A stretch of DNA of 64,000 nt, taken from an uncultured Methanosarcinales archaeon (lineage in GTDB: Archaea > Nanobdellota > Nanobdellia > Woesearchaeales > WJKL01). Where the stretch lies: assembly GCA_964521755.1 (NCBI GenBank), contig CAZFSZ010000002.1, positions 7,549 to 71,548 of the forward strand, read 5' to 3'. Both the position numbers and the translations under genes were made by a program. Numbering within the stretch: position 1 is the stretch's first letter; each line of letters begins with the position of its first letter. Below the pieces are notes generated by a model, which worked only from the letters and a program-made list of their open reading frames with translations, made no database searches and had not been told where the DNA came from. Of the stretch, positions 1 through 64,000 are shown in pieces.

Positions 1-294
1 TATTTCCTGAATTTCCTTAAGATATTCTTTGTCTATTTTGTGCTTAATCGCTATCTTTTCCCTAAACATCCTTAGCTTGCTCTCAAATGTATCCTGAAAA
101 GGAGGTATTCTTTTGAACAGCCTTTCATAATACAAGATGGATGCTATAGCATTAGTATATGACAAGAATATATTTTCGATTACTGCCATCAATAATTTAG
201 AATCTTTTACCAAGGGAAAAGTTACAGTCAGCATATGGTCTGCTATTTTCAGATTCTTTTTAGCCTTATCTCTATGTTCTTGAAATCTTTCCAT
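1..294 (-). CDS. hypothetical protein, C-terminally truncated by window edge (start codon at 292-294)
   Basis: Open minus-strand frame from an ATG (revcomp of cat 292-294) to position 1 with no stop. Translation begins MERFQEHRDKAKKNLKIADHML. Sits directly downstream, same strand, of the nucleotidyltransferase gene. Absent from the ORF track, probably because it has no stop in the window. Confidence 0.35.
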   Translation of the reverse strand, partial: MERFQEHRDKAKKNLKIADHMLTVTFPLVKDSKLLMAVIENIFLSYTNAIASILYYERLFKRIPPFQDTFESKLRMFREKIAIKHKIDKEYLKEIQEI

Positions 295-344
295 CTGCCC
301 CTGAGAATATATAATTAGGAGTTAGTTTAAATAGTTTGTGCCAA

Positions 345-1082
345 TTATCTCCATTCAGCAGCCCTTCTCTTCAGATATTTTATATAAATCTCAACTTCAT
401 TACAGAAATCTAAAACTTCTTTTCTTGTCACTTTCTTATATCTTAGTCCCATAGCCTTATGAACGATGTGGTCTGCTTCTTTTGCAAGGTGTTTTGTAAG
501 TTTCTTATAAGAAGGATCAAATTTGAAGCCATATTCTTTTTCAGCTTCAACCCTTACTAACTGCAGAACATGTTTAGAAAAATCTTGTATCGGAAATATT
601 TCTTTGTTGGTTCTTAATTCTTTTATTGATTTTCTGATGACAAAAATCCTTTTTTGAGCTTCTTTTTTTAAATCAATGGATTTTATTGGAAATTTAGAAA
701 AATCTATATTTTTCCCCCACAATTTTTTATAATAAGGTGCGTATTTGATGTAAGTTTCAAGTCCCATGAATCTAGCAATTATCCCTCTCGGTTTTCCTCC
801 ATTCAGCTCATCAATTCCGATTCCCCTGAATCTTGTTTCAAATCCGCCACAAAGTTTGTTTTTCTTTAATTTTAATTTAGAATTGATTTTATCTTCCTCT
901 TTTCTGATATCAAAATCAGAACTGACTATGCCGAAAATATCAATATCACTAAAAGGTGTTCTGTCTTTAGTAAGTGCAGTTCCAGAAAGATATAAAGAAA
1001 TCAATCCTTTATCTTTTAGTTCATCGACAATAAAAGAAGTTATATTTTTGACTATTTTCCTCATCCTGAAATAAGAGAACAT
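345..1082 (-). CDS. nucleotidyltransferase-domain protein (Pol-beta superfamily, GS-x(n)-DxD motif)
   Basis: LYLSGTALTKDRTPFSDIDIFGIV matches the hG[GS]...[DE]h[DE]h signature of Pol-beta-fold nucleotidyltransferases. The C-terminal half is helical. Confidence 0.5.
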   Translation of the reverse strand: MFSYFRMRKIVKNITSFIVDELKDKGLISLYLSGTALTKDRTPFSDIDIFGIVSSDFDIRKEEDKINSKLKLKKNKLCGGFETRFRGIGIDELNGGKPRGIIARFMGLETYIKYAPYYKKLWGKNIDFSKFPIKSIDLKKEAQKRIFVIRKSIKELRTNKEIFPIQDFSKHVLQLVRVEAEKEYGFKFDPSYKKLTKHLAKEADHIVHKAMGLRYKKVTRKEVLDFCNEVEIYIKYLKRRAAEWR

Positions 1083-1083
1083 T

Positions 1084-1422
1084 TTATCCCTGAATATCCA
1101 TTATGGCCTTTGCTATATCTCCTTTTGCAGCTTCTAAAGCTTCCTTTGCCTTTTCGTCATCAACATCTGCCTGCTTTGCAACCGTCTTTATGTCTTCTTC
1201 ACTGATATCAGGGGTTGCATCTAGTTCTCTTTCCTCTACATTTCCACTGACTGTGAACTGCTCCTGGCCCATTGCCTTTACCTTTGCCACAGAAGGTTCT
1301 GTAATCACTATCTCCTTATCATCACATCTGATAATAACTTCATTTGCATCTATCTCTGTCTGGTTGATGCCCATCTTTTTCATCATTTGCTGCATCTTCC
1401 TTGGATTCATTCCTGGCATCAT
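1084..1422 (-). CDS. nac: nascent polypeptide-associated complex protein (NAC alpha; NAC domain plus C-terminal UBA-like)
   Basis: N-terminus MMPGMNPRKMQQMMKKMGI followed by EVIIRCDDKEIVITEPSV; overall layout is typical of archaeal NAC. Confidence 0.8.
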   Translation of the reverse strand: MMPGMNPRKMQQMMKKMGINQTEIDANEVIIRCDDKEIVITEPSVAKVKAMGQEQFTVSGNVEERELDATPDISEEDIKTVAKQADVDDEKAKEALEAAKGDIAKAIMDIQG

Positions 1423-1430
1423 TATATCAC

Positions 1431-1604
1431 CTATATTCCCAAAAGTTTATTTCCAAATAAATGAAGAACTATCATGATTATTATCACTATAACACACAAT
1501 ACAATTATCATTCCTGGATTAAAGGTTAGTTTGCTTTTATATTCATCAAAATACCTTACTAATCCCCCCATTCCGCTGGGCATACTTACTTTGTCATTAG
1601 CCAT
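1431..1604 (-). CDS. secG: preprotein translocase subunit Sec61beta (SecG, archaeal), 57 aa
   Basis: Manual translation of the minus strand gives MANDKVSMPSGMGGLVRYFDEYKSKLTFNPGMIIVLCVIVIIIMIVLHLFGNKLLGI. The SxxGLxRYFDE motif plus a single C-terminal TM helix is the Sec61beta signature. Below the 60-aa ORF-track cutoff. Confidence 0.7.
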   Translation of the reverse strand: MANDKVSMPSGMGGLVRYFDEYKSKLTFNPGMIIVLCVIVIIIMIVLHLFGNKLLGI

Positions 1605-1627
1605 TTGATCACCTTATGATTAAGATA

Positions 1628-1973
1628 GGTAGAGAAGCGATAAGCCACCTTTTGTCAGCCTCCACGCATCACATGGGCAGACTGCCTTAACATTCTACTT
1701 AGCGTGCTCAACGGCACTTGCACCAGTCAGGATTCGGATTTCACCGCTCCCATAACCAACGTCAAAGGATTAACTCACTTGCTTCGCAGCAAAGCTTCGC
1801 CATATCATCCTCAGTTATGGACGTGTTTTTCTGACCCATTGCCGCAGATTTCTCCGCCTGCCATAACAGCAGTGACACATAATCAGTGGGTGGACTTTCC
1901 TCAGCGATATTTTAAAAAACATCTGTTTAAAGATGTTAAATCAAATCACCGTCAGTTAAGTGCTTCCCCTACC
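1628..1973 (-). ncRNA. rnpB: RNase P RNA
   Basis: GC-enriched ~346-nt island in AT-rich DNA. The minus strand carries GAGGAAAGUCC (CR-I, plus coords ~1892-1902) and ACAAAAGGUGGCUUAUCG (CR-V-like, ~1638-1660). The 5' end GGUAGGGGAAGC pairs with the 3' end GCUUCUCUACC (P1). An internal GGGAGCGGUGAAAUCCG...GGUGCAAGUGCCG resembles the conserved GNRA/P10-12 region. The overlapping ORF 1704..1976 is spurious. Confidence 0.8.
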
Positions 1974-1988
1974 TAAAATTATAAATTT

Positions 1989-2879
1989 TTAATGGTTTAA
2001 AAAGGTTTCTACTCTCAGAACTTCCCCTCCATGCTTAATCTCTCTTTCTTTTTCAAATCCAGAAACATAGGCTTTTCCTTTGCTAAACTCAACAACACAA
2101 TCAGCCTCAACTTTGTCAATATCAACTTTAACTCCTGCAACTTTTGCATTCATCCCTATAACTTTTGCATAACCTTCAGAATCAAAAGCATGCACATCAA
2201 CTTCTCTCTCTTCTTCATCTTCAAACTTATAATCAAAAAATTTCAAAAAAGGAAATTTATCTTTATTGTAATGATTGACGCTTTTGCCGCTTCCAAAAAG
2301 AGCTGCCTCGATAGCGATTGTTCCTGTCTTGGCATTAAGGTTCAAAAAACTCTTTGAAAAATCATAATCACTTAATCTAACCAAAGCATAAGCTATTGTT
2401 CCTTTCAGATCATCTCTTGTTAATTTAATCTTATAATCTCTTTTGCTTATATCTCCTGAAAAATCAATCCCAACATAACACCTGTCTTTATAGATATAAA
2501 CAAAAACAGTAACATCTGGATTGTCCAGATTTACTTTTCCTACTATTTCATCTCCAGTCGCTTTCTGGACTTCTACATTATCTAACCTATTCTCTATAAT
2601 CTCGCTTCTTGCTGCAAAACTTTTTCCATCCAACCACTTAGAAAAATCAATTTCCTCAATCCTTTTCAAATCAGATATATCTTTTATGTTAAACTCATCC
2701 AGCAAAACTAAAACCCTGTTAGCTCCCTGGCATAGATAACAATACTTTGCTAATTCATTCTTAGAACATTCAAAAACACAGCAGCTTTCCTTGACAGAAA
2801 CTTTCTTTCCTATCAGCTCTTTGATCTCAAAAGCAGTGATGTCCTCCATACCTTTATAAGAAATTGATAACGCCTTCAT
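1989..2879 (-). CDS. THUMP-domain protein (Trm14/RlmL-like N-terminal region; methyltransferase motif degenerate)
   Basis: N-terminal [17 protein letters not shown] and a mid-region VGIDFSGD...RDYKIKL...[11 protein letters not shown] resemble THUMP plus the linker of UPF0020 RNA methylases. The DPxCGSGT motif is not recognisable. Confidence 0.4.
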
Positions 2880-5299
2880 TCTTTTATCTTAGCAGCAGAG
2901 GAAACCTTGTCTCCATCTTTCAGCTTCATAATTCTCACTCCCTGCGTTGCTCTTCCTATCTTAGAAATATCTTCTGCCTTGAACCTTATCCCAATACCTT
3001 TTCTGGTTATAAGCATAAGCTGATCCTCATCTTTTACATCTTTTATCCCTATAACATTTCCGTTTCTTTCAGTGCACTTGATGTTGATCACTCCTTTTCC
3101 TCCTCTTTTGATCAGCCTGTATTTGGAAATATCTGTTCTTTTTCCATATCCGTTTTCAGTTATAGTGAACAAAGATTCGTTTTCCTTAGCAAGGACCATT
3201 CCTACCACCTTGTCATCTTTTCTCAGTCTTATGCCTCTTACACCTCTTGCAGTCCTTCCCATGCTTCTTACATCTTTTTCTTTAAATCTGATAGCCTTTC
3301 CCTTCCTTGTTGCAAGGATTATATTTGATTCTCCTCCAGTCTTTTTGACGCCTATAAGTTCATCATTTTTTTTAAGGCTTAGTGCAATTATCCCTCCTTT
3401 TCTTGGCCTTGAGAATTCTTCTATTGAAGTTTTCTTTACAATGCCTTTCTTGGTCGCCATAAACAGGTATCCTTCTTTGAATTTTTTAACAGGAACATAA
3501 GCAGTTACTTTTTCTTCCTCTCCCAATCTTAATATATTAACAATGGCCTGTCCTTTTGCAGTCCTTCCTGCTTCAGGAATCTCATACACTTTCAGCCACT
3601 TTACCTTTCCTTTGTTTGTAAAAAATAATACATAAGAATGTGTATTAGCTACAAAAATATCTTCGACAAAATCTTCATCTTTTGTCTTTGCTGCAATCAA
3701 TCCTTTTCCTCCCCTTCTCTGTGCCCTATAAGTTCCAATTGGCAGCCTCTTGATATAACCTGAATGTGTTATGCTTATTACCATATCTTCTGGTTTAATC
3801 AAATCTTCTTTTTCTAGTTCTTCTTCCATTTCAACTATCTCTGTTCTTCTTTCATCGCCATAGTTTTCTTTTAATTCTTTTAATTCTTCTTTTATTATTT
3901 TCAAAATCTCATTTTCATCAGCAAGTATCATTTGCAGCTCTTCTATGATTTTTACTAATGATTTATGTTCTTTTTTTATCTTCTCTTGTTCTAATCCTGT
4001 AAGTCTCTGCAGTTTCATATCTAATATAGCTGTTGCCTGTTTATCGCTTATTTCCAGGCTTAAAATCAACTTTTTCTTTGCTTCTTTTGCACTCTCACTC
4101 TCTTTTACTATCTTTATTGTATTATCAATATTTTTCAATGCAATCAAAAGTCCTTTCAAGATATGATCTCTGTCCTGTGCTTTTTTTAAGTCAAACTTTG
4201 TTCTTTTTCTTACAATATTTCTCCTGTGATTGATATAATGCTCCAAAACATCTTTTAAATTAAGAACCCTGGGTTCATTATCAACTAAAGCAAGCAAATT
4301 AACCCCAAATGTAGTCTTTAATCTTGTGTGTTTCATCAGCTGATTCAATACAATGTCTTCATTGGCGTCTTTTTTTAGAGTAATTACAATTCTCATTCCT
4401 TTCTTGTTGCTTTCATCTCTTAAATCTGAAATCCCGCTAACTTTTCCGTCGCTGACCAGATTGGCTATCTCCTCTATTAAACTTGATTTATTCACCATAT
4501 AAGGTATCTCAGTAACAATTATCTTCTTTTTTTCCCCTTCCTCTATCTCTGTTCTTGATTTTACCAGGATCCTTCCTTTTCCTTTCTTATATGCATTCTT
4601 TATTCCTTCTTTTCCTGTAATGATCCCTGCAGTTGGAAAATCAGGCCCCTTGACAAACTTCATTAAATCCTCAATTTCAGCTTCAGGATTCTCAATCAAA
4701 TAAACTGCAGCATCAGCTACTTCATTCAAATTGTGGGGGGGGATATTGGTTGCCATTCCAACCGCTATTCCAGAACTGCCGTTTATCAAAAGATTGGGAA
4801 TTTTTGCAGGCAAAAAAACAGGTTCTTTCAGACTGCCGTCAAAATTAGGGATAAACTTGACTGTCTTCTTGTCAATATCCTGCAGCATCTCTTCGCTTAA
4901 TTTGCTTAGCTTTGCCTCTGTATACCTCATTGCAGCTGCTGAATCTCCGTCAATACTTCCAAAGTTTCCCTGCCCTCTTATAAGAGGCATTCTCATACTA
5001 AAATCTTGGGTCATCCTCACAAGAGAATCATAGACCGCAGTATCTCCATGTGGATGATATTTTCCTAAAACCTCTCCGACAATCCTTGCAGATTTCTTGA
5101 AAGGCTTGTTGTGGAACATCCCCATTTTGTACATTGCATAAAGTATTCTTCTGTGAACTGGTTTTAATCCATCTTTTGCATCAGGCAGAGCCCTTCCTAC
5201 AATAACAGACATAGAATAATCTAGATAAGAGGTCTTCATCTCATCTTCAATTACCTGCTGGACAATTCTTTCCTTTGACTCTGCTTCAGTTCCTGCCAT
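2876..5299 (-). CDS. gyrA: DNA gyrase subunit A
   Basis: 807 aa. N-terminus [32 protein letters not shown] (active-site Tyr region), GyrA box-like QRRGGKG, and a C-terminal beta-pinwheel with repeats. Confidence 0.9.
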
Positions 5300-5335
5300 T
5301 TTGACGAGAAATTCTAATTAAAATAAAACCCTGAT

Positions 5336-5347
5336 CCTTTATAAAGG
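5336..5347 (-). promoter_or_regulatory. putative BRE/TATA promoter element for gyrA (palindromic CTTTATAAAGG)
   Basis: TTTATAAA lies ~35-45 nt upstream of the gyrA ATG (5299) in the intergenic region. Confidence 0.3.
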
Positions 5348-5398
5348 TTTGGGTTGTAAATAGCCTTCTCAGGCTCTCTATTACTTGAATTCTATAAT

Positions 5399-5596
5399 TC
5401 AGTTATTTTTAATTTTTTTCAAAATATTCCCTTTTATCTTAAAGCTTCTGCCGCAGTAAACACATCTTTTTCTTTTATCTTTCAGTCCGTATCCTTTCAT
5501 CTTTTGGTACTTCATATTTTGTTTGCAGTGGGGGCATTTAACTAAAAACATGTTTGTATGCCTGATTTTTAATCTACTTAAATTTTTCCATAACAA
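5399..5596 (-). CDS. small zinc-ribbon protein
   Basis: CPHC...x18...CVYC gives two CxxC pairs in a 65-aa basic protein. Confidence 0.45.
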   Translation of the reverse strand: MLWKNLSRLKIRHTNMFLVKCPHCKQNMKYQKMKGYGLKDKRKRCVYCGRSFKIKGNILKKIKNN

Positions 5597-5707
5597 GATT
5601 TATATAATTATAAAAAAGAAAATTGGCATGAAAAAACCTCAAATAACAAAAATAAAATCCTTTTTCTAAAATATTTATTAAAAAAGAGCAGCTGGATAAT
5701 TGCTTTA

Positions 5708-6073
5708 ATGTTAACTCTCATTATCTTTTATTTTTCTACAAGAGCCTGGCAAAACCCTGTTATGAAAGAAATAAAAAGAAATGCTTTCTTCGGTGTAGAT
5801 TACCTGCATATAGTTGAATTTTTTGTTGCTGGTTTGTTCATAACTTTTGCATTCTTTTTTTACCCAAAAACAAAAAAATCGTATCTTGTATATTCCATAG
5901 CGTCTGTTGTCTTCATTGCTGTTGCTGATGAAATATTTGTCCAGTCATTTATCCCCACAAGAACGCCGGATATCAATGATCTGATAAAAGACATGATTGG
6001 ATTTGTACTTGCATTATTTTGTTTCCTAATAATTAAAGAAGCATACCTCAATAAGTTTGGTCATTCAGAATAA
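5708..6073 (+). CDS. VanZ-like family membrane protein
   Basis: ~120 aa with 3-4 TM segments and a PTRTPDINDLIKDMIGF motif resembling the VanZ R-x-D-x-D/N-G signature. Confidence 0.4.
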   Translation: MLTLIIFYFSTRAWQNPVMKEIKRNAFFGVDYLHIVEFFVAGLFITFAFFFYPKTKKSYLVYSIASVVFIAVADEIFVQSFIPTRTPDINDLIKDMIGFVLALFCFLIIKEAYLNKFGHSE

Positions 6074-6891
6074 AATTCTTTTTTTCCCTCTTTTTCAATG
6101 TCTTCAATATCTTTCTCTATATCTTCTAATTCTTTGTCTTCTTTTTTTTGGATATCATCAATCTCTTCTTTTGACTGGGTTGGGTCTGGAACAGGTGGCT
6201 TTTTGGGGCAGGGATTGTCTTCCTTATCTTTCTCTTTTAACTGGGTTGGGTCTGGAACAGGTGGCTTGCGATCGTCTTGATTTTCTTTTTCTTTCTTCTT
6301 TTTTTCTTTCTTTTTTATTTCTGCTTCTTTTATCTTCTTTTCTGCTTCATCAATCTCTTTTTCGGTTTCATCCAGCTTCTTCTGCTCTTTTTCAGACATC
6401 ACGTTTCTGAATACCTCTTTTGCATCCTGTTTAGAAGGCAGATCAAAATAATTAAAAAACTTTTGAGTTAATGTTATCTTGTTTGTTCTGCCGTATTTTG
6501 TCCTGGAGATAAAGCCCATCTCTTCAAGCTCTTTCAGATGACCGTAAGCTTTGTTGTGCCTTATCTTTATTGCATCTGCCTGAAGTATTGGATATTTCCA
6601 TGCAACAACTGCCAGTGTCTCCATCAAAGGCTTATTCAGTTCTGTCTGGTTAACAACTTTCCTTACCATAGGCAGATAATGATCTTTTACTGTAAGCTTC
6701 CAATGACCTTCTCCTTCATCATGCAGGACCATAGAACTACCTTTTGCCTCATATTCAGTCTTAAGTTCATTCAGTGCATTTTTAATCTTGCTTTCGCTTC
6801 TTATTCCTGTAATCTTGGAAATCTCATCTACATGAATTCTTTTGCCAACTGTAAAAAGCAAGGCTTCAATCTTGTTCTTTTCGTTTGTCAT
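6061..6891 (-). CDS. scpB: segregation and condensation protein B (ScpB) with repetitive proline/lysine-rich C-terminal tail
   Basis: The N-terminal KIEALLFTVGKRIHVDEISKITG is the ScpB hallmark (EALLF), followed by two winged-helix regions. The C-terminal ~100 aa are low complexity and carry a duplicated KPPVPDPTQ unit. Confidence 0.7.
   Translation of the reverse strand: MTNEKNKIEALLFTVGKRIHVDEISKITGIRSESKIKNALNELKTEYEAKGSSMVLHDEGEGHWKLTVKDHYLPMVRKVVNQTELNKPLMETLAVVAWKYPILQADAIKIRHNKAYGHLKELEEMGFISRTKYGRTNKITLTQKFFNYFDLPSKQDAKEVFRNVMSEKEQKKLDETEKEIDEAEKKIKEAEIKKKEKKKKEKENQDDRKPPVPDPTQLKEKDKEDNPCPKKPPVPDPTQSKEEIDDIQKKEDKELEDIEKDIEDIEKEGKKEFYSE
6175..6267. repeat. 66-nt-period direct repeat (two copies; 27-nt identical core CTGGGTTGGGTCTGGAACAGGTGGCTT) inside the scpB tail
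   Basis: Identical 27-mers at 6175-6201 and 6241-6267. They encode the duplicated KKPPVPDPTQ peptide on the minus strand. Confidence 0.8.
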
Positions 6892-7489
6892 TTTTTATCC
6901 AAACATAAGAATTGTCCTCTTTTTTGATATATTCTTTATCAACAAGTTGTTTTAAGAATTTCTTCATATCTTCTTCAGACATACCTGTATACCTTGACAG
7001 GATATCAAGTTTTTTGGCGCCCCCCTTAAGCAATAAAGCTACAAGATTGACTGCCAAAGAAAATTCATTCTTTTTCAGCAACTTGTTTTCAGTATTCAGC
7101 TGTTTAACTGCCATGTCTAATTTATGCAGTTTTCCCTGCAGATCATTCATTATGGTTGTAATATCTGTGCTTTTCATCTTAAATTCTTCTGGAGCGATAA
7201 TCTCAATAGAACTTGGCATATAATCAAAACAAAAACCGACCAATACAGGAATATTTTTAGCTAATATTTCCAGCTCAACAAAAGCAGCAAAAAGTCCTTT
7301 TTCACTTTCTTCAACTTTTTTTGCTTCATTAAATTTTTCACTCAAAATCTCTAAGTCGTCATTGCTCTTCATATGTTCAATATATTTTTTAAGTGTATTC
7401 TCTATATGTTCTTTAGGTTTTCCCATTAATTCTACTATAACTCTGCCTTGGATATATCCCTGCTCTAGCTTTTCTTTTACATCTACCAT
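6866..7489 (-). CDS. putative kleisin ScpA-like protein (helical N-region plus C-terminal winged helix)
   Basis: Immediately upstream of scpB with a 26-nt overlap, the classic scpA-scpB arrangement. The C-terminal LSRYTGMSEEDMKKFLKQLVDKEYIKKED looks like a winged helix. No strong sequence motif, so the assignment is positional. Confidence 0.35.
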   Translation of the reverse strand: MVDVKEKLEQGYIQGRVIVELMGKPKEHIENTLKKYIEHMKSNDDLEILSEKFNEAKKVEESEKGLFAAFVELEILAKNIPVLVGFCFDYMPSSIEIIAPEEFKMKSTDITTIMNDLQGKLHKLDMAVKQLNTENKLLKKNEFSLAVNLVALLLKGGAKKLDILSRYTGMSEEDMKKFLKQLVDKEYIKKEDNSYVWIKNDKRKEQD

Positions 7490-7512
7490 AATTAAAATAA
7501 TATAAGAACCAT

Positions 7513-9393
7513 TTAAAAAGTTTTTGTCAATACCAATATAACTACAGCTAAACCCAAGGCAAAAATAAAAAAACCAGGAACCAGTCTTTTTGCTTTAAAA
7601 GAAGTAGATTCATATATCAGCGCCTCTTTTAATCTGATTAGATTTGATTTTTCTTTAAGATTTTCTTCTTCCAAGAAGTCCTCTGCTGTATCATCAACCT
7701 CTTCTATAATCCTTATTTTTTCAGTTATCTCTTTCAATGTTTTCTGGTTGTTTTTTCTTATCTTGACCTTAAGATTATAGTCTCCCTGTTCTGCTTCTGT
7801 CAATTGATTGCTAAGCTTAATGGTTTCAGAGCTTCCTTCACCCAATACAATACTTTTTTTATTTTCTTCTCTTTTCCCGCTGTAACATTTAGGGCCCCTG
7901 TAAACGTAACTCCATATATCGATATCATAGTCCTCATCATCATTATTCTCTAGACTAACTTTGATATCAAATTCTTCTCCTGCCTTTACCTCATCAGGTT
8001 TTGAGATAATTTCATATTCAAATTTATTTGAAAAAATTCTGCTTTTCTCCACTTCAACTTTCTCGCATAAAGAATCCGTGATATCCTCTACCTCAAATGG
8101 AAATGAATCCTCTGCAGTATCTTCACTTGTCCATCCTACAAAAACATCATATTCTCCAAAATCATATTTTTCATTGCAGTTGGGATAAAGCTGTATAGGA
8201 ACAGCTGCTGATATATTTGTATACTTTGTAGAGATTGTGATCTTGGATTCTTTGCTTATCTTCTCGTCTCCGTCAGCAGCCCAGAATCTCAATACACTTT
8301 TTGTCTCGTCTCCCTTATAAAGGCTAACTTTTGCTCTTATTGTCTGCCCAAATTTTGCTTTGTCATCTGAACCAAGATCATATATCTTTTCTATATTAAA
8401 TTTAGATTCTTTTACTTTAGAATAATCCTTATTTTCTTCTCCGGGAGTAGGCATAGTTCTCTGCCAGTTTTCATTTACTTTCGCCCATGAACTTCCCTCA
8501 TCTGCTCCTTCATAACTCACTTTATCTGCCAAAAAAGAACCCTCGTCATAAAATTTTAATTCTTCAAAACCTTCATTATTTAGAAAACCTGAAAAGCCGT
8601 TTGTATAAACAGCCAAAAAACCTTTAGAGCTTATTATGGTGCTGCCGATTGTTGTAGTATCTGTAATATATATTCTGTGCCCCTGCAAATCTTCTAAAAA
8701 AGAATTTTGAAGATTTATATTACTTTCTCCGGAATTATAAAGCTCAATCCATTCTCCTTGAGGCATAGGAGCATCATCATTCCCATGAGGATCAGGTAAA
8801 AACTCACTGATTTTTATAACACTGTAATCTATCTCATCTGTACCATAAATACTGTTCTGCTTTCCGGGTGTTCCTCCAGCAATAAAACTTGCCCCCCAAT
8901 TATTCCAAGTATTGTCTTCAGAAAATGATATTTTCTCTAATGTATAATTATCTCCATTGCCCCCCCAGTTAGAGCTGTAATCCAGCATATCAATATATTC
9001 CCCGTCTGTAAGGATTATGCTGTCCACTGAATTCTTTAAAGAAAGAGACAAATCATAAGCACTAAAATTTCCGTCAGAAAAATTCCATATTCTGTCGTCA
9101 TTTCCCCAGCAAGCTTCAAAACTTTCGTTGTCCTTGTCAGCTCCGTCTATTAATTCATCAGCCAATATTATATATTCTCCAGCTCCGATAAAAATATATT
9201 CTAAACTCTCCCCATTTAATGTCCATCCTGTTAAGTTTACAGCTTCATCTCCAGAATTATACAGCTCAATCCATTCACAGTCATAATCATCACATTGTCC
9301 TGGATTGTACATCACTTCATTTATAATGACATCAGCAGCAGAAATATCTATAAAACAGAATGCAATAAAACACAAAAATACAAATTTATTCAT
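7513..9393 (-). CDS. secreted cell-surface protein with two lamin-tail domains (LTD) and a PGF-CTERM-like C-terminal anchor
   Basis: Signal peptide MNKFVFLCFIAFCFIDISA. Two copies of the LTD signature: INEVMYNP...EWIELYNSGDEAVNLTGW and ISEFLPDP...EWIELYNSGESNINL. The C-terminus is RLVPGFFIFALGLAVVILVLTKTF (PGF then TM then basic). Confidence 0.65.
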   Translation of the reverse strand: MNKFVFLCFIAFCFIDISAADVIINEVMYNPGQCDDYDCEWIELYNSGDEAVNLTGWTLNGESLEYIFIGAGEYIILADELIDGADKDNESFEACWGNDDRIWNFSDGNFSAYDLSLSLKNSVDSIILTDGEYIDMLDYSSNWGGNGDNYTLEKISFSEDNTWNNWGASFIAGGTPGKQNSIYGTDEIDYSVIKISEFLPDPHGNDDAPMPQGEWIELYNSGESNINLQNSFLEDLQGHRIYITDTTTIGSTIISSKGFLAVYTNGFSGFLNNEGFEELKFYDEGSFLADKVSYEGADEGSSWAKVNENWQRTMPTPGEENKDYSKVKESKFNIEKIYDLGSDDKAKFGQTIRAKVSLYKGDETKSVLRFWAADGDEKISKESKITISTKYTNISAAVPIQLYPNCNEKYDFGEYDVFVGWTSEDTAEDSFPFEVEDITDSLCEKVEVEKSRIFSNKFEYEIISKPDEVKAGEEFDIKVSLENNDDEDYDIDIWSYVYRGPKCYSGKREENKKSIVLGEGSSETIKLSNQLTEAEQGDYNLKVKIRKNNQKTLKEITEKIRIIEEVDDTAEDFLEEENLKEKSNLIRLKEALIYESTSFKAKRLVPGFFIFALGLAVVILVLTKTF

Positions 9394-9443
9394 CAGCAGC
9401 TCCCTATCACTCCCTAATTATTGATATAAATTATTCATTATTT

Positions 9444-10310
9444 TTAAATATTTCCCAGATGAATGTTTTTTAATCCAGTCTTCTTTGCTGTTTTCTCAGC
9501 TTCAAACAGAATTTTTTTATCAGTTACTGAATAATCCTTCATCAGATAATTTGGAAAAAACCTGGAAAAATGAACTGGAATATCTCTTCCCAATTCAGTC
9601 TTTATCCAACTGCACATTTTTTTGATATCTTTCATGTTATCATTCAGTCCTGGAATTATTAGGTTGGTGATTTCAATCCAAACCTTTTCTTTCTTTAATG
9701 TTTTTAGTGTATCAAGAACAGGCTTGATCCATGCTCCAGTATATTTCTTGTAAAAATCATCAGAAAAAGACTTTAAGTCGATACTTGCTGCATCTATATA
9801 TTTGCACAATTCTTTCAACGGATTTTGGTTTATAAATCCGTTAGAGACGATCACATTTTTTAATCCTTCTTTCTTTGCCAGTTTTGCTGTATCCAATACA
9901 TATTCATAAAATACGGATGGCTCTGTATAAGTGTAAGATATGCTTTTGCATCCCTTAGCTTTAGTTTTTTCTACTGCTTTCTTGGGGCTTAATTCAACCC
10001 AAGGAACATCTTCAGGCATCGCCTGACTTATTTGCCAGTTCTGGCAAAATTTGCATTTTAGATTACAGCCGGCTGTTCCAATAGAAAATGTTCTTGTTCC
10101 AGGTAAAAAATGATATAATGGTTTTTTCTCGATAGGATCTGTATTTACAGCACAAGGCGCAGCATAGACCAAAGAAAATAATTTTCCATTTTTGTTTTCT
10201 CTGGCTCTGCAAAAACCCTGTTCACCATTTTTTACAACGCATTTTCTGGGGCATATCCAGCATTTTACTTTTTTGTTTTCCAGTTTTTTATAATACAAAG
10301 CTTCCTTCAT
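9444..10310 (-). CDS. AmmeMemoRadiSam-system-type radical SAM enzyme (AmrS/PflA-like)
   Basis: CNLKCKFCQNWQIS (Cx3Cx2C), upstream CWICPRKC...GFC and AVNTDPIEKKPLYHFLPG; the whole pattern matches this family as I recall it. Confidence 0.7.
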   Translation of the reverse strand: MKEALYYKKLENKKVKCWICPRKCVVKNGEQGFCRARENKNGKLFSLVYAAPCAVNTDPIEKKPLYHFLPGTRTFSIGTAGCNLKCKFCQNWQISQAMPEDVPWVELSPKKAVEKTKAKGCKSISYTYTEPSVFYEYVLDTAKLAKKEGLKNVIVSNGFINQNPLKELCKYIDAASIDLKSFSDDFYKKYTGAWIKPVLDTLKTLKKEKVWIEITNLIIPGLNDNMKDIKKMCSWIKTELGRDIPVHFSRFFPNYLMKDYSVTDKKILFEAEKTAKKTGLKNIHLGNI

Positions 10311-10432
10311 ATTAAATAAAAACTATTAAAACAATAAAAATATTTCCTGTTTTTGTCACTATTTGATAATACTAATAAAAGTTTAAATAAAGTGTAACTT
10401 CTTAAAGTATTTATTGGGGAGGTGTAATTTTT

Positions 10433-10912
10433 ATGGGATTTACTGATTTGTTTAAAAAAAAGAGGGAACTAGAACCGCTTGGAAAGAAAAAAATAGAGGT
10501 ACCGGCTGCGCCGCCTTCAAAAAAAGAGATGCCTGAATTTCCTACTCCTAAAGAAATTCCTGAATTTAGAAAAGAAAGCGCAAAAATTGAAAAGCCGTTG
10601 TCTAAAAAAGAATATTCTTCTATTAAAAAGATAGAAAGAAATGCAGTTAGATCACAAAAGAAAGAACTGGAAGAAAGAGAAGATCTAAAACTCAAAAAAC
10701 CCATCTTTGTATATCTTGATTCTTACAAAGAAATAATGAAAGAGGTTAATCAGATTAACAACACCCTAAAAGAAGGGGATGACAGCCTAAAGAGGGTTTC
10801 TGAATTCAAAGAAGATGAAGATGAAGAATTCAAAAGATGGGAATCTCAGATAAAAGACATTCAAAAAAAGTTAATTTATGCTGACAAGACATTATTTGCA
10901 GCTCAAAAATAA
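10433..10912 (+). CDS. charged coiled-coil protein, paralog 1 of a tandem trio (unknown function)
   Basis: C-terminal domain IFVYLDSYKEIMKEVNQINN...WESQIKDIQKKLIYADKTLF is homologous to the next gene. Confidence 0.6.
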   Translation: MGFTDLFKKKRELEPLGKKKIEVPAAPPSKKEMPEFPTPKEIPEFRKESAKIEKPLSKKEYSSIKKIERNAVRSQKKELEEREDLKLKKPIFVYLDSYKEIMKEVNQINNTLKEGDDSLKRVSEFKEDEDEEFKRWESQIKDIQKKLIYADKTLFAAQK

Positions 10913-10927
10913 AGAAGGTGATAAAAT

Positions 10928-11158
10928 ATGGATGAAGAAATGCCTGTATATGTAAAGATTGATGAATACAAAGATGTTCTAGATATTATGAATATGATTC
11001 GGAATAAAATAGAAGATGCTAAAGAAACATTAGCTAAAATCAATGAATTAAAAAATGAAGAAGATGCAGAGCTTGAACTTTGGCACACTGGATTGGAAGA
11101 GATAGAAAGAAAAGTGGTATTTGTAGATAAAACATTATTTGAACCTACTGCTATTTAA
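10928..11158 (+). CDS. small coiled-coil protein, paralog 2 (unknown function)
   Basis: VYVKIDEYKDVLDIMNMIRNKIED...WHTGLEEIERKVVFVDKTLF shares the YV..D.YK...W....I..K...DKTLF pattern with paralog 1. Confidence 0.6.
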   Translation: MDEEMPVYVKIDEYKDVLDIMNMIRNKIEDAKETLAKINELKNEEDAELELWHTGLEEIERKVVFVDKTLFEPTAI

Positions 11159-11171
11159 GGGGTAATATCAA

Positions 11172-11594
11172 ATGGCAAAAAAGAAAAGCAAGAAAAATAG
11201 CAAAGAAGAAGAGGAAGTTTTCTATGTAGGTATGAAAGACCCTATAGAGATAAGAAGATCTATCTTAGAATCTTCCAAAGAGATGCTTCAATACCTTCAA
11301 AGATTTGAGAAATTCAAAAAAGTAAGAAAAGAAAAAAAAGAAGAGATTTCTCAATTAGAGGAAACTATGAAGGAGATACAGTCTCTTGTAAGAAAACTCA
11401 AAAAAGAGCTGCCAAAGACAGGGTTAAGAGCTGCTGGTAAAAAGAAAAAAACAAAGAAGAAGAAAGGCAAGAAAAAAAAGATTAAAAAAGAAGCCCCTAA
11501 ACCTGAGGTAAAAAAGCCGGAAGAGATGACTGAGCTTGAAAGACTTGAAGCAGAGCTTAACGAGATTGAAGGAAGGCTTACAAGCTTAACTTAG
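11172..11594 (+). CDS. charged coiled-coil protein, paralog 3 (more divergent; poly-Lys linker)
   Basis: FYVGMKDPIEIRRSILESSKEML...coiled coil; a K-rich linker; weak similarity to the two neighbours. Confidence 0.5.
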   Translation: MAKKKSKKNSKEEEEVFYVGMKDPIEIRRSILESSKEMLQYLQRFEKFKKVRKEKKEEISQLEETMKEIQSLVRKLKKELPKTGLRAAGKKKKTKKKKGKKKKIKKEAPKPEVKKPEEMTELERLEAELNEIEGRLTSLT

Positions 11595-11653
11595 TTCTTT
11601 ATTATTTTTATTTTATTAATTCTTGAAAGCTAAATAAAGATTTTCCCAAAAGT

Positions 11654-11663
11654 TTTTAAATAT
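11654..11663 (+). promoter_or_regulatory. TATA box (TTTTTAAATA) ~25-30 nt upstream of the tRNA gene
   Basis: A/T TATA-like element at the expected spacing from the tRNA 5' end (11687). Confidence 0.35.
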
Positions 11664-11686
11664 CTATCTTATTCTTTTAAGATTAC

Positions 11687-11846
11687 GCGGAGGTGCCGGA
11701 GTGGCCAAATTAGCCAAAAGCTAAGGCTTAACGGGGCAGACTCAAGGCATTTGAGTGTTGAGTGCTCATCTGAGTGCGATGAAAAGACCATTTGTAAGTC
11801 ATCTGCTGGCTTAGTGCCTACAGGGGTTCGAATCCTCTCCTCCGCA
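11687..11846 (+). tRNA. tRNA-Leu(CAA) candidate with two introns (D-loop intron ~11710-11731; canonical 37/38 intron ~11748-11801); CCA not encoded
   Basis: Acceptor GCGGAGG/CCUCCGC plus discriminator A. T-arm AGGGG-UUCGAAU-CCUCU. Class II variable arm UGGCUUAGUGCCUAC. D-arm CCG-GAGUGGCCAAA-CGG once a 22-nt hairpin insert (UUAGC-CAAAA-GCUAA..) is removed. Anticodon stem GCAGA/UCUGC is split by a ~54-nt insert right after the loop CUCAAGG. Mature length would be ~84 nt. Confidence 0.6.
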
Positions 11847-11961
11847 TCTAAATTAAAACAGATAGGGGCGTTCGTGTGATTTTATATCACACAAAACTCA
11901 CCACAAGATGATAAGGATAAAATCCTTGTGTGGGAATCCTCTCCCCTGCATTTTTTACAAT

Positions 11962-12432
11962 ATGAACAATGCAACTCTATGCCTGATAATAGACGAAAAG
12001 TCCAAAAAGATACTTCTGGGAATGAAAAAACGCGGTTTTGGAAAAGTCAAGTGGAATGGTTTTGGAAGAAAGCCTGAAAAAGGGGAAGATATTCATGATG
12101 CTGCAGTCAGAGAAACAAAAGAAGAGGCAGAATTAGATATATCAAGAAAAGATATAAAAAAGATAGGAAAACTAAACTTTAATTTTTCAGCCAAACCTGG
12201 ATGGTATCAAACTGTACATCTATTCATGGCAAAAACATGGCAGGGCTCTCCCAAAGAAAGCGAGGAGATGAAACCTAAATGGTTTGAATTCAAAAAAATC
12301 CCATTTGAAAAAATGTAGGAAGATAACAAACATTGGCTGCTTCTTGTATTAAAAGGAAAGAGCATCAAAGGAAATTTCATTTTTGAAAAAGATAACAAGT
12401 CTATCAAAACACATTCTATAAAAGAAATTTGA
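11962..12432 (+). pseudogene. 7,8-dihydro-8-oxoguanine triphosphatase (MTH1/NUDT1-like Nudix hydrolase) interrupted by in-frame TAG at 12316-12318
   Basis: LLGMKKRGFGKVKWNGFGRKPEKGEDIHDAAVRETKEEAELDI matches the MTH1 core and Nudix box. After IPFEKM the frame hits TAG, then continues in frame as EDNKHWLLLVLKGKSIKGNFIFEKDNKSI, matching MTH1 ...[30 protein letters not shown]. The stop therefore sits at a conserved Trp (TGG to TAG). A readthrough gene or a sequencing error are also possible. Confidence 0.55.
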
Positions 12433-12479
12433 TATATTATTCACAAAAATTTATATACTATTTGCTTAATCTAAAGACT

Positions 12480-13811
12480 ATGTCAATAGAAATAACTACT
12501 GTGGGTGGCTATAATGAAGTAGGAAAGAACTGCACTGCAATAAAAGTGGATGATGCTGCTGTAATATGTGATATGGGTGTTTTTCTGGAAAATTACATCA
12601 AATTGACCGAGGATGAAGATATTATCAATATTTCTACATCTAAATTGATGAAAGCAGGAGCTGTTCCAGATATATCTGCAATAGAAGACTGGAAAAAATA
12701 TGTTAAAGCTATCATCCCCAGCCACGCTCATCTTGACCATGTTGGAGCTATTCCTTTCCTGGCAAAAAAATTCAAAAAAGCAGAATTACTTGCGACCCCT
12801 TACACTACAGAAGTTATCAAAGCTATTCTTAAAGATGAAAAGATGTCTATTCCTAACAAGATTAAAACTCTTAGCCCCAATTCTGTTTATCAGATAAAAA
12901 AGGGCGTCAAAGTAGAGTTTATAAATATGACACACTCCACTGCCCAGGCTGCAATGCTTGCTGTTCATACAAAAAAAGGAATAATACTCTATGCAAATGA
13001 TTTCAAATTTGATTCTACCCCTACTATGGGTAAAAAGCCCAATTTCAATATCCTAAAAAAAATAGGGAAAAAAGGTATTCTTGCATTGATTGTTGATTCT
13101 ACTTATGCAGCAAAAAAAACAAAGACCCCATCTGAAGCAGTTGCCAAAGAAATGTTGAAGGAAGTCATGCTTGGAACAGAATCAAAAGGAAAAGCAGTGG
13201 TTGTAACTACTTTCTCATCTCACTTGGCCAGATTAAAATCAATAATTGAATTTGGGAAAAAAATGAATAGAAAAATCCTTCTCATTGGGAGGTCTCTTGC
13301 AAAATATGTAAAAGCAGGGGAAAATGTAAATATAATAAATTTTTCCAAAGATATTAAGATATTGAAATACAGGAAACAGATAGAGAAAGAGTTAAGAAAA
13401 GTAAACAAAAACAGAGGAAAATATCTACTGATTGTAACAGGTCACCAGGGAGAACCAAAAGCAGTCCTTTCAAGAATCGCCAAAAAAGAGTTTCCTTTCC
13501 ATCTCAAAAAAGGAGACCAGGTTATATTTTCTTCTTCAGTAATCCCAACAAAAATCAACCAGGAAAACAGGGAAAAATTGGAGAACTTTATCAAAAAACA
13601 GAAGGCAAGAATATTCAGGGATGTCCATGTTTCTGGCCATGCTGCCAGAGAAGATTTAAGAGATTTAATAAATATGGTCAATCCAAAGCATATAATCCCT
13701 GCCCACGGAAACCAAGAAATGAGAAAAGCCTTGTTTGATTTGGCAATAGAAATGGACTATAAAAAAAATAACATTCACCTTTCTAAAAATGGCAATAGAA
13801 TAACAATCTAA
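12480..13811 (+). CDS. rnj: ribonuclease J (archaeal beta-CASP metallo-beta-lactamase RNase)
   Basis: HAHLDHVGAIP (HxHxDH) and beta-CASP region, ~445 aa; the likely start is MSIEITTVGG at 12480. Confidence 0.75.
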   Translation: MSIEITTVGGYNEVGKNCTAIKVDDAAVICDMGVFLENYIKLTEDEDIINISTSKLMKAGAVPDISAIEDWKKYVKAIIPSHAHLDHVGAIPFLAKKFKKAELLATPYTTEVIKAILKDEKMSIPNKIKTLSPNSVYQIKKGVKVEFINMTHSTAQAAMLAVHTKKGIILYANDFKFDSTPTMGKKPNFNILKKIGKKGILALIVDSTYAAKKTKTPSEAVAKEMLKEVMLGTESKGKAVVVTTFSSHLARLKSIIEFGKKMNRKILLIGRSLAKYVKAGENVNIINFSKDIKILKYRKQIEKELRKVNKNRGKYLLIVTGHQGEPKAVLSRIAKKEFPFHLKKGDQVIFSSSVIPTKINQENREKLENFIKKQKARIFRDVHVSGHAAREDLRDLINMVNPKHIIPAHGNQEMRKALFDLAIEMDYKKNNIHLSKNGNRITI

Positions 13812-13903
13812 TGGATTAAGATAAACTTAAAACCAAAAACAATATAAATAAGTGCTCTTTTATACTACTATAAAATACTTACAAATAAGGGGGAGAATTT
13901 AAA

Positions 13904-14647
13904 ATGAAATTAAGTTTAGCAGAACCTAAATATTTTAAAGACAGCGTAACCATAATATCTGATTTGGTCAATGAGGCAAGATTCAAGATAACTCCAGATG
14001 CAGTGGAACTGGTAGCTATGGATCCTGCAAATGTAGCCATGGTTATATTTAAGCTTCTTTCATCTTCATTTACAAAATATGATGTTAAAAAAGAACAGGA
14101 AATAGCTATTAACCTTGGAAATCTGAAGCAAATCCTGAGAAGAGCAAAACCTGATGATATGCTTAACATAGAGCTTCAGGATAACAAACTTAAGATTCAG
14201 CTTAAAGGAACATCAACAAGAACATTTTCACTTCCAATTATAGAGTTAGATGAAAAAGAGCAAAAAGTTCCGGATCTTGAATTTCCTCTTGAAATTAAAA
14301 CAACATCATCTATACTAAGCGACGCTATTGAAGATGTTGATATTGTAGCTGATTCAGTTTCATTGATGGCTGAACCAAAAAAATTAACTGTTCAAGCAGA
14401 AGGAGACTTATCTAAAGCCCACATTGAAATACCTGAAGGGGACGAAACCAAAATAAAAACAGAGGGCTCCAGTTCAATCAAATCTAAATATTCAATTGAA
14501 TATCTTAAAAAGATGGTTGCTGGATCAAAACTTGCAGACAATGTAACTCTTAGGTTCAACAAAGACTATCCATTAAAAGTTGAATTTAAAGAGGTTGATA
14601 AGGTGCTTCTGTCTTTTGTACTTGCCCCAAGAGTGGAAAACGACTGA
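13904..14647 (+). CDS. pcn: DNA polymerase sliding clamp PCNA
   Basis: 247 aa with the two-domain PCNA pattern: AVELVAMDPANVAMVIFKL, SLMAEPKKLTVQAEGDL, KVEFKEVDKVLLSFVLAPRVEN. Confidence 0.85.
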   Translation: MKLSLAEPKYFKDSVTIISDLVNEARFKITPDAVELVAMDPANVAMVIFKLLSSSFTKYDVKKEQEIAINLGNLKQILRRAKPDDMLNIELQDNKLKIQLKGTSTRTFSLPIIELDEKEQKVPDLEFPLEIKTTSSILSDAIEDVDIVADSVSLMAEPKKLTVQAEGDLSKAHIEIPEGDETKIKTEGSSSIKSKYSIEYLKKMVAGSKLADNVTLRFNKDYPLKVEFKEVDKVLLSFVLAPRVEND

Positions 14648-14665
14648 TTTTTTTGGAATATTAAA

Positions 14666-15373
14666 ATGGCCAAAAAAGAAACACAACTAGGATTAAACGG
14701 GAAAAAAGCAAAAAAGCCAAAAGAAATAACTATTAAACTAAATACTGCTCATCTAAAAACTGCAGCCCATATTCTTATAATTTTTATATTATTATCAATC
14801 ATATTTGCCCAGCAGATTGGATGGATACCCACAAAAGATTATGTTGGCTTAGCAACATCTTATCTCAATAATAACAGCCGGGAAGAAAAGATAGTAAATG
14901 CCAAAAAAACACCTGGTGTAACCATTATCAAGCCTAATGGCAGTGAAACTTCTAATTCAAACAATAACAGCTCTTCAGAAAATCAAACAGCATCAAAAAA
15001 TAATAATAACACAGAACAAAAAAAAGATGAATTGCTTCCGATAACAGGAGAAATAATATTCACTATAGACAAAATAAATATAGATCCAAAAGAAAATATA
15101 GAAGACTATTCTAAGATCACTTCAGTAAAATTCACTATAAAAAACCAGGATGAAGATCTAGACGATCCCAAGATTATTGGTTACCTCACCATGTATGGGG
15201 AAGATGATGAAAAAACAGTTGACTTAAACAAAATAGAAGCCGGACACCAGATAACTGAAACTGAAACAAATCTTATATTTGGATATAATAAAATAGACGA
15301 AGAACATATATTAAATCTGGAATTATATAATGACAAAAAGCTTGTAAAAAAAGTATCAAAAAAATTTAATTAG
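14666..15373 (+). CDS. membrane-anchored extracellular protein (N-terminal TM, Asn/Ser-rich linker), unknown function
   Basis: One TM (HILIIFILLSIIFAQQIGWI), then a low-complexity NNSSSENQTASKNNNN stretch and a ~120-aa domain. Confidence 0.4.
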   Translation: MAKKETQLGLNGKKAKKPKEITIKLNTAHLKTAAHILIIFILLSIIFAQQIGWIPTKDYVGLATSYLNNNSREEKIVNAKKTPGVTIIKPNGSETSNSNNNSSSENQTASKNNNNTEQKKDELLPITGEIIFTIDKINIDPKENIEDYSKITSVKFTIKNQDEDLDDPKIIGYLTMYGEDDEKTVDLNKIEAGHQITETETNLIFGYNKIDEEHILNLELYNDKKLVKKVSKKFN

Positions 15374-15482
15374 GAATTTCTAATTCAGAAAAATCACTAA
15401 GATTATTTTCATAATCTAGATTATATTTAAACATAAAATAATTAGTCATTACCAAATCTTTATACATCTGTTTGTATTTCAT

Positions 15483-15788
15483 TTATTCGCTGGAATTTTC
15501 TTCTTCATCTCCGCCTGATTCTTCAGCAGAATAAGATGGCACAGCTGTTTTACTTATGATTAAGATATCCCCTATTGCTTTAACTAATTGGTGTGGAACA
15601 ATAACTCCTTTTGCGCTTCCTAAAACTTTGTTTAAAAATGAACCTTTTGTAGCCTTTACTTTCCACCCAAATACCTTTGTTGCAGTCATGATGCTTTCTT
15701 CAATATCTCCAAAATAATCCCCTGTATCTGTAAATACCTTCATATCATATGTTTCAGAAACTTTTTTCATTTTAAGCATATAAATCAC
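15483..15788 (-). CDS. PRC-barrel-like domain protein
   Basis: ~95 aa with ...DMKVFTDTGDYFGDIEESIM...GVIVPHQLVKAIGDILIISK, resembling PRC-barrel proteins and loosely similar to the 54041-54304 ORF. Confidence 0.4.
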   Translation of the reverse strand: MIYMLKMKKVSETYDMKVFTDTGDYFGDIEESIMTATKVFGWKVKATKGSFLNKVLGSAKGVIVPHQLVKAIGDILIISKTAVPSYSAEESGGDEEENSSE

Positions 15789-15852
15789 CTGTAATTTTAT
15801 TTTCTTATTAAAACCACCTTAATTTATATATTTTTCTATTTTACTATCTGAT

Positions 15853-16581
15853 ATGAAACACAAAAATCTGATATTGATAGGTACATCACATATTGCAAAA
15901 GAAAGCCTTGAAGAAGTTACAAAAACAGTAGAAAAAGAAAAGCCTGATATACTCGCGTTAGAACTGGATAAAAAGAGATTCTATGCGCTGACCCACCAGA
16001 CAAAAAGAAAACTGAAATTAAAAGACATCAAAAGAATAGGTTTCAAGGGTTTTCTTTTCAATATAATAGGGGCATGGGTTGAAAAAAAGCTGGGGAAGAT
16101 TGTGGGAGTTGAACCCGGCTCTGAGATGATAACTGCTATAGGGCTTGCAAAAAAGCACAATATCAAGATAGCATTGATTGACCAGGATATCGAATTGACA
16201 TTAAGAAGGGTATCAAACGCTTTTTCCTGGAAGGAAAAATTCAATTTCCTTGTTGATATAATCAAAGGAACCTTTTTTAAAAAAACCCAGATGAAGAAGA
16301 TGGGGATAAAAAAACTAGATCTTTCAAAAGTTCCTCCAAAAAAACTTATCAAAAAACTTACAAAAATAATGAAAAAAAGGTATCCTGGCTTGTACCTTGT
16401 TTTAGTAGAGGAAAGAAATAAAGTTATGGCTGCAAACCTTAAAAGAATAATCCAGGAAAATCCCAAAAAAAAGATAGTTGCGGTTGTAGGTGCCGGACAT
16501 CAGGAAGAGCTCATGGAATTGATAAAAAGAGATTCTGAAATAACCTACTCATTTGAAATAAGAAATATTTATAAACAATAA
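15853..16581 (+). CDS. TraB/PrgY (GumN) family protein
   Basis: The N-terminal ILIGTSHIAKESLEEV...PDILALEL motif is typical of the TraB family. Confidence 0.65.
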   Translation: MKHKNLILIGTSHIAKESLEEVTKTVEKEKPDILALELDKKRFYALTHQTKRKLKLKDIKRIGFKGFLFNIIGAWVEKKLGKIVGVEPGSEMITAIGLAKKHNIKIALIDQDIELTLRRVSNAFSWKEKFNFLVDIIKGTFFKKTQMKKMGIKKLDLSKVPPKKLIKKLTKIMKKRYPGLYLVLVEERNKVMAANLKRIIQENPKKKIVAVVGAGHQEELMELIKRDSEITYSFEIRNIYKQ

Positions 16582-16597
16582 ATACACTGTTTAAAAA

Positions 16598-17320
16598 ATG
16601 GCAGAATTATTTGAAAGGATTAAGACATATCTTTCATTCAGCAAAGATGAAATTTTGACTCTTTTGATATCTTCTATAATCATTGGTTTTGTATTTGCAT
16701 TTAGACAGTGGAATGTATCAAATCTTTTTGTTTCTATTCTTATTGTAGTCCTGAGTTTTCTGTTTCACATAACTGCTCAAAAGATAATTGCACTTCATTA
16801 CGGCTACAAGGTAGTGTATAAAATATGGTGGCCAGGCCATATAATCCCATTGATTTTGGTTTTTGTTACAAACGGCAGAGCTTGGTGGCTTATCATTCCT
16901 GGAGGAATCTCGTTTTCTTTGCTTGCAGGACTCCGCCTTGGAAGGTTTAGATACGGATTAAATTATGGAACTATGGGTATTGTCAGTTTAATGGGTCCGG
17001 TTGCATCAATAATCCTCGCGACAATCTTTAAGCAGATAGATGTCTGGTTCTTTGCTGGATCTTCTATGGTTTTCAACAGCATATTTATCTTTAACCTTGC
17101 TTATGCTGTAAGCCAGTTATTGCCTATACCTCCATTAGACGGCCATTATCTGTTTTATGCTTCAAGACTTACCTATATATTTATATTTGGAACCATATTT
17201 ACATATACTGTATTGTCGCTTTTATTCACATTATATTCGTGGATATTTGCCTTGCTTGCAGGCGGACTTGCATGGCTGATATTCTACATAACATTTGAAA
17301 GAACAGCGTGGTATGGATAA
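16598..17320 (+). CDS. polytopic membrane protein, site-2-protease (M50)-like with LDG motif but no canonical HExxH
   Basis: NLAYAVSQLLPIPPLDGHYLFY resembles the M50 NxxPxxxLDG motif. The expected HExxH position reads LFHITAQKIIALHYG. Confidence 0.35.
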   Translation: MAELFERIKTYLSFSKDEILTLLISSIIIGFVFAFRQWNVSNLFVSILIVVLSFLFHITAQKIIALHYGYKVVYKIWWPGHIIPLILVFVTNGRAWWLIIPGGISFSLLAGLRLGRFRYGLNYGTMGIVSLMGPVASIILATIFKQIDVWFFAGSSMVFNSIFIFNLAYAVSQLLPIPPLDGHYLFYASRLTYIFIFGTIFTYTVLSLLFTLYSWIFALLAGGLAWLIFYITFERTAWYG

Positions 17321-17646
17321 TGACATCTGGAGAAACTGTTTGGAAAAATTGGCCGGAAATTCTGGCTCTAGGTCTTTTGATTATGGGATTCTTCTTGGCC
17401 ATATCCATGGACAATCCTTTTTTTACCTATTTTGTTGTTTTTCTGGCAGGGATACTTGCTGGAAGATACTATTTTAATAAAATAGGAAAACAGCCTTTGT
17501 TTCCCTTCTTCCTAATAATAATTGGATTTCTTGTTGGATATGTGCTTGGCTCTTTTTCTGCCAGCAGAAAAATTGTGGTTGTCTTGTTCATAATTGGTTG
17601 GATAACAAGCCACTATGTGCACAAAAAAGGCTATATTCCTTATTAA
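17308..17646 (+). CDS. small membrane protein (3 TM), unknown function
   Basis: Hydrophobic 112-aa ORF overlapping the end of the upstream membrane-protein gene. Confidence 0.35.
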   Translation: MVWIMTSGETVWKNWPEILALGLLIMGFFLAISMDNPFFTYFVVFLAGILAGRYYFNKIGKQPLFPFFLIIIGFLVGYVLGSFSASRKIVVVLFIIGWITSHYVHKKGYIPY

Positions 17647-17691
17647 AACTCAAAAAATATATTAACTTGAACTTCTTTCTTGCTTTTAGGG

Positions 17692-17859
17692 ATGGTTACA
17701 AAAGAAGAATTTGGACATTTTATTGCAGAAGTCGAGTCATTCAGAGATATGGCTATGGAAGAAATTGGAAACCTAAAAACAGAGATAGAAAAGATAAAAG
17801 AAGATCTTGATGAAGTGATAAGACAGACTAAAGTTGATGTTAACAAAAAGATAGGCTAA
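17692..17859 (+). CDS. small coiled-coil protein (55 aa), unknown function
   Basis: ATG at 17692 and TAA at 17857-17859 give MVTKEEFGHFIAEVESFRDMAMEEIGNLKTEIEKIKEDLDEVIRQTKVDVNKKIG. Below the ORF-track cutoff; fills an otherwise empty intergenic gap. Confidence 0.3.
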   Translation: MVTKEEFGHFIAEVESFRDMAMEEIGNLKTEIEKIKEDLDEVIRQTKVDVNKKIG

Positions 17860-17917
17860 TTAAATATAACTTCTGCAATCCATAAATTATATAAAATAAA
17901 TTATTTTCTTTTGAACA

Positions 17918-20134
17918 ATGCTTAAAAATTTCAAGCCAAGGTTGTATCAGGAAACAATTCTAGCAGCAGCTGCAAAAAACAACACATTGGTTGTTCTTCC
18001 TACAGGGATGGGAAAGACTGCTATTTCCATGCTTCTGGCTGTCCAGAGATTCAAACAGCATCCAAAATCTAAAATATTGGTTCTTGCTCCCACACGGCCT
18101 TTGGTTCAGCAGCACATTGAAACTTTTAAAAAACATCTAAAAATATCTGAAGAAGAACTCTCCCTTTTTACAGGTCATATTAAACCTGAAAAAAGAGCAG
18201 AGTTGTGGAAATCTTCCAGTATAATTTTCTCTACTCCTCAGGGCCTTGAAAATGACATTATATCCGGAAGAATAAAACTAGATAAAGTCTCTTTATTGGT
18301 CTTTGATGAAGCCCACCGCGCTGTTGGAGATTATGCATATGTATTCGTTGCAGAACAGTACCATAAAAAAGCTGATTTTCCAAGGATACTTGCGTTGACC
18401 GCTTCTCCCGGTTCTGACATGGAGAAGATCCAGGAGGTTGTACAAAACCTATATATAGAAGAAGTAGAGATCAGAACTGAAAAAGACCCTGATGTAAAGC
18501 CGTATATAAAAGAGATAAACATCGAATGGAAAAAAGTAAAGCTTCCTCCTCCATTTGAAGAAGTTCAAAAATTCTTAAAGAATATTGTAAAAGACAGGTC
18601 ATCTAAACTGAAGAAATGGGGCATACTTAAAAGAAAAAATATCAGCATAGTTAGCAAAAAGGATCTGCTTAAGCTGCAGGGTCAGCTGAGGGGACGAGCT
18701 GCTTCAGGAGAAAAAGATTATGTATTGTGGACTGCAATTTCTGTTCTGGCTGAGATAATGAAGATACAGCATGCACTGGAGCTTCTTGAAACACAGGGCA
18801 TCATTGCATTAAATGAGTATATGAAAAAACTTCAAAAAGAAGGGTATTCAGGTAAAACCAAAGCAGTAAAAAATATTGTTAAAGATTTGAATTTCAGGTC
18901 AGCTTTAATCAAAACCCAAAAGATGTATGAACAGGAATTCCAGCACCCTAAACTTATAGAACTGCAAAAATTGGTTGAAAAAGAAGTCAATAACAAAAAA
19001 GACATAAAGATAATTGTATTTAACCAGTACAGAGACAATGCCAAAAATATAGTCGATGAGCTGAACAAGATAGACAATATTTCTGCCAGGCTTTTTGTGG
19101 GACAGCAGAAAAAAAAGGAGTCTGGATTGTCACAAAAACAGCAAAAAGAGATGTTGGAAAATTTCAGAGACAATGAATTCAATGTGCTTGTTGCTACATC
19201 TGTGGGAGAAGAAGGCATTGACATTCCAAGAGTGGACTTGGTCATATTCTTTGAGCCTATTCCTTCTGCTATCAGGCATATCCAGAGAAAAGGAAGAACA
19301 GGAAGACAGGAAAAAGGCAGATGCATAATTCTTATGACTGAAAACACCAGAGACCAGGGATATAGATGGTCAGCCCATCACAAAGAAAAAAGGATGTACA
19401 GGAATCTGGAAAAATTAAAATCCAAGATAAAACTAAACACAAAAAAACCAGAAAAAGATCTTAAAAAATATATCCCAGAAGAAAAAAAGATAAAGATATT
19501 TGCAGATCACAGGGAAAAAAGTTCTGGAGTAATCAAAGAACTGATAAATCTCAATGCACAGATTAAGCTTGACAGTCTGGATTCTGCAGATTATATCCTA
19601 AGCAGTAGATGCGGCATCGAGTTCAAGACAGTAGATGATTTTGCACAGTCCATCATAGACGGCAGATTGCTGGAGCAGATAAAGCAGTTAAAAAGAAACT
19701 TTGAATGTCCGCTGGTTATGGTTGAAGGAGAAAATGATATCTATTCTGCAAGAAACATCCACCCCAATGCAATCCGAGGCATGCTTTCGACAATTGCAGT
19801 TTCTTATAAAATACCGGTTCTTTTCACAAAAAATCCAAAAGAATCTTCTGCCCTCATCCATACAATAGCAAAAAGAGAACAGCAAGAATCTGGCAAAAAT
19901 GATTACTCAATGCATGCTGACAAAAAACCATTGTCAGAAAGAGAACAGCAGGAATATATTGTCTCCTCTCTTCCCAGTGTAGGCCCAACTTTAGCAAAAG
20001 AACTGCTTAAAGAATTCAAAACAGTAAAAAAAGTTATAAATGCTTCTGAAGAAAGATTAAAAAAAGTAAAAAAGATTGGAGACAAAAAAGCAAAAGATAT
20101 CAGGAAGATTTTAAATATTGATTATTCAATATGA
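17918..20134 (+). CDS. hef: Hef-like helicase-nuclease (FANCM/Hef family: SF2 helicase plus ERCC4 nuclease plus HhH2)
   Basis: Walker A LPTGMGKT, DEAH box VFDEAHRA, helicase motif VI QRKGRTGR. C-terminal ERCC4-like region IFADHREKSSG...DGRLLEQ and a terminal HhH region LPSVGPTLAKELL. Confidence 0.8.
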   Translation: MLKNFKPRLYQETILAAAAKNNTLVVLPTGMGKTAISMLLAVQRFKQHPKSKILVLAPTRPLVQQHIETFKKHLKISEEELSLFTGHIKPEKRAELWKSSSIIFSTPQGLENDIISGRIKLDKVSLLVFDEAHRAVGDYAYVFVAEQYHKKADFPRILALTASPGSDMEKIQEVVQNLYIEEVEIRTEKDPDVKPYIKEINIEWKKVKLPPPFEEVQKFLKNIVKDRSSKLKKWGILKRKNISIVSKKDLLKLQGQLRGRAASGEKDYVLWTAISVLAEIMKIQHALELLETQGIIALNEYMKKLQKEGYSGKTKAVKNIVKDLNFRSALIKTQKMYEQEFQHPKLIELQKLVEKEVNNKKDIKIIVFNQYRDNAKNIVDELNKIDNISARLFVGQQKKKESGLSQKQQKEMLENFRDNEFNVLVATSVGEEGIDIPRVDLVIFFEPIPSAIRHIQRKGRTGRQEKGRCIILMTENTRDQGYRWSAHHKEKRMYRNLEKLKSKIKLNTKKPEKDLKKYIPEEKKIKIFADHREKSSGVIKELINLNAQIKLDSLDSADYILSSRCGIEFKTVDDFAQSIIDGRLLEQIKQLKRNFECPLVMVEGENDIYSARNIHPNAIRGMLSTIAVSYKIPVLFTKNPKESSALIHTIAKREQQESGKNDYSMHADKKPLSEREQQEYIVSSLPSVGPTLAKELLKEFKTVKKVINASEERLKKVKKIGDKKAKDIRKILNIDYSI

Positions 20135-20865
20135 AATTTTTCTTCGAACTCGTTCCATTTATCTATGTTTGCCTGTATCTTATTTCTTTGCATTTCTAAG
20201 AAATCATTTCGTGTCTCTTTGTTCATTTTAGCTAGTTGTTCTTCTTCGAGTCTTTCTTTTTCTTCTAGCTTATGCCTTATATCAGATGCTTTCCTGGGTT
20301 CATCCATTTTTCCAGCAGATATTAACAGAGAATCTTCAGAAAGGGGCTTTTTTCCTGCATCTCCTGGCTTTGATGCCTCATAAACAATATCAAGGGGGCT
20401 TAAAAAAATAATCCTTCCTTTGTTCAATTCAGGGTATTCTTCTTTAATAAAATCTTCAATTTCTTTTTCTGCAACAAATATTCCAGGAAGACCTGTATAT
20501 GCTCTATGAAGTGGAGAAACTGTATTGATTGCAGAAACCACAACTGTAGCGGTTTCCCCAGTAAAATATTTTTCTGGAATGCTATCTGTATCTTCTACTA
20601 ATGATTTTATTCCATCTAAACTGTTGGATTTGAATCCAGATTTTTTAAAAACAAATGCATAAGCAGTTAATTTTCCTTCTAAATCATACATATTGATATA
20701 ACCTAAAACCCCATAATCTCCTGGATAATATTTAGGCAAATAATCCTTTGCAGCAAATTCTGCTAATTCTGGATTTATTTTTTCAGGTTCAACCCCCTCA
20801 TATTTATTTATACACCCGCTTATTAAAATCAAAGATATTAATATCCCAATTATTATTTTTTTCAT
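20122..20865 (-). CDS. secreted lipoprotein, unknown function
   Basis: Signal peptide with lipobox MKKIIIGILISLILISGC. Confidence 0.45.
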   Translation of the reverse strand: MKKIIIGILISLILISGCINKYEGVEPEKINPELAEFAAKDYLPKYYPGDYGVLGYINMYDLEGKLTAYAFVFKKSGFKSNSLDGIKSLVEDTDSIPEKYFTGETATVVVSAINTVSPLHRAYTGLPGIFVAEKEIEDFIKEEYPELNKGRIIFLSPLDIVYEASKPGDAGKKPLSEDSLLISAGKMDEPRKASDIRHKLEEKERLEEEQLAKMNKETRNDFLEMQRNKIQANIDKWNEFEEKFHIE

Positions 20866-20866
20866 T

Positions 20867-21712
20867 CTAAAACCTCATCTCCTTTAATCTTTTAACTCTT
20901 TCTTCCATCGGAGGGTGCGTGCTCATCAGGTTCATCATTCCTTTTGCAGAAAAAGGATTTACAATGAACAAAGAACTTGTTGCAGGACTTCCAAATCTTA
21001 AAGGATTCCTTTTAACCCCATTATGAAGTTTCTCTAAAGCTGAAGCCAGCGCTTCAGGATTCTTTATTGTCTTTGCTCCGGTCTCGTCAGCCAGATACTC
21101 CCTGCTCCTTGAAATAGCAAGCTGGATTATAGTAGCTATCAATGGAGTCAATATTGCCAATGCCAGCAGCTGAAACATCTCTCCTCCATCCCTGTCTCTT
21201 CCGCCTCCAAATATAGCTGCAAACCTTGCAAAAAAAGCAAGATATGATATTACACCAGCGATTGTAGCAGCGACTGCCTGTATCAGTGTATCTCTGTTCC
21301 TGACATGGGCCATCTCGTGAGCAAGCACGCCTTTCAATTCTTCTTTATCCAACAAACCTAATATCCCTCTCGTAACGGCAACTGCAGCATGCTTGGGGTT
21401 CCTCCCGGTTGCAAATGCATTTGGATTTTCTGTAGGAACAATATATAATTTAGGCATAGGCAGTTTAGCATCTTCAGCTATTTCCTTAACTATATCATAT
21501 AATCCTGGGTTGTCTTTTTTCTCTACTTCCTTTGCTTTATACATCATGAGAACTATCTTGTCACTAAACCAATAGCTTCCAAAATTCATGATTACTGCAA
21601 AAAACAGTCCGATAAACAGCCCCTGTCTCCCTCCTAATAATTGTCCTGCCCCTAATAATAGTCCAGTCAACAACCCCAGCAAAACCACTGTTTTGATTTG
21701 GTTCTTTATCAT
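20867..21712 (-). CDS. htpX: zinc metalloprotease HtpX (M48 family)
   Basis: HEMAHV (HExxH), N-terminal TM helices, and C-terminal ...EYLADE... Confidence 0.8.
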   Translation of the reverse strand: MIKNQIKTVVLLGLLTGLLLGAGQLLGGRQGLFIGLFFAVIMNFGSYWFSDKIVLMMYKAKEVEKKDNPGLYDIVKEIAEDAKLPMPKLYIVPTENPNAFATGRNPKHAAVAVTRGILGLLDKEELKGVLAHEMAHVRNRDTLIQAVAATIAGVISYLAFFARFAAIFGGGRDRDGGEMFQLLALAILTPLIATIIQLAISRSREYLADETGAKTIKNPEALASALEKLHNGVKRNPLRFGSPATSSLFIVNPFSAKGMMNLMSTHPPMEERVKRLKEMRF

Positions 21713-21823
21713 ACTTTTATCAAAAGGAAAGGACTATAAAAAACTTACTAATGGGAATATAAATCAAATCTTAGCAATAAATATTTATATCCAAAACAAA
21801 TTCTAGAGCACGGGGGAAATAAA

Positions 21824-23146
21824 TTGGTTGACATCGGAACAGCATTAAGGCACTACAAAAAAGAAGATATTCAGAAAGAGATGGTTCTACATGCTGAAAA
21901 CAAGGAGGTAGTGGGAAGCTTCAAAGGAGAGGGCTATGCTAAAAGGCCTGACACCTTGACCTATCCCAGAGACATACTTGAGCTTGTGAAACAAGGCATA
22001 ACATCTTTCCATGCTTCAGAAGAGCTATGGAGCAACCCTCTGCAGATCGACCCTATGATGAAAAAGCAGGATGTTGAAAAGTTAAGGATAGGCTGGGACC
22101 TTGTTATAGATATAGACTGCCCTTACTGGGATTACTCCAAGCTTATTGCAGACTTGATTGTCAAGGCATTAAAGCATTATAATATAGATTCTTTAAGTGT
22201 AAAATTCTCAGGAAATAAAGGATTTCATATCGGTGTTCCTTTTGAAGCCTTTCCAAAAAAGATAGGGGATGAAGACGTAAGCAAGAAATTCCCGGACCAC
22301 ATAAGATTGATAGCCAATTATCTTAAAAATATGATCAAGAACGTATTCCTTAAAAAAGTCCTTGAAATAGAAAAGAACAATATAAAAAAGATAGCAGAAA
22401 ATCTTCAAAAACCACTAAAAGAGATATCTACAGGAAAAAAACTTGACCCTGAAAAGATGATTGATATAGACACTATCCTGATATCAAGCAGGCACCTCTA
22501 TAGGATGCCTTATTCTCTTCATGAAAAATCAGGGCTCTGCTCAATCCCTGTTGATCCTGATAAGATTATGGGGTTTGATAAGTCAAGTGCAAAACCTGAA
22601 AACATATTTGTAAATAAAAAATTCAGGTTCCTGGAAAGAGAAAATATACAGCAAAACCAGGCAAAAGAATTATTTGACAAGGCAACTGAAATGATGGTAA
22701 TAAAAAAGAGCATGGAGGATTTCAAGAATAGGGAGATAAGACCAAAACAAGAGATACCAGAAGATGCTATACCTGAAAAATTCTTCCCCCCGTGCATAAA
22801 AAACATCCTAACAGGATTAAGCGACGGAAAAAAACGCTCCTTGTTTATCCTGACAAACTTTCTGACATGCTGCGGATGGGAGCATGACAAGATAAAAACT
22901 CTTCTCAAAAAATGGAATAAGCAAAATGATGAGCCCTTAAGAGAAGTCTTGCTTGTGAGCCAGCTAAGATACCACAAAAACAAGAAAAAAAACATCCCTC
23001 CTCCAAACTGCCAGAATTCCATGTATTACAAAGACTTCGGAATATGCAAGCCTGACAACTTATGCAGAAAGATAAAAAACCCTGTGCAGTATTCAAAAAG
23101 AAAGACATATTTTCTGAACAAAAATAAAAGCAGAAAAAAATCATAA
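21824..23146 (+). CDS. priS: DNA primase, fused small-subunit catalytic domain (PriS) and PriL-CTD-like C-terminal domain
   Basis: AEP motifs LVIDIDCPYW (hhhDhD) and SGNKGFHIGVPFEAF (sGxxGhH). The C-terminal FFPPCIKNILTGLSDGKKRSLFILTNFLTCCGW resembles the conserved PPC(M/I)...R..LF.L.FL..G motif of the primase large-subunit C-terminal domain, with further Cys residues downstream. Confidence 0.65.
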   Translation: MVDIGTALRHYKKEDIQKEMVLHAENKEVVGSFKGEGYAKRPDTLTYPRDILELVKQGITSFHASEELWSNPLQIDPMMKKQDVEKLRIGWDLVIDIDCPYWDYSKLIADLIVKALKHYNIDSLSVKFSGNKGFHIGVPFEAFPKKIGDEDVSKKFPDHIRLIANYLKNMIKNVFLKKVLEIEKNNIKKIAENLQKPLKEISTGKKLDPEKMIDIDTILISSRHLYRMPYSLHEKSGLCSIPVDPDKIMGFDKSSAKPENIFVNKKFRFLERENIQQNQAKELFDKATEMMVIKKSMEDFKNREIRPKQEIPEDAIPEKFFPPCIKNILTGLSDGKKRSLFILTNFLTCCGWEHDKIKTLLKKWNKQNDEPLREVLLVSQLRYHKNKKKNIPPPNCQNSMYYKDFGICKPDNLCRKIKNPVQYSKRKTYFLNKNKSRKKS

Positions 23147-23200
23147 TTTATTTTCGAAACCTTTTTAAATACCTTCTTTTTCTTTCATATACTCGAGACA

Positions 23201-23223
23201 GTGTTTAAAGAGGATTTAAACAC
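23201..23223. promoter_or_regulatory. perfect 9-bp inverted repeat GTGTTTAAA-gagga-TTTAAACAC upstream of the ribosomal protein operon
   Basis: Seen directly; ~135 nt upstream of the L3 start. Function unknown (operator or RNA hairpin). Confidence 0.25.
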
Positions 23224-23358
23224 ATTTAGTAAACCTACAGCCTGAAAAAAGACTTTTTTCAGTACAAATGGTTTGAAGAAACTATTTTCTATAAAAAGTC
23301 TTAAAAAAAGGTTGCTTTCAAAAAAGAAAGATAGAGACAAAAATCTCTAATTCATAAG

Positions 23359-24327
23359 ATGTCAAAAAAACATAAACCAAGAAGCGGATCACTGCAATAT
23401 TGGCCAAGAAACAGGGCCAAAAGAGCTTATGCTAGAGTCAACTCTTGGCCTGAAGCCTCTGACCCAAAACCCCTTGGATTTGCAGGCTACAAGGTGGGCA
23501 TGACACACATCACTTTTACTGACAACAGGCCAAACACGATGACAAAAAATGAAGAAGTTTCAACGCCTGTAACTGTCATTGAATGTCCTCCGCTAAAAAT
23601 CGCCTCAATCATTTTTTATAAAAAAACTGATTCTGGATTAAAATCTTCTTCTGTTTTTCTCGCTCCAAAAATTGACAAAGAACTTTCAAAAAAGATTAAG
23701 CTTCCTAAAAAAACATCAAAGAAAAAACTAGATGATTACGACATAAAAGAATATGAAGATATCAGGATTCAGGTATATACCCAGCCAAAGCTTACATCTA
23801 TAGGCAAGAAAAAGCCGGAACTTTTCGAGCTTGGGCTTGGTGGAAAGATAGAGGATAAATTTAACTGGGCAAAAGAAAACATAAGCAAAGATATCAATAT
23901 CCATGATATATTCACAGAAGGACAGCATATTGACATTCATTCTATAACTAAAGGAAAAGGCCTTGCTGGTCCTATGAAAAGAATGGGAATCTCCAGAACA
24001 TCCCACAAATCAGAAAAAGGAGTAAGAACTCCAGCAAACCTGGGGGCATGGACCGGTGCAAGGCAATGGAGGGTTGCAAAAGCCGGACAGCTTGGAAAAC
24101 AGCAGAGAAAAGAGCTGAACAAATGGCTTTTAAAGATAGACAATAAGCCTGAAGAAATAAACAAAAAAGGCGGATTCAAAAGATACGGATTAGTCAAAAA
24201 CCAGTATGTTCTTCTTAAAGGCTCTTTAGGTGGAGCTGTTAAAGGATTGGAAATTATGACTATTCCTATGAGGCCTAATAGAAGACATCCAAAAGAAAAA
24301 CCCTCAATAAATCATATCAGCAGATGA
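23359..24327 (+). CDS. rpl3: 50S ribosomal protein L3 (uL3)
   Basis: MSKKHKPRSGSLQYWPR...GYKVGMTHI...first gene of the archaeal S10/spc-like cluster. Confidence 0.9.
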   Translation: MSKKHKPRSGSLQYWPRNRAKRAYARVNSWPEASDPKPLGFAGYKVGMTHITFTDNRPNTMTKNEEVSTPVTVIECPPLKIASIIFYKKTDSGLKSSSVFLAPKIDKELSKKIKLPKKTSKKKLDDYDIKEYEDIRIQVYTQPKLTSIGKKKPELFELGLGGKIEDKFNWAKENISKDINIHDIFTEGQHIDIHSITKGKGLAGPMKRMGISRTSHKSEKGVRTPANLGAWTGARQWRVAKAGQLGKQQRKELNKWLLKIDNKPEEINKKGGFKRYGLVKNQYVLLKGSLGGAVKGLEIMTIPMRPNRRHPKEKPSINHISR

Positions 24328-24336
24328 TAATTTAAG

Positions 24337-25143
24337 ATGGAACTCAAAATAATCTCGACAAAAAATGAAGAAAAAGGCAAAAAAAGCCTTCCGTCTCAGT
24401 TTACAGAAGAATTGAGACCTGACCTTATAAATAGGGCAGTAATGACTCTTCAAGCAAATAAAAGGCAAAAATATGGTGCATCTCCAGAAGCAGGAAAAAG
24501 AGCTTCTTCATTCCTGTCCAAAAGAAGAAGAAAATATAGGGGAACATACGGCATTGGACAGTCAAGAACTCCAAGAAAAGTACTTAATAGAAGGGGAACA
24601 AGGATGTATTATGTTGGTGCTTTTGCTCCGCAGACAGTAGGGGGAAGAAGAGCCCACCCTCCAAAAGCAGGAAAAGACTGGAGCAAAAAGATGAACAAAA
24701 AAGAGAACAAAAAAGCGATAAGATCTGCACTTTCAGCAGTGGTTCAGCAGGATATAGTAAACGAAAGAGGTCATTTTGCTCCTAAAGATTATCCATTTAT
24801 AATAGATAATTCATTTGAATCATTATCAAAAACAAAAGAGGTCAAAAAAATATTAGAATCATTGGGGTTCAAAAAAGAGCTTGAAAGAAGCTCTAAAAAG
24901 ACAATAAGAGCAGGAAAAGGGAAATCAAGAGGCAGAAAATACAGAAAGAAAAAAAGCATCCTGATTGTTGTTTCAAAAGAATGCAAACTTTCCAAAGCTG
25001 CAAGAAACATCTCTGGAATAGACATTGTTCCTGTTAATAGTATAAATGCTGAACTGTTGGCTCCTGGTGCAGTTCCGGGAAGACTAACATTGTTCACAGA
25101 ATCTGCAATAGATAAAATAAAAAAAGATAACCTATTCATGTGA
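24337..25143 (+). CDS. rpl4: 50S ribosomal protein L4 (uL4)
   Basis: Position after L3; ...RRGTRMYYVGAFAPQTVGGRRAHPPK... Confidence 0.9.
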   Translation: MELKIISTKNEEKGKKSLPSQFTEELRPDLINRAVMTLQANKRQKYGASPEAGKRASSFLSKRRRKYRGTYGIGQSRTPRKVLNRRGTRMYYVGAFAPQTVGGRRAHPPKAGKDWSKKMNKKENKKAIRSALSAVVQQDIVNERGHFAPKDYPFIIDNSFESLSKTKEVKKILESLGFKKELERSSKKTIRAGKGKSRGRKYRKKKSILIVVSKECKLSKAARNISGIDIVPVNSINAELLAPGAVPGRLTLFTESAIDKIKKDNLFM

Positions 25144-25412
25144 TAAAGATGAAAGATCCATACTCAATAATCAAAAACCCTTTGTCAACTGAAAAATCAA
25201 TCAGATTGATGGAATCAGAAAACAAGCTGATATTTGCTGTGGATAAGAAGGCAACAAAACAGGAGATAAAAAGATCAGTTGAAAAGTTGTTCAAAGCAAA
25301 AGTCAAAAAAGTTAACACATTAATAACACAAGCTGGAGAAAAAAGAGCATATGTCAGGTTTGCAGCAGACACTCCTGCTATTGACATAGCTACACAGCTT
25401 GGATTAATATAA
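25140..25412 (+). CDS. rpl23: 50S ribosomal protein L23 (uL23)
   Basis: IIKNPLSTEKSIRLMESENKLIFAVDKKATKQEIKRSVEKLF. Confidence 0.9.
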   Translation: MIKMKDPYSIIKNPLSTEKSIRLMESENKLIFAVDKKATKQEIKRSVEKLFKAKVKKVNTLITQAGEKRAYVRFAADTPAIDIATQLGLI

Positions 25413-25430
25413 ATAGTATAAGGTAACAAA

Positions 25431-26144
25431 ATGGGTAAAAGATTAATTCAACAGAGAAGAGGAAAAGGAAGCTCAACACACAGGGCCCCTAGTTTTAGAT
25501 ACAAGGCAAAATCAGGGCATAATAGGTTCACTGAAGAAACGATAAAAGGAAAGATAATTGACTTGATAAAATGTCCTGGACATTCAGCCCCTCTTGCTAA
25601 GATTGAATATGAAAATAAAGAGGTTTGTTATATTGTTGCTCCTGAAGGAATAAGAGCAGGGGATGTAATAACATCCGGTTCTGAAGCAAAACCTAAACCA
25701 GGAAATACGCTTCAGTTAAAAGATATACCTTCTGGAACATCCATCAATAATCTTGAATTAAACCCTGGAGATGGCGGAAAATTTGTAAAATCATCCGGAA
25801 CTTCAGCAAAGATTATAGAAAAGACAAAAAAAGGTATTGTCGTCCTGCTGCCTTCAAGTAAAAGAAAGATATTTGATCCAAATTGCAGGGCATGTATAGG
25901 GCATATTGCTGGAAGCGGCAGGCTTGAAAAGCCTCTTCTAAAAGCAGGAAACAAATTTTACGCAAAAAAAGCAAAGAATAAACTATATCCAAAAGTATCC
26001 GGAACATCCATGAATGCTGTAGCTCATCCGTTTGGAAGCAAAAGCTCGCATCAAAAAGGAAGACCTACCCAAGCTTCAAGAAACGCCCCCCCTGGAAGAA
26101 AAGTTGGAAATATTGCTCCTAAAAGATCAGGTCACAAGAGGTAA
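25431..26144 (+). CDS. rpl2: 50S ribosomal protein L2 (uL2)
   Basis: MGKRLIQQRRGKGSSTHRAP...SGHKR; conserved L2 C-terminus. Confidence 0.9.
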   Translation: MGKRLIQQRRGKGSSTHRAPSFRYKAKSGHNRFTEETIKGKIIDLIKCPGHSAPLAKIEYENKEVCYIVAPEGIRAGDVITSGSEAKPKPGNTLQLKDIPSGTSINNLELNPGDGGKFVKSSGTSAKIIEKTKKGIVVLLPSSKRKIFDPNCRACIGHIAGSGRLEKPLLKAGNKFYAKKAKNKLYPKVSGTSMNAVAHPFGSKSSHQKGRPTQASRNAPPGRKVGNIAPKRSGHKR

Positions 26145-26149
26145 TAAAA

Positions 26150-26533
26150 ATGGTAAAAAAAGAATTCACTTATTATGGAAAAACAATTGAAGAGCTAAAA
26201 AAACTGAGCTTAAATGAATTTGCTGAACTAGCTCCAGCCAGTATCAGAAGATCGCTTAAAAGAGGATTTAGTGATCCCCAAAAAAAACTGCTCAAAAAGA
26301 TAAAAAATAAGGAAAGTAACATAAAAACTCACTGTAGAAATATGATTATCCTGCCTGAAATGGTGGATTCTGCTGTTAATGTTCATAATGGTAAATCATT
26401 CATAAAGATTGTAATACAACCTGAGATGGTAGGGCATTATCTGGGAGAGTTTGTTTCCACCAGAAGTAGAGTTTCACACTCTGCTCCCGGAATAGGTGCA
26501 ACAAGATCGTCTGCAGCGCTTTCAGTTAAATAA
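26150..26533 (+). CDS. rps19: 30S ribosomal protein S19 (uS19)
   Basis: ...GHYLGEFVSTRSRVSHSAPGIGATRSS. Confidence 0.9.
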   Translation: MVKKEFTYYGKTIEELKKLSLNEFAELAPASIRRSLKRGFSDPQKKLLKKIKNKESNIKTHCRNMIILPEMVDSAVNVHNGKSFIKIVIQPEMVGHYLGEFVSTRSRVSHSAPGIGATRSSAALSVK

Positions 26534-26558
26534 ACAAACAAATAACTAAAAACAAAAA

Positions 26559-27191
26559 ATGGCACAACAAAAATATGCAGCAACAGAATTCAATGCTGAA
26601 CATATGGCAAGAGCAAGAGGCTTGTCTCTTCCTATTTCAGTAAAGAAATCAGTTGAAATATGTGATTTGATTAGATTTAAAAATCTTCAGAAAGCAAAAG
26701 ACATCTTAAACAATATAATGTTGAAGAATATGCCTGTTCCTCTCAAAAAATTTAACAGGGGGGTTGCCCACAAAAAAGGAAAGATTGCAGGAGGAAGTTA
26801 CCCGATAAATGCAAGTAAAGAGATTCTTGCGGTCCTAAAATCTGCAGAATCAAATGCCCAGTTCAAGGGGCTTGACACTTCCAGTATGATAATCAAACAT
26901 ATCTGCGCTCACAAAGCAAAAAAACAGCCTCATTACGGAAGGATGCGTGGAAGAACCATGAAAAGAACCCATATTGAAATTATCCTTGAGGAAAAAGCAG
27001 ATAAGAAAACTAAAAAAAGAGAGCAAAAGCAGTTTAAAAAAGAAGAGACAAAACCTAAAAAAGAGCAAAAAATCAAAACTGAAAAAAAAGAAAGTAAACT
27101 TAAAGAAAAAACAGAAGAAAAGAGAAAAGAGATGATAAAAAATAATGAACAAAAAGAATCAAAACAGCAAGAGGGCAATAAAAAATCCTAG
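26559..27191 (+). CDS. rpl22: 50S ribosomal protein L22 (uL22) with Lys/Glu-rich C-terminal extension
   Basis: L22 core then ~70 aa of KKEETKPKKEQKIK low complexity. Confidence 0.85.
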   Translation: MAQQKYAATEFNAEHMARARGLSLPISVKKSVEICDLIRFKNLQKAKDILNNIMLKNMPVPLKKFNRGVAHKKGKIAGGSYPINASKEILAVLKSAESNAQFKGLDTSSMIIKHICAHKAKKQPHYGRMRGRTMKRTHIEIILEEKADKKTKKREQKQFKKEETKPKKEQKIKTEKKESKLKEKTEEKRKEMIKNNEQKESKQQEGNKKS

Positions 27192-27201
27192 GTGAAATCA
27201 T

Positions 27202-27936
27202 ATGATAGAAAGAGATTTTGTTAAACAAAAAAAGAAAGAATTCGAGATTCAGAGTTTTGTAATCAACCATCTGAATAATGCAGGACATTCAAAAACCAAG
27301 ATGCAAAGAACGCCCCTTGGAGAAAAAATCATAGTTTATGCTTCAAGACCTGGGCTTGTTGTTGGAAGAGAAGGTAAAAATATTCAAAAATTAACCGCAG
27401 ATTTAAAAAAGAGGTTTAAATTAGAAAATCCTCAGATTGAGATTGCTGAGGTTGAAAACCCCAATCTTGATGCAAACATAGTTGCAGAAAGGATAGCCTC
27501 ATCTCTTGAAAGGTTTGGTTCGAGCAGATTTAAGGGTGTTGGTCATAAAGTTATGTCTGATGTTATGGGTGCCGGAGCATTGGGTATTGAAATAGTAATT
27601 TCAGGAAAAGTTCCAAGCAGCAGGGCAAAATCCTGGAGATTCTATCAGGGTTATCTGAAAAAATGCGGAGACATTGCTTTGTCAGGCGTAGATGCGGCAT
27701 ATGAAAAAGCCAAATTAAAATCAGGTGTTGTTGGCATCCAGGTCAGGATAATGCCCCCAGATACAAAACTACCTGATCATATAGAATTAAGGGAAGAAAA
27801 AGAAGAAGTTGTTGAAGAAATTAAAGAAAAAAACAAAGAAAAAGAAACCGAGGAAGAGCCGGAAAAAAAGACAGACGAAAAAAAGGAAGAAGATTCAGCA
27901 GAAGAGAAAGCTGAGGAAAAAACAGAAGAAAAATGA
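27202..27936 (+). CDS. rps3: 30S ribosomal protein S3 (uS3) with Glu/Lys-rich C-terminal extension
   Basis: KH domain ...VVGREGKNIQKL... and S3 C-domain; acidic/basic tail. Confidence 0.9.
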   Translation: MIERDFVKQKKKEFEIQSFVINHLNNAGHSKTKMQRTPLGEKIIVYASRPGLVVGREGKNIQKLTADLKKRFKLENPQIEIAEVENPNLDANIVAERIASSLERFGSSRFKGVGHKVMSDVMGAGALGIEIVISGKVPSSRAKSWRFYQGYLKKCGDIALSGVDAAYEKAKLKSGVVGIQVRIMPPDTKLPDHIELREEKEEVVEEIKEKNKEKETEEEPEKKTDEKKEEDSAEEKAEEKTEEK

Positions 27937-28205
27937 CCAAGATTAAAGATTTACGTTCGATGGGAAAAGAAGAGCTTAATTCAAAACTAGATGAACTCAA
28001 AAAAGAGATGATAAAAAATAATGCTCAAATTGCTACTGGAACTACACCAAAGAATCCAGGGCAAATCAGAGAAATAAAAAAAACTATTGCTAGAATTTTA
28101 ACAATAGTGAATACAGAGGCTAAGAATAAAGAAGCTTCTGTGCATACACCAAAAAAGTCTATGAAAAAAACAAAAAAACAAACAGGGGAAAAGATAAATG
28201 GCTGA
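27933..28205 (+). CDS. rpl29: 50S ribosomal protein L29 (uL29)
   Basis: MTKIKDLRSMGKEELNSKLDELKKEMIKNNAQ. Confidence 0.85.
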   Translation: MTKIKDLRSMGKEELNSKLDELKKEMIKNNAQIATGTTPKNPGQIREIKKTIARILTIVNTEAKNKEASVHTPKKSMKKTKKQTGEKING

Positions 28206-28506
28206 AGTTTGTCCAGATTGTGGGCTGCCAAAAGAACTATGTGTTTGTGAATCGATAGCAAAAGAAAGCCAAAAGATAACTGTGAAAACAGTTAAAAAAG
28301 CGTTTGGCAAGGTAAATACGGTGATTACAGGTATAGACGAAAAAGAGATAGATCTCAGGGATCTTGCAAAAACTCTAAAGACCAAGTTTGCCTGCGGAGG
28401 AACTGCAAAAGAAGGCAAGATTGAGCTGCAGGGGGATCACAGAAAAGATATAAAGGAAAGATTGGTTCAATACGGCTTTGCTCCAGAGGCAATTGAAGTT
28501 AAATAA
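28198..28506 (+). CDS. sui1: translation initiation factor SUI1 (aSUI1/eIF1 family)
   Basis: N-terminal CPDCGLPKELCVCE zinc knuckle, then ...ITGIDEKEIDLRDLAKTLKTKFACGGTAKEGKIELQGDHRKDIKERL. Confidence 0.85.
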   Translation: MAEVCPDCGLPKELCVCESIAKESQKITVKTVKKAFGKVNTVITGIDEKEIDLRDLAKTLKTKFACGGTAKEGKIELQGDHRKDIKERLVQYGFAPEAIEVK

Positions 28507-28509
28507 ACT

Positions 28510-28797
28510 TTGATAAAACAAAAGAACATAATGAAATCGGATTTAAAGAATATCATTAAGTCTGAGATCATAGGCCTAGAAGCTGAAGTTATAGGTTCAA
28601 AAAACAAGGATAATATAGGCATCAAAGGAACAATCATTGATGAAACAAAAAATACGGTTGTTATCAATGAAAAAAAAGGTTCAGAAAAAATAATGTTAAA
28701 AGACAACATAACCATAAATATCAAGGTAAACGATCAGACCGCTGCTGTCAAAGGAAAGCTGCTGTTTGGAAAACCAAAAGACAGGATAAAAAAATAG
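28510..28797 (+). CDS. rnp1: ribonuclease P protein component 1 (Rpp29/Pop4)
   Basis: IIGLEAEVIGSKNKDNIGIKGTIIDETKNTVVI...KGKLLFGKPKDRIKK; canonical position between L29/SUI1 and S17. Confidence 0.8.
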   Translation: MIKQKNIMKSDLKNIIKSEIIGLEAEVIGSKNKDNIGIKGTIIDETKNTVVINEKKGSEKIMLKDNITINIKVNDQTAAVKGKLLFGKPKDRIKK

Positions 28798-28816
28798 GCA
28801 ATGAGGAAGAACAAAT

Positions 28817-29290
28817 ATGGCAAAAGAAAAACAATGTACAGACAAGAAATGCCCTTTCCATGGTAATATAAAACTAAGGGGGAAGAGCTTTACTGGGGTA
28901 GTTTTAGCTAAAGATACCCATAACACTGCAACAGTTGAATGGTCTTATCCTGTAGTTATCCCAAAATATGAAAGAAGTGAGACAAGAAGAACAAAGATAC
29001 ATGTTCATAATCCTTCCTGTATAGATGCTGACATAGGTGACATTGTAAAGATTCAGGAAACAAGACCACTATCAAAGACAAAAAAATTCGTAATAGTTGA
29101 AAATATGGGAAAGAAAAAAGGGTTTATCGAAGAACTTGCTGCAAGAGAAGAAGCGACTGTAGAGGGAGCAGCAGAGCCTGAAACTAAAAAATCACCAGAA
29201 AAACCTGAAAAAGAAACAATGAAAGAAGAAAATAAAACAGAGAAAAAAAAGGAAAAAGAAAATGCTAAAGATTTAAAGAGGGGTAAATAA
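28817..29290 (+). CDS. rps17: 30S ribosomal protein S17 (uS17) with charged C-terminal extension
   Basis: CPFHGNIKLRGKSFTGVV...HVHNPSC... Confidence 0.9.
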   Translation: MAKEKQCTDKKCPFHGNIKLRGKSFTGVVLAKDTHNTATVEWSYPVVIPKYERSETRRTKIHVHNPSCIDADIGDIVKIQETRPLSKTKKFVIVENMGKKKGFIEELAAREEATVEGAAEPETKKSPEKPEKETMKEENKTEKKKEKENAKDLKRGK

Positions 29291-29292
29291 TA

Positions 29293-29694
29293 ATGCAGCC
29301 AATTAAAGCTAGAGTGACCAAAGCACTGCAGGCAGGTTCAAAGATTAAGACATGTGATAATTCAGGAGCCAAAGTCCTGAAAATATTCAGTGTAAAAGGT
29401 CACAAGACTGTAAAAGGAAGGGTCCAGGGAGCAGGAGTGGGGGATTTGGTTATTGCTTCTGTAAAAAGCGGCCGCCCCGATATAAGAAAACAAGTAGTTC
29501 CTGCAGTTGTTGTAAGGCAGAAAAAGGAATTCAGAAGACCTAACGGAACAAGAATCAAGTTCGAAGACAATGCTGCTGTTGTATTGAAAGATGATCAGGG
29601 AAACCCTAAAGGAACTATCTTTAAAGGACCCATTGCAAAAGAAGCCTGTGAAAGATGGCCTGGAATAGCAAAACTCGCAAAAATCATAGTATAA
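29293..29694 (+). CDS. rpl14: 50S ribosomal protein L14 (uL14)
   Basis: ...CDNSGAKVLKIFSVKG... Confidence 0.9.
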   Translation: MQPIKARVTKALQAGSKIKTCDNSGAKVLKIFSVKGHKTVKGRVQGAGVGDLVIASVKSGRPDIRKQVVPAVVVRQKKEFRRPNGTRIKFEDNAAVVLKDDQGNPKGTIFKGPIAKEACERWPGIAKLAKIIV

Positions 29695-29709
29695 AATTCA
29701 AATGATAAA

Positions 29710-30096
29710 ATGGCAAAAATAAAAAGATTTTCAAGAAACTGGAAAAAAAGCAAAAGCCCAAGAAAACAGCATAAGTATAGGTACAATGCTCCTCTTCATA
29801 CCAGAAATGATTTTGTTTCCATACACTTGTCAAAAGAACTTAGAAAAAAATATAGTAAAAGAAACTGTTCTGCTAAAAAAGGGGATTCAGTTAAAGTTTT
29901 GAGAGGAAGTTTTAAAGGAAAAACAGGAAAGATAAATGGGGTTGACCTGAAAAAATCAAAAATTTATGTTGACGGAATTGAATTATCCAAGAAAGACGGG
30001 ACTAAAGCATTTCCGCCTCTTGAACCATCAAATCTTATGCTTACAGAATTAAACCTTAACGACAAAAAAAGGGCTAAAATATTGGAACGGAAGTGA
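29710..30096 (+). CDS. rpl24: 50S ribosomal protein L24 (uL24, KOW)
   Basis: KKGDSVKVLRGSFKGKTGKINGVD. Confidence 0.9.
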   Translation: MAKIKRFSRNWKKSKSPRKQHKYRYNAPLHTRNDFVSIHLSKELRKKYSKRNCSAKKGDSVKVLRGSFKGKTGKINGVDLKKSKIYVDGIELSKKDGTKAFPPLEPSNLMLTELNLNDKKRAKILERK

Positions 30097-30101
30097 TATG
30101 A

Positions 30102-30806
30102 ATGGGAAGTAGAGTAGAAAAACATTTGTCAAGGCTTGCAATGCCAAGAACATGGAAAATAAAAAGAAAAGATAAAAAATGGGTTACCAGACCTTTGCCT
30201 GGCACTCACTCATTTAAACTAGGCATGCCTATCAACTTGATAATCAGAAACATATTATCATATACCCGAACAACAAAAGAAACAAAATATATTCTTAACA
30301 ACCAAGAAATACTTGTAGATCAGGTAAGAAGAAAAAGCCACAGGTTTATTGTGGGTCTTATGGACGTAATATCTACTCCAAAGATAAAAGAAAATTTCAG
30401 AATACTGTTAGATAAAAAAGGAAAGATAATCACTTTCCCTATAGATAAAAATGAGGCCAAGGTCAAACCTTGCAAGGTAAAGGGAAAAACATCAATTAAG
30501 AAAGGAAAAATACAGCTTAACTTGTTTGATGGAAAAAATATTATTTTATCAAAAGAAAAGAAAATTAGTGTTGGGGATACTGTCTTGATAGATCTCCCTT
30601 CTCAAAAAATAAAAGAATCGTTCAAGCTTGAAAAAAAGGCTTTTGTTTATCTTACGGGTGGAAAACATGTTGGTGAGACAGGAACTATTGAAGATATAAA
30701 AGATAATTTAATCATTTACAAAAGAGGTAAAAATAAATTCGAGACGCTTAAAAAATATGCTTTTGTTATAGGAAAAGAAAAGCCAGCCATTAAGATACCA
30801 GAATAA
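30102..30806 (+). CDS. rps4e: 30S ribosomal protein S4e
   Basis: MGSRVEKHLSRLAMPRTWKIKRK... Confidence 0.9.
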   Translation: MGSRVEKHLSRLAMPRTWKIKRKDKKWVTRPLPGTHSFKLGMPINLIIRNILSYTRTTKETKYILNNQEILVDQVRRKSHRFIVGLMDVISTPKIKENFRILLDKKGKIITFPIDKNEAKVKPCKVKGKTSIKKGKIQLNLFDGKNIILSKEKKISVGDTVLIDLPSQKIKESFKLEKKAFVYLTGGKHVGETGTIEDIKDNLIIYKRGKNKFETLKKYAFVIGKEKPAIKIPE

Positions 30807-30807
30807 G

Positions 30808-31323
30808 ATGAATTCCATGAGAAAAATAAGGATAGAGAAGATTACCCTAAATATAGGTACTGGAAAAGACCAGAATAAACTAAAGAAAGGCATTAAATTG
30901 CTTAAAACTATAACAGGAATAAAGCCTATCCAGACAACTGCAAAAAAAAGGATACCTGGTTGGGGTATAAGACCTGGACTCCCTATAGGATGCAAACTGA
31001 CTCTTAGAAAGAAAAAAGCCGAAGAGATACTCCCTAAACTGCTTGAAGCCAGAGACAATATTCTATCTCCAAAACAGTTTAACTCATCTGGCAATCTTGC
31101 ATTTGGTGTTCCTGAATATATAAATATTCCTGGAATAAAATATGATCCTGATATTGGAATAATAGGATTAGAAGTATGTGTTACACTAGAAAGGCCGGGA
31201 TTTAGGATTAAAAGAAGGAAGATAAAGACAAAAAAAATACCAAAAAAACATAATATAACAAAAGATGAAGCAATGGATTTTATGTCTAAAGAATTTAATA
31301 TAAAGATAGGTGAAAAAGAATGA
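30808..31323 (+). CDS. rpl5: 50S ribosomal protein L5 (uL5)
   Basis: ...[13 protein letters not shown]... Confidence 0.9.
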
Positions 31324-31550
31324 GTTCAAGCAGCCACAAAAAAGTATTCAAACAATTGAAATCAAAACCTGCAAAATTAAAGAAATTTATCAAACATAAT
31401 GCTCCTAAAGAAAGAAGTTGCGGCAAAGCATTAAAGACCTGCAGCAAATGCGGAAGAATAGGCGGCCACATAAATAAATATGGTCTAAATCTTTGCAGAC
31501 AATGCTTTAAAGAAATAGCAACCAAAATAGGATTCAAAAAATATAGTTAA
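31320..31550 (+). CDS. rps14: 30S ribosomal protein S14 (uS14, zinc-binding type)
   Basis: [34 protein letters not shown]. Confidence 0.85.
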
Positions 31551-31559
31551 GGTGAGAAA

Positions 31560-31949
31560 ATGTTAAACAACCCGCTTGCAAATGCTTTATCAAAAATAAT
31601 GAATGCCGAGAGATTAGGTAAAAGCTCTTGTATAGTTAAGCCAGTCTCCAAGGTTATAATTCAGACATTAAATATTATGCAGGAAAATAAATTTATCGGA
31701 GAATTTAAGGAAACTGAAAAAAGAAAAGGTAGAGCCGTCAAAATAGAGCTATTAGGTAAGATTAACAAATGTGGAGTAATAAGACCTCCTTATTCATCAA
31801 AAAAAGATGGGTTTGAAAGATTTGAGCAAAAATATTTACCTGCAAAAGGTTTTGGTATCCTCATAGTATCAACCCCTTATGGGATTATGACCCAAGAAAA
31901 TGCTATAGGAAAAGAAAGTGGGGGAGTTTTGCTGGCATATTGTTATTAA
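31560..31949 (+). CDS. rps8: 30S ribosomal protein S8 (uS8)
   Basis: MLNNPLANALSKIMNAERLGK... Confidence 0.9.
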   Translation: MLNNPLANALSKIMNAERLGKSSCIVKPVSKVIIQTLNIMQENKFIGEFKETEKRKGRAVKIELLGKINKCGVIRPPYSSKKDGFERFEQKYLPAKGFGILIVSTPYGIMTQENAIGKESGGVLLAYCY

Positions 31950-31983
31950 AAAGATAAGAAATAGATATAGAAATTAGATAAAA

Positions 31984-32535
31984 ATGAAACAAGACATCAA
32001 AGAAAAGATAAAAATTCCGGAAAAGACAGAGATTCAGATAGATAAAGGTATGATAAAAGCCAAAGGACCCGAAGGAGAAGTTTCAAAAAAACTCATCAAT
32101 CCAAAAGTAAAGATTGAAATTGAGGACAAACACATCATATTTTCAGCAAAAAAAGGAACTAAAAGAGAAAAAAAGATAATTGAAACATTCAAATCCCACA
32201 TAAGAAACGTAATCCAAGGCGTGTCTGAAAATCACACATATAGGCTGAAGATATGCTCTACTCATTTTCCTATGACTGCATCAATCAAAGATAATGAATT
32301 TGTCCTGCAGAATTTCTTGGGTGAAAAAGTGCCTAGAAAATTAAAGATCAAAGAAAATGTTGATGTAAAGATAGAAAGCGAGGAGATAATTGTTGAAAGC
32401 CCTGACAAAGAGCTTGCTGGACAGACTGCAGCATCAATAGAAGGACTCTGTAGGATAAGCGGAAGGGATAGAAGAGTTTTCCAGGATGGAATATATATAA
32501 TATCAAAATCAGAAAAAAAGATAGAAAATGAATAA
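31984..32535 (+). CDS. rpl6: 50S ribosomal protein L6 (uL6)
   Basis: Two-domain L6 pattern; position in cluster. Confidence 0.9.
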   Translation: MKQDIKEKIKIPEKTEIQIDKGMIKAKGPEGEVSKKLINPKVKIEIEDKHIIFSAKKGTKREKKIIETFKSHIRNVIQGVSENHTYRLKICSTHFPMTASIKDNEFVLQNFLGEKVPRKLKIKENVDVKIESEEIIVESPDKELAGQTAASIEGLCRISGRDRRVFQDGIYIISKSEKKIENE

Positions 32536-33118
32536 AGACAAACTTTTAAGATTAAGGAAGAAAATAAAATCAAGGAAACCCGAGTTTGTTAGCCAGGATT
32601 CCCATAAAAGAAAAAGGATAAGAAAAAGATGGAACAAGCCCAGAGGATGGCAGTCAAAGATAAGACTTGGCAAAAAAGGGTATAGAAAGATGGTAACTCC
32701 TGGATACGGCTCTCCAAAAAAAGTATATGGTCTTAAGAAAGGATTAAAGCCCATAATGATATCTTCTGAAATTGAATTAGAAAAATTAAAAGCCCAGATA
32801 GATAAAAAAGGGCAGGGAATTATCATTGCAGGTTCTATAGGAAGTAAAAAAAGAATTAGCATAATAAAAAAAGCCAAGCAGGAAGGCATCAATATCATAA
32901 ATATTAACAATCCAGAAAAATATCTTAAGAAAATAGATGAAATAAAAAAGAAGAAAAAACAAGATAAAGAGCAAAAATTAAAAGAGAAAAAAGAAAAAAA
33001 GAAAGCAAAAGAAAAGAAAGAGAAAAAAGAGTCAAAACTTGAAAAGCTTTCTGAAGAAGAAAAACAAAGGCTCAAGAAAAAAGAAAAAGACAAAATATTG
33101 ACAAAAAAGGAAAACTAA
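32528..33118 (+). CDS. rpl32e: 50S ribosomal protein L32e with long Lys/Glu-rich C-terminal tail
   Basis: ...QDSHKRKRIRKRWNKPRGWQSKIRLGKKGYRK... then ~70 aa of KKKKQDKEQKLKEKKEKK low complexity. Confidence 0.85.
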   Translation: MNKDKLLRLRKKIKSRKPEFVSQDSHKRKRIRKRWNKPRGWQSKIRLGKKGYRKMVTPGYGSPKKVYGLKKGLKPIMISSEIELEKLKAQIDKKGQGIIIAGSIGSKKRISIIKKAKQEGINIININNPEKYLKKIDEIKKKKKQDKEQKLKEKKEKKKAKEKKEKKESKLEKLSEEEKQRLKKKEKDKILTKKEN

Positions 33119-33119
33119 A

Positions 33120-33581
33120 ATGAAATTCAATCTCCAAAAAAGGCTTGCTGCAGACATATTGAGATGTTCGGAAAGCAGGGTTGTATTTAATCAGGACAGG
33201 CTTGAAAATATCAAAGAAGCCATCACTAAATTAGATATAAAATCCCTAATCAATGAACATGCAATAAAAGAAAAACAAAAAAAAGGCAATTCAAGGTTCC
33301 GGGCAAGAAAGATAAAGATCCAAAAAAGAAAAGGAAAGAGAAAAGGGCCTGGTTCAAAAAAAGGCAAAAAAACATCAAGACTTTCCAAGAAAAAAGCTTG
33401 GATGAACAAGATAAGAAAACAAAGAGCTTTCCTTAAACAATTAAGAGACAAAGATATAATCACTAAACAAAATTATCATACCCTCTATCAAAAAGCCAAA
33501 GGGGGCTTTTTCAGAAGCAAGCGCCATATTAAATTATATCTGGAAGAACATAAGCTCGCAAAAAAACCAGAGGAAAAATAA
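33120..33581 (+). CDS. rpl19e: 50S ribosomal protein L19e
   Basis: MKFNLQKRLAADILRCSESRVVFNQDRLENIKEAIT... Confidence 0.9.
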   Translation: MKFNLQKRLAADILRCSESRVVFNQDRLENIKEAITKLDIKSLINEHAIKEKQKKGNSRFRARKIKIQKRKGKRKGPGSKKGKKTSRLSKKKAWMNKIRKQRAFLKQLRDKDIITKQNYHTLYQKAKGGFFRSKRHIKLYLEEHKLAKKPEEK

Positions 33582-33594
33582 AAATTAAAACGAA

Positions 33595-34113
33595 ATGATA
33601 AATTCAAAAAGGTACAATGTTCCATTAAGAAGGAAAAGAGAAGGAAAGACTAATTATAAAAAAAGGCTAAAAATATTAAAATCAGGAAAGCCTAGGTTAG
33701 TCATAAGGATATTTTTGAATAGCGTCACTGCCCAGATAATCAAATATCAAACTAAAGGAGATAAGGTTATTGCAGCTGCATCATCTCGCGAACTTGAAAA
33801 AAAAGGTTGGAAATATAATAAAAGCAATTTACCTGCGGCTTATCTGACCGGTATTTTGGTCGGTAAAAAAGCGGTTGATGCTAGAATAAAAGATGCTATT
33901 CTTGACACGGGATTAAATCACCCCACTAAAGGTTCACGGATATTTGCCTGTTTAAAAGGTGCTTTGGATGCTGGACTTGAAGTGCCCCATAAAAAAGAAA
34001 TATTTCCTTCAGAAGAAAGGATAAAGGGAGAGCATATAGCTAAATTTAATAAAAACTCTTCAGAAATCACTAAAACATTTGAAGAAGTCAAAAACAACAT
34101 CAAGGTGAAATAA
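33595..34113 (+). CDS. rpl18: 50S ribosomal protein L18 (uL18)
   Basis: ...RLVIRIFLNSVTAQIIKYQTKGDKVIAAASSREL... Confidence 0.9.
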   Translation: MINSKRYNVPLRRKREGKTNYKKRLKILKSGKPRLVIRIFLNSVTAQIIKYQTKGDKVIAAASSRELEKKGWKYNKSNLPAAYLTGILVGKKAVDARIKDAILDTGLNHPTKGSRIFACLKGALDAGLEVPHKKEIFPSEERIKGEHIAKFNKNSSEITKTFEEVKNNIKVK

Positions 34114-34115
34114 TA

Positions 34116-35066
34116 ATGCCAAAAGTAAAAAAGAAATTTCCAGAAAAAGAAAAAGAAGGGCAGGAAACAGTTCCTGAAAAAAATAAAAAAAGAAAGAAAA
34201 AGCGTGATAGATCCAAAAAAGGGTTTAGTAGGGAATTTGATAAAGATGCCTGGAAACCTAAAACAAATTTAGGCAAAAAAGTAAAGTCAGGTGAGGTAGA
34301 TGATGTTGAATATATATTAGATAATGGATTAAACATACTTGAAGCAGAGATAATCGATACACTTGTCCCTAATACAGAAGTTGAACTTTTGCTTGTAGGA
34401 CAATCAAAAGGTAAATTTGGTGGAGGAAGCAGAAGAATATTTAGACAGACCCAGAAAAAAACCAGAGAAGGTAATAAGCCTAAGTTCGCAACTATTGCTG
34501 CAATTGGGAATAAAAATGGCTATATTGGATTGGGTTATGGAAAAAGCAAGGAAACAGTCCCTGCAAGAGAAAAATCCATCAGAAATGCAAAATTAAATTT
34601 GTTCAAGATTAGAAGGGGCTGCGGAAGCTGGCAGTGCGGGTGTAAAGAACCCCACACAATACCTTACAAAGTAGAGGGAAAATGTGGTTCGGTCATATTA
34701 AAATTATTCCCTGCTCCAAAAGGAACTGGACTGAAAATAGAGAACGAATGCGGAAAAATTCTGGAATTGGCAGGAATAAAAGATGTGTGGTCAAAAACAC
34801 TTGGTAAAGCAGGCACTAAATATAATCTTATCTATGCCTGTATCAAAGCTCTTAAAAGATTGATGACTGTAAGAACAAAAGCAAATGATGCTTCTGTTCT
34901 TGGGCTTGTAGAAGGGAAAATAAAGGCTGAAAAAGAACCTTCTGCAAATGATTTTAAAGAAATAATTCCTGAAGATAAAGAATCTAAAATAAAAGAAGCA
35001 AAAAAACAGCCTGAAGAAAAGAATAGCAAAATAGAAAAAGAAAAAACTAAAGATAAAAAAGAATAA
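34116..35066 (+). CDS. rps5: 30S ribosomal protein S5 (uS5) with N- and C-terminal Lys/Glu-rich extensions and a Cys-containing insertion
   Basis: S5 dsRBD and C-domain (...GYIGLGYGKSKETVPAREKSIRNAK...; ...GTGLKIENECGKILELAGIKDVWSKTLG...). Insert RRGCGSWQCGCKEPH. 316 aa against ~220 typical. Confidence 0.85.
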   Translation: MPKVKKKFPEKEKEGQETVPEKNKKRKKKRDRSKKGFSREFDKDAWKPKTNLGKKVKSGEVDDVEYILDNGLNILEAEIIDTLVPNTEVELLLVGQSKGKFGGGSRRIFRQTQKKTREGNKPKFATIAAIGNKNGYIGLGYGKSKETVPAREKSIRNAKLNLFKIRRGCGSWQCGCKEPHTIPYKVEGKCGSVILKLFPAPKGTGLKIENECGKILELAGIKDVWSKTLGKAGTKYNLIYACIKALKRLMTVRTKANDASVLGLVEGKIKAEKEPSANDFKEIIPEDKESKIKEAKKQPEEKNSKIEKEKTKDKKE

Positions 35067-35068
35067 AA

Positions 35069-35482
35069 ATGGAAAAAGAAAAACAAAAAAAAGCAGAGAA
35101 AAAAATTCCAAAAAAGAAAAAAGATTGTAAAAAGATAGCTATAGTTAGAGTCAGAGGTTCTGTCAAGGTAAAAAGAGAGACAAAAGATACATTACATATG
35201 CTCAATCTTTACAAACAAAATAATTGTGTTATCTTAGATGCAAGTCCAAGCAGCATTGGAATGCTTAAAAAAGTGCAGGGTTTTGTTACATGGGGAGAAA
35301 TAGATGATCAAACCCTTAAATTGCTAAAAGAAAAAAGAGGGAAAAAAGATTCAAAAATCTTTAGGCTGCATCCTCCTAGAAAAGGCTTTAAAAGAAAAGG
35401 GATAAAGCTTCCTTTTAACAAAGGGGGCGCACTTGGATATAGGGAAGAAAAGATAAATGAATTAATCAAAAAGATGATTTAA
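35069..35482 (+). CDS. rpl30: 50S ribosomal protein L30 (uL30)
   Basis: IAIVRVRGSVKVKRETKDTLHMLNL. Confidence 0.9.
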   Translation: MEKEKQKKAEKKIPKKKKDCKKIAIVRVRGSVKVKRETKDTLHMLNLYKQNNCVILDASPSSIGMLKKVQGFVTWGEIDDQTLKLLKEKRGKKDSKIFRLHPPRKGFKRKGIKLPFNKGGALGYREEKINELIKKMI

Positions 35483-36019
35483 ATGGTAGTAAACAAAAGA
35501 AAAAGCAAGTCAAGAAGACGTGGAAGTACAACTCATGGCTGTGGCTCTATGAAAAAAAGAAGAGGAGCTGGCAACCGTGGAGGCAGAGGCATGGCTGGAA
35601 CAGGAAAAAAAGGAGACGCTAAAAAACCTTCTATATGGAAAAATCCTAAATATTTTGGAAAACACGGCTTCAAGAAAAAAGGGGTTTCTAGACCGACAAA
35701 AGCTATCAATCTTGATTATTTTGAAGAAAAATTTGATAAGTTGTTAGCAAAAAAACTAATAAAAAAAGAAGATGATATTTATATTATCGATGTTAAAAAT
35801 CTTGGATTCAACAAGGTTTTAAGCAGCGGAAAGTTGACTAAAAAATATAGAATCATCTCTCCATCTTTCTCCAAAAAAGCAGTTAAAAAAATAGAGTCAG
35901 CTGGAGGAGAAGCAGTAGAATCAGAAAAACCCAAGCCAAAAAAAGAAATTGAAGAAAAGAAAAAAGAAGAAAAACAGTCTATTAAAAAAACATCTCCTGC
36001 AGGGGAAACTGAAAAATGA
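35483..36019 (+). CDS. rpl15: 50S ribosomal protein L15 (uL15)
   Basis: Basic N-terminus RRRGSTTHGCGSMKKRRGAGNRGGRGMAGTGKKG. Confidence 0.9.
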   Translation: MVVNKRKSKSRRRGSTTHGCGSMKKRRGAGNRGGRGMAGTGKKGDAKKPSIWKNPKYFGKHGFKKKGVSRPTKAINLDYFEEKFDKLLAKKLIKKEDDIYIIDVKNLGFNKVLSSGKLTKKYRIISPSFSKKAVKKIESAGGEAVESEKPKPKKEIEEKKKEEKQSIKKTSPAGETEK

Positions 36020-37404
36020 GTTTATGGGATTCTATCTTAGATAATCTGCCTGAAGTTAAGGGACCTGAACAAAAAAGGCTTTCTTTTAAAGAAAAATTAA
36101 AATGGACCTTGATTACTTTAGTGATATTTTTCATTCTTGGATTAATTCCCTTGTTTGGGCTTGGAGCAAATGCGCTGCAGCAGTTTGAATATTTATCTTT
36201 GATTCTTGGAGCTAAATTTGGTTCTATCATTTCGCTTGGTATTGGTCCTATCGTTACTGCTTCCATTGTTTTGCAGCTTCTTAATGGTTCAGGCCTGGTT
36301 AAGTTTGATTTAAACTCTCCAGAAGGGAAAAAAAGATTTCAGGGAACCCAAAAATTATTAGCAATATTTTTTATCATATTTGAAGCAGCTATCTATGTAT
36401 TCATGGGTGGGCTTGCTCCTGCCCAGGAATTTATTGGAACAGGACTTTATTTCCAGCTACAGTCATTATTAGTATTTCAGTTGTTCCTTGGAGGTATGCT
36501 GATATTGTTCATGGATGAGATTATTTCAAAATGGGGCTTTGGTTCAGGAATAAGCTTGTTTATTGCTGCAGGTGTATCTGAACAGATATTCATAAGAGCT
36601 CTTTCACCGCTTGCCTCTCCTACCAATCCAAATATTGCTACAGGAGCTATTCCTGCACTTTTTCAGTCTTTGTCTGCAGGAGACCCTGTAACTGCAGCAT
36701 TAATGATTGCAGCTGTAATCTCAACAATACTTGTCTTCTGTATCGCTGTTTACGGACAAGCTATGAAAGTAGAGATTCCCTTGTCTTTTGGAAGGGTTCG
36801 TGGCCATGGAATAAGATGGCCTTTAAGTTTTATCTACACATCTAACATCCCAGTTATATTGATTGCAGCATTAATGGCCAATATACAATTATGGGCAAGA
36901 CTGCTCCAAAATTGGGGCCACCCTATTTTAGGAACATTTGTAGGGAACAGTCCAGCATCTGGATTAGTAGCCTGGCTGGCTTCTCCGAATATAGTTGGAA
37001 AACTGATAAAAGGTAGCCTTACGTTTGCAGATGTTTCTCATGGTTTGGTTTATATGCTTATTATGGTGGGTGGAGCAGTTATGTTTTCAATATTTTGGAT
37101 GCAAACTTCAGGAATGGATGCCAAATCACAGGCCCAAAAGATAATGTCATCCGGTTTGCAGATACCTGGATTCAGACGTGACCAAAGGGTTTTAGAAAGA
37201 TTATTAAACAGATACATCTGGCCACTAACAGTTATGGGTGCCATAACTGTGGGATTCATTGCTGCAATAGCAGACTTATCAGGAGCATTAAGCAGAGGAA
37301 CAGGAATATTACTTGCTGTCATGATTATTTATAGGCTGTATGAAGAAATCGCTAAACAGCACATGTATGACATGCATCCTATGATGCGTAAATTTATGGA
37401 ATAA
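36016..37404 (+). CDS. secY: preprotein translocase subunit SecY
   Basis: 10-TM protein following L15; ...GIGPIVTASIVLQLL... Confidence 0.9.
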   Translation: MSLWDSILDNLPEVKGPEQKRLSFKEKLKWTLITLVIFFILGLIPLFGLGANALQQFEYLSLILGAKFGSIISLGIGPIVTASIVLQLLNGSGLVKFDLNSPEGKKRFQGTQKLLAIFFIIFEAAIYVFMGGLAPAQEFIGTGLYFQLQSLLVFQLFLGGMLILFMDEIISKWGFGSGISLFIAAGVSEQIFIRALSPLASPTNPNIATGAIPALFQSLSAGDPVTAALMIAAVISTILVFCIAVYGQAMKVEIPLSFGRVRGHGIRWPLSFIYTSNIPVILIAALMANIQLWARLLQNWGHPILGTFVGNSPASGLVAWLASPNIVGKLIKGSLTFADVSHGLVYMLIMVGGAVMFSIFWMQTSGMDAKSQAQKIMSSGLQIPGFRRDQRVLERLLNRYIWPLTVMGAITVGFIAAIADLSGALSRGTGILLAVMIIYRLYEEIAKQHMYDMHPMMRKFME

Positions 37405-37457
37405 AATAAAAAAACATAAGCTTATTAAAGGCTTAAAAAATAATAACAATATACAAA

Positions 37458-38216
37458 ATGTTTGAAACAATACTTAATCCGGTGTTTTCACCATTGTTAA
37501 AACTGCCTGCTTTATGGGCAATATTGATAATTTCATTACTTGTTGCTCTTTTGATTACCTTGATATACAAATGGATGACCGATCAACATCTGATGAAAAA
37601 ACTAAAAGAAGATATAAAGAACTTTCAGAAACAGATGAAGGAACTTAAAGACAAGCCTCAAGAAATCATGAAAGTTCAGAAAAGAGCGATGCAAACAAAT
37701 ATGAAGTATATGATGCATTCTTTAAAACCTACATTAATAACCTTTATCCCCATTATAATCATATTCAGTTGGTTAAATGCAAATCTTGCATATGAATCTA
37801 TAAACCCTGGCCAGGAATTTACAACCTCTGCTTTGTTTGACAAAGAAGCTACTGGGGATATAAAATTGATTGCACCCGAAGGGATTAAAATAATTGATAA
37901 TGCAACAAAATCAATAACAAATAAACAGATTAACTGGACATTAAAAGGAACTACAGGAAATTATATCCTAGAATATGAATACAACAATAAAAGCTATCAA
38001 AAAGAAATATTGATAACTGAACAAAGAGATTATGAAGAACCCGTTAAAGTTATAAATAAAGGCAGATTGAATCAATTAATAGTTAATAATAAAAAAGTTA
38101 CCCCTCTTTCATTCACAGGAATTCCATGGGTTAAAAACTGGGGCTGGCTTGGAACATATATCATATTTTCCATTATATTCAGCATGAGTTTAAGAAAAAT
38201 TTTAAAAATACATTAA
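37458..38216 (+). CDS. DUF106/EMC3-like membrane protein (archaeal Oxa1/YidC-superfamily insertase homolog) with extra C-terminal soluble domain
   Basis: TM1, then coiled coil (KKLKEDIKNFQKQMKELKDKPQEIMKVQKRAMQ), then TM, the pattern of DUF106 proteins that follow secY in archaea. An additional ~120-aa hydrophilic domain and a terminal TM are also present. Confidence 0.5.
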   Translation: MFETILNPVFSPLLKLPALWAILIISLLVALLITLIYKWMTDQHLMKKLKEDIKNFQKQMKELKDKPQEIMKVQKRAMQTNMKYMMHSLKPTLITFIPIIIIFSWLNANLAYESINPGQEFTTSALFDKEATGDIKLIAPEGIKIIDNATKSITNKQINWTLKGTTGNYILEYEYNNKSYQKEILITEQRDYEEPVKVINKGRLNQLIVNNKKVTPLSFTGIPWVKNWGWLGTYIIFSIIFSMSLRKILKIH

Positions 38217-38230
38217 AATAACTGAAAAAA

Positions 38231-38545
38231 ATGCCGGGAACAAAAAGAAAAACAAAGGTCAAAATTCAAAAAGAAGGGCGTTACGCTAGATTTAAATCCA
38301 GAAGCAAAAAACTAAAATATGTTAAAACTCCTGGAGGAAGAACTAAAATTCATTATAAGAAGAAAAAACCTTCAAAAGCAAAATGTGCTGAGTGTGGAAA
38401 GCAATTGGCAGGAACATTAAGAAAACATCCTTCAAAAATGAAAAATATATCTAAAAACTCAAAAAGACCTGAAAGACCTTATGGGGGTTATCTGTGTTCA
38501 GATTGTATGAGAAAAAAGATTGTAAAAAGTGCTAGGACTAAATGA
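38231..38545 (+). CDS. rpl34e: 50S ribosomal protein L34e
   Basis: C4 zinc ribbon CAECGK...CSDCMRKKI; basic. Confidence 0.85.
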   Translation: MPGTKRKTKVKIQKEGRYARFKSRSKKLKYVKTPGGRTKIHYKKKKPSKAKCAECGKQLAGTLRKHPSKMKNISKNSKRPERPYGGYLCSDCMRKKIVKSARTK

Positions 38546-38607
38546 TAATAGTTTCAATATTAAAACCAGTGATAGAGTTAATTAAAATAATAACAAAGTG
38601 ATAAAAA

Positions 38608-38982
38608 ATGATTAAAGTTGGAAGATTATGCATTAAAATTGCAGGAAGAGACGCAGGAAAGAAATGCGTTGTTGTAGATATTATAGATGATGATATTGTT
38701 TTGATAGACGGAGAGACAAGAAGAAGAAACTGTAACATCAAACATCTTGAACCATTAAAAGAAACAGTCAAGGTCAAGAAAGGAGCATCTCATCAGGAAG
38801 TTACTAAAACCTTGAAAAAAATAGACATAGAAGCAAGATCTACAAAACCTAAAGAATCTGCAGAACGTCCAAAAAAACAGAGAAATAAAAAATCAAAGTC
38901 TGGATCTGAAGAATCTAAGCCTAAAAAATCATCAAAGAAAAAAGAAGCAAAATCATCAAAAAAAGAAACCATGAAGAGATAA
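38608..38982 (+). CDS. rpl14e: 50S ribosomal protein L14e (KOW) with Lys-rich C-terminal tail
   Basis: MIKVGRLCIKIAGRDAGKKCVVVDIIDD... Confidence 0.8.
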   Translation: MIKVGRLCIKIAGRDAGKKCVVVDIIDDDIVLIDGETRRRNCNIKHLEPLKETVKVKKGASHQEVTKTLKKIDIEARSTKPKESAERPKKQRNKKSKSGSEESKPKKSSKKKEAKSSKKETMKR

Positions 38983-39028
38983 TTCTTGATTTAATTTTTT
39001 AATTTTACTGCCTTTTTACCTTATATTT

Positions 39029-39283
39029 TTATCTAATATATCTAAAAAATCCTTTTGCATAAGAATTACGTCTTGCCCTATCATGTTCATCAGATCTTTT
39101 TCTAATATAATCCAAAGTTTTATTTGTAAATTCATTCCAGTCTGTTTCTTTAGTTATTTCTATAAATTCTTCTCTATTGATTTCCTTCCCATCCCTAATT
39201 TTTTCTAGTATATCTTCAATTGCCATATAAATAAAAAATATTGATAGAATAAAAAGTTTATTATATCGCTTCAAACACTTCAA
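39029..39283 (-). CDS. small hypothetical protein
   Basis: ORF only; likely internal start MAIEDILEKIRDGKEINREEF. Confidence 0.25.
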   Translation of the reverse strand: MKCLKRYNKLFILSIFFIYMAIEDILEKIRDGKEINREEFIEITKETDWNEFTNKTLDYIRKRSDEHDRARRNSYAKGFFRYIR

Positions 39284-39306
39284 ACTTTTTTGGTGAATTT
39301 TCAGTT

Positions 39307-40971
39307 TTATTTCAAAACTGAGAATAATTCTGTAAGATTCAGCTCAAATCCAGAAACAGGTACAGTTATATCAAAATTAGAAAGAACTTTTGGATTAAGC
39401 TCTCCAATATAAGCAACTTTCTTTCCATTTACAACTACTCTTCCAACTCTTCCTTTGATAAAACTTTTATGTTCAACATCCACAATCTCACAATCAATAT
39501 CAAAGCTTCTTAATATAAAATCTATTGCCTGCCTAGCTTCAGTATAATCAGCGCCCTCATGTGCAGAAACAGCAGCGATCCTGTGGTAATCTACAGCTTT
39601 GTCATCTTTTTTGACTGTGACCAGTCCTTCTTCAAATATTTTCTGAGGATATTCCACACTTTTGTTCTTTCCTAAAACATCCATAAGTACAGGCATCATC
39701 CAGTTACGAAGTACAGAATATCTTTCAGACATATACTCCTTTAATTCTATCAAAGAAAATTCCTTGACATTCATCTTCTCAAATAAAACCTCTTTGTTTG
39801 AAAGCATCGCTGACATCACTTCCTGGTATCCCAGCCCAACCATTAACTCTCTGACTTTGTCAACGAAATTAACAACCGGAAAAGTTTTTCCCACAGTATA
39901 ACTCTTCATATATTCCATATCTATATTGCTGTACCCGTACGCAATTGCGATATCTTCGATAACATCAACAGGGTGCATTACATCTCTTCTGTAATTTGGA
40001 ATTCTTACAGCCCCTTTGTTATATCCATACTGCATTTTTTCCAATAATTTTTTTATCTTATCTTCCTTTAATTTCAAACCCAATATCTCATTTACCTGGC
40101 TCAAAGAAATCTTCACTTTCTCATCAAAAAGGAAAGGTGTTGTGATCTTGTCATTTTTCTTGTCAGGATATTCTACTGTAACTGATTCTATCTTAAATCC
40201 CCTCTCAAAAAAAGCCTGTGCAAATATATTTGCCGCCAATAGTACAGAATCCAGATCTTCTCCAGTCGCTTCAAAAAACAAATCTTCATCTCCAATATTT
40301 ATCTTGCCTGAATAATTTGAATTTATAATTGGTGGAAAGCTTAATACTGTATCATCATTGTCCAAAAGAATAGGATATTTGGGCATCCCTTCTAAGATCC
40401 ATGCATATTCTTTTCCAGTTGGATGGTCTTCCAAAATCTCTTGCTGGGTCATCTCTTTCTTGTATTCCAAAGGTACAAACTTGATTGACTCTGACTTGGT
40501 TGCTTTATAATGTATTGGAAATTTTATTTTTTTGTAATTATAAACACCAATAGCGACCTTCTTCCTTCTTCTCCCATAGCTGTCGCAAAATTTCTCCTGT
40601 AAATCGATAACCTGTTTGATAAACTTGTCATCAACCTTCTTTCCTTTTGCGACAAATGCAGCAACATACGGCCTTATATTTTTGACAGACTTGTCTACGA
40701 TCAATCTATGCTCAGATTTCTTGAACACATCCAGTTTTGGTATTCCTTTCTGCTTTCCTATCAACCCCTTGATTAGCCTTGCTACACCTTCAACACTCCA
40801 TAGATAAGGAAGATTAGTATCTCCAAAACTGACAGTAATTTCGTCATTTTCTTCATCATATCCTTCCAACTCTCCTTTTCCATATTCCAATAATTCAGCT
40901 AATTCTTTTATTGGAATCTTTTTCCCTACTAAATTGCACAAATCTTTATTTTGAAATGAAATGGTTGGCAT
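39307..40971 (-). CDS. pheT: phenylalanine--tRNA ligase beta subunit (archaeal type)
   Basis: Archaeal PheT N-terminus MPTISFQNKDLCNLVGKKIPIKELAELL, B3/4 and B5 domain pattern. Confidence 0.85.
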   Translation of the reverse strand: MPTISFQNKDLCNLVGKKIPIKELAELLEYGKGELEGYDEENDEITVSFGDTNLPYLWSVEGVARLIKGLIGKQKGIPKLDVFKKSEHRLIVDKSVKNIRPYVAAFVAKGKKVDDKFIKQVIDLQEKFCDSYGRRRKKVAIGVYNYKKIKFPIHYKATKSESIKFVPLEYKKEMTQQEILEDHPTGKEYAWILEGMPKYPILLDNDDTVLSFPPIINSNYSGKINIGDEDLFFEATGEDLDSVLLAANIFAQAFFERGFKIESVTVEYPDKKNDKITTPFLFDEKVKISLSQVNEILGLKLKEDKIKKLLEKMQYGYNKGAVRIPNYRRDVMHPVDVIEDIAIAYGYSNIDMEYMKSYTVGKTFPVVNFVDKVRELMVGLGYQEVMSAMLSNKEVLFEKMNVKEFSLIELKEYMSERYSVLRNWMMPVLMDVLGKNKSVEYPQKIFEEGLVTVKKDDKAVDYHRIAAVSAHEGADYTEARQAIDFILRSFDIDCEIVDVEHKSFIKGRVGRVVVNGKKVAYIGELNPKVLSNFDITVPVSGFELNLTELFSVLK

Positions 40972-40975
40972 TTTA

Positions 40976-42493
40976 TTAAATATTCACCTTTGTCTTTCTT
41001 AACACGTCAAGATTATGGCTGAACAGGTCCCTTATATCTTTTAACCCAAGTTTAAACATCGCAATCCTGTCTATCCCCAAACCCCAAGCAATAACTGGAA
41101 CATTTATTCCAAGAGGTCTTGTTACTTCGGGTCTGAATATACCTGCTCCTCCCAGCTCTATCCATCCTAATTCAGGGTGCTTTGCAAATAATTCTACTGA
41201 AGGCTCAGTAAACGGAAAATATCCTGGAACTAACTTTATTTTTTCAGTATCTGCAAATTTTCTTGCAAACATCTGCAAAAGCCCAAATAAATGTTTGATA
41301 TTGAGCCCTTCCTCTACCACAATTCCCTCAACCTGGTTAAAATCAGGTAAATGGGTAGCATCGATAACATCATATCTAAAGCATCTTGTAATCGCAAAAT
41401 ATTTCGCTGGAATCTTAAGATCATCAGAAGCAAGCATTCTTGCAGAACATGCTGTTCCTTGTGTCCTCAATAAGTTCCTTTTTGTCCTTAAGGTATCAAA
41501 CTTATAACCCCATCCCTTGCTTCCGGTACCAAATCCATTTTCATGAGCATTTTTCACATTATTTAGAAATTTCTTATCAATATCAGCAAATTCAGGCTCT
41601 TTCACATAATAAGCTTCATGGATGTCTCTTGCGGAATGAAATTGGGGCATATACAATGCATCCATATCCCAAAAATCATTCTCAACTATGGGCCCGTCCA
41701 TCTCTATAAATCCTAAAGAGATAAACTTGTTTCTTACCTCATCCAAAAACTTTCTATAATGTTGCTTTTTCCCTCCAAACCTGACAGGAACATTTATGCT
41801 TACATCATAACCTCTGAATTTTTTGTTTTTCCAACTCTCCTTCTTCAGCATTTCAGTAGTTAATTTATCCTCTACTTTTCCCTTGATTCCTTTTTTGATT
41901 ACTTTTTTTCCTAAGTCAGTTAATTTAATTTTTTTTGATTTCTTGATATTCACTTCAACAATATTTTTTCTTTTCTTTAGTTCTTCAAATATCTTCCTTT
42001 CCTCATCAGAAAGTTTTTTTACCTCAATTGGAAAATCATTTTTCAAAAAATCTCCTGTTTTTTTCAAGTTCTCTAAAAAAAATTTTACTGCGGGTGTTGA
42101 CTTGAATTTTAATTTATTTTTTTCCTTGCTTATAATAATTGCAGAATTCTTTTTTAATATTCCAATACAAGCCCCATATTCCTGCTTGTTTAATTTATTT
42201 TTAATCTCATCTTCATTTTTTGCTTTGTCTTTTATAATATCCAAAAATCTTTTCTCGGGCATTCCTTTTTCCAAATATTCTTTCCCGTTTTTTCCTAGTT
42301 CAACTACTTTTTTAAGTTTCTCTTTTATTTTTAAAACGTCTTTATTGCTCAGCCATTGTAATGCCCTCATAATTTCTACTTCTTTTAATTCTGTTTTTCT
42401 AGAAATACTTTCAATATCTCCTGCTTTATCTAAAACAGGCAAAACCTTTCTTTCCAATGGATGCAATTTATTGATAGTTTTATTTATATCCAT
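40976..42493 (-). CDS. pheS: phenylalanine--tRNA ligase alpha subunit (archaeal type)
   Basis: Class II motifs ...FRYDVIDATHLPDFNQVEG... and GAGIFRPEV...GLGIDRIAM. Confidence 0.9.
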   Translation of the reverse strand: MDINKTINKLHPLERKVLPVLDKAGDIESISRKTELKEVEIMRALQWLSNKDVLKIKEKLKKVVELGKNGKEYLEKGMPEKRFLDIIKDKAKNEDEIKNKLNKQEYGACIGILKKNSAIIISKEKNKLKFKSTPAVKFFLENLKKTGDFLKNDFPIEVKKLSDEERKIFEELKKRKNIVEVNIKKSKKIKLTDLGKKVIKKGIKGKVEDKLTTEMLKKESWKNKKFRGYDVSINVPVRFGGKKQHYRKFLDEVRNKFISLGFIEMDGPIVENDFWDMDALYMPQFHSARDIHEAYYVKEPEFADIDKKFLNNVKNAHENGFGTGSKGWGYKFDTLRTKRNLLRTQGTACSARMLASDDLKIPAKYFAITRCFRYDVIDATHLPDFNQVEGIVVEEGLNIKHLFGLLQMFARKFADTEKIKLVPGYFPFTEPSVELFAKHPELGWIELGGAGIFRPEVTRPLGINVPVIAWGLGIDRIAMFKLGLKDIRDLFSHNLDVLRKTKVNI

Positions 42494-42557
42494 TATATTT
42501 CCAAAAATATTATTGGTTTAAAAATCTTATGTTAAAAAAGAAAAGAAAAAAAGAATT

Positions 42558-43367
42558 TTATGGTTTTTTCATACCTTTCCAGGCATTGTCAAACAATCCT
42601 GATAATGCATTTGCAAAAAAAGGAGATTTAACCCAAATTCCTGTATCATTTGTAGGATGAACTTTCTTGTCATCCATCAGCATAAAAATAACATCTTTAT
42701 TATCAACTACACAGAATCTAGCATTAGGATCTTTGTTTTTTAGGTGTCTGACCTCTACTAGATTGGCAACATCATTTAAAGAATTTTTATTTTCTTTAGT
42801 AATCGGTGCAGCTATTTTGATATTGACGCCTTTCTTGTTTAACTTTTCAAAAACAGGTTTCAACCCTTCGATCTTTCTCATCAAACCCTTATCTGTGGTC
42901 ATTATTGTTACTGCATCCTTTGCATTTCTGATTGTAAGTTCAAGATGATTGTATAAATTATGTCTTCCCTTTAAACTGCCGCTTAAATCAGTTGGATCTA
43001 TTAATTCTATGCCTTGTGTATGCAGCGTGTTTAATTCATTAAGCAGTTCTGTGTCTTTTAAATCTTCAAGCTTCTTTACTTTCTTGTCAGCTTCCTGCCT
43101 CATATTCTTTTTAACTCTTTCAATGACTTCGGAAGGAGGCACCGCAATATATTTTATTGGCTTACCTAATTTCATTACTACAAAGCCTTTCTTCTCCAGA
43201 CTTTCCAGAACATCATAACTTCTGCTTCTTGGAACATTAGCAATGTCAGAAAGTTCCCCTGCTGTAGAAACTCCTCGAGAAAGTAGTGCAGTCCATATCT
43301 TAACTTCGTATAAGTTTAAAGCAAAGAACCTCCTTAGTTTGCTTAAAAATTCGTCTTTTACAATCAT
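42558..43367 (-). CDS. TrmB-family transcriptional regulator
   Basis: The N-terminal wHTH LYEVKIWTALLSRGVSTAGELSDIANVPRSRSYDVLESLEKKGFV is typical of TrmB. Confidence 0.7.
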   Translation of the reverse strand: MIVKDEFLSKLRRFFALNLYEVKIWTALLSRGVSTAGELSDIANVPRSRSYDVLESLEKKGFVVMKLGKPIKYIAVPPSEVIERVKKNMRQEADKKVKKLEDLKDTELLNELNTLHTQGIELIDPTDLSGSLKGRHNLYNHLELTIRNAKDAVTIMTTDKGLMRKIEGLKPVFEKLNKKGVNIKIAAPITKENKNSLNDVANLVEVRHLKNKDPNARFCVVDNKDVIFMLMDDKKVHPTNDTGIWVKSPFFANALSGLFDNAWKGMKKP

Positions 43368-43579
43368 TTATAACCCCCCTCTTTTTTGGTATTTTACTAT
43401 TGCTTGTATACAACAATCATTCACCGCTATAAATATGTTATCTTTTTTCACTTCGCTACAGATATGTTTAATCTCTCAAGAGTCATAAAAATAGAACTAA
43501 TATATAAATATTTAGGTTGTCTTGTTTGGCAAAAATTATAACAAAGTTTAAATAATTTAAAAATCTTGAAACCAATATA

Positions 43580-44216
43580 ATGAAAAAGCTGAATTTCAAA
43601 AAGACAAAAAAAATTCTGGATAAATATAAAATCACTTATCCAAAATCTAAAATTACTGGTTCCAAAAAAGATGCAGTTAAGCTCGCAAAGAAGATAGGTT
43701 TTCCGGTTGTTCTAAAAATCTCTTCTCCTTCTGTAATTCACAAGACTGAAATTCATGGGGTTGAAAAATATTTACAGGACCAGAAACAAGTTAAATCTGC
43801 CTATGAAAAACTGTCAAAAATAATAACTAAAAAAAACATCAAGGATGCTAAAATCCTTCTCCAAAAGATGGTCCCTGGAACAGAGATAATCATTGGGATG
43901 AAAAGAGACCCCCAGTTTGATGTTGTTTTGATTTTCGGATTAGGGGGTGTTTTTGTTGAAGTATTAAAAGACGTTTCATTTAGGGTGGCTCCGATAGATA
44001 AAAAACAGGCAAAAGAGATGATCCAAGAGATAAAAGGGTATAAGATATTAAAAGGAGCCAGAGGAAAAAAGCCTGTAAAGATTTCTGCACTTGTAAACCT
44101 GCTGACCAAAGTCTCAAAGCTTGCTCTGGAAAATAATAATATCCAGGAGATTGATTTTAATCCTGTCATCGCAGATGAAAAATCTGCACTGGTTGTGGAT
44201 ATGAGGATCTTGGAAA

Positions 44217-44227
<11 letters not shown>
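43580..44227 (+). CDS. acdB: acetyl-CoA synthetase (ADP-forming) beta subunit (ATP-grasp)
   Basis: ATP-grasp pattern KLAKKIGFPVVLKISSPSVIHKTEIHGV; adjacent to and overlapping the alpha subunit. Confidence 0.7.
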
Positions 44228-45674
<1,447 letters not shown>

Positions 45675-45683
45675 TCTCAAGAA

Positions 45684-46751
45684 TCAATAATTCAGCTTAT
45701 ATCTCAATATTGCTCCAATTCCTCCCAAACCTTCCAATTTCTTTCCTCCTTCAAACTCGCTGCTGATGATATGAACTTCTCCTTTTGTTTTGTCTGTGAA
45801 TTTCATCACTTCATCAACTTTTTTGTATTTTCCCTCTTCTCTTTTTTTGTCTATAAATTTGTCAGTTATCAATAAAACTTTTACTGCTCCTGCAGCTGCT
45901 GCCTTCTCTACTTCCTTAAATCCATATGAACCTAACTCTTGTTTTGATATCTCTGTCAGCAGCTCTTCCACTAACTTCAGTTCCTTTGAAACCCTGTCTT
46001 TCTTCAATACTTCCCTTGTCTCAGGCCTTTTCAAAACCTCATTAACTGCGTTTTCTCCAACGCTGCTGCACGTGGCTGTTATAATCTTTTTCTTTAATTT
46101 GTCATCTTCAATTCTGTTGATTAATTCTTCTTTCCAAAAAGCAGGACTTGCAACAATGATATGGTCTGTTTTGTATCTTTCTGAATATTCCTTCAGCATT
46201 TTTATAATATCTTCATAAAAACTTCCTCTCGCTACTGCTTTTTCTTCCTTTTTCTGAACCTCTCCTTCTAAAAATGTTAAGATATCATATCCTTTTCTTT
46301 TTGAAAGTGCAAAGATTGCCTCTTCCCTATTCAAGATACATATTAATATTGAAGGCTGTTTAAAAGATGCAGCCTCTTTTAATTTATCTAACTGAAATTT
46401 AAGCCATTTCTCTTTTTTTATTTCTGCTATCTTTCCTTCCTTAAAATTAAATGTATGATGGCTTCCTTTTGGAACTTCCTCAGGACCTTCCTTAACAACA
46501 CCTGAAATCCTTAATATATCGTCTTTAAACTCTATTTTCTCCACTTCAATTGAAATAAAAATATTCTTTTTTGTGGTCTCTGTCCTTCTCTGCTCTTTTT
46601 CTCCTATCTTTATCTTTCTGACAGTTTTTCCGCTGATAATGTCTCCTGCTTCAATTATATGGCTTAAATACCACAAATCATCAAGACTATCTATTTTAAC
46701 TTTTATTTCATTTTTTCTTAGATTTTTTCTAATTATCTTCATTATATACAA
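45684..46751 (-). CDS. pelA: Pelota/Dom34 (mRNA surveillance, aRF1-like)
   Basis: Three-domain aRF1-like architecture with N-terminal MKIIRKNLRKNEIKVKIDSLDDLWYLSHII. Confidence 0.8.
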   Translation of the reverse strand: MYIMKIIRKNLRKNEIKVKIDSLDDLWYLSHIIEAGDIISGKTVRKIKIGEKEQRRTETTKKNIFISIEVEKIEFKDDILRISGVVKEGPEEVPKGSHHTFNFKEGKIAEIKKEKWLKFQLDKLKEAASFKQPSILICILNREEAIFALSKRKGYDILTFLEGEVQKKEEKAVARGSFYEDIIKMLKEYSERYKTDHIIVASPAFWKEELINRIEDDKLKKKIITATCSSVGENAVNEVLKRPETREVLKKDRVSKELKLVEELLTEISKQELGSYGFKEVEKAAAAGAVKVLLITDKFIDKKREEGKYKKVDEVMKFTDKTKGEVHIISSEFEGGKKLEGLGGIGAILRYKLNY

Positions 46752-46836
46752 AATTTAGAAAAACATTTATATATACTTTATCATTTTAGTATAACAATCG
46801 ATATTATAAAAAAATCCTTTTTAAGAGGTGTAAACT

Positions 46837-48027
46837 ATGTTTTCAAAATTAAAGAAAAAAGCACAAGGTAATGCTTCAGCTGCTGCTGTCTTGATAGCGC
46901 TAATTGGTTTGTTTATCATATTATATATACTATTAATTCCTCCTGAAGAAAGAGAAAAAATCTTAGGAGAAGATGAACTGGAAAAAACCAAAGAAGCAGG
47001 AGAAAAAATGAATATTCTTCTTTCCGAATCTCCTGGAAGGCTCTTCCCTGCTGAAAAAAGAGAATTTGAACAGTCATTTCCAGCTGTAAGCATATATGTC
47101 GGAGAAGAAGGCATGGAATTAAAAAAACTGGATTCTTTATATGCTGGAAGATCATTGTTCAGCAGCAACAAAAACAATATCAGTTTTGAAGTTGTAAATA
47201 TTGGTAACATAGAGAATGCCCTGCTAAACTTTTATATAAAAGAAGGCCAGGGAAGGCTTATGATAAGATTAAATGGAAAAGAAATCTTTAATAAAGAACA
47301 AAAAAAAGGAAATATAGACCCCATTAATCTTAATGAATATCTTGTACAAGGAGAAAATTTGATTGAATTTGAAGTTTCCTCTCCCGGTGCAGCATTCTGG
47401 AGAACAAATGGGTATTCTCTGGAAGGTATCTTGGTGACTGCAGATATACTCAGGAAAGAAACCCAGGAAAGTTCTTTGGCTTTTGTAGCCAGTGAAGAGG
47501 AGATAAACAACATGAAAAAGGTAAAATTAAGGTTCACTCCTGACTGCACTCAAAGCACAGCAGGAACACTTACTGTAGAGATTAATAATTACAAACTTTA
47601 CTCTGCAGTTGCAGACTGTAATGTGCCTATAAAACCTTTAGAGTTCATTCCTGAAAGATTGATTGCAGGAGAAAATACACTAAAGTTTATTACAAATAAG
47701 GGAAGATACCTTATTGACAATATAATGTTAAACTCAGAATTAAAAGAAGCTGTTGCTCCTGTTTATTACTTTGAGATTGAAAAAGAAGATTTTGAAGATA
47801 TTGAAGAGAACAGAACAGAAGCAGTGTTGTACATAGAGTTTGTCGATGATATAAGTGAAAAAATTGCAGACATCACTGTTAACAACCGCCTTATGAGGCT
47901 TGACCAGACTGAAGTAGAGTTCAACCAAACTATAAGCAAATGGGTTGACCAGGGCAACAATGCCTTAAAGATAGAGCCTGAAGAAGTGCTTGACATAGTT
48001 GAATTAAAGGTTTCACTGGAAACTTAG
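46837..48027 (+). CDS. exported/membrane-anchored protein; N-terminus resembles a class III (type IV pilin-like) signal peptide
   Basis: MFSKLKKKAQG|NASAAAVLIALIGLFIILYILLI: basic stretch, Gly, then a ~22-aa hydrophobic segment. The remaining ~350 aa are hydrophilic. Confidence 0.35.
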   Translation: MFSKLKKKAQGNASAAAVLIALIGLFIILYILLIPPEEREKILGEDELEKTKEAGEKMNILLSESPGRLFPAEKREFEQSFPAVSIYVGEEGMELKKLDSLYAGRSLFSSNKNNISFEVVNIGNIENALLNFYIKEGQGRLMIRLNGKEIFNKEQKKGNIDPINLNEYLVQGENLIEFEVSSPGAAFWRTNGYSLEGILVTADILRKETQESSLAFVASEEEINNMKKVKLRFTPDCTQSTAGTLTVEINNYKLYSAVADCNVPIKPLEFIPERLIAGENTLKFITNKGRYLIDNIMLNSELKEAVAPVYYFEIEKEDFEDIEENRTEAVLYIEFVDDISEKIADITVNNRLMRLDQTEVEFNQTISKWVDQGNNALKIEPEEVLDIVELKVSLET

Positions 48028-48083
48028 ATTAAACTTAAATAAAAAAGAGGTGAATAAAGAAGAGTTCTTTTGATTAAATTAAA

Positions 48084-50159
48084 ATGGCTGAAGATGGTGT
48101 TTTTGGTTCTGCTGAAAAAGGATGGGATGTTTATATAGATGGCAAGCTTAAAGGATGGCATAGGACTAAATCATCTGCAGAAGCGGCATATCAGGAAGAA
48201 AAAGAAAAAGAGGCAAAAACAGACGCATCAGAAAAAAGTGATGAGACTGCGCCCCAAAAAGATGAAAAAACGGATTCTCCTTATTCGGGGTCTGGATTAA
48301 AAAAAGGAGCAAAAGCAACTGGAAAAGGTACGTTGAAAGGATTAAAGGCAGTAGGTACAGGAGCAATGGCAGCAGGCGGTGCTGCTCTAGGTGCATTAAA
48401 AAAAGGAAAAACAAGTAAAAAAAGAAGTCCAACAGGCGGTGCTGCTCTAGGTGCATTAAAAAAAGGAAAAACAAGTAAAAAAAGAAGTCCAACAGGCGGA
48501 GCTGGAATATGGTTTATTCTGGCTATAGTTTTATACCTTTTAGATCTGTTTATTACAAAATTTAATGGAATAGACATGGGAGTATTTTTTTCAAGATTTA
48601 TACAGCTTAGCCCTGAAAATATGGCAAGGCTGTTTTTAAATGGGGTTGTACTGGTACTGGCAATATCATACCTTTTATTAAAAAAACCCAGCAAAAGAGA
48701 ATTTTTATCTTTTTTCCTTCTGTTGGAAGTAGGAAGTCTGATCATAACATTGGGAGGAATTGATCCGGGAAGTATAATTCACATTCTGTTTGCTATATCT
48801 TTTTATATTTTTTACTTGTATCCTGTTTCAGGAGACAAGACAACAGCAAACTTTGTACTGTCTATTCTTTTGTTTATAGATTTCTTTGGATTTGGAATCC
48901 TGGCAAATTATGTAAATAATCCAATTATCTCCAACAGATTGATAATCCCTATTTGGATATATGCAATAATATTTACTACAAAAGACAAACCAACCTGGAT
49001 GAATGTTATAACTTTCTTTATAATCATAATAAATGTCTTTGCATTCTGGAACGGAGCAGTACAGCTCGGAAGGATTGAAGCAGGTCTTGAACCTGAACAG
49101 TTAGAAGAAGCCAAGGGTTTTATTTCAGGATCCTTAAAAAACATTGGGGATACATGGGGTTCATTGATGGATCCTGTTTATTGTTCTCGCCAGGAAAACT
49201 ACGATGAATGTTTAAATAAAAGAAGTGCAGAAAGAATCTGCTCAGAATATGAGGCAGGAACAGAAGAGCGTGAAGAATGTATAAATAAAGTACTTGGAAA
49301 AGGGGTGGAAGTAGAGATAAAAGAAGAGTATACTGCTACAGATATTAGATTTGAAGAACTTACAGATGCCGCATGGTATAAAAATATACCATCGAACAGC
49401 AGAGAAGAGATACCTATGAATGTTATCCTGAATGCCCCTATAGATAATCCTATAAATGTTAAACTATCTTGTTTATTTAAAACTGCAGATGAAAATGAGA
49501 TTCCTGGAATAATAAATCCTTCCAGGGCAAGGGAAATGATTGTAAAAGGAAATGACAAGGACCTGGTATATTGTTCCCCTGACCTTCATTACCCTGAACA
49601 AGACAGCATCACAGCTGTATTTGAGGTAACTGCTGAAGACATAACAACTACAGCAGTATTGGAAAGAATATTTGTAGGGGAAAAAATATGGATGGACAGA
49701 AAAGAAAAACAAAAAGTTCAGCAAACAGCTGGCTCATCCTTAAGGGAAAGCCAGGCATCTATAACTGGAGATGAATTTGCAGTTTATACTTTCAGGATAG
49801 GAGCAGACAAACTTGTCTATGATAAATCTACATTAACTTTTACTGGAAAATATGAAGATCTAAAAAAAGATGAAGGGGGGGAGCTTTTGTCTGTAAAAAA
49901 TGTTCTTATAGACCTAAGAGAATATGGTGTAGTCCCTTCACCCAATTGTGAAAAAGAAGGCTATAGGATAACTCAGGATTATAATATAATATGGGAAGGT
50001 ACAGGCAAACCATCACGTTTGACATGTGATTTAATTGTTCCAGAAAAACTAAGAAATATCAAGGATTTTGAAGATTATCCGGTAGAATTTAGGTCAGAGA
50101 TGGTTTATACTTACAAATACACCAAACAAAAAAAGATAGACTTGGTAAGCACAGCTTAA
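48084..50159 (+). CDS. large polytopic membrane protein with duplicated GAALGALKKGKTSKKRSPTG unit and big C-terminal extracytoplasmic domain
   Basis: ~7 TM segments (residues ~150-340), then a ~350-aa hydrophilic Cys-containing domain. Confidence 0.4.
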   Translation: MAEDGVFGSAEKGWDVYIDGKLKGWHRTKSSAEAAYQEEKEKEAKTDASEKSDETAPQKDEKTDSPYSGSGLKKGAKATGKGTLKGLKAVGTGAMAAGGAALGALKKGKTSKKRSPTGGAALGALKKGKTSKKRSPTGGAGIWFILAIVLYLLDLFITKFNGIDMGVFFSRFIQLSPENMARLFLNGVVLVLAISYLLLKKPSKREFLSFFLLLEVGSLIITLGGIDPGSIIHILFAISFYIFYLYPVSGDKTTANFVLSILLFIDFFGFGILANYVNNPIISNRLIIPIWIYAIIFTTKDKPTWMNVITFFIIIINVFAFWNGAVQLGRIEAGLEPEQLEEAKGFISGSLKNIGDTWGSLMDPVYCSRQENYDECLNKRSAERICSEYEAGTEEREECINKVLGKGVEVEIKEEYTATDIRFEELTDAAWYKNIPSNSREEIPMNVILNAPIDNPINVKLSCLFKTADENEIPGIINPSRAREMIVKGNDKDLVYCSPDLHYPEQDSITAVFEVTAEDITTTAVLERIFVGEKIWMDRKEKQKVQQTAGSSLRESQASITGDEFAVYTFRIGADKLVYDKSTLTFTGKYEDLKKDEGGELLSVKNVLIDLREYGVVPSPNCEKEGYRITQDYNIIWEGTGKPSRLTCDLIVPEKLRNIKDFEDYPVEFRSEMVYTYKYTKQKKIDLVSTA
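48375..48494. repeat. exact 60-nt tandem duplication within CDS
   Basis: GGCGGTGCTGCTCTAGGTGCATTAAAAAAAGGAAAAACAAGTAAAAAAAGAAGTCCAACA occurs twice back to back (48375-48434, 48435-48494). Confidence 0.9.
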
Positions 50160-50160
50160 A

Positions 50161-51012
50161 ATGAAAAAAATATTAATTTTATTGATTACTGGATTTATCA
50201 TAATTCTTGCTGGATGCAAAAGAACAACCCCTGATTTAGAGCCCGAGTTGATAGAATACCATAAAGGAACCCATGCACTAAAGATGAATTTTGTTGAAAA
50301 TCTCCCACCTGATGAGATTACCGAAGGAAGTGAATTTATAATAGGATTGGAATTAGAAAATAAAGGGGCTTTCGATATTGAAAATGGAGAAATTTCAATA
50401 TCTGGATATGACCAAAGCAAGATTCAAATCGATGACCCTGAAAAATACTTTAATATAGAAGGCAAAAAACCAGGGTTTCCTGAAGGCGGATATGAAATCA
50501 TGAATTTTCAGGGAAAGAATATAGATTTTCCAAAGATTAAAGAAATAGATCCAGCAAAATTGAAGATAATTGCAAGGTATGATTATCAGACAGAAGCAGG
50601 AGCAGAGGTTTGCATAAATCCTGACATATACAGCCATATAAAAACCAAAGAAAATATATGCGAGCCAAAAGAGATTACCCTATCTGATGGTCAGGGAGCG
50701 CCTGTTGCAGTGACTAAGATACAGCAGGAGCCTGTTCCTTTCGAAAACAAGATAAGGATAAAATTCAATATTTATTTGGAAAACAAAGGAGATGGAAATA
50801 TTAAAGACAACATCACAATAGATGAAGTAAGGCTTGCTAACGTACCGATAGCATGCACAAAAAAGAACATTGAATTGAAGGAGGATAAAAAGATAGAATG
50901 CTATACAGAAATACTGGCAGATGCTGGAGCATATTTGACTTCTCTTTCGATTAAATTAGATTACAAATACATATCAAGAATAAGTAAGGCAGTTCAAATA
51001 AAAAAACAATAA
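50161..51012 (+). CDS. secreted lipoprotein, paralog A of a tandem family (unknown function)
   Basis: Lipobox LAGC. Shared motifs with next two genes: ELENKGAFD, PEGGYE, SDGQGAPVAVTKIQ, and C-terminal LSIKLDYKYISRISKAVQIK. Confidence 0.55.
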   Translation: MKKILILLITGFIIILAGCKRTTPDLEPELIEYHKGTHALKMNFVENLPPDEITEGSEFIIGLELENKGAFDIENGEISISGYDQSKIQIDDPEKYFNIEGKKPGFPEGGYEIMNFQGKNIDFPKIKEIDPAKLKIIARYDYQTEAGAEVCINPDIYSHIKTKENICEPKEITLSDGQGAPVAVTKIQQEPVPFENKIRIKFNIYLENKGDGNIKDNITIDEVRLANVPIACTKKNIELKEDKKIECYTEILADAGAYLTSLSIKLDYKYISRISKAVQIKKQ

Positions 51013-51057
51013 TATTTTCCGAAAAACTTAAATAAATAATAAACGCAGTTAAATAAG

Positions 51058-51993
51058 ATGAAAAAACTACCTTTAATTTTATTTGTATTGGTTCTTACAG
51101 TTATTTGCGGCTGTAGGAGACAGCCCGGACCAGATGATGAACAAGATATCTCTAGAGATATCTATAAAGGCGCCAAAGGCCTTGAAATGAACTTTATCAA
51201 AGACATGCCTCAAAGTAGGATTTATGATACATCGGATCTAACTATCCTGCTTGAATTGGAAAACAAAGGCACTTATGATCTTTCTGGAACCAATTGTAGA
51301 TTATATCTTTCTGGATTCGATGATAAAATAATAAGGGGATTAGATAAGACCAAGATATGTTCTTCTTTTCTGGAAGGAAAAAGTCCCTTAAACCCTGAAG
51401 GCGGATATTCCACTCAACAATTTTCTACAGACCTCATCAATCTTCCTGATTATCTTGATTCGCTTAATCAAAGAATATTATTGACTGCATGCTACGAATA
51501 CAAGACAAAAGCCTCCCCTGTTGTATGTATTGACCCTAATCTTTATGAAATTGGCCCTATCGAAAGAGGGTGCACAGTAAGAGACGTCTCAGTACCGGGG
51601 GGCCAGGGAGCACCTGTTGCTGTATCAGGAGTTAATGTTGAGATGGTTGGCAAAGAAAAAGTATCTTTCAATATAAAATTATCTAATACAGGGGGAGGGA
51701 CAGTGCTAAACTCTGGAGCAGATGTATTCACTGACTGCCCTTATCAAATAAACCCAAAAGATTATAATATAGTAAGATATGAAGTTGATATGTCAGGAGG
51801 AACAAAAATAAGATGCACTCCTGAAATTGAAGGAAGTGAAAAAACTAGGCTTGTGAATAACAAAGGAACAATATATTGCACCTTTGATATTTCAGGAGAT
51901 TCAGCCTATACAACACCGTTAAGGATAACTTTAGACTATAACTATATGGATTCAATCTCAAAAGATGTTGAAATAATAAAAACACCAGGATGA
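51058..51993 (+). CDS. secreted (lipo)protein, paralog B
   Basis: Signal peptide ...LTVICGC. Motifs ELENKGTYD, NPEGGYS, VPGGQGAPVAVSGV, and C-terminal LRITLDYNYMDSISKDVEIIK. Confidence 0.55.
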   Translation: MKKLPLILFVLVLTVICGCRRQPGPDDEQDISRDIYKGAKGLEMNFIKDMPQSRIYDTSDLTILLELENKGTYDLSGTNCRLYLSGFDDKIIRGLDKTKICSSFLEGKSPLNPEGGYSTQQFSTDLINLPDYLDSLNQRILLTACYEYKTKASPVVCIDPNLYEIGPIERGCTVRDVSVPGGQGAPVAVSGVNVEMVGKEKVSFNIKLSNTGGGTVLNSGADVFTDCPYQINPKDYNIVRYEVDMSGGTKIRCTPEIEGSEKTRLVNNKGTIYCTFDISGDSAYTTPLRITLDYNYMDSISKDVEIIKTPG

Positions 51994-52018
51994 TTAAAAT
52001 TAAAAAGGAGGTTTAAAA

Positions 52019-52936
52019 ATGAGTAAAAAAATATTAGCAATGTTTATTATTGTCTTTGCAGCATTATTCATTGCAGGCTGTGAAGACGGAGAAAAAGAAA
52101 CTACTGGACCATCCCCTTATATAAGTGGAACTAAAGGCATTACTGCTGAATTTGAACCTATGGGTATTGAAGATAATGGTCTTTATTCTCTTTATGAAAA
52201 TGAAGAGTTTCCTATCCAAGTTCTCCTTAAAAACAAGGGAGAGCACGATATAGAATCTGGAGATGCTAAAGTAAAAATATATGGTATTCTTTTAGAAGAT
52301 TTTTCTGGAATAGAATCAGGAACAAAGACAAACAGCCAGGAAATAGAAAAAATTTCAGAATTCAATGAAGAAGGTGGTGAAGAAATAATTGATTTCGGGC
52401 AAAATGTAAAATATACACAGGAAATTCCCGGAACATTCTATGATTTAAATGTATTTGCTAGCTATACATACAGCTATAAAACCTATGCATCAGTCCCTAA
52501 TGTCTGCTTCAAAGAAGATCTAAGAGACGAAAGGGTATGCACTGTAGAAGAATCAAAAGATATTTTCTGCTCTGGAGCTCCGATCCAGGTAACTTCAGCA
52601 GAAGAAAAACCTGCAGGGTCTGGGATAATAGAGCTTGACTTTGAGATTGAGAATGTGGGTGGAGGAAGAGCAACAATACCTGGACAAGAATTCTCACCTC
52701 AATACGACCAAGTTGCATTCACTATAGAACCAGAAACAGAAAGAAATAAATGGCTCTGCAGAGCAGGAGCAAGGGAAAATGAAGCAAGGCTAATTGATGA
52801 TAAATCCACTATTAGATGTAAGCTAAGAGAGCCTCTGGAAGAAGATGCTTTATACACAAAAGCAATTGGTTTAACCCTAAGCTATGACTACAGAGATATA
52901 ATTCAACAAAAAATTAGGATAGAAAAAGAAATTTAA
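52019..52936 (+). CDS. secreted lipoprotein, paralog C
   Basis: Lipobox FIAGC. Motifs LLKNKGEHD, NEEGGEE, CSGAPIQVTSAEEKP, and C-terminal IGLTLSYDYRDIIQQKIRIEK. Confidence 0.55.
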   Translation: MSKKILAMFIIVFAALFIAGCEDGEKETTGPSPYISGTKGITAEFEPMGIEDNGLYSLYENEEFPIQVLLKNKGEHDIESGDAKVKIYGILLEDFSGIESGTKTNSQEIEKISEFNEEGGEEIIDFGQNVKYTQEIPGTFYDLNVFASYTYSYKTYASVPNVCFKEDLRDERVCTVEESKDIFCSGAPIQVTSAEEKPAGSGIIELDFEIENVGGGRATIPGQEFSPQYDQVAFTIEPETERNKWLCRAGARENEARLIDDKSTIRCKLREPLEEDALYTKAIGLTLSYDYRDIIQQKIRIEKEI

Positions 52937-52978
52937 TTTCTTTTTTGATGTTTTTTTCTTTTTGTTTTTTATTAATTT

Positions 52979-53950
52979 TTATTCCTTAGAACCAGCTAAC
53001 CCTACTTGGCTTAACAAAGCCTCTAACTGAATATATTCATCACTGCCTTCAGTCATCCTAAACTCAATCTCTCCGCATTTATCTATCAGATTCATCTTCT
53101 TTCTTCCATCCATATCTAAATTCCATATCTCTTTCTGTATCTGTTTTACAACATCCAGTCCGCTTAATCCGTAATTCAGCATTACATCCAACATCTTTTT
53201 CCTTGCTTCAATAAATTTATTTTCCAAGGCTAAATCTAAAAACTCCTTAACTTCCTTAGGCTTTGCTACTGAAGCCAAAGAAAAAACAATCTCTTCGGTT
53301 ATATTTTCAGATATAGAAGCGCAGCTTTGAAGTATGTTCTCTACTCTTCTGCAGTCTCCTTCGCTTATAACATACAAAGCCTCCTTTGCTTTCTCATCAA
53401 TCTTTAGATTCTCCTCTCCGATAATCTTGTCTATTATCTCAAAAACATTTTTTTTAGGAAGAAGCTTAAATCTAAAAACTGCACATCTTGACTGTATCGG
53501 GTCAATAATCTTAGAAGAATAATTACAGCTTAAGATAAACCTCGTTGTCCTTGTAAAATTCTCCATTGTCCTTCTTAAGGCCTGTTGAGCCTCTTTAGTT
53601 AATGCATCACACTCATCCAGATAGATTATCTTAAAAGGAACATCTCCAATTGCTCTGGTTCTTGCAAAATCCTTGACCTTGTGTCTTATGATATCTATGC
53701 CTCTTTCATCAGAAGCATTTAATTCAAGAAAATTCTGTCTCCAGCTTTCACCAAATAGCTGCCTTGCTATTACCAAAGCCAAAGTTGTCTTTCCGATGCC
53801 TGCAGGTCCTGCAAACATCAGATGAGGCATATTCTTCTTCTCAACAAAAGAACTGACTCTTTTGACTATCTCCTCCTGACCTTTAACTTCTTCAAAGGTT
53901 TCAGGCCTGTATTTTTCAGTCCATATTGCTGTATTTGTTTTCTTTTCCAT
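52979..53950 (-). CDS. rfcS: replication factor C small subunit
   Basis: Walker A GPAGIGKTT, DECD (DEAD-like) box, SRC motif in ...IIDPIQSRCAVFRF; archaeal RFC-S pattern. Confidence 0.9.
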   Translation of the reverse strand: MEKKTNTAIWTEKYRPETFEEVKGQEEIVKRVSSFVEKKNMPHLMFAGPAGIGKTTLALVIARQLFGESWRQNFLELNASDERGIDIIRHKVKDFARTRAIGDVPFKIIYLDECDALTKEAQQALRRTMENFTRTTRFILSCNYSSKIIDPIQSRCAVFRFKLLPKKNVFEIIDKIIGEENLKIDEKAKEALYVISEGDCRRVENILQSCASISENITEEIVFSLASVAKPKEVKEFLDLALENKFIEARKKMLDVMLNYGLSGLDVVKQIQKEIWNLDMDGRKKMNLIDKCGEIEFRMTEGSDEYIQLEALLSQVGLAGSKE

Positions 53951-54040
53951 TTCGCCCCCTAATAATCCATAATATATACAAAATTATAACTATGTTATTA
54001 ATAACTAGAAAAAGAGTTGTAATTAAAAAAGTTTTGTTTT

Positions 54041-54304
54041 TTAGATAATATCTTCTTCAGAAACGACCATAAAGTCTCCTGTAGCAATTACTGCAGAGAA
54101 TGGGATCAATATATTGCCTTCTTTATCCTTTTCCAGCTCTAATTTTTCAGTATAAGGGGTCGGACTAGACAAAACCAGATGAATCAATTCACCGCTTCTA
54201 GTTTCGAAGATTACATCTCCAACTTCTCCAAATCTCTTTCCTGTCTTGCTTACAACCGTCTTTCCGAGCAAATCTTTTGAATATTTTTTTTCGTCTTTAG
54301 TCAT
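54041..54304 (-). CDS. PRC-barrel domain protein (CdpB-like small PRC protein)
   Basis: LLGKTVVSKTGKRFGEVGDVIFETRSGELIHLVL...ILIPFSAVIATGDFMVV is the classic PRC-barrel pattern in an 87-aa protein. Confidence 0.6.
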   Translation of the reverse strand: MTKDEKKYSKDLLGKTVVSKTGKRFGEVGDVIFETRSGELIHLVLSSPTPYTEKLELEKDKEGNILIPFSAVIATGDFMVVSEEDII

Positions 54305-54457
54305 TTTATAAAACCCCTTGTTATTTTTATCATTAAAAGATGATATTTTATTGAGTAGTGCAATTGATATTTAAAGTTTTTTATTTTGAAGAAGATTTTA
54401 GAAAGATTTAAATAGCTTAAAAAAGAAATCTAGATAAAAAGAGGTGCTGATTATAAC

Positions 54458-55903
54458 ATGCCGTCCCGTGATATGTCTAAAATAGCTTCAAGACCTGGCT
54501 TAGACGTTAAAAAAGTAAGCTGGCTTGAGCTTTTCTTTGATTTGCTTTTTGCGCTTGCTTTGGCAATGTCTGCAAAAAAGCTTGAACATATATATGGCAG
54601 CACTGTGAGTCCTTGGATGGCTTTTACACAGTTCATATTGATCTTTGTGTTTCTTATTATCTTTTGGTACAGGCATATGGCCCTTGTTAACAGGTTCAAA
54701 AGATCTTCATTTTTATCAGAAATGATAACATTGTTTATCGGATTTTTGGTTATTATATTTACTCAGTTTATAAGGATATGGGGAGTAAATCCTGTAGTGG
54801 GAAGCTATCTTGCCACGATAACAATTTTCCTTATAGCATTGTCAACTGCATTTCTTTATTTTTTCTTTTCACTTAGGATATCAGATGGTGGAGAAAACGA
54901 GAAAAAATGGGCAAGGGCTTCTGCAAAAAACATGCTTTGGGAATCAATAGGTTATTTTAGTGCATTGATCGCTACTCCTGCGATAAGGCCTTTTTGGTTT
55001 ATTATTGTGTTCATATATTTTAATAAATATCCTTTTATTACCTGGATCAATCCAAAAGCAAAACCCAATATTCCTCCTGAACTTCAAAATGTACCTCAAG
55101 AAAATATACCTCACAAATCTGAAAGGATAGGTCTTTTTTCTTTGTTAGTTTATGGCCTGCTTCTTGTGCTGGCTGCTACCCCTCTTATGGATATAGATTT
55201 ATCTTCATCAGAGGGAATCTTGATTCCCATATTGATGTTCGGAAAGCTGCTTTTCTTTATATCTGTAATATGGTATATCCATTATAGGCTGTTTGAATTG
55301 GCTCAGCCAAAAGGGCACCAGTTTACCGCTATGAATTTTATAATCCTAGCTTTGCTTGTAGCTGCCACCCAGTTTATCAGGATCTTGCTTGTTGAACCTT
55401 CAGTATTCGTTTCGATTGTCTTTGCTGTAACTGCAGGATTATTATTGAGTGTTATGGGAACCATATATTGGAATATAAAAAAGATGGCTGGAAATCCCCC
55501 TTCAGATCCGTTGATGATGGCTTTCAGAAGGTGGGCTTATTTCTTATATATAGCTGCCACTGCTTTCTTTGTATCCATCGTTTTCTTTAAACAGCAGCAG
55601 ATAATGCTGCTAATATGGGAGGGAATATTGGTTATAGCATTCCTTGGATTGCTTATCGACCGTGGATTGAATGCTAATTATTATATGGGATCTAGTCTAA
55701 AAGTCAAGAGAAAAGTACTTGACCACCCAACTGTATCTGGACTTTCATTCATATTTATGGGCATACTTATCTTTTTTGTTCTGACTATCCTGCTTGAAAA
55801 ACCTTTAACAAGCTGGTGGATATTTGTCTGGATTTCTCCAGCAGTTGTTGGTTTCTTTATGCTGCTGAACCACTGGCTTTTCAAAAGAATAAAACCAAAT
55901 TAA
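54458..55903 (+). CDS. LtrA-family (low temperature requirement A-like) polytopic membrane protein
   Basis: The N-terminal KVSWLELFFDLLFALALAM matches the LtrA hallmark (S/TWLELFFDLVFV); ~10 TM. Confidence 0.55.
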   Translation: MPSRDMSKIASRPGLDVKKVSWLELFFDLLFALALAMSAKKLEHIYGSTVSPWMAFTQFILIFVFLIIFWYRHMALVNRFKRSSFLSEMITLFIGFLVIIFTQFIRIWGVNPVVGSYLATITIFLIALSTAFLYFFFSLRISDGGENEKKWARASAKNMLWESIGYFSALIATPAIRPFWFIIVFIYFNKYPFITWINPKAKPNIPPELQNVPQENIPHKSERIGLFSLLVYGLLLVLAATPLMDIDLSSSEGILIPILMFGKLLFFISVIWYIHYRLFELAQPKGHQFTAMNFIILALLVAATQFIRILLVEPSVFVSIVFAVTAGLLLSVMGTIYWNIKKMAGNPPSDPLMMAFRRWAYFLYIAATAFFVSIVFFKQQQIMLLIWEGILVIAFLGLLIDRGLNANYYMGSSLKVKRKVLDHPTVSGLSFIFMGILIFFVLTILLEKPLTSWWIFVWISPAVVGFFMLLNHWLFKRIKPN

Positions 55904-55904
55904 A

Positions 55905-56858
55905 ATGCTTGATATATTTTATTTAGATAAGAATAAAAAATTAAAAAAAGGCAAAGTTGAAGATTTGACTAAGTTAAAGAACAAAAAGATATGGGTTGAT
56001 GCTGTAAAGATAACAAAATCCGAGACAAAACTCCTTAAAAAATTGTTTGACTTTCATTCTGTAACTATGGAAGACTTAAACACGTCCCATGGACGTATCA
56101 AAGTTGAACAATTTCCCCATTATCTTTTCTGTACATTCTATGGCCTGGAAAAAAAAGAGAATCACAAGATAAATCTCCTTCCGATGGATTTTGTTCTTGG
56201 AAATAAACTTGTGATCAGTTCCCATATATATAAGATAGAAAGTTATGAAAAGATAAAGAAAAAAGAAGATTTACTGGAATATCTTATGAAAAAAGGTGTT
56301 TATATGATCTTCCACAGGCTGCTTGATGAAGAAATTGACAATTTCTTCCCAGTCCTTGAAGAGATAGATGATGAACTGGAAGAATTAGATGATCAGCTTA
56401 CAAAAAAAGCGAATAGAAACATGCTTAAAAATATATTAAAGATAAAAAAGAAGATTGTAGGAATCAAAAAAATGACATTTCCCCAAAGAGAAAAGATTTC
56501 ATTTTTGTCAAGAAGACGATATAAATTTATTCCTGAAAAATCATTGCCTTATTTCAGAGATCTTTACGATCATGCAATATGGGTCTCAGATGTTGTAGAA
56601 AACCACAGAGAAGCCATAGCTGGAACATTTGATGCATATATGACTGCAATCTCTAATGAGATGAATGAGGTGATGAAGGTCTTGTCTATAATTGCCACTA
56701 TTGCTCTTCCAATGACTGTAGTCTCTGGAATATATGGGACAAACTTCATAAACCTCCCTGGATCTGAAGCCCAAAATGGATTCTGGATAATGGTACTTAT
56801 ACTCGGTTTTATGGGTGTAATTATGATTATATTCTTTAAAGAAAGAAAATGGTTCTAG
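55905..56858 (+). CDS. corA: CorA-family divalent cation transporter (GTN variant of GMN motif)
   Basis: Cytoplasmic alpha/beta domain plus two C-terminal TMs with YGTNF between them, as in CorA family members. Ends ...FKERKWF. Confidence 0.6.
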   Translation: MLDIFYLDKNKKLKKGKVEDLTKLKNKKIWVDAVKITKSETKLLKKLFDFHSVTMEDLNTSHGRIKVEQFPHYLFCTFYGLEKKENHKINLLPMDFVLGNKLVISSHIYKIESYEKIKKKEDLLEYLMKKGVYMIFHRLLDEEIDNFFPVLEEIDDELEELDDQLTKKANRNMLKNILKIKKKIVGIKKMTFPQREKISFLSRRRYKFIPEKSLPYFRDLYDHAIWVSDVVENHREAIAGTFDAYMTAISNEMNEVMKVLSIIATIALPMTVVSGIYGTNFINLPGSEAQNGFWIMVLILGFMGVIMIIFFKERKWF

Positions 56859-56868
56859 TTGTTTATTT

Positions 56869-57729
56869 TTATTTTGTTCTTTTTTCTAATAATCCTTTGA
56901 GAGAATCTTCATCAAAACACTGCTTTTTCAGACCGCATTTACAGCATTTGTTTTGGTTCTCTGTTCTTTTTGGGATTTTATTCTCTTCTAATAATCTTCT
57001 GACCTTATCCTTTAGTTCTTTTACTTCTTCTTTTAAAAAAGGATTTATCACCACCTGTCTTCTTTCATCAGGATCAAGATAATGGATAAAGGCTTCTTCT
57101 ATCTTTTTGCCGTACTTCTCTTCCATCATTAAAGCATATGCTCCTATCTGAACCCTGTGACCGGGCCATACCCCTTCCTTAGGCATACTCCCTGTCTTTA
57201 ATTCTACAGGCACATAACCTTCAGGATAAATCTCTATCTTGTCTACAATCCCTTTTAATTCAAGTTCATCTGAAGCTATCTTTTTTTCAGATTCAACTTT
57301 GGGAACCAAATTGTCCCATAATTCAACCCCATACAGGTTAGATTTAACAATAAATTTGTATATGTTTAATGCTCTTATCTCACTTTCTCTCTTAAAAAAA
57401 GGCCATATCTCATGATATGCATCGATCAAAGGAAGCTTGATGTTCCTTAACCTGTATTTGTTCTTTGTAATGGATTTTCTTAATAAAGCAGAATAAGTCT
57501 TTGCATATCTGTTATAGATATCTTCAAATTCATCTCCTTTTTTGATACTTGAAACAATTCTTTCTTCTACCTTGTTTGCCTCGTCATAAGTCTCATGCCT
57601 TATGCTGCCCTTTACTAAAGCTGCTTTTTCAGGCTCAAACAGCCCTAAAACCCTCTCTAAAAACAACTTTCTAGCGCAGTATAGGTAAGAACTTAACATA
57701 GTAACAGATATTCTTCTCTTTCTAGCCAT
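56869..57729 (-). CDS. Cas4-like PD-(D/E)xK nuclease with C-terminal Fe-S Cys cluster (DUF83/RecB family), standalone
   Basis: N-terminal SSYLYCARKLFL (Cas4 YxCPRKhWL-like). GIVDKIEIYPEGYVPVELKTG gives the D...ExK core. RVQIGAYALMM is the QhxxY motif. C-terminal CCKCGLKKQC gives the Cx2Cx5C pattern. Confidence 0.65.
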   Translation of the reverse strand: MARKRRISVTMLSSYLYCARKLFLERVLGLFEPEKAALVKGSIRHETYDEANKVEERIVSSIKKGDEFEDIYNRYAKTYSALLRKSITKNKYRLRNIKLPLIDAYHEIWPFFKRESEIRALNIYKFIVKSNLYGVELWDNLVPKVESEKKIASDELELKGIVDKIEIYPEGYVPVELKTGSMPKEGVWPGHRVQIGAYALMMEEKYGKKIEEAFIHYLDPDERRQVVINPFLKEEVKELKDKVRRLLEENKIPKRTENQNKCCKCGLKKQCFDEDSLKGLLEKRTK

Positions 57730-57772
57730 ATAAAATTATTAAAATCTTTGATTTATATAGCTTATGGGTAAA

Positions 57773-57842
57773 TGTCCAGTGACCAGTGGTTATCTGGACT
57801 CTTACGCTCTGTCCAGTGACCAGTGGTTATCTGGACTCCTAC
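57773..57842. repeat. two tandem copies of a ~33-nt hairpin-forming repeat (TGTCCAGTGACCAGTGGTTATCTGGACTC..TAC)
   Basis: Exact 29-nt cores at 57773-57801 and 57810-57838, period 37. Each contains the inverted repeat GTCCAG...CTGGAC. Lies 45-115 nt upstream of the Cas4-like gene start. Confidence 0.85.
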
Positions 57843-58098
57843 CCTTATATATTAAATTATAAAATCAAAACAATAAATCTTAAGTTTGCATTGAAAAGTT
57901 CTCCGTCTGTGTTAGGTGCCTGCACGATGTGCGACTCTTCGCTATTGCCAATTATTGCACAGCAATAATGGCATGGTCAGACGTAGCTGGCTGGGTTGCC
58001 ATACTTTAGTGGGGCGTTCCAGTCAGCGAAGTATGAAAATTTTCAATGCGACCATCTTAAAGAAACCTTTTTATACTATTTGCCTAAATAATACTTTA

Positions 58099-59109
58099 AT
58101 GGATATCAAAGAAAAATTGGACCTGATAAAAAGAAACACCCAGGAGATTGTTACAGAAAAAGAACTAGAAAAACTTCTAAAGACAAAAAAACAGCCTTCT
58201 GTTTACTTGGGGGTTTCTATAACTGGAAAACCTCATATCGGTTATTTTATGTGGGTTCTGAAACTTTCTGATTTTCTTAAAGCTGGATTCAATGTAAAAC
58301 TTTTGCTTGCAGATATTCATGGAGCCCTGGACAACACCCCGTGGGATTTGCTTGAAAACAGGTTAAAATATTATTCAATCGTGATTCCCGCCATGTTTAA
58401 ATCGATAGGCGCTGATATAAAGAACTTTGAGATTGTAAAGGGCTCTGATTTTCAGCTAGGTAAGAAATACACGATGGATGTATTGAAGATTGCTACTTAT
58501 GCTTCTGTACATGATTGTAAAAAAGCTTCTTCAGATGTAGTAAAGCAGGCAGAGTCTCCAAAATTATCTGGTCTTATATATCCCATAATGCAGGCACTGG
58601 ATGAGGAGTATCTCAAGGTAGACATACAGTACGGCGGAATAGATCAAAGAAAGATATTGATGTTTGCCAGAGAATATCTTCCCAAGATAGACTACAGACC
58701 TAGAATTGAGGTGATGACCCCTTTGATTCCAGGACTTACTGCCTCAGGAAAGATGTCTGCCTCAGAAAAATCTTCAAAAATAGATCTGCTTGATTCAGAA
58801 AAAGATATCAAGAAAAAGATTAACTCAGCATACTGTCCTGAAGGAGAAATTAAAGAAAATGGTGTTTTAGCTTTTGTGAAACATGTAATATTCATGATTA
58901 AAGAAGATTTCATAATAAACCGCCCTGAAAAATGGGGAGGGGATCTTTCCTACAAAAACTACAAAGAGCTTGAAAAAGACTACAAAGAAAAAAAGCTGCA
59001 CCCTATGGATCTTAAACAAGCATTGGCAAAAGAGATCAATGAATTGGTAAAACCAATAAGAAAAGCTGTTAAAGGAAAAGAATCATTGATAAAAAAAGCA
59101 TATCCATAA
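58099..59109 (+). CDS. tyrS: tyrosine--tRNA ligase (archaeal/eukaryotic type)
   Basis: Class I pattern: ...YLGVSITGKPHIGYF (HIGH-like) and KMSASEKSS (KMSKS). The ORF-track start 57916 is an upstream in-frame extension; the true start is likely MDIKEKL at 58099. Confidence 0.85.
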   Translation: MDIKEKLDLIKRNTQEIVTEKELEKLLKTKKQPSVYLGVSITGKPHIGYFMWVLKLSDFLKAGFNVKLLLADIHGALDNTPWDLLENRLKYYSIVIPAMFKSIGADIKNFEIVKGSDFQLGKKYTMDVLKIATYASVHDCKKASSDVVKQAESPKLSGLIYPIMQALDEEYLKVDIQYGGIDQRKILMFAREYLPKIDYRPRIEVMTPLIPGLTASGKMSASEKSSKIDLLDSEKDIKKKINSAYCPEGEIKENGVLAFVKHVIFMIKEDFIINRPEKWGGDLSYKNYKELEKDYKEKKLHPMDLKQALAKEINELVKPIRKAVKGKESLIKKAYP

Positions 59110-59783
59110 TGAATTCTTCAAGAATAAAAAACATCAGAAAAGCTTGCTCTATAACTGATGAGATTTTTTCTCTGATAATCAAAAATCTAGAGAACAGCAA
59201 TCTTAAGACAGAAAAACAGATAGATAAATTTATCAGAAGCCAGATAAGAAAAAGAAAACTAAAGATTGCTTTTCCTCCGATTATTGCTTCTGGAAAAAGG
59301 TCTGCAAAAATACATCCCAAACCGACCAAATATAAAATCAAAAGAGGCTTCATTGTCCTTGATTTTGGAGTAAGGTACATGGGATATTGTTCTGACATGA
59401 CCAGGACAATATACAAAGGAAAACCATCTAAAAAAGAAAATGATATCTACAATAATCTCCTTTCAATCCAAAAATCTGCAGTAAAAAAAGCAAAACCAGG
59501 TATAGAATGCTTTGAGATAGATTACTTTGTAAGAAAAAGACTAAAAAAACAAAGAGAATACTTTCTCCATTCTTTGGGCCATGGTGTGGGCAAAAAGATA
59601 CACCAGCCTCCAAACCTAAGCCCAAAAACATCTGAAATTTTAAAAAAAGGAGATATAGTCACTGTAGAGCCCGGTATTTATATCAAAAACAATTACGGGT
59701 TAAGGATTGAAGATACGGTCTTGGTCAAAGATAATCCAGAGCCTCTGACAAAATCTACAAAAAGATTGATTTCGATTAAATGA
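59109..59783 (+). CDS. M24-family metallopeptidase, catalytic pita-bread domain only (Xaa-Pro aminopeptidase-like)
   Basis: ...LRKACSITDEIF...GFIVLDFGVRYMGYCSDMTRT...HSLGHGVGKKIHQPP...VTVEPGIY...RIEDTVLV carries the metal-ligand pattern D, D, H, E, E of M24. Confidence 0.7.
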   Translation: MNSSRIKNIRKACSITDEIFSLIIKNLENSNLKTEKQIDKFIRSQIRKRKLKIAFPPIIASGKRSAKIHPKPTKYKIKRGFIVLDFGVRYMGYCSDMTRTIYKGKPSKKENDIYNNLLSIQKSAVKKAKPGIECFEIDYFVRKRLKKQREYFLHSLGHGVGKKIHQPPNLSPKTSEILKKGDIVTVEPGIYIKNNYGLRIEDTVLVKDNPEPLTKSTKRLISIK

Positions 59784-59795
59784 TATCTTTACAAA

Positions 59796-60404
59796 ATGAA
59801 AAAAAAAATTGAGATAAAGGGAATAATATTTGATTACGGCGGTGTTCTTTCTCCTCCAGGTTCATTGCACCCTATCTGTGAAAGGTTTGCTCCAGAATAT
59901 GAAGTAGATATAGAAAAAATGCACCAGGTTTTGGTTGAAAATTGGCATAAAGCTAGGGTTAAAGAAATTGATGATGAAAAATTTTGGAAAAACTTGGCTG
60001 ATTTTTTAGGTACAGATCAAAAAAGCTTTAGAAAAAATTTTATGAAATATCCTCAATTTGATGAAAAACTTTTTGAGCTGATCAAAAGATTAAAAAAACA
60101 TTATAAGATAGGGTTGTTATCTAACCATATAAAAAGCTGGCTTGGAGAAGATATAAAGAAAAATCGTCTTGACGAGATATTTGATGTTATTGTTACTTCT
60201 TATGATGCAAAACTTGCAAAACCGGATATCAAAATATTTGAAATTATGATAAAAAAGATAGGATTAAAGCCCGAGGAATGTGTCTATGTCGATGATATGG
60301 AAAAAAATATGGTTCCTTCTTTAAAGATAGGCATGCACAGCATCCTTTATACTGGTTTAGGCCAGCTTAAGAAAGAATTAAAAAATCTTGGGATTAAAGT
60401 TTGA
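59796..60404 (+). CDS. HAD-superfamily hydrolase (subfamily IA-like)
   Basis: Motif I IIFDYGGVL, motif II LLSN, motif III K (KLAKPD), motif IV YVDDMEKN. Confidence 0.65.
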   Translation: MKKKIEIKGIIFDYGGVLSPPGSLHPICERFAPEYEVDIEKMHQVLVENWHKARVKEIDDEKFWKNLADFLGTDQKSFRKNFMKYPQFDEKLFELIKRLKKHYKIGLLSNHIKSWLGEDIKKNRLDEIFDVIVTSYDAKLAKPDIKIFEIMIKKIGLKPEECVYVDDMEKNMVPSLKIGMHSILYTGLGQLKKELKNLGIKV

Positions 60405-61467
60405 AATTAAACTTCCCGTCCTTCTGTATCAATTTTCCATCGAGGAATATCTTTCCTCCTCTTCTAAGGTCTTTTATCATATCCCAGTGCACTGCAGACT
60501 TGTTTTTCCCTCCTCCTTCAGGATACGCCATCCCTAAAGCAAGGTGTATTGTTCCCCCTATCTTCTCGTCAAACAATATCTGCTTTATAAATTCCTTGAT
60601 ATTGTAATTAAGGCCTATTCCAAACTCGCCTAATTTATTGCTTCCCTTATCTGTCTTTATCATCTCTTTTAGGAATTTCTCTCCTTTTTCTGCCTTTACC
60701 TCCACAACTTTCCCTTTGTGGAATCTTAAGAATACTCCGCTTACCTCTCTGCCCCTATATATTGCAGGATATGTATATTTTATATATCCTTCAGTTGAAT
60801 TTTCAACAGGAGCTATAAAAACCTCTCCGTCAGGCATGTTTCTGTGTCCGTCGCATTTTATTCCCTGTCTTCCTTTTATGCTGAAGCTTATATCTGTTTT
60901 TTCTCCTGTTATCCTTACTTCATTTGCTTTATCTAATCTTTTCTTTAATTTATTCTGTCTTTTGCTTTCTTTTTTCCAGTCTACTAAACAGGCATTATAT
61001 ACAAAATCCTCTATCTCTTCTAAACTCATCTCAGCATCCTGTGCAAGGCTGTGGGTTGGAAACTTGCAGATTATCCAGTTGTTTTTTTTGATATATACGT
61101 CGCTTATCCTTTTTGTGACTTTATTCCTCAATGCTATCTTTTTTGGATCAATCCTTGTCAACTCTTTAGTATTATAATCCCCGCCTATATTTATTGATCC
61201 TGTGGCTTTCTTTGCTTCATACATCCCTAGCTGCGGAAAATGTTTCAGCTGGGTATTAGAAGCGTTTTTATAATAAGCATAGCTAAAGCCGGGAACTCCT
61301 GCATGCACAATAGGGTAGGCGCCTTTTCTCAATATTTCCTTGTATACTTCCAAAGCCAGTTCTTTTGCTCCGACCCCAAAATTCAGCTCTATCATATCTC
61401 CTTTCTTAATATTTACAGAATAATCAACAAGAATTTTCGCTAGTTTTTTTGCTCTTGGATCTGCCAT
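60394..61467 (-). CDS. M29-family aminopeptidase (aminopeptidase T/AmpS-like)
   Basis: N-terminal KKLAKILVDYSVNIKKGDMIEL, then ...GEVFIAPVE...GTIHLALG...AVHWDMI, typical of thermophilic metalloprotease M29. Confidence 0.7.
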   Translation of the reverse strand: MADPRAKKLAKILVDYSVNIKKGDMIELNFGVGAKELALEVYKEILRKGAYPIVHAGVPGFSYAYYKNASNTQLKHFPQLGMYEAKKATGSINIGGDYNTKELTRIDPKKIALRNKVTKRISDVYIKKNNWIICKFPTHSLAQDAEMSLEEIEDFVYNACLVDWKKESKRQNKLKKRLDKANEVRITGEKTDISFSIKGRQGIKCDGHRNMPDGEVFIAPVENSTEGYIKYTYPAIYRGREVSGVFLRFHKGKVVEVKAEKGEKFLKEMIKTDKGSNKLGEFGIGLNYNIKEFIKQILFDEKIGGTIHLALGMAYPEGGGKNKSAVHWDMIKDLRRGGKIFLDGKLIQKDGKFNFKL

Positions 61468-61588
61468 AATTTTAGCTAACCCTTTACCTATTTAAACCTT
61501 TTTGTTTAAAAAAACCTCATAAAGTGCAAATATAAAAAAACAAAAAGAACAATAACCTTTATATACCATCCAAATCTAAATCAAAATA

Positions 61589-62722
61589 ATGACTGCAAAA
61601 GAGAAAGAGATGGAAAAAGTAATTTATTCCTATACAACCAGCTCCAATGAACTAGAAGAAGAAAACAAGATACTAAAGGAAACGATAAAAAAACTAAAAG
61701 AAGAGTTGGATAGTTTTAAAAAAACTCCTCTGATGATATGTACAGTAAAAGATTTGATTGAAAAAAAAGCTATTATCCAGATTCCTAATGGAAATCAATT
61801 CTATGTTGAAAATACTTCAAAAGAGAAATTAAAACCGGGAGATTCTGTCTTGGTTGACCAAAAAAGTCTTGCTATAATCAAGAAAATACCAAAATCAAAA
61901 AAATTCTCTGTTGAATCTTTTGTCATAATTGAAAAACCTACAATAGATTGGAAAGATATTGGGGGACTAGAAGATCAAACTTTGGACATCAAAGAAGTGG
62001 TAGAACTTCCTCTCCAAAAACCAGAACTGTTCAAAAAAGTAGGAATAAAACCTCCAAAAGGTATACTTCTTCATGGTCCTCCTGGAACAGGAAAGACTAT
62101 GCTCGCCAAAGCAGTAGCTGCTTCAACAGATTCTACATTTATTGAGATAGTAGCTTCTGAATTAGTCCAAAAATTCATAGGGGAAGGAGCTAAACTTGTA
62201 AAAGAAGTTTTTCAGCTGGCAAGAGAAAAAGCTCCTGCGGTTGTTTTCATCGATGAGGTAGACGCATTGGCTTCCAAAAGGATAGAGATAGGCACTTCAG
62301 GTGAAAGAGAAGTGCAGAGAACCTTTATGCAGCTTCTTGCTGAAATAGATGGATTCAAGCCTCTTGATAATGTTAAGATCATAGGGGCAACAAACCGGAA
62401 AGATATTCTTGACCCTGCAGTAACCAGACCAGGAAGGCTTGATAGGTTAATTCATTGTGATCTGCCTGATGCAAAAGCTAGAAAAGAGATATTCAGGATA
62501 CATTCAAAAGATATGACTTTAAAAAAGGGCCTTCCCTACAAAGATATAATCAAAAGGATGGAAAATTTCTCTGGAGCTGAGATAAAATCAGTATGTACAG
62601 AAGCGGGTTATTTTGCTATAAGAGAAAACAGAACCTCCATAAACAAGCAGGATTTCTTTAAGGCAATTACTAAAGTAAGGCAGGAAGAAGAGTCAGAAGA
62701 GCATAAAAGGATGTTTGGTTAG
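61589..62722 (+). CDS. pan: proteasome-activating nucleotidase-like AAA+ ATPase (PAN/Rpt family)
   Basis: N-terminal coiled coil plus OB domain. Walker A GPPGTGKTMLAKAVA, Walker B VVFIDEVDA, second region of homology. C-terminus ends ...HKRMFG, not a canonical HbYX. Confidence 0.8.
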   Translation: MTAKEKEMEKVIYSYTTSSNELEEENKILKETIKKLKEELDSFKKTPLMICTVKDLIEKKAIIQIPNGNQFYVENTSKEKLKPGDSVLVDQKSLAIIKKIPKSKKFSVESFVIIEKPTIDWKDIGGLEDQTLDIKEVVELPLQKPELFKKVGIKPPKGILLHGPPGTGKTMLAKAVAASTDSTFIEIVASELVQKFIGEGAKLVKEVFQLAREKAPAVVFIDEVDALASKRIEIGTSGEREVQRTFMQLLAEIDGFKPLDNVKIIGATNRKDILDPAVTRPGRLDRLIHCDLPDAKARKEIFRIHSKDMTLKKGLPYKDIIKRMENFSGAEIKSVCTEAGYFAIRENRTSINKQDFFKAITKVRQEEESEEHKRMFG

Positions 62723-62761
62723 ATTTGTTTTCTTGGTTTTAATGATTTATAATTTGAATTT

Positions 62762-62838
62762 GTGCAGTGCTACCCAGTTACTTCCGTTCATCATCCTTTC
62801 GTCAGTCGGTGTTCACATGGATCATCGCACTGTTGCAC
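62762..62838 (-). ncRNA. possible small structured RNA (box C/D-like elements AUGAUGA and CUGA on minus strand) or bidirectional terminator hairpin
   Basis: GC-rich 77-nt island in a convergent intergenic region. Terminal stem GUGCAACAGUGC/GCACUGCAC. The minus strand carries GAUGAUC...CUGA...AUGAUGA.... Confidence 0.2.
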
Positions 62839-62895
62839 TTCCAAAGGATTTCCTTTTATAATATTAAAATCTGCGCCCTTATAAAACTTATGTAA

Positions 62896-63741
62896 TCAAG
62901 AAATAACCTTAAAATCCACACACAGCCTATACTCTCTTGGACCTACTTGCCCGCATTTCACTGTCCTTAATATCCTGCACCTTTTCTTTAATTTTCTGCA
63001 GGCTTCCTTAACCTTTTCCTTTGCAAGATCTATATCTTTTTCATGCTCAAAATCATAGAAATGTATCCTTCCGTCCTTTTTTGCTGCTTTCAGTGCAATA
63101 TCCAAGAACCCTTCCCCTTCCTTGGGCAGAGGCATCAAAATCCTGTCAAACTTCTTCCTTAGCCTGGGAACAACCATCCTTACATCACCGTTGTACAGCT
63201 TAACTTTCCCCTCTAACTTGTTTAGCTTTATATTTTCTTCTGCATATGCATGTGCAGCAGGATTTATCTCAACCCCATAAACTTCTTTTACATCTGTATT
63301 CTTTGCTATAACAAGACAATATGGCGCAACTCCTGAAAACATGACCAGCACTTCCTCGCCTTTCTTTATCTGTTTCATTATTCTTTTTCTTTCTGTGCTT
63401 AACCTTACTGAAAAATAAACCTTCTCAATATCCAGCTTTATCTCTACATTGTTCTCTTTGTGCACTGTTTCTTTTCTGTCTTTCCCAGCCAAGATAAACA
63501 TCTTTTGGATTCTGTATATTCCCTTGTGAATCCCGGCTTTCTTGACCACAACATTGATATTTTTGTGCAGGTTAAGCAGGGTTTTTGCAATGATCTTCTC
63601 CTTTTTCTCTAGTTCGGCGGGAATTTCAATTATTGCTATATCCCCTACCATATCATAGCTTGTAACAACTAAAGAAAGCTCTTTCTTGCTTAATTTATTC
63701 TTTAATGCTTGTTTTAAACTGGTTGGTTTTTTCTTTTTCAT
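62896..63741 (-). CDS. Trm5/Taw2-like class I SAM-dependent tRNA methyltransferase (Met-10+ family)
   Basis: VLVMFSGVAPYCLVIAK (SAM-binding DhFAGhG-like), VEINPAAHAYAEENIKLN (NPxA motif), C-terminal Cys residues. Confidence 0.6.
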   Translation of the reverse strand: MKKKKPTSLKQALKNKLSKKELSLVVTSYDMVGDIAIIEIPAELEKKEKIIAKTLLNLHKNINVVVKKAGIHKGIYRIQKMFILAGKDRKETVHKENNVEIKLDIEKVYFSVRLSTERKRIMKQIKKGEEVLVMFSGVAPYCLVIAKNTDVKEVYGVEINPAAHAYAEENIKLNKLEGKVKLYNGDVRMVVPRLRKKFDRILMPLPKEGEGFLDIALKAAKKDGRIHFYDFEHEKDIDLAKEKVKEACRKLKKRCRILRTVKCGQVGPREYRLCVDFKVIS

Positions 63742-64000
63742 ATTATAATCAGATAAGCTCCTGCTATCATAAGTATAGAAATAAAAAATCTAAAATATAT
63801 ATACTTTTCGTGAAAAAAATTTCCTCCGATAAAAACAATAAACAGTGTAGACAGCATAACTATAGGTGAAACCAAAGAAACATATGCTATCGATATCGCT
63901 TTAAGATACATGAGGTTCATTATCATTGAAAGCCCTCCGACTAAAATCGGAAGATAACTCAATTTCCTAAAACATTCAATAGTATCTTTAAATCCATATT
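63738..64000 (-). CDS. membrane protein, N-terminally truncated by window edge (possibly EamA/DMT-like)
   Basis: The frame stays open on the minus strand from 63738 through 64000. The track start at 63962 is a TTG codon, not ATG. Hydrophobic, with ...IVFIGGNFFHEK... Confidence 0.35.
   Translation of the reverse strand, partial: YGFKDTIECFRKLSYLPILVGGLSMIMNLMYLKAISIAYVSLVSPIVMLSTLFIVFIGGNFFHEKYIYFRFFISILMIAGAYLIII

Follow-up and report, generated by a model that had tools for sequence, protein, structure and literature searches.

The gene at positions 21824-23146 of the window, as we call the whole 64-kb stretch of DNA analysed here, is very probably the replicative DNA primase of the cell, in the single-polypeptide form that is typical of DPANN Cluster 2. 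It has this form in its domain composition, its conservation, its predicted fold and its synteny, and there is no other primase gene in the window. A primase of this type is already known and is ordinary for a woesearchaeon, as the single-chain enzyme is standard in Nanoarchaeum and its small-genome DPANN relatives.

Iyer et al. 2005, cited in PMC3914693, noted the fusion of the two primase subunits in Nanoarchaeum equitans, and Raymann et al. 2014 added Nanohaloarchaea and Parvarchaeota (PMC3914693). According to Dombrowski et al. 2020, the fusion occurs in all Undinarchaeota and in every lineage of DPANN Cluster 2, in whose definition they list Woesearchaeota; they proposed it as a shared derived character (PMC7414124), and it is now accepted as such. 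The preliminary description of the gene, which took it for another instance of a nanoarchaeal fused primase, was thus correct but understated. The biochemistry of the N. equitans enzyme, NEQ395, was published in 2023 in a paper that places the fusion in “numerous other members” of DPANN (PMC10250227). Our result matters little beyond correct annotation. The protein and most of its close relatives are annotated publicly as “hypothetical protein” or “DNA primase small subunit domain-containing protein”, and these records miss the identity of a fused replicative primase. As a monomer, NEQ395 serves as a tractable model of the eukaryotic-type primase. The mesophilic woesearchaeal orthologue, in which all the functional residues are intact, could become a further model enzyme, although it opens no new question.

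Reading frame and genomic neighbourhood

The open reading frame is uninterrupted over its whole length. The gene and the elements around it, the latter taken from a reading of the sequence, are as follows:

21784-21789, + strand: TTTATA, putative archaeal TATA box, ~35 nt 5' of the start codon
21812-21816, + strand: GGGGG, putative Shine-Dalgarno-like tract, 8-12 nt 5' of the TTG
21824-23146, + strand: priS-priL fusion gene encoding a single-chain archaeo-eukaryotic primase of 440 aa, with a TTG start and a TAA stop (23144-23146)
23147-23185, + strand: T-rich tract, putative oligo-T archaeal terminator, with T5 runs at 23162-23166 and 23177-23181

Three observations speak for the TTG as the start: it is the earliest start codon past the in-frame stop at 21749-21751, it is preceded by the GGGGG tract, and the N-termini of the orthologues line up with it, the invariant residues L8, Y11 and Q17 all lying before the first ATG (codon 20). 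That internal ATG was considered as a start and rejected, since the conserved residues and the orthologue N-termini extend upstream of it. With TTTATA upstream and T-rich runs after the stop, the gene appears to be a transcription unit of its own, and the oligo-T tract putatively separates it from the uL3 operon that follows.

More than 4,400 database proteins match the primase. Among the matches listed, nearly all are 425-460 aa long, most carry both Pfam domains, and the named sources are “Candidatus Woesearchaeota archaeon” or “Nanoarchaeota archaeon”. A scan with one genome per species found relatives in 365 genomes; the best 80 of these loci and the query make up the set of 81 sequences in which conservation was assessed. 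The fusion could in principle be an artefact, in which two adjacent genes were joined by a sequencing or assembly error. One nanohaloarchaeon does carry the two halves as adjacent separate genes (PMC3914693), and nothing else speaks for such an error. The same frame is continuous in the query and in all 80 independent genome loci, where the protein measures 423-506 aa, as well as in thousands of database proteins. Moreover, an identical protein with both domains present is found in public collections, on contigs from two independent sources, NCBI and a Logan assembly. A continuous frame conserved across so many genomes refutes this explanation, which we regard as next to impossible.

The labels of some of these genomes deserve a comment. 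Many of those with close orthologues (loci L009-L011, L013, L017, L078 and others) carry the name “uncultured Methanosarcinales archaeon” (TPA MAGs), and “Candidatus Omnitrophica bacterium CG1_02_40_15” is the label of one contig with a close orthologue. As their primases are 49-61% identical to the woesearchaeal one, these labels are probably taxonomic mislabels or the result of bin contamination.

The gene is flanked by htpX and the uL3 ribosomal operon. The arrangement Hef (+), HtpX (-), primase (+), uL3 (+) and uL4 (+), which occupies 17918-25143 of the window, recurs across genomes of Woesearchaeota and Nanoarchaeota. In 58 of the best 80 of 365 loci, uL3 lies directly 3' of the primase, and many of the others are on truncated contigs; HtpX is found upstream in 44 of the 80 (L001-L080) and Hef in 35. 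Berthon et al. 2008 described another linkage of replication and ribosomal genes, the PCNA-PriS-Gins15/L44E-S27E cluster, from which the present one differs. There is little support for a functional meaning of the primase-uL3 synteny.

The neighbourhood also bears on the possibility that the protein is the primase-polymerase of a plasmid, virus or integrated element, comparable to PolpTN2 or the pRN1 protein ORF904, and not the chromosomal replicative primase. Archaeal plasmids do carry fused PriS-PriL-like primases (PMC3973330), and Raymann et al. considered a spread by integrative elements (PMC3914693). However, the position between htpX and the uL3 operon is kept in most of the 80 related genomes, the genes around it have housekeeping functions, neither an integrase nor a helicase module was seen next to the primase, and no relative was found among 2.9 million viral contigs. 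Neither a helicase nor a PriCT domain is fused to the primase: the Pfam scan of the protein returned no PriCT family, PriCT_1 and PriCT_2 included, at E<=10. An origin of this kind is therefore extremely unlikely, and we retain the chromosomal replicative primase. The preliminary description had also stated that no separate priL gene is nearby. This holds for the entire 64 kb, as the Pfam scans of ~50 ORFs and the search of six-frame fragments of at least 40 aa with family HMMs hit the fusion gene only and gave no second PriS or PriL gene.

The window is archaeal, with an RNase P RNA and genes for PCNA, Hef, HtpX, uL3, GyrA, ScpB, SecY and the RFC small subunit, and the nearest homologues and loci of the primase are labelled Woesearchaeota, Nanoarchaeota or Nanoarchaeia. 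As Woesearchaeota are listed in Cluster 2, the host falls within the Undinarchaeota/DPANN Cluster 2 range of the fusion.

Several other features of the window were recorded. The archaeal RNase P RNA (RF00373, 115 bits) lies at 1628-1973 (-), and ARAGORN detected no tRNA gene anywhere in the 64 kb. The window encodes a DNA gyrase A subunit of bacterial type (PF00521, 564 bits) at 2876-5299 (-) and ScpB at 6061-6891 (-), with no gyrB adjacent; Raymann et al. did not find gyrase in Nanohaloarchaea and ARMAN-4/5 (PMC3914693). About 7 kb 5' of the primase, a NUDIX hydrolase, an RNase J (beta-CASP) and PCNA are encoded in a row (11908-14647, +), and a PCNA-NudF association has been noted in other archaea (Berthon et al. 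2008). Five consecutive genes at 46837-52936 (+) have no Pfam match. The first encodes a 396-aa protein with a pilin-like hydrophobic N-terminus and the second a 691-aa multi-pass membrane protein with a duplicated GGAALGALKKGKTSKKRSPTGGA stretch. The last three are paralogues of 283, 311 and 305 aa, in which a cysteine comes after a hydrophobic N-terminus in a lipoprotein-like manner and which have the motifs GGQGAPVAV and LDY.Y in common. This run may be a DPANN cell-surface module. Three further genes were assigned by Pfam:

52979-53950, - strand: RFC small subunit
56869-57729, - strand: Cas4/Dna2-like PD-(D/E)XK nuclease
7513-9393, - strand: lamin-tail-domain protein of 626 aa

The two domains of the chain

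The preliminary description proposed that a PriS catalytic domain is followed in the same frame by a domain resembling the C-terminal domain of PriL (PriL-CTD). Both were found, and all the peptides that it quoted are present in the frame, together with further cysteines at positions 396, 408 and 414. The features of the protein are:

21824-22648, + strand: PriS-like AEP catalytic domain, aa 1-275
22010-22012, + strand: H63, presumed from spacing and motif context to be the counterpart of NEQ395 H58 (elongating-nucleotide binding); 81/81
22100-22117, + strand: AEP motif I, LVIDID (hhhDhD), with the predicted metal ligands D96 and D98; invariant in 81/81
22208-22228, + strand: AEP motif II, SGNKGFH (sxH), aa 129-135; S129 and H135 81/81, K132 variable
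22463-22504, + strand: AEP motif III region, DIDTILISSRHLYR, with D216, R223, H224 and R227; all four 81/81
22664-22738, + strand: long inter-domain linker helix, aa 281-305, with a low-confidence hinge (aa 304-308) at its end, from AlphaFold2 secondary structure and pLDDT
22775-23143, + strand: PriL C-terminal (Fe-S) domain, without the PriL N-terminal domain, aa 318-440
22793-22795, + strand: C324, predicted [4Fe-4S] ligand 1 (FPPC); 81/81, aligned to P. abyssi PriL FPPC
22829-22846, + strand: KKRSLF (K336-F341), basic/aromatic patch and predicted binding site of the initiating NTP or of the primer's 5' end; K337, R338 and F341 81/81, K or R at 336
23009-23011, + strand: C396, predicted [4Fe-4S] ligand 2 (PPNC); 81/81, aligned to 9f26_B PPNC
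23045-23047, + strand: C408, predicted [4Fe-4S] ligand 3; 81/81
23063-23065, + strand: C414, predicted [4Fe-4S] ligand 4, followed by KIKNP; 81/81, aligned to 9f26_B C...NP

The N-terminal two thirds match PF01896 (DNA_primase_S) over aa 102-244 with 42.2 bits against a cut-off of 26.8 (E=1.4e-10). With the motif definition of PMC10250227, motif I lies in the peptide LVIDIDCPYW (aa 93-102, nt 22100-22129) and motif II opens SGNKGFHIGVPF (aa 129-140, nt 22208-22243), whereas the third catalytic motif (hD) is IDID, aa 213-216. The NEQ395 counterpart of the variable K132, K122, is itself called “less conserved”, and the H58A mutant of NEQ395 is inactive (PMC10250227).

The AlphaFold2 model, built on 31 orthologues, has a mean pLDDT of 86.1. 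In it, an alpha/beta domain extends to about aa 275 and is followed by the long helix, the hinge and an all-helical domain at aa 318-439. The N-terminal domain of the model has the PriS/AEP fold, and in a Foldseek search of the PDB with the primase model the human, Pyrococcus and yeast PriS structures come first. A catalytic domain of the NHEJ/LigD repair polymerase type, as opposed to a replicative primase, is very unlikely, and there is little support for a LigD-like origin of the catalytic module.

Canonical PriS carries a zinc-binding Cys/His motif that adjoins the active site, after motif I. In the primase frame only C99 is present after motif I, and no zinc-type Cys/His motif exists in aa 1-275, which contain two cysteines only, C99 and C239, the latter not conserved among the 81 sequences. 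The missing motif characterises the canonical subunit, but neither the Pfam family nor the fused subfamily. A different cysteine-rich element was seen in a subset of orthologues (P0069, P0073, P0089, P0096 and P0100): ahead of motif III and behind the helix that follows motif II, at alignment columns ~210-296, they have an insertion of 50-90 aa containing two to four zinc-ribbon-like CxxC pairs. The primase of the window does not contain this insertion, whose equivalent site is at about nt 22430-22450.

The preliminary description had suggested comparing the C-terminal third with PriL-CTD and PriCT domains. PF04104 (DNA_primase_lrg) was matched over aa 274-418 with 38.3 bits against a cut-off of 22.4 (E=1.2e-9), in profile positions 64-218 of 266 only, and five NCBIfam PriL models were matched over the last ~140 positions only, with E-values of 5e-10 to 3e-8. 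Since the PriL models are matched in their C-terminal part only, the PriL-CTD is present and the PriL N-terminal domain is absent. The top sequence match in the PDB is P. abyssi PriL (9f26_B), in which FPPC and PPNC...C...C...NP are aligned, followed by eukaryotic PriS chains; a profile search of the PDB with the orthologue alignment was no more sensitive than the single-sequence search. In this region, the predicted structure has the helical PriL-CTD fold and matches the PriL-CTD of yeast and human as well as PriX of Sulfolobus.

The cysteine-bearing segment that was originally likened to PriL-CTD is FFPPCIKNILTGLSDGKKRSLFILTNFLTCCGW (FFPPC...TCCGW; aa 320-352, nt 22781-22879). The likeness stands for C324, which is invariant together with C396, C408 and C414, but not for the CC of TCCGW. 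This pair, C349/C350, was considered as cluster ligands and rejected, as it is not conserved and is replaced by S or V in most orthologues.

Proposed mode of action

The protein most likely works in the way established for NEQ395 and the heterodimeric AEP primases. By analogy with NEQ395, we infer that the C-terminal domain binds a cluster and takes part in initiation and that the enzyme acts as a monomer. In the PriS domain, D96, D98 and D216 would bind the catalytic metals, and this acidic triad would drive nucleotidyl transfer, while S129, H135, H224 and R227 would bind the elongating NTP. The long helix and the short flexible hinge would tether the PriS domain to the PriL-CTD and set the reach between the two sites. 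In the latter domain, C324, C396, C408 and C414 would bind a [4Fe-4S] cluster, and K336, K337, R338 and F341 would keep the initiating nucleotide and the primer's 5' end in place, which would allow the first dinucleotide to form. PriL normally docks onto PriS through its N-terminal domain; here, the covalent link would take the place of this domain. As a result, the enzyme is expected to work in cis, as a monomer.

Comparison with NEQ395 and other primases

One of the closest parallels is NEQ395. In both proteins a single chain begins with the catalytic PriS domain, continues with a long linker helix and ends in the PriL Fe-S domain, and the PriL N-terminal domain is absent from both. Residues of the two were matched through the numbering given in PMC10250227, by spacing only. 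The spacing of S129-K132-H135 equals that of NEQ395 S119-K122-H125, and D216-H224-R227, with gaps of 8 and 3, corresponds to D194-H202-R205. At +12, +14 and +17 from C324 are K336, R338 and F341; at the same distances from NEQ395 C289 are R301, R303 and F306, mutation of which abolishes priming but not elongation (PMC10250227). The gaps between the cysteines are 72, 12 and 6 in our primase versus 75, 12 and 8 in NEQ395. NEQ395 binds an Fe-S cluster, which is dispensable for priming in vitro and whose role is unclear (PMC10250227). It was modelled with the same linker-helix architecture, and the length of its linker affects both activity and the distribution of primer lengths: a longer linker lowers activity, whereas a shorter one gives more aborted primers of 4-5 nt (PMC10250227). 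The two enzymes differ in length (440 versus 393 aa) and in their hosts, as ours comes from a mesophile-type, low-GC (~34%) woesearchaeal genome and NEQ395 from a hyperthermophile.

The canonical archaeal and eukaryotic heterodimers of PriS and PriL (for example P. abyssi 9f26, S. solfataricus 1zt2/5of3 and human p49/p58) have the same AEP motifs and catalytic fold, and their PriL has the same FPPC...PPNC...C...C...NP Fe-S signature and helical C-terminal fold. Unlike them, the woesearchaeal primase is one polypeptide that lacks the PriL N-terminal domain of ~200 aa. In Sulfolobus solfataricus, PriX (5of3_C) forms a third subunit of its own and lacks the Fe-S cluster (PMC10250227), whereas the corresponding domain of our primase is part of one chain and keeps the four cysteines. 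PolpTN2 from the Thermococcus nautilus plasmid pTN2 also combines PriS-like and PriL-like modules, in this order, in a single chain (PMC3973330). However, it is plasmid-borne, whereas the woesearchaeal gene is chromosomal and syntenic with ribosomal genes. PolpTN2 is reported to lack sequence similarity to the primases of nanosized archaea (PMC3914693), which argues for an independent origin of the two single-chain architectures.

What the first reader, a model, noticed from the sequence alone, without database searches (positions are those of the whole stretch)
46837..52936. Cell-surface gene cluster: pilin-like-signal protein, giant membrane protein with exact 60-nt duplication, and three tandem paralogous lipoproteins
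Five consecutive same-strand genes encode exported or membrane proteins. (1) 46837-48027 has a class III/type IV pilin-like N-terminus (KKKAQG|NASAAAVLIALIGLFIILYILLI). (2) 48084-50159 is a ~7-TM protein with a large extracytoplasmic domain and an exact tandem 60-nt duplication (48375-48494). (3) 50161-52936 are three paralogs (283, 311 and 305 aa), each with a signal peptide and lipobox and shared motifs (ENKG.[FY]D, PEGGY[ES], G[QS]GAPVAV, terminal [IL]xLDYxY). I cannot assign the paralog family to any known domain. For an ectosymbiotic DPANN-type archaeon this is a plausible host-attachment or surface-layer module that evolves by tandem duplication.
Basis: seen in the sequence. Interest (0 to 1): 0.65.

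Follow-up and report, generated by a model that had tools for sequence, protein, structure and literature searches.

The report
Conserved Woesearchaeal five-gene cell-surface operon
This is a five-gene operon for a membrane-anchored surface complex that is found only in Woesearchaeota-type DPANN archaea, has no characterised relatives, and has a central membrane protein that in many related genomes is fused to enzymes that cut bacterial cell walls, so it is a candidate machine for contact with bacterial hosts.

Summary
Five tightly spaced same-strand genes (46837-52936) encode:
- g1, a protein with an N-terminal membrane anchor;
- g2, a protein with about 7 TM helices and a 340-aa ectodomain;
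- pA, pB and pC, three paralogous lipobox proteins.

The 60-nt duplication is exact. None of the five matches Pfam, NCBIfam, PHROGs or PDB sequences above threshold.

The same operon sits between pelota and RFC-small in nearly all 46 related species-level genomes found, all labelled Woesearchaeota or Nanoarchaeota apart from a few probable mislabels. Most complete loci have three lipoproteins in fixed A-B-C order. At least five keep only A and one keeps A+B, so this is not a fast-evolving tandem array.

An AlphaFold model of pB (pLDDT 92) shows two generic CARDB/Ig-like beta-sandwiches. g1 consists of three homologous beta-sandwich repeats.

The functional lead is that 93 of 139 g2 representatives carry C-terminal tails. 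These include SLT lytic transglycosylase (21-33), Peptidase_M23 and Amidase_3 modules, plus one Glucosaminidase in a GTDB locus. The window's g2 has no tail.

Best reading: a lineage-specific envelope complex that engages bacterial peptidoglycan. Function is inferred, not shown. Whether g1 is processed like a pilin is unresolved. Structure prediction of g2 failed.

The parts
46752..46836 (+). Divergent intergenic region between pelota (-) and g1. It holds AT-rich TATA-like stretches and a GAGGTG Shine-Dalgarno-like site 7 nt before the ATG, and is the presumed operon promoter.
   Evidence: Sequence read directly. Promoter function was not tested.
46837..48027 (+). g1: 396-aa bitopic surface protein. 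From the N-terminus it has a basic stretch, a 22-aa hydrophobic helix, Pro-Pro, an acidic linker and three beta-sandwich repeats.
   Evidence: ORF. 55 homologs of about 395 aa, all hypothetical, from Woesearchaeota or Nanoarchaeota. Alignment A3.
46837..46941 (+). g1 N-terminal anchor (aa 1-35): KKKAQG followed by NASAAAVLIALIGLFIILYILLI-PP. It is either a class-III-like signal or a signal anchor.
   Evidence: Family consensus is KK[GA]Q..ASAAAxLIAIIAxLIVLYILFLPPxERE. A FlaFind-like pattern is present in 14/53 members and absent in the window protein.
47167..48024 (+). g1: three tandem homologous repeats of about 95 aa (d1 aa 111-204, d2 206-303, d3 304-396). Each ends in G-x-N-x-L-x-F. Two invariant Cys lie in d2.
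   Evidence: hhalign d1-d2 E 3e-14 and d2-d3 E 2e-5. Weak sub-threshold Pfam hits to galactose-binding-like CBM families in a few members.
48084..50159 (+). g2: 691-aa polytopic membrane protein. It has a basic disordered N-terminal tail, about 7 TM helices and a Cys-rich ectodomain.
   Evidence: ORF. Family of 336 clusters at 50% identity. Present as the second gene in the related loci.
48373..48492 (+). Exact 2 x 60-nt tandem duplication inside the cytoplasmic Lys/Gly-rich tail of g2 (aa 98-137).
   Evidence: The closest ortholog P0121 has a single copy. Logan contig L001 breaks at the repeat boundary.
48501..49076 (+). g2 TM domain (aa 140-331, about 7 helices). D154, G162, D266 and P289 are conserved in 82-97% of 128 family members.
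   Evidence: Hydropathy, AF2 secondary structure (low confidence) and conservation. No Pfam or PDB relative.
49116..50156 (+). g2 ectodomain (aa 345-691). It is conserved across the family, with C463, C497 and C622 invariant and C648 at >=90%. The last ~110 aa (49824-50156) resemble domain 2 of the lipoproteins. The protein ends 3 aa after the Y-x-Y strand, with no enzyme tail.
   Evidence: jackhmmer recovers 37 orthologous ectodomains. hhalign against the paralog profile gives E 1.4e-4 for the full profile and E 1.4e-6, probability 90%, for the C-terminal subdomain. Invariant Cys.
50161..51012 (+). pA: A-type lipoprotein (lipobox LAGC, Cys19). It starts 1 nt after the g2 stop and is the copy kept in every reduced lineage.
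51058..51993 (+). pB: B-type lipoprotein (ICGC, Cys19). The model shows a signal helix plus two beta-sandwich domains.
52019..52936 (+). pC: C-type lipoprotein (IAGC, Cys21). It is the most divergent of the three within a genome and the most clearly separate orthogroup.
52937..52978 (.). T-rich spacer between the convergent pC and RFC-small genes (runs of 6-8 T). It looks like an archaeal oligo-T terminator.
   Evidence: Sequence. TRF row 52949-52970. Not tested.

Best explanation
The five genes form one operon for a membrane-anchored, multi-subunit cell-surface complex that is specific to Woesearchaeales-type DPANN archaea.

**Proposed architecture (inferred)**
- g2 is the core. Its basic tail is cytoplasmic. 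About 7 TM helices carry two conserved membrane Asp residues and a Pro. A disulfide-rich ectodomain projects outward.
- The end of the g2 ectodomain is homologous to domain 2 of the three lipid-anchored two-domain CARDB/Ig-like proteins pA, pB and pC. These most likely pack around it.
- pA is translationally coupled to g2 and is never lost.
- g1 is held by a single N-terminal helix and adds three CBM-like beta-sandwich repeats.

**Proposed function (inferred)**
The complex works at the interface with a bacterial cell wall. In many lineages the distal C-terminus of g2 carries peptidoglycan hydrolases or adhesion-type modules. The complex would bind the sacculus of a bacterial host or prey and, where the enzyme is present, open it locally so that the tiny archaeon can make close contact.

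In this window's organism g2 has no enzyme tail. Here the complex would act as the adhesive or scaffolding part, with any lytic activity supplied in trans.

**Shown versus inferred**
- Shown: gene content, conservation, synteny, folds and domain fusions.
- Inferred: physical assembly, surface location, stoichiometry and the peptidoglycan or host role.
For: **Operon and conservation**
- The order pelota(-) | g1 g2 pA pB pC | RFC(-) PRC(-) recurs across 46 GTDB species loci and several metagenome contigs, including the complete genome GW2011_AR15.
- The g2-to-pA junction is a 4-nt overlap or a gap of 6 nt or less in most of 36 loci.

**Surface location**
- The lipobox Cys is invariant.
- Lipoproteins and the lipidation enzyme AliA are reported in DPANN (PMC12462473).
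- Conserved Cys residues that could pair as disulfides occur only in the ectodomains.
- These genes evolve faster than the neighbouring housekeeping genes.

**Folds**
- The pB model has pLDDT 91.8 and is a tandem Ig-like fold.
- g1 is a triple repeat.
- The g2 C-terminal subdomain matches paralog domain 2 (hhalign probability 90%, E 1.4e-6).

**Functional link to peptidoglycan**
- Of 139 g2 representatives with a complete ectodomain end, 93 carry tails of 100 aa or more.
- SLT is detected in 21 of these; a BLAST cluster of 29 plus singletons brings SLT-related tails to about 33.
- Peptidase_M23, Amidase_3 and Glucosaminidase tails also occur.
- The SLT tails keep the ES, G-x-x-Q and AYNG motifs (sequences; motif knowledge is my own).

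**Literature**
- Large SLT-domain proteins in Woesearchaeota and Pacearchaeota have been read as tools for binding or degrading bacterial walls (PMC8204110; PMC9723730).
- Archaeal peptidoglycan hydrolases kill bacteria (PMC12352652).
Against: - The window's own g2 has no hydrolase tail. About a third of the family has none, and the largest tail cluster (35 members) is Cys-rich or Ig-like with no enzyme signature.
- Fusion to a surface scaffold could simply be a way of displaying unrelated enzymes.
- Core-genome position and near-universal presence fit a housekeeping envelope role equally well.
- No interaction, expression or localisation data exist.
- The g2 structure could not be modelled (pLDDT 33).
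- The homology between the g2 ectodomain and the paralogs rests on about 40-90 aligned columns.
- The conserved Asp/Asp/Pro in the TM domain are not explained by a pure scaffold model.
Confidence: 0.45

Rival explanations
1. Housekeeping envelope scaffold. The complex is a structural part of the Woesearchaeal cell envelope, such as an S-layer anchor or a surface coat, and is needed whatever the host. The hydrolase and adhesin tails in some lineages are passengers displayed on an abundant scaffold.
For: The operon has a fixed core-genome location between pelota and RFC and is present in nearly every related genome. Composition is constant. A third of g2 proteins have no tail and another third have non-enzymatic tails. 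The Ig-like and CARDB folds are typical of archaeal surface proteins.
Against: At least four unrelated murein-hydrolase families have been recruited to the same C-terminus. That is hard to explain unless this tip meets peptidoglycan. Some lineages lose two of the three lipoproteins. The TM domain keeps polar residues, which is unusual for a passive anchor.
Confidence: 0.3
2. Pilin-like or bindosome-like assembly. g1 is a true class III (prepilin-type) substrate that is cleaved and assembled into a short fibre or surface array. The g2 TM domain, with its two conserved Asp residues, acts as the dedicated peptidase or assembly platform.
For: The [KR]-[GA]-Q motif before a 22-aa hydrophobic stretch is common in the g1 family. 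Several members read KRG|QASAAAALIAII, which fits the FlaFind-like pattern. g2 has two highly conserved membrane Asp residues and a Pro, and is encoded immediately downstream. In L033 another protein with a class-III-like N-terminus follows the operon.
Against: The window's g1 and 39/53 relatives fail the FlaFind-like pattern. The helix is followed by Pro-Pro and an acidic linker, unlike a pilin alpha-1 helix that continues into the globular domain. The operon holds no ATPase or PilC/FlaJ-like gene, and the window holds no other ORF with a class-III-like N-terminus. There was no Peptidase_A24 hit in about 130 g2 proteins scanned, and FlaK and presenilin-homolog chains in the PDB were not hit. 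The Asp motif is D-x-x-G-x-G, not G-x-G-D.
Confidence: 0.12
3. Nutrient-uptake module. The three lipoproteins are substrate-binding proteins that feed a transporter formed by g2.
For: Lipid-anchored extracellular proteins next to a polytopic membrane protein resemble the layout of a binding-protein-dependent transporter.
Against: The pB model is a tandem beta-sandwich, not a periplasmic-binding-protein fold. No ABC ATPase or permease family was hit. The g2 TM domain matches no transporter family. Fusion to cell-wall hydrolases does not fit uptake.
Confidence: 0.03

Closest known systems
Large extracellular SLT-domain (GH23) proteins of Woesearchaeota and Pacearchaeota (Castelle et al. 2015 and 2021; Vigneron et al. 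2022)
   Same: SLT-bearing members of the g2 family (for example P0123, P0180, P0187) are Woesearchaeal membrane proteins of 1000-1200 aa with an extracellular lytic-transglycosylase domain. That is the class noted in those papers.
   Different: Those papers treat the proteins as stand-alone enzymes. Here the SLT domain is an optional C-terminal add-on to a 7-TM protein with a conserved ectodomain, inside a five-gene operon, and the window's member has no SLT domain. I could not check whether Castelle's fam00969 is the same family.
CARDB (PF07705) and other Ig-like surface domains (macroglobulin MG domains, transglutaminase C-terminal barrels, integrin-alpha leg domains)
   Different: All sequence hits fall below Pfam's cut-off. 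TM-scores are 0.25 or lower over the whole chain. The family-specific features are four conserved Cys residues, a terminal Y-x-Y strand and a lipobox.
Archaeal class III signal-peptide proteins (type IV pilins; Sulfolobus bindosome sugar-binding proteins)
   Same: They share a short basic N-terminus, a small residue followed by Gln, and then about 20 hydrophobic residues. The bindosome is a precedent for large non-fibre surface proteins with such an N-terminus (own knowledge).
   Different: The motif is degenerate in the window's g1. Pro-Pro and an acidic linker follow the helix. There are no assembly genes nearby, and cleavage is untested.
Membrane complexes that tether cell-wall hydrolases (SpoIID/M/P engulfment machine; VirB6-like plus TraG/CwlT of monoderm conjugation systems)
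   Same: This is an analogy in function only: a polytopic membrane protein positions muralytic enzymes so that two cells or membranes can come together (own knowledge; PMC12102498 is listed).
   Different: There is no sequence or detectable family relationship and no VirB4/VirD4 ATPase. The system is archaeal, and the enzyme is fused rather than recruited.

Membership tests
Type IV pilin / class III signal peptide protein | A prepilin-peptidase site [KRDE][GA]|[ALIFQMVED][ILMVTAS]x3 directly before the hydrophobic stretch | tested here: not met
   A regex version of the FlaFind pattern fails for the window's g1 (KKKAQGNASAAAV) and matches 14/53 family members.
Type IV pilin / class III signal peptide protein | A dedicated prepilin peptidase (A24) and an assembly ATPase with a platform protein in the genome or operon | tested here: inconclusive
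   None is in the operon, and the 10 upstream ORFs scanned plus synteny annotation of the downstream genes show none. The window holds no other ORF with a class-III-like N-terminus. Not all window ORFs were scanned against a domain library and the rest of the genome was not available.
Type IV pilin / class III signal peptide protein | An N-terminal alpha-1 helix that continues into and packs on the globular domain | tested here: not met
   Judged from sequence only; g1 was not modelled. The hydrophobic stretch ends in a conserved Pro-Pro and is followed by a 30-40-aa acidic low-complexity linker.
Lipoprotein (lipobox protein) | Signal peptide ending in [LVI][ASTVI][GAS]C, with that Cys conserved | tested here: met
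   pA has LAGC, pC has IAGC and pB has ICGC (atypical at position -2). The Cys is invariant in 121 homologs. The strict lipobox occurs in 88/121 and the relaxed form in 99/121.
Lipoprotein (lipobox protein) | Actual lipidation and cleavage by the archaeal machinery (AliA/AliB) | not testable with these tools
   Only literature support is available: lipoproteins and AliA are reported in DPANN (PMC12462473).
CARDB domain (PF07705) | A Pfam match above the gathering score | tested here: not met
Substrate-binding protein of an ABC or TRAP transporter | A two-lobed alpha/beta periplasmic-binding fold and an adjacent permease and ATPase | tested here: not met
SLT-type lytic transglycosylase protein (PF01464) | Presence of the SLT catalytic domain | tested here: not met
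   The window's g2 has no Pfam hit and ends 3 aa after the conserved ectodomain. Orthologs P0123, P0180, P0187 and others do carry the domain.
Conjugative T4SS-like module (VirB6-like protein plus cell-wall hydrolase) | VirB4 and coupling ATPases, and a TrbL/VirB6 family match | tested here: not met
   No such genes occur in the operon or its conserved flanks. There is no TrbL/VirB6 Pfam hit in g2 or its relatives.
Phage or mobile-element cargo | Relatives in viral families or contigs, or a variable genomic location | tested here: not met
   There are no PHROG hits and no relative in IMG/VR. The chromosomal position is fixed.

The most novel reading that the evidence does not exclude
The operon encodes a previously undescribed machine, specific to one archaeal lineage, for breaching or docking onto bacterial cell walls. 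The g2 TM domain, with its two conserved membrane Asp residues and a Pro, would be an active element rather than an anchor. It could be an ion-coupled transducer, or an intramembrane aspartyl peptidase that matures g1. It would drive or assemble a pseudo-symmetric ectodomain stalk made of g2 plus three lipoproteins, capped by the triple-repeat g1, which presents muralytic or adhesive tips to a bacterial host. If true, bacteria rather than archaea would be the hosts of much of the Woesearchaeales, and there would be a concrete molecular handle on DPANN-host contact.
Probability: 0.2. Interest if true: 0.85.

Novelty: new variant of a known kind. Interest (0 to 1): 0.55.

Why it matters
Woesearchaeota are among the most widespread uncultivated archaea. 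Their hosts and the way they attach to them are unknown. 'Large lytic transglycosylases' have been the main genomic hint that some of them attack bacteria.

This analysis places that hint in a defined genetic context. The enzyme domain is an optional tip on a conserved protein with 7 TM helices and an ectodomain. That protein always travels with a triple-repeat anchor protein and one to three Ig-like lipoproteins, in a vertically inherited operon.

This yields five marker families for surveying the lineage and a specific set of proteins to look for at contact sites by cryo-ET or proteomics. It also gives a testable prediction: the variable g2 tip (SLT, M23, amidase, glucosaminidase, crystallin-like or Cys-rich) should track host type.

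Tried and rejected
**Attempts that failed or found nothing**
- AF2 of g2 (aa 130-691) failed, with pLDDT 32.9. Only a 5-sequence alignment was permitted. No fold search was run on this model.
- The afdb50 Foldseek library was unavailable.
- Pfam and NCBIfam gave nothing above threshold for the five proteins, and PHROGs gave no hit at E<=0.01.
- Profile searches of PDB sequences with g1, the paralogs and the g2 TM domain found nothing better than E 0.19.
A 21-sequence alignment worked.
- An IMG/VR scan found no viral relatives.
- Literature searches found no description of the operon.
- The Lake Dziani Dzaha Woesearchaeota paper does not mention any of these features.

**Comparisons that were not significant**
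- g1 profile against the paralog profile showed no relation.
- The single g2 ectodomain sequence against the paralog profile was not significant. It became significant only with a 37-sequence ectodomain profile.
- The N-terminal half of the g2 ectodomain against paralog domain 1 showed no relation.
- The largest tail cluster (35 members) and a 7-member cluster are not SLT-like by hhalign and gave no Pfam hits in the representatives scanned, apart from one weak Peptidase_M23 match in P0320.

**Ideas considered and rejected**
- Substrate-binding proteins: wrong fold.
- T4SS-like module: no ATPases and no family hits.
- Recent tandem-duplication array: the orthogroups are old.
- Assembly artefact for the 60-nt repeat: an independent contig breaks exactly at the repeat boundary.

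Full report
**1. What is there**

The window comes from a low-GC (about 34%) archaeon. It holds an archaeal RNase P RNA at 1628-1973. Its gene content is core: gyrase A, a ribosomal-protein operon with SecY, PheRS, a Hef-type helicase and a fused primase.

Five ORFs lie head to tail on the + strand between 46837 and 52936. I call them g1, g2, pA, pB and pC.
- g1: 396 aa
- g2: 691 aa
- pA: 283 aa
- pB: 311 aa
- pC: 305 aa

The gaps between them are 56, 1, 45 and 25 nt. GAGGTG and GGAGGT sites precede g1 and pC. A T-rich spacer separates pC from the convergent RFC gene. The flanks are pelota (45684-46751, -), the small subunit of replication factor C (52979-53950, -) and a PRC-barrel gene. I assigned these by synteny with annotated contigs.

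**2. Checking the observation**

*The duplication.* The 60-nt duplication in g2 is exact: 48373-48432 equals 48433-48492. It doubles a 20-aa Lys/Gly-rich segment in the N-terminal tail. The closest ortholog (P0121, 82% identity) has one copy. An independent Logan contig from run SRR7048227 starts at window position 48470, which is the first 31-mer that extends uniquely beyond the repeat. I read this as evidence that the repeat is in the reads and is not an artefact of this assembly. It is a recent, strain-level event in a low-complexity tail and probably of little functional weight.

*The paralogs.* The three downstream proteins are true paralogs: A/B 35% identity (E 2e-45), B/C 27% (3e-23) and A/C 27% (2e-12).

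*Database searches.* None of the five proteins reaches a curated threshold in Pfam or NCBIfam, and PHROGs gave no hit at E<=0.01. The only hints are sub-threshold CARDB matches in pB and pC.

**3. Distribution and synteny**

- A profile of the three paralogs finds 218 proteins of about 300 aa. A search with g1 finds 55 proteins of about 395 aa. All are unnamed or 'hypothetical', have no Pfam domain, and where labelled come from Woesearchaeota or Nanoarchaeota.
- A scan of one genome per GTDB species with a g1 profile returned 46 loci. One of them is in the complete genome GW2011_AR15.
- I called ORFs in these loci and searched them with HMMs for each component. Almost every locus long enough to judge shows the same order: pelota(-) | g1, g2, lipoproteins | RFC(-), PRC(-). 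Metagenome contigs show the same layout.
- No relative was found in IMG/VR.

So this is a vertically inherited core-genome operon, not an island.

The five genes diverge faster than their neighbours. At the distance where RFC is still 67-80% identical, g1 is 33-58%, the lipoproteins are 27-71% and g2 is 20-30%.

**4. Copy number of the paralogs**

- In 27 complete loci there are exactly three lipoproteins. The best cross-genome hits respect position: A to A in 485/702 comparisons, B to B in 651/702 and C to C in 677/702. The triplication is therefore old and the order is fixed.
- Five more distant loci (L021, L023, L024, L034, L051) keep only one lipoprotein and L033 keeps two. The survivors are A-type, or A plus B.
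- L031 has an extra divergent copy on the other strand.
- The g2 stop and the pA start overlap by 4 nt or lie within 6 nt in most of 36 loci. This suggests translational coupling of g2 and pA.

The minimal conserved unit is g1 + g2 + pA.

**5. The lipoproteins**

- The Cys of the lipobox is invariant in 121 homologs. A strict lipobox is present in 88 and a relaxed one in 99.
- Lipobox proteins and the lipidation enzyme AliA are reported to be common in DPANN (PMC12462473).
- Four further Cys residues are invariant.
- AlphaFold2 with the 121-sequence alignment gave a confident model of pB (pLDDT 91.8, pTM 0.84). It shows a signal helix, a linker and two beta-sandwich domains with long paired terminal strands.

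It assigns a fold but no function.

**6. g1**

- The family N-terminus reads KK[GA]Q, then 0-6 small residues, then ASAAAxLIAIIAxLIVLYILFL, then PP-x-ERE, then an acidic linker.
- Some members (KRG|QASAAA...) fit a FlaFind-like class III pattern. Only 14 of 53 do, and the window's protein does not.
- Pro-Pro immediately after the helix and the long acidic linker look more like a signal anchor with a tether than like a pilin helix.
- No other ORF in the window has a class-III-like N-terminus, and the operon and the ORFs I scanned encode no pilus assembly gene.
- Whether the N-terminus is cleaved remains open.
- The rest of g1 is three homologous repeats of about 95 aa (d1-d2 E 3e-14; d2-d3 E 2e-5). 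A few members give weak, sub-threshold hits to galactose-binding-like carbohydrate-binding modules.

**7. g2**

*Why few relatives appeared at first.* The word-indexed search found only four relatives. The low-complexity tail floods the candidate list, and the 90%-identity cluster holding the window's protein is represented by a 53-aa fragment. An exhaustive profile search found 336 clusters, 178 of them at E<=1e-10.

*Architecture.*
- The N-terminal tail is basic and disordered.
- About 7 TM helices span aa 140-331.
- The ectodomain is about 340 aa and is recognisable in the second gene of 37 loci. C463, C497 and C622 are invariant and C648 is kept in at least 90%.
- The last ~110 residues align to domain 2 of the lipoproteins, ending in the same C...C-x-L...Y-x-Y...I-x-V strands. 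hhalign gives E 1.4e-4 against the full profiles, and E 1.4e-6 with probability 90% for the subdomains. Four of the five proteins therefore probably share one domain type.

*TM domain.* It diverges quickly but keeps D154, G162, D266 and P289 in 82-97% of 128 sequences. It has no Pfam or PDB relative. I cannot explain these residues. They argue against a passive anchor.

*Structure prediction.* AlphaFold2 of g2 failed because I could supply only five sequences (pLDDT 33).

**8. The functional lead**

Of 139 g2 representatives whose ectodomain end is intact, 93 continue into a C-terminal tail of 100 aa or more. The window's protein stops 3 aa after that point.

Pfam identifies the following in the tails:

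| Tail module | Where found |
|---|---|
| SLT lytic transglycosylase | 21 tails by Pfam; a BLAST cluster of 29 plus singletons suggests about 33 |
| Peptidase_M23 | P0189, P0320, L025, L030 |
| Amidase_3 together with SLT | P0231 |
| Glucosaminidase | one GTDB locus |
| beta/gamma-crystallin, fn3 | a few members |
| Cys-rich or Ig-like, no Pfam match in most members | cluster of 35 |

- The SLT tails retain the ES, G-x-x-Q and AYNG motifs (sequences; the motif assignment is my own knowledge).
- Four unrelated murein-hydrolase families recruited to the same tip is the strongest available clue that this tip meets peptidoglycan. Archaea do not make murein, so the target is most likely a bacterial wall.
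- Earlier genomic papers reached the same reading for 'large lytic transglycosylases' of Woesearchaeota and Pacearchaeota (PMC8204110; PMC9723730). Archaeal peptidoglycan hydrolases have been shown to kill bacteria (PMC12352652).
- I found no paper that describes the operon or the other four families.

**9. Most likely mechanism**

This is the model I commit to.
1. g2 is the membrane core and projects an ectodomain stalk.
2. pA (always present), and usually pB and pC, are lipid-anchored and pack against the homologous C-terminal subdomain of g2.
3. g1, tethered by one helix, contributes three CBM-like repeats.
4. The assembly binds a bacterial sacculus. Where g2 carries an enzyme tip, it cuts the sacculus locally.
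5. In the window's organism, which lacks the tip, the complex would be adhesive or structural.

The genes, their conservation, the folds and the fusions are shown. Assembly, location, stoichiometry and target are inferred. I put this at about 0.45.

The main rival (0.3) is a housekeeping envelope scaffold on which enzymes are merely displayed. The two readings overlap. A pilin or bindosome-like reading (0.12) and a transport reading (0.03) are weaker, for the reasons given in the rival list.

**10. Comparison with known systems and novelty**

No membership test for a characterised family was met, except the lipobox signature of the three paralogs. The nearest described objects are the SLT-domain surface proteins of Woesearchaeota and Pacearchaeota. 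The g2 family appears to include some of these, although the window's member lacks the defining domain.

I therefore rate the cluster a new variant of a known (noted but uncharacterised) kind. It gives a new genetic and architectural context, adds four partner families and shows a modular tip. It is not an ordinary annotation gap, but its function remains an inference.

Interest is 0.55: moderate for specialists now, and higher if a deep-alignment model of g2 and a multimer prediction confirm an active, assembled machine.

Noticed in passing
window 7513-9393 (-): A 626-aa protein with two Lamin Tail Domains (PF00932, E 1e-27). It is probably another secreted or surface protein of this archaeon.
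   Followed up: no
window 21824-23146 (+): A single 440-aa ORF carries both the small (PF01896) and large (PF04104) primase subunit domains, so it is a fused PriS-PriL primase.
   Followed up: no
window 1628-1973 (-): Archaeal RNase P RNA (RF00373, 115 bits). It is the only Rfam hit in the window.
   Followed up: no
L012:8359-10908 and L015:15998-18883: The RFC-small orthologs flanking the operon are 849 and 961 aa instead of about 320. They probably carry inteins. L005 also has an intein-bearing AMP-binding enzyme at 4172-7057 (Pfam Intein_splicing/LAGLIDADG).
   Followed up: no
L033:17488-19461: In this locus, which has only the A+B lipoproteins, the operon is followed by a 657-aa ORF with a textbook class-III-like N-terminus (MKKRGQLSVFIIVAVVIAVASL). 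This may be an additional pilin-like partner.
   Followed up: no
L021, L023, L024, L034, L051 (just downstream of g2): These lineages keep only the A-type lipoprotein. In L021, L023 and L024 the next ORF begins with a Rossmann-type GGGSWG dinucleotide-binding motif and may be a glycerol-3-phosphate-dehydrogenase-like gene, judged from the N-terminal sequence only.
   Followed up: partly
L031:6479-7576 (-): A fourth, divergent member of the lipoprotein family lies on the opposite strand about 1.3 kb beyond pelota, outside the operon.
   Followed up: no
window 48084-50159 (protein cluster look-up): In the 90%-identity protein collection the window's g2 is represented by a 53-aa Logan fragment (P0329). 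The full-length protein is therefore invisible to the word-indexed homology search.
   Followed up: yes
window 48543-48545, 48879-48881, 48948-48950: The codons for D154, D266 and P289 of g2 mark two membrane-embedded Asp residues and a Pro that are kept in 82-97% of 128 family members. This is unexplained and suggests the TM domain has an activity of its own.
   Followed up: partly
window 54458-57729: By synteny with the annotated contig L002, the genes after the PRC-barrel gene are an LtrA-like membrane protein, CorA and a stand-alone Cas4/PD-(D/E)xK nuclease, with no CRISPR array in sight.
   Followed up: no

Follow-up and report, generated by a model that had tools for sequence, protein, structure and literature searches.

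Here we show that the unusually long spacer between a solo cas4-like gene and the divergently oriented gene for tyrosyl-tRNA synthetase (tyrS) in a Woesearchaeota (DPANN) archaeon is likely an ordinary two-way promoter region to which a 37-base tandem duplication and a 169-base transposon-like insertion have been added. The ancestral state would have been a divergent promoter region common to two core genes, tyrS and a solo-Cas4 nuclease gene passed on vertically, which two independent and ordinary mutational events would have enlarged to 369 nt in this genome, namely (i) a 37-bp tandem duplication of a motif-bearing segment, probably by replication slippage, yielding a second, more distal motif copy and an incidental segment able to fold as a long hairpin, and (ii) the arrival of a 169-bp GC-rich, non-coding insert with terminal inverted repeats (TIRs) just upstream of the tyrS BRE/TATA, duplicating 8-9 bp of target sequence (ATCTTAA(A)G). 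The footprint of the latter would fit the mobilization of a non-autonomous, MITE-type element by a cut-and-paste transposase. The core promoters of the cas4-like gene and of tyrS are both still intact after the duplication and the insertion.

The stretch analysed, hereafter the window, comprises 64 kb and is assigned to a Woesearchaeota host on the basis of an archaeal RNase P RNA within it (1628-1973; Rfam scan) and of its nearest TyrRS relatives, which are named as tyrosine--tRNA ligases of Woesearchaeota. It was compared with about 90 related Woesearchaeota loci (91 in the blastn set), three of which were aligned with the window (alignment A1: window, L003, L005, and L017, the latter three with TyrRS identities to the window of 92, 77, and 75%, respectively). 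The features of the locus are summarized in Table 1. At 369 nt the spacer between the two divergent genes is an outlier in length, as a preliminary description of this DNA had suspected, since the spacers upstream of tyrS in about 85 relatives compared are mostly ~30-230 nt long. In relatives it measures only ~100-140 nt and consists of the cas4 TATA box, 12 nt, the CACTGGACAT/TGTCCAGTGACCAGTGG motif and, soon after, the tyrS BRE/TATA. On the tyrS side, the 397-aa ORF that begins at GTG 57916 was found to be a spurious N-terminal extension across the GC-rich segment, again as proposed earlier, with the conserved start identified in A1 at ATG 58099. The tyrS BRE/TATA is invariant in all four sequences of A1, and L012 and L015 likewise have it.

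Table 1. Features of the cas4-like/tyrS locus, in window coordinates.
Feature	Position	Strand	Details and evidence
solo-cas4, Cas4-family PD-(D/E)XK nuclease	56869..57729	-	286 aa, four cluster cysteines; Pfam, TIGR00372, PDB, synteny
cas4-like TATA box, TATATAAA	57752..57759	-	22 nt from start codon; putative promoter role, from position and conservation
ancestral motif copy	57772..57789		core CACTGGACAT 57772-57781 on - strand; 17-mer TGTCCAGTGACCAGTGG 57773-57789
tandem unit 1	57773..57808	+	36 nt; GTCCAG-N14-CTGGAC at 57774-57799; repeat search
tandem unit 2	57810..57845	+	36 nt; lineage-specific duplicate, missing in relatives; 94% identical to unit 1
AT-rich spacer	57846..57876		matches position of 30-nt L003 spacer (pairwise alignment after in-silico excision)
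left target copy ATCTTAAG	57877..57884		single ATCTTAAAG in empty sites L003, L005
GC-rich non-coding MITE-like insertion	57885..58053		169 nt, internal hairpins; TIRs 57886-57900, 58037-58051
right target copy ATCTTAAAG	58054..58062		A1 and in-silico excision alignment
tyrS BRE/TATA block AAACC TTTTTATA	58063..58075	+	23 nt from start codon; intact
tyrS, tyrosyl-tRNA synthetase	58099..59109	+	336 aa, true start ATG 58099; Pfam tRNA-synt_1b; start aligned with relatives

Several lines of evidence place the product of the cas4-like gene in the Cas4 family. The ORF matches Pfam Cas_Cas4 with 68.3 bits (cut-off 22.7) and NCBIfam TIGR00372 (cas4) with 102.2 bits (cut-off 65), PDDEXK_1 was also matched, and its best PDB relatives are the Cas4 proteins 4R5Q, 7MI4, and 8D3L. 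Its translation shows the motifs YCARK(LFL), GIVDKIEI, VELKTG, QIGAY, and CCKCGLKKQC, and holds the RecB D, ExK, and QxxxY residues as well as four Fe-S cysteines (one N-terminal, the others in a C-terminal CxxCx5C). The Cas4 signatures first noticed in the preliminary description (YCARKLFL, VELKTG, QIGAY, CCKCG...C) are thereby confirmed in both the translation and the family scores. While typical Cas4 proteins are ~180-220 aa long, that of the window has 286 aa and, unlike them, carries an insert of ~80 aa between the N-terminal Cys motif and the nuclease core, the HMM matches falling on residues 5-63 and 144-272.

The genomic surroundings of the gene are those of a solo-Cas4. No cas gene was found within about -5 to +9.7 kb of it (precomputed Pfam annotation of contigs identical to the window), and no CRISPR-like array across the 64 kb (TRF), in agreement with the earlier observation that neither is nearby. 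Its neighbours encode CorA, LtrA, PRC, RFC, TyrRS, and an M24 peptidase, in place of the adjacent cas1/cas2 genes or array by which a CRISPR-associated Cas4 is recognized. The order RFC, PRC, cas4-like gene and, divergently, tyrS and M24 peptidase is maintained in genomes whose TyrRS identities span 62-92%, and cas4-like orthologues in matching synteny were identified in L003, L004, L005, L007, L012, and L017; the divergent pair has unchanged flanking genes in L003, L004, and L005, and L007 has one inserted ORF. Because this synteny is conserved, the cas4-like gene is, judged from gene order, a vertically inherited core gene and not an MGE-borne one. The association with viruses or MGEs that had been considered for it was not upheld, given its housekeeping synteny in at least six related genomes, and the virus, plasmid, or integrated element and the variable context that characterize MGE-borne Cas4 were not encountered. 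Most DPANN archaea encode solo-Cas4, mainly through vertical inheritance (Hudaiberdiev et al. 2017, PMC5704561), and these genes typically occur without CRISPR (PMC5704561). The window protein resembles DPANN solo-Cas4 (COG1468/PF01930/TIGR00372) in its RecB-type motifs, its four cysteines, and its scores above the curated cut-offs, and likewise in the distance of its gene from any CRISPR-cas locus and its occurrence in a small-genome archaeon.

Among the candidates put forward in the preliminary description, an integration or repeat remnant comes closest for the GC-rich segment upstream of tyrS, in that the segment is bounded by inverted repeats (IRs), flanked by a duplicated target, and missing in relatives. 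Its GC content reaches 52% (57900-57999) against a window mean of 34%; 80-nt stretches with at least 50% GC are common in the coding parts of the window. The GC-rich part is bounded by the inverted repeat GCATTGAAAAGTT / AAATTTTCAATGC, which is short and AT-rich, matches at 12/13 positions, and extends to 15 nt, and is flanked by the duplicated 8-9-bp target ATCTTAA(A)G. The two copies of this target-site duplication (TSD) differ by one A and are offset from the IR by 1-4 nt. At the orthologous site in relatives the element is missing, the window having ~260 extra nt between two conserved A1 blocks, and its flanks become colinear with L003 once the element is excised in silico. When the spacer was shuffled 2000 times with its dinucleotides kept, no shuffle gave both an IR of 12/13 or better and a flanking direct repeat of 7 nt or longer, whereas such an IR alone arose in 2.8% of shuffles and the AT-rich window has many IRs that are 13 nt or longer (37 pairs). 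Within the window, the TIR 13-mer occurs solely at the element.

The element is predicted to fold strongly on either strand (-66.7 kcal/mol, z -5.2 on the + strand; -56.2 kcal/mol, z -4.6 on the - strand), and near-equal fold significance on both strands is as expected for DNA-level palindromy. The segment and its folding were thus described correctly at the outset, whereas the perfection ascribed to its hairpins was not: GCCAATTATTGC-ACA-GCAATAATGGC forms an 11-bp stem with a 1-nt bulge and is therefore imperfect.

Searches for further copies of the element covered the 64-kb window of the host genome plus external collections. No second copy was found by blastn in the window or the 91 related loci, none in IMG/VR with three exact patterns, none in JGI metagenomes with one exact 20-mer, and none by distant blastn in phage and plasmid collections. 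Another exact 20-mer gave a single Bacteroidota match among GTDB representatives, which does not extend past 20 nt and is attributed to chance. Diverged copies would be missed by all of these exact-pattern scans. The element peptides, concatenated from six frames, had no protein homologue among 5.8 billion proteins. Since neither a second copy nor an Rfam match was found, we infer the mobility of the element, and hence its probable arrival by transposition, rather than observe it. In other respects it has the makings of a MITE, being non-coding and shorter than about 500 bp, and having both TIRs and a TSD with an empty site in relatives. Like prokaryotic MITEs (e.g. Sulfolobus SM1-4; PMC11602168), it is small (169 bp), intergenic, and non-coding, with TIRs and an 8-9-bp target duplication; it folds as a long hairpin, and relatives have an empty site in its place. 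Unlike them, it is known from a single copy with no identified parent IS or transposase, its TIRs are short (13-15 nt) and imperfect, its TSD copies differ by 1 nt, and its GC content is ~47-52% in a 34% GC genome. Other classes of element were considered and set aside: a DGR template repeat, as no VR-like partial copy is present in the window, and a retron, omega-RNA, or IS200/605 PATE, as no gene for RT, TnpB, or IscB adjoins the element and it carries a TSD.

An alternative that we regard as unlikely, if the best placed of those considered, is that the GC-rich segment is a lineage-specific structured ncRNA gene or a MITE-derived sRNA read from the + strand. Such an RNA might have a TATA-like promoter in the AT-rich spacer (57845-57865) and ends paired in a terminal stem, and might affect tyrS/cas4 expression. 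In line with it, the + strand fold (-66.7 kcal/mol, z -5.2) is ~10 kcal/mol better than that of the - strand, four G-U pairs in one + strand hairpin are compatible with an RNA role, T-runs follow the element, and in AT-rich archaeal genomes a GC-rich island is often an RNA gene, as is that of the RNase P RNA at 1628-1973. TATA-like sequences also lie 25-40 nt upstream, but such strings are ubiquitous in 66% AT intergenic DNA, and the - strand fold is significant as well. Further, a target-site duplication is not expected of an RNA gene, the element is missing in the closest relative (L003, TyrRS 92% identical), and no homologue was found in ~90 related loci or the other collections searched; there is therefore no covariation in favour of an RNA. 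No Rfam family was matched even at E <= 10. A scan of the whole window with Rfam 15 gathering scores, which took in T-box, tRNA, C/D and H/ACA sRNA, SRP RNA, and ribozyme families, returned the RNase P RNA alone, and no tRNA was found by ARAGORN. The Rfam check over the spacer that the preliminary description had proposed, run on 57700-58120 at E <= 10, gave nothing relevant, with no match below E 0.79 and two AT-rich chance matches outside the GC-rich part. Its suggestion of a small ncRNA is therefore not supported, nor is a conserved tyrS leader, with no Rfam match, no conservation in relatives, and an element that lies upstream of the tyrS TATA. An aaRS leader or tyrS regulatory 5'UTR is likewise out, the element being upstream of the conserved BRE/TATA and missing in relatives.

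The duplicated segment, for its part, contains a motif that is older than the duplication. The 17-mer TGTCCAGTGACCAGTGG is 100% identical and single-copy in L003, L005, and L017 (TyrRS 92, 77, and 75%), and the 10-nt core CACTGGACAT is situated exactly 12 nt upstream of the cas4-like TATA box in about 10 loci, this TATA box being conserved in A1 and in 12 promoter regions. In loci from other genomes the 10-mer was found seven times against ~0.9 expected, six of the seven being cas4-like promoters, and it stays with the cas4-like gene even when tyrS is not adjacent (L014). In the cas4-like promoter the repeat core is a cis-element of deep conservation and probably a protein-binding site. As the TATA box is only 22 nt from the cas4-like start codon, a leaderless or near-leaderless mRNA is implied; leaderless transcription starts are predicted at about 57729 for cas4 and about 58099 for tyrS. 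A motif match in IMG/VR (L006) was rejected, as it comprises 20 identical nt in phage-like surroundings where Shine-Dalgarno sites are used, and the number of hits is about that expected by chance for an 18-mer.

Because the motif is positioned upstream of BRE/TATA, it probably represents a transcription-factor site of the activator type. Archaeal promoters have upstream activating sites, such as those for Ptr2 or Lrp-type activators ahead of BRE/TATA. Like these, the window motif is short and conserved, lies at a fixed 12 nt upstream of the TATA box in a divergent promoter, and would be located at about -50 to -40 from the expected start site. Unlike classical palindromic sites, it is a direct heptamer repeat, the conserved core resembling CCAGTGA CCAGTGG more than a palindrome, and the likeness to activating sites is one suggested by sequence comparison. 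No report of a conserved motif upstream of solo-cas4 was found in the literature. The motif could help to fish for the regulator, and hence the physiological role, of DPANN solo-Cas4.

In the window this motif-bearing segment is present twice, in two units with a 37-nt period that differ at 2/36 positions. The preliminary description had reported two tandem units of ~33 nt (57773-57842); their presence stands, while their length is corrected to 36 nt each (57773-57808 and 57810-57845). The sequence GTCCAG-N14-CTGGAC, also reported there, is present exactly two times in the window, where 0 would be expected, yet the separate hairpin envisaged for each unit gives way to ONE long inter-unit hairpin in the minimum-energy fold of the pair (-39.2 kcal/mol, z -7.3). 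No further copies of the repeat were found in the window with up to 3 mismatches. Relatives carry one motif copy only, the CTGGAC arm is missing in L003, L005, and L017 and specific to this genome, and the last core base is altered in the distal copy (CACTGGACAG).

It could be argued that selection fixed the duplication as a functional operator pair, i.e. two dyad sites 37 bp apart for a cooperative dimeric (w)HTH regulator of cas4 and/or tyrS. The unit core is indeed under strong purifying selection and keeps a constant spacing to the cas4 TATA, as would a protein-binding site, and each unit of the window has 6-bp inverted arms. However, since relatives are single-copy and without the CTGGAC arm, neither the pair nor the dyad is conserved. 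In addition, the distal copy has the altered last core base, no regulator gene is adjacent, a spacing of 37 bp puts the two sites on roughly opposite helix faces, and the core is closer to the direct heptamer repeat than to a palindrome. We consequently find an operator pair quite improbable. What survives of this earlier proposal is the core as a conserved promoter cis-element; the pairing reflects a recent duplication, and the CTGGAC arm is confined to this genome.

Insertion next to the tyrS promoter does not appear to be peculiar to the window. In L015 and L007, a different GC-rich element of 122 nt, with TIRs of 16-18 nt and a perfect TSD of 9-10 nt, occupies the matching orthologous site, for which L012 provides the empty site. 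Local alignments of the window element with the L015 and L064 elements were no better than those with shuffles. Two dissimilar elements, each with a TSD of ~9 bp, are accordingly found in two lineages within 1-2 nt of one orthologous position. MITEs at high density have been documented in a Woesearchaeal genome (PMC11602168). The empty-site comparison suggests that small GC-rich TIR elements are active in these reduced genomes and can land repeatedly at one promoter-proximal position, both promoters being spared.

On this basis, unrelated GC-rich TIR elements may land preferentially at the upstream edge of the tyrS BRE/TATA in these Woesearchaeota, which, if true, would suggest that a DPANN transposase family targets promoter edges; alternatively, hairpin-forming inserts may be retained because they serve, between the divergent promoters, as insulators, terminators, or sRNAs. 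As a separate matter, a small regulon not described before, with solo-Cas4 and a LAGLIDADG-type nuclease gene among its members, may be defined by CACTGGACAT-N12-TATA, and this, if true, could give a handle on the function of DPANN solo-Cas4. Taken jointly, a landing site or functionally kept hairpins at the tyrS BRE/TATA edge together with a separate CACTGGACAT regulon are given only a slim chance.

We consider it very unlikely that the duplication and/or the GC-rich insert were mis-assembled, whether from collapsed strain variants or through a chimeric join. While the units differ at only 2/36 positions and the repeat is where independent Logan contigs from SRR7048227 break off (57796) and begin again (57809), a 9.7-kb contig identical to the window (L002) runs from unit 2 through the AT-rich spacer and the entire GC-rich element into tyrS. 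This contig starts (57809) with the unit-2-specific junction base C, and L001 has the unit-1-specific left flank, so both unit contexts exist in the reads. The clean TSD/TIR geometry of the element also speaks against an artefact.

Finally, there is next to no chance that the units are degenerate CRISPR repeats or a leader tied to the Cas4 gene, a reading invited by 29-36-nt units with palindromic arms adjoining a cas4-family gene and effectively refuted by the presence of two units only, whose starts are 37 nt apart and which therefore have essentially no spacer between them, by the lack of further unit copies in the window (an array having at least three repeats with unique spacers) and of cas1/cas2 or effector genes nearby, by the single copy at a fixed promoter position in relatives, and by the typical occurrence of DPANN solo-Cas4 without CRISPR (PMC5704561). 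The CRISPR-like distribution of the repeat contemplated in the preliminary description was not seen, the repeat being unique in the window and single-copy at the matching locus in relatives. Judged by the refuting outcome that the preliminary description itself had named, a repeat confined to this locus and a structure not conserved among relatives, both the ncRNA and the CRISPR-like readings fail. The main value of the analysis is that a false lead has been cleared, in that the locus represents neither a cryptic CRISPR remnant nor a riboswitch-like tyrS leader or known RNA.

Elsewhere in the window, a GC-rich island at 51527-51665 lies inside a 311-aa ORF and is therefore read as coding.

The 286-aa product of the cas4-like gene matches the Pfam families Cas_Cas4 and PDDEXK_1, scores 102 bits against NCBIfam TIGR00372 (cut-off 65), has Cas4 proteins as its closest solved structures, and displays RecB motifs and four cysteines in translation. 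It exceeds a typical Cas4 by approximately 80 aa, and its HMM and PDB matches fall into two blocks (residues 5-63 and 144-272), implying an insert that follows the N-terminal Cys motif and precedes the nuclease core. From -5 to +9.7 kb around the locus, annotation shows no genes for cas1, cas2, an effector, or a transposase, and TRF identified no CRISPR-like repeats in the 64 kb. Both the gene assignment and the absence of a nearby CRISPR-Cas system thus agree with the preliminary description, which as a whole was confirmed with small corrections, its interpretation being supported in part.

Looking up exact protein matches and scanning metagenomes with TyrRS yielded ninety related loci. The gene order RFC small subunit, PRC-barrel, (LtrA, CorA), cas4-like gene and divergent tyrS, M24 peptidase, M29 peptidase is also found in loci L003, L004, and L005 (TyrRS 92%, 78%, and 77% identical to that of the window), and L007, L015, and L012 have the same RFC-to-M29 order plus one additional ORF. 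Given this conserved housekeeping synteny, and given that solo-cas4 is mainly inherited vertically (PMC5704561), the suggested association with mobile elements was not sustained. The window gene is a core gene rather than MGE-borne, in agreement with published phylogenomics (PMC5704561), and a further case of the already known DPANN solo-Cas4, which occurs without CRISPR-Cas in most DPANN archaea, Woesearchaeota included (PMC5704561). The window itself is AT-rich (34% GC) and archaeal, as it carries an archaeal-type RNase P RNA (115 bits, E 1.6e-31), the sole Rfam family at gathering score in the whole window; the nearest named TyrRS homologues belong to Candidatus Woesearchaeota, and ARAGORN found no tRNA genes across the 64 kb.

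Features of the window and of related loci (window positions unless a locus is named)
Feature	Position	Strand	Details
RNase P RNA	1628-1973	-	archaeal type
Microsatellite	45618-45674		(AAT)19
60-nt unit	48373-48504		2.2 copies, 98% identity
cas4-like gene	56869-57729	-	286-aa Cas4-family nuclease
Spacer cas4-like/tyrS	57730-58098		369 nt
Unit 1	57773-57808		tandem repeat
Unit 2	57810-57845		tandem repeat; 94% identical to unit 1; period 37 nt
Left TSD copy	57877-57884		ATCTTAAG
Window element	57885-58053		GC-rich, 169 nt
Left TIR	57888-57900		GCATTGAAAAGTT; 12/13 match with right TIR, extends to 15 nt
Right TIR	58037-58049		AAATTTTCAATGC; 12/13 match with left TIR, extends to 15 nt
Right TSD copy	58054-58062		ATCTTAAAG
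tyrS BRE/TATA	58063-75		untouched; downstream of window element
tyrS start	58099	+	ATG; GTG 57916 opens a spuriously extended 397-aa ORF
Different GC-rich element	L015 2331-2452 (= L007 2831-2952)		122 nt; L007/L015 TyrRS 76%
Third TIR element	L064, ~170-320 nt upstream of tyrS		148 nt; TIRs ~19 nt, AGTCTGTGTGGGCAGGGTC / GACCCGCCCAGCACAGACT

With tyrS starting at the ATG, as the preliminary description had anticipated in calling the longer ORF spurious, the spacer measures 369 nt; that it is unusually long was borne out by the approximately 85 related loci in which the spacer upstream of tyrS is mostly ~30-230 nt. A spacer alignment including the window, L003, L005, and L017 contains two invariant blocks, one comprising the cas4 start, TATA, and motif, and the other (ATCTTAA)AGAAACCTTTTTATACT followed by tyrS. 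In the window ~260 nt lie between these blocks, compared with 30 nt in L003 and 0-4 nt in L005 and L017. The window element, a GC-rich segment upstream of tyrS, carries terminal inverted repeats (TIRs) and is flanked by a target-site duplication (TSD), of which L003 and L005, whose sites are empty, hold a single ATCTTAAAG; in-silico deletion of 57885-58062 renders the window colinear with L003 again. When the spacer is dinucleotide-shuffled, an inverted repeat of such quality alone arises in 2.8% of cases, and inverted repeats of at least 13 nt are frequent in the AT-rich window, so the weight rests on its combination with a direct repeat of 7 nt or more on its flanks (0 of 2000 shuffles). Taken together, these features point to an insertion bounded by TIRs and a duplicated target, for which we use the label MITE-like insertion, a further case of a known prokaryotic kind; of the candidates proposed earlier for the GC-rich part, an integration remnant comes closest.

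The segment had also been described as structured and as a possible ncRNA. Its fold is real and strong, but is found on both strands (z -5.2 on the plus and -4.6 on the minus strand), and the hairpin called perfect carries a one-base bulge. Transcription as an ncRNA, which the ~10 kcal/mol better folding of the plus strand would favour, is considered unlikely, and conservation as an ncRNA is not supported, as neither an Rfam match nor a second copy in 91 loci was found. No second copy was found in the protein collection, phages, or plasmids, nor in IMG/VR or JGI metagenomes, where exact patterns would miss diverged copies, and an exact 20-mer gave only a chance match in GTDB representatives; these exact-pattern scans failed to recover the window itself, the collections being searched without the host genome. 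Neither a protein-level homologue in any frame nor similar sequence elsewhere in the window was detected. A canonical tyrS transcript leader is ruled out because the tyrS BRE/TATA lies downstream of the element.

Beyond this MITE-like insertion, a different element with no detectable similarity to it occupies the same orthologous position in L007 and L015, with TIRs of 16-18 nt (GGGTCTGTCCCAAGTC / GACTTGGGACAAACCC), a perfect 9-10 nt TSD (AAATCCTTA(G)) that immediately precedes the same GAAACCTTTTTATA block, and a matching empty site just upstream of tyrS in L012. A third lies in the 392-nt tyrS upstream spacer of L064, where no clear TSD was seen. Scanning ~0.5 Mb of window and related-locus DNA for MITE signatures revealed no clear case apart from these sites upstream of tyrS. 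MITEs occur in 20% of archaeal genomes, one Woesearchaeal genome being among the densest (PMC11602168 census); a modest by-product of our analysis is that unrelated TIR elements recur at a single promoter-proximal site.

The two tandem units are likewise real, with no further copies in the window, but their best joint fold is a single long inter-unit hairpin (-39.2 kcal/mol, z -7.3) rather than the two separate hairpins described. Exactly one copy of TGTCCAGTGACCAGTGG, 100% identical to that of the window, is present in the orthologous spacers of L003, L005, and L017, despite an identity of just 75-92% between the flanking proteins; with one copy per spacer and units unique in the window, a CRISPR-like reading does not hold. 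These three loci lack the 3' arm CTGGAC that forms the hairpin in the window, so the hairpin is not what is conserved. In the direction of cas4, exactly 12 nt separate the core CACTGGACAT from the TATA box (TATATAAA or TATTTAAA) downstream of it; the box in turn precedes the start codon by ~22 nt, indicating a leaderless cas4-like mRNA. This arrangement is kept in ~10 loci, even where the cas4-like proteins share just ~40% identity, and is present in L014 though tyrS is not the neighbour. The 10-mer CACTGGACAT occurs in seven loci from other genomes (~0.9 expected by chance), six being cas4-like promoters; in the seventh, L035, CACTGGACAT, 12 nt, and TATATAAA (2551-2582, plus strand) precede a LAGLIDADG-motif ORF (~2628-3398), so cas4-like genes are not alone in having the motif. 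Of the two units, unit 1 represents the ancestral copy with the correct spacing, and unit 2 is a lineage-specific 37-bp tandem duplicate with its core altered to CACTGGACAG.

We infer that the motif is a putative transcription-factor site of the cas4-like promoter, whose placement upstream of BRE/TATA would fit an activator-type site. The proposed operator pair was half right: a conserved promoter core at fixed spacing exists, but relatives carry a single copy without the CTGGAC arm. The CACTGGACAT-N12-TATA element conserved in solo-cas4 genes is a second modest by-product.

Two independent Logan contigs of run SRR7048227 break inside the tandem repeat (L001 ends at 57796, L002 begins at 57809), suggesting graph ambiguity or population copy-number variation; L001 carries the unit-1-specific left context and L002 the unit-2-specific junction base, which supports a real duplication rather than an artefact. 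One IMG/VR viral contig of 116 kb (IMGVR_UViG_3300035698_013589) contains, at 220-239, a 20-nt stretch identical to TGTCCAGTGACCAGTGGTTA; this stretch sits in a bacterial-style Shine-Dalgarno context and was rejected as a related motif, one match being about the chance expectation for the 18-mer searched. The LAGLIDADG-like ORF of L035 is divergent from a HisRS-like gene, such that its motif, as in the window, lies in a divergent promoter common to an aminoacyl-tRNA synthetase gene. In another Woesearchaeota lineage (L008-L010), a small HTH_45 (winged-helix) gene replaces the cas4-like gene and precedes tyrS on the same strand, 38 nt away.
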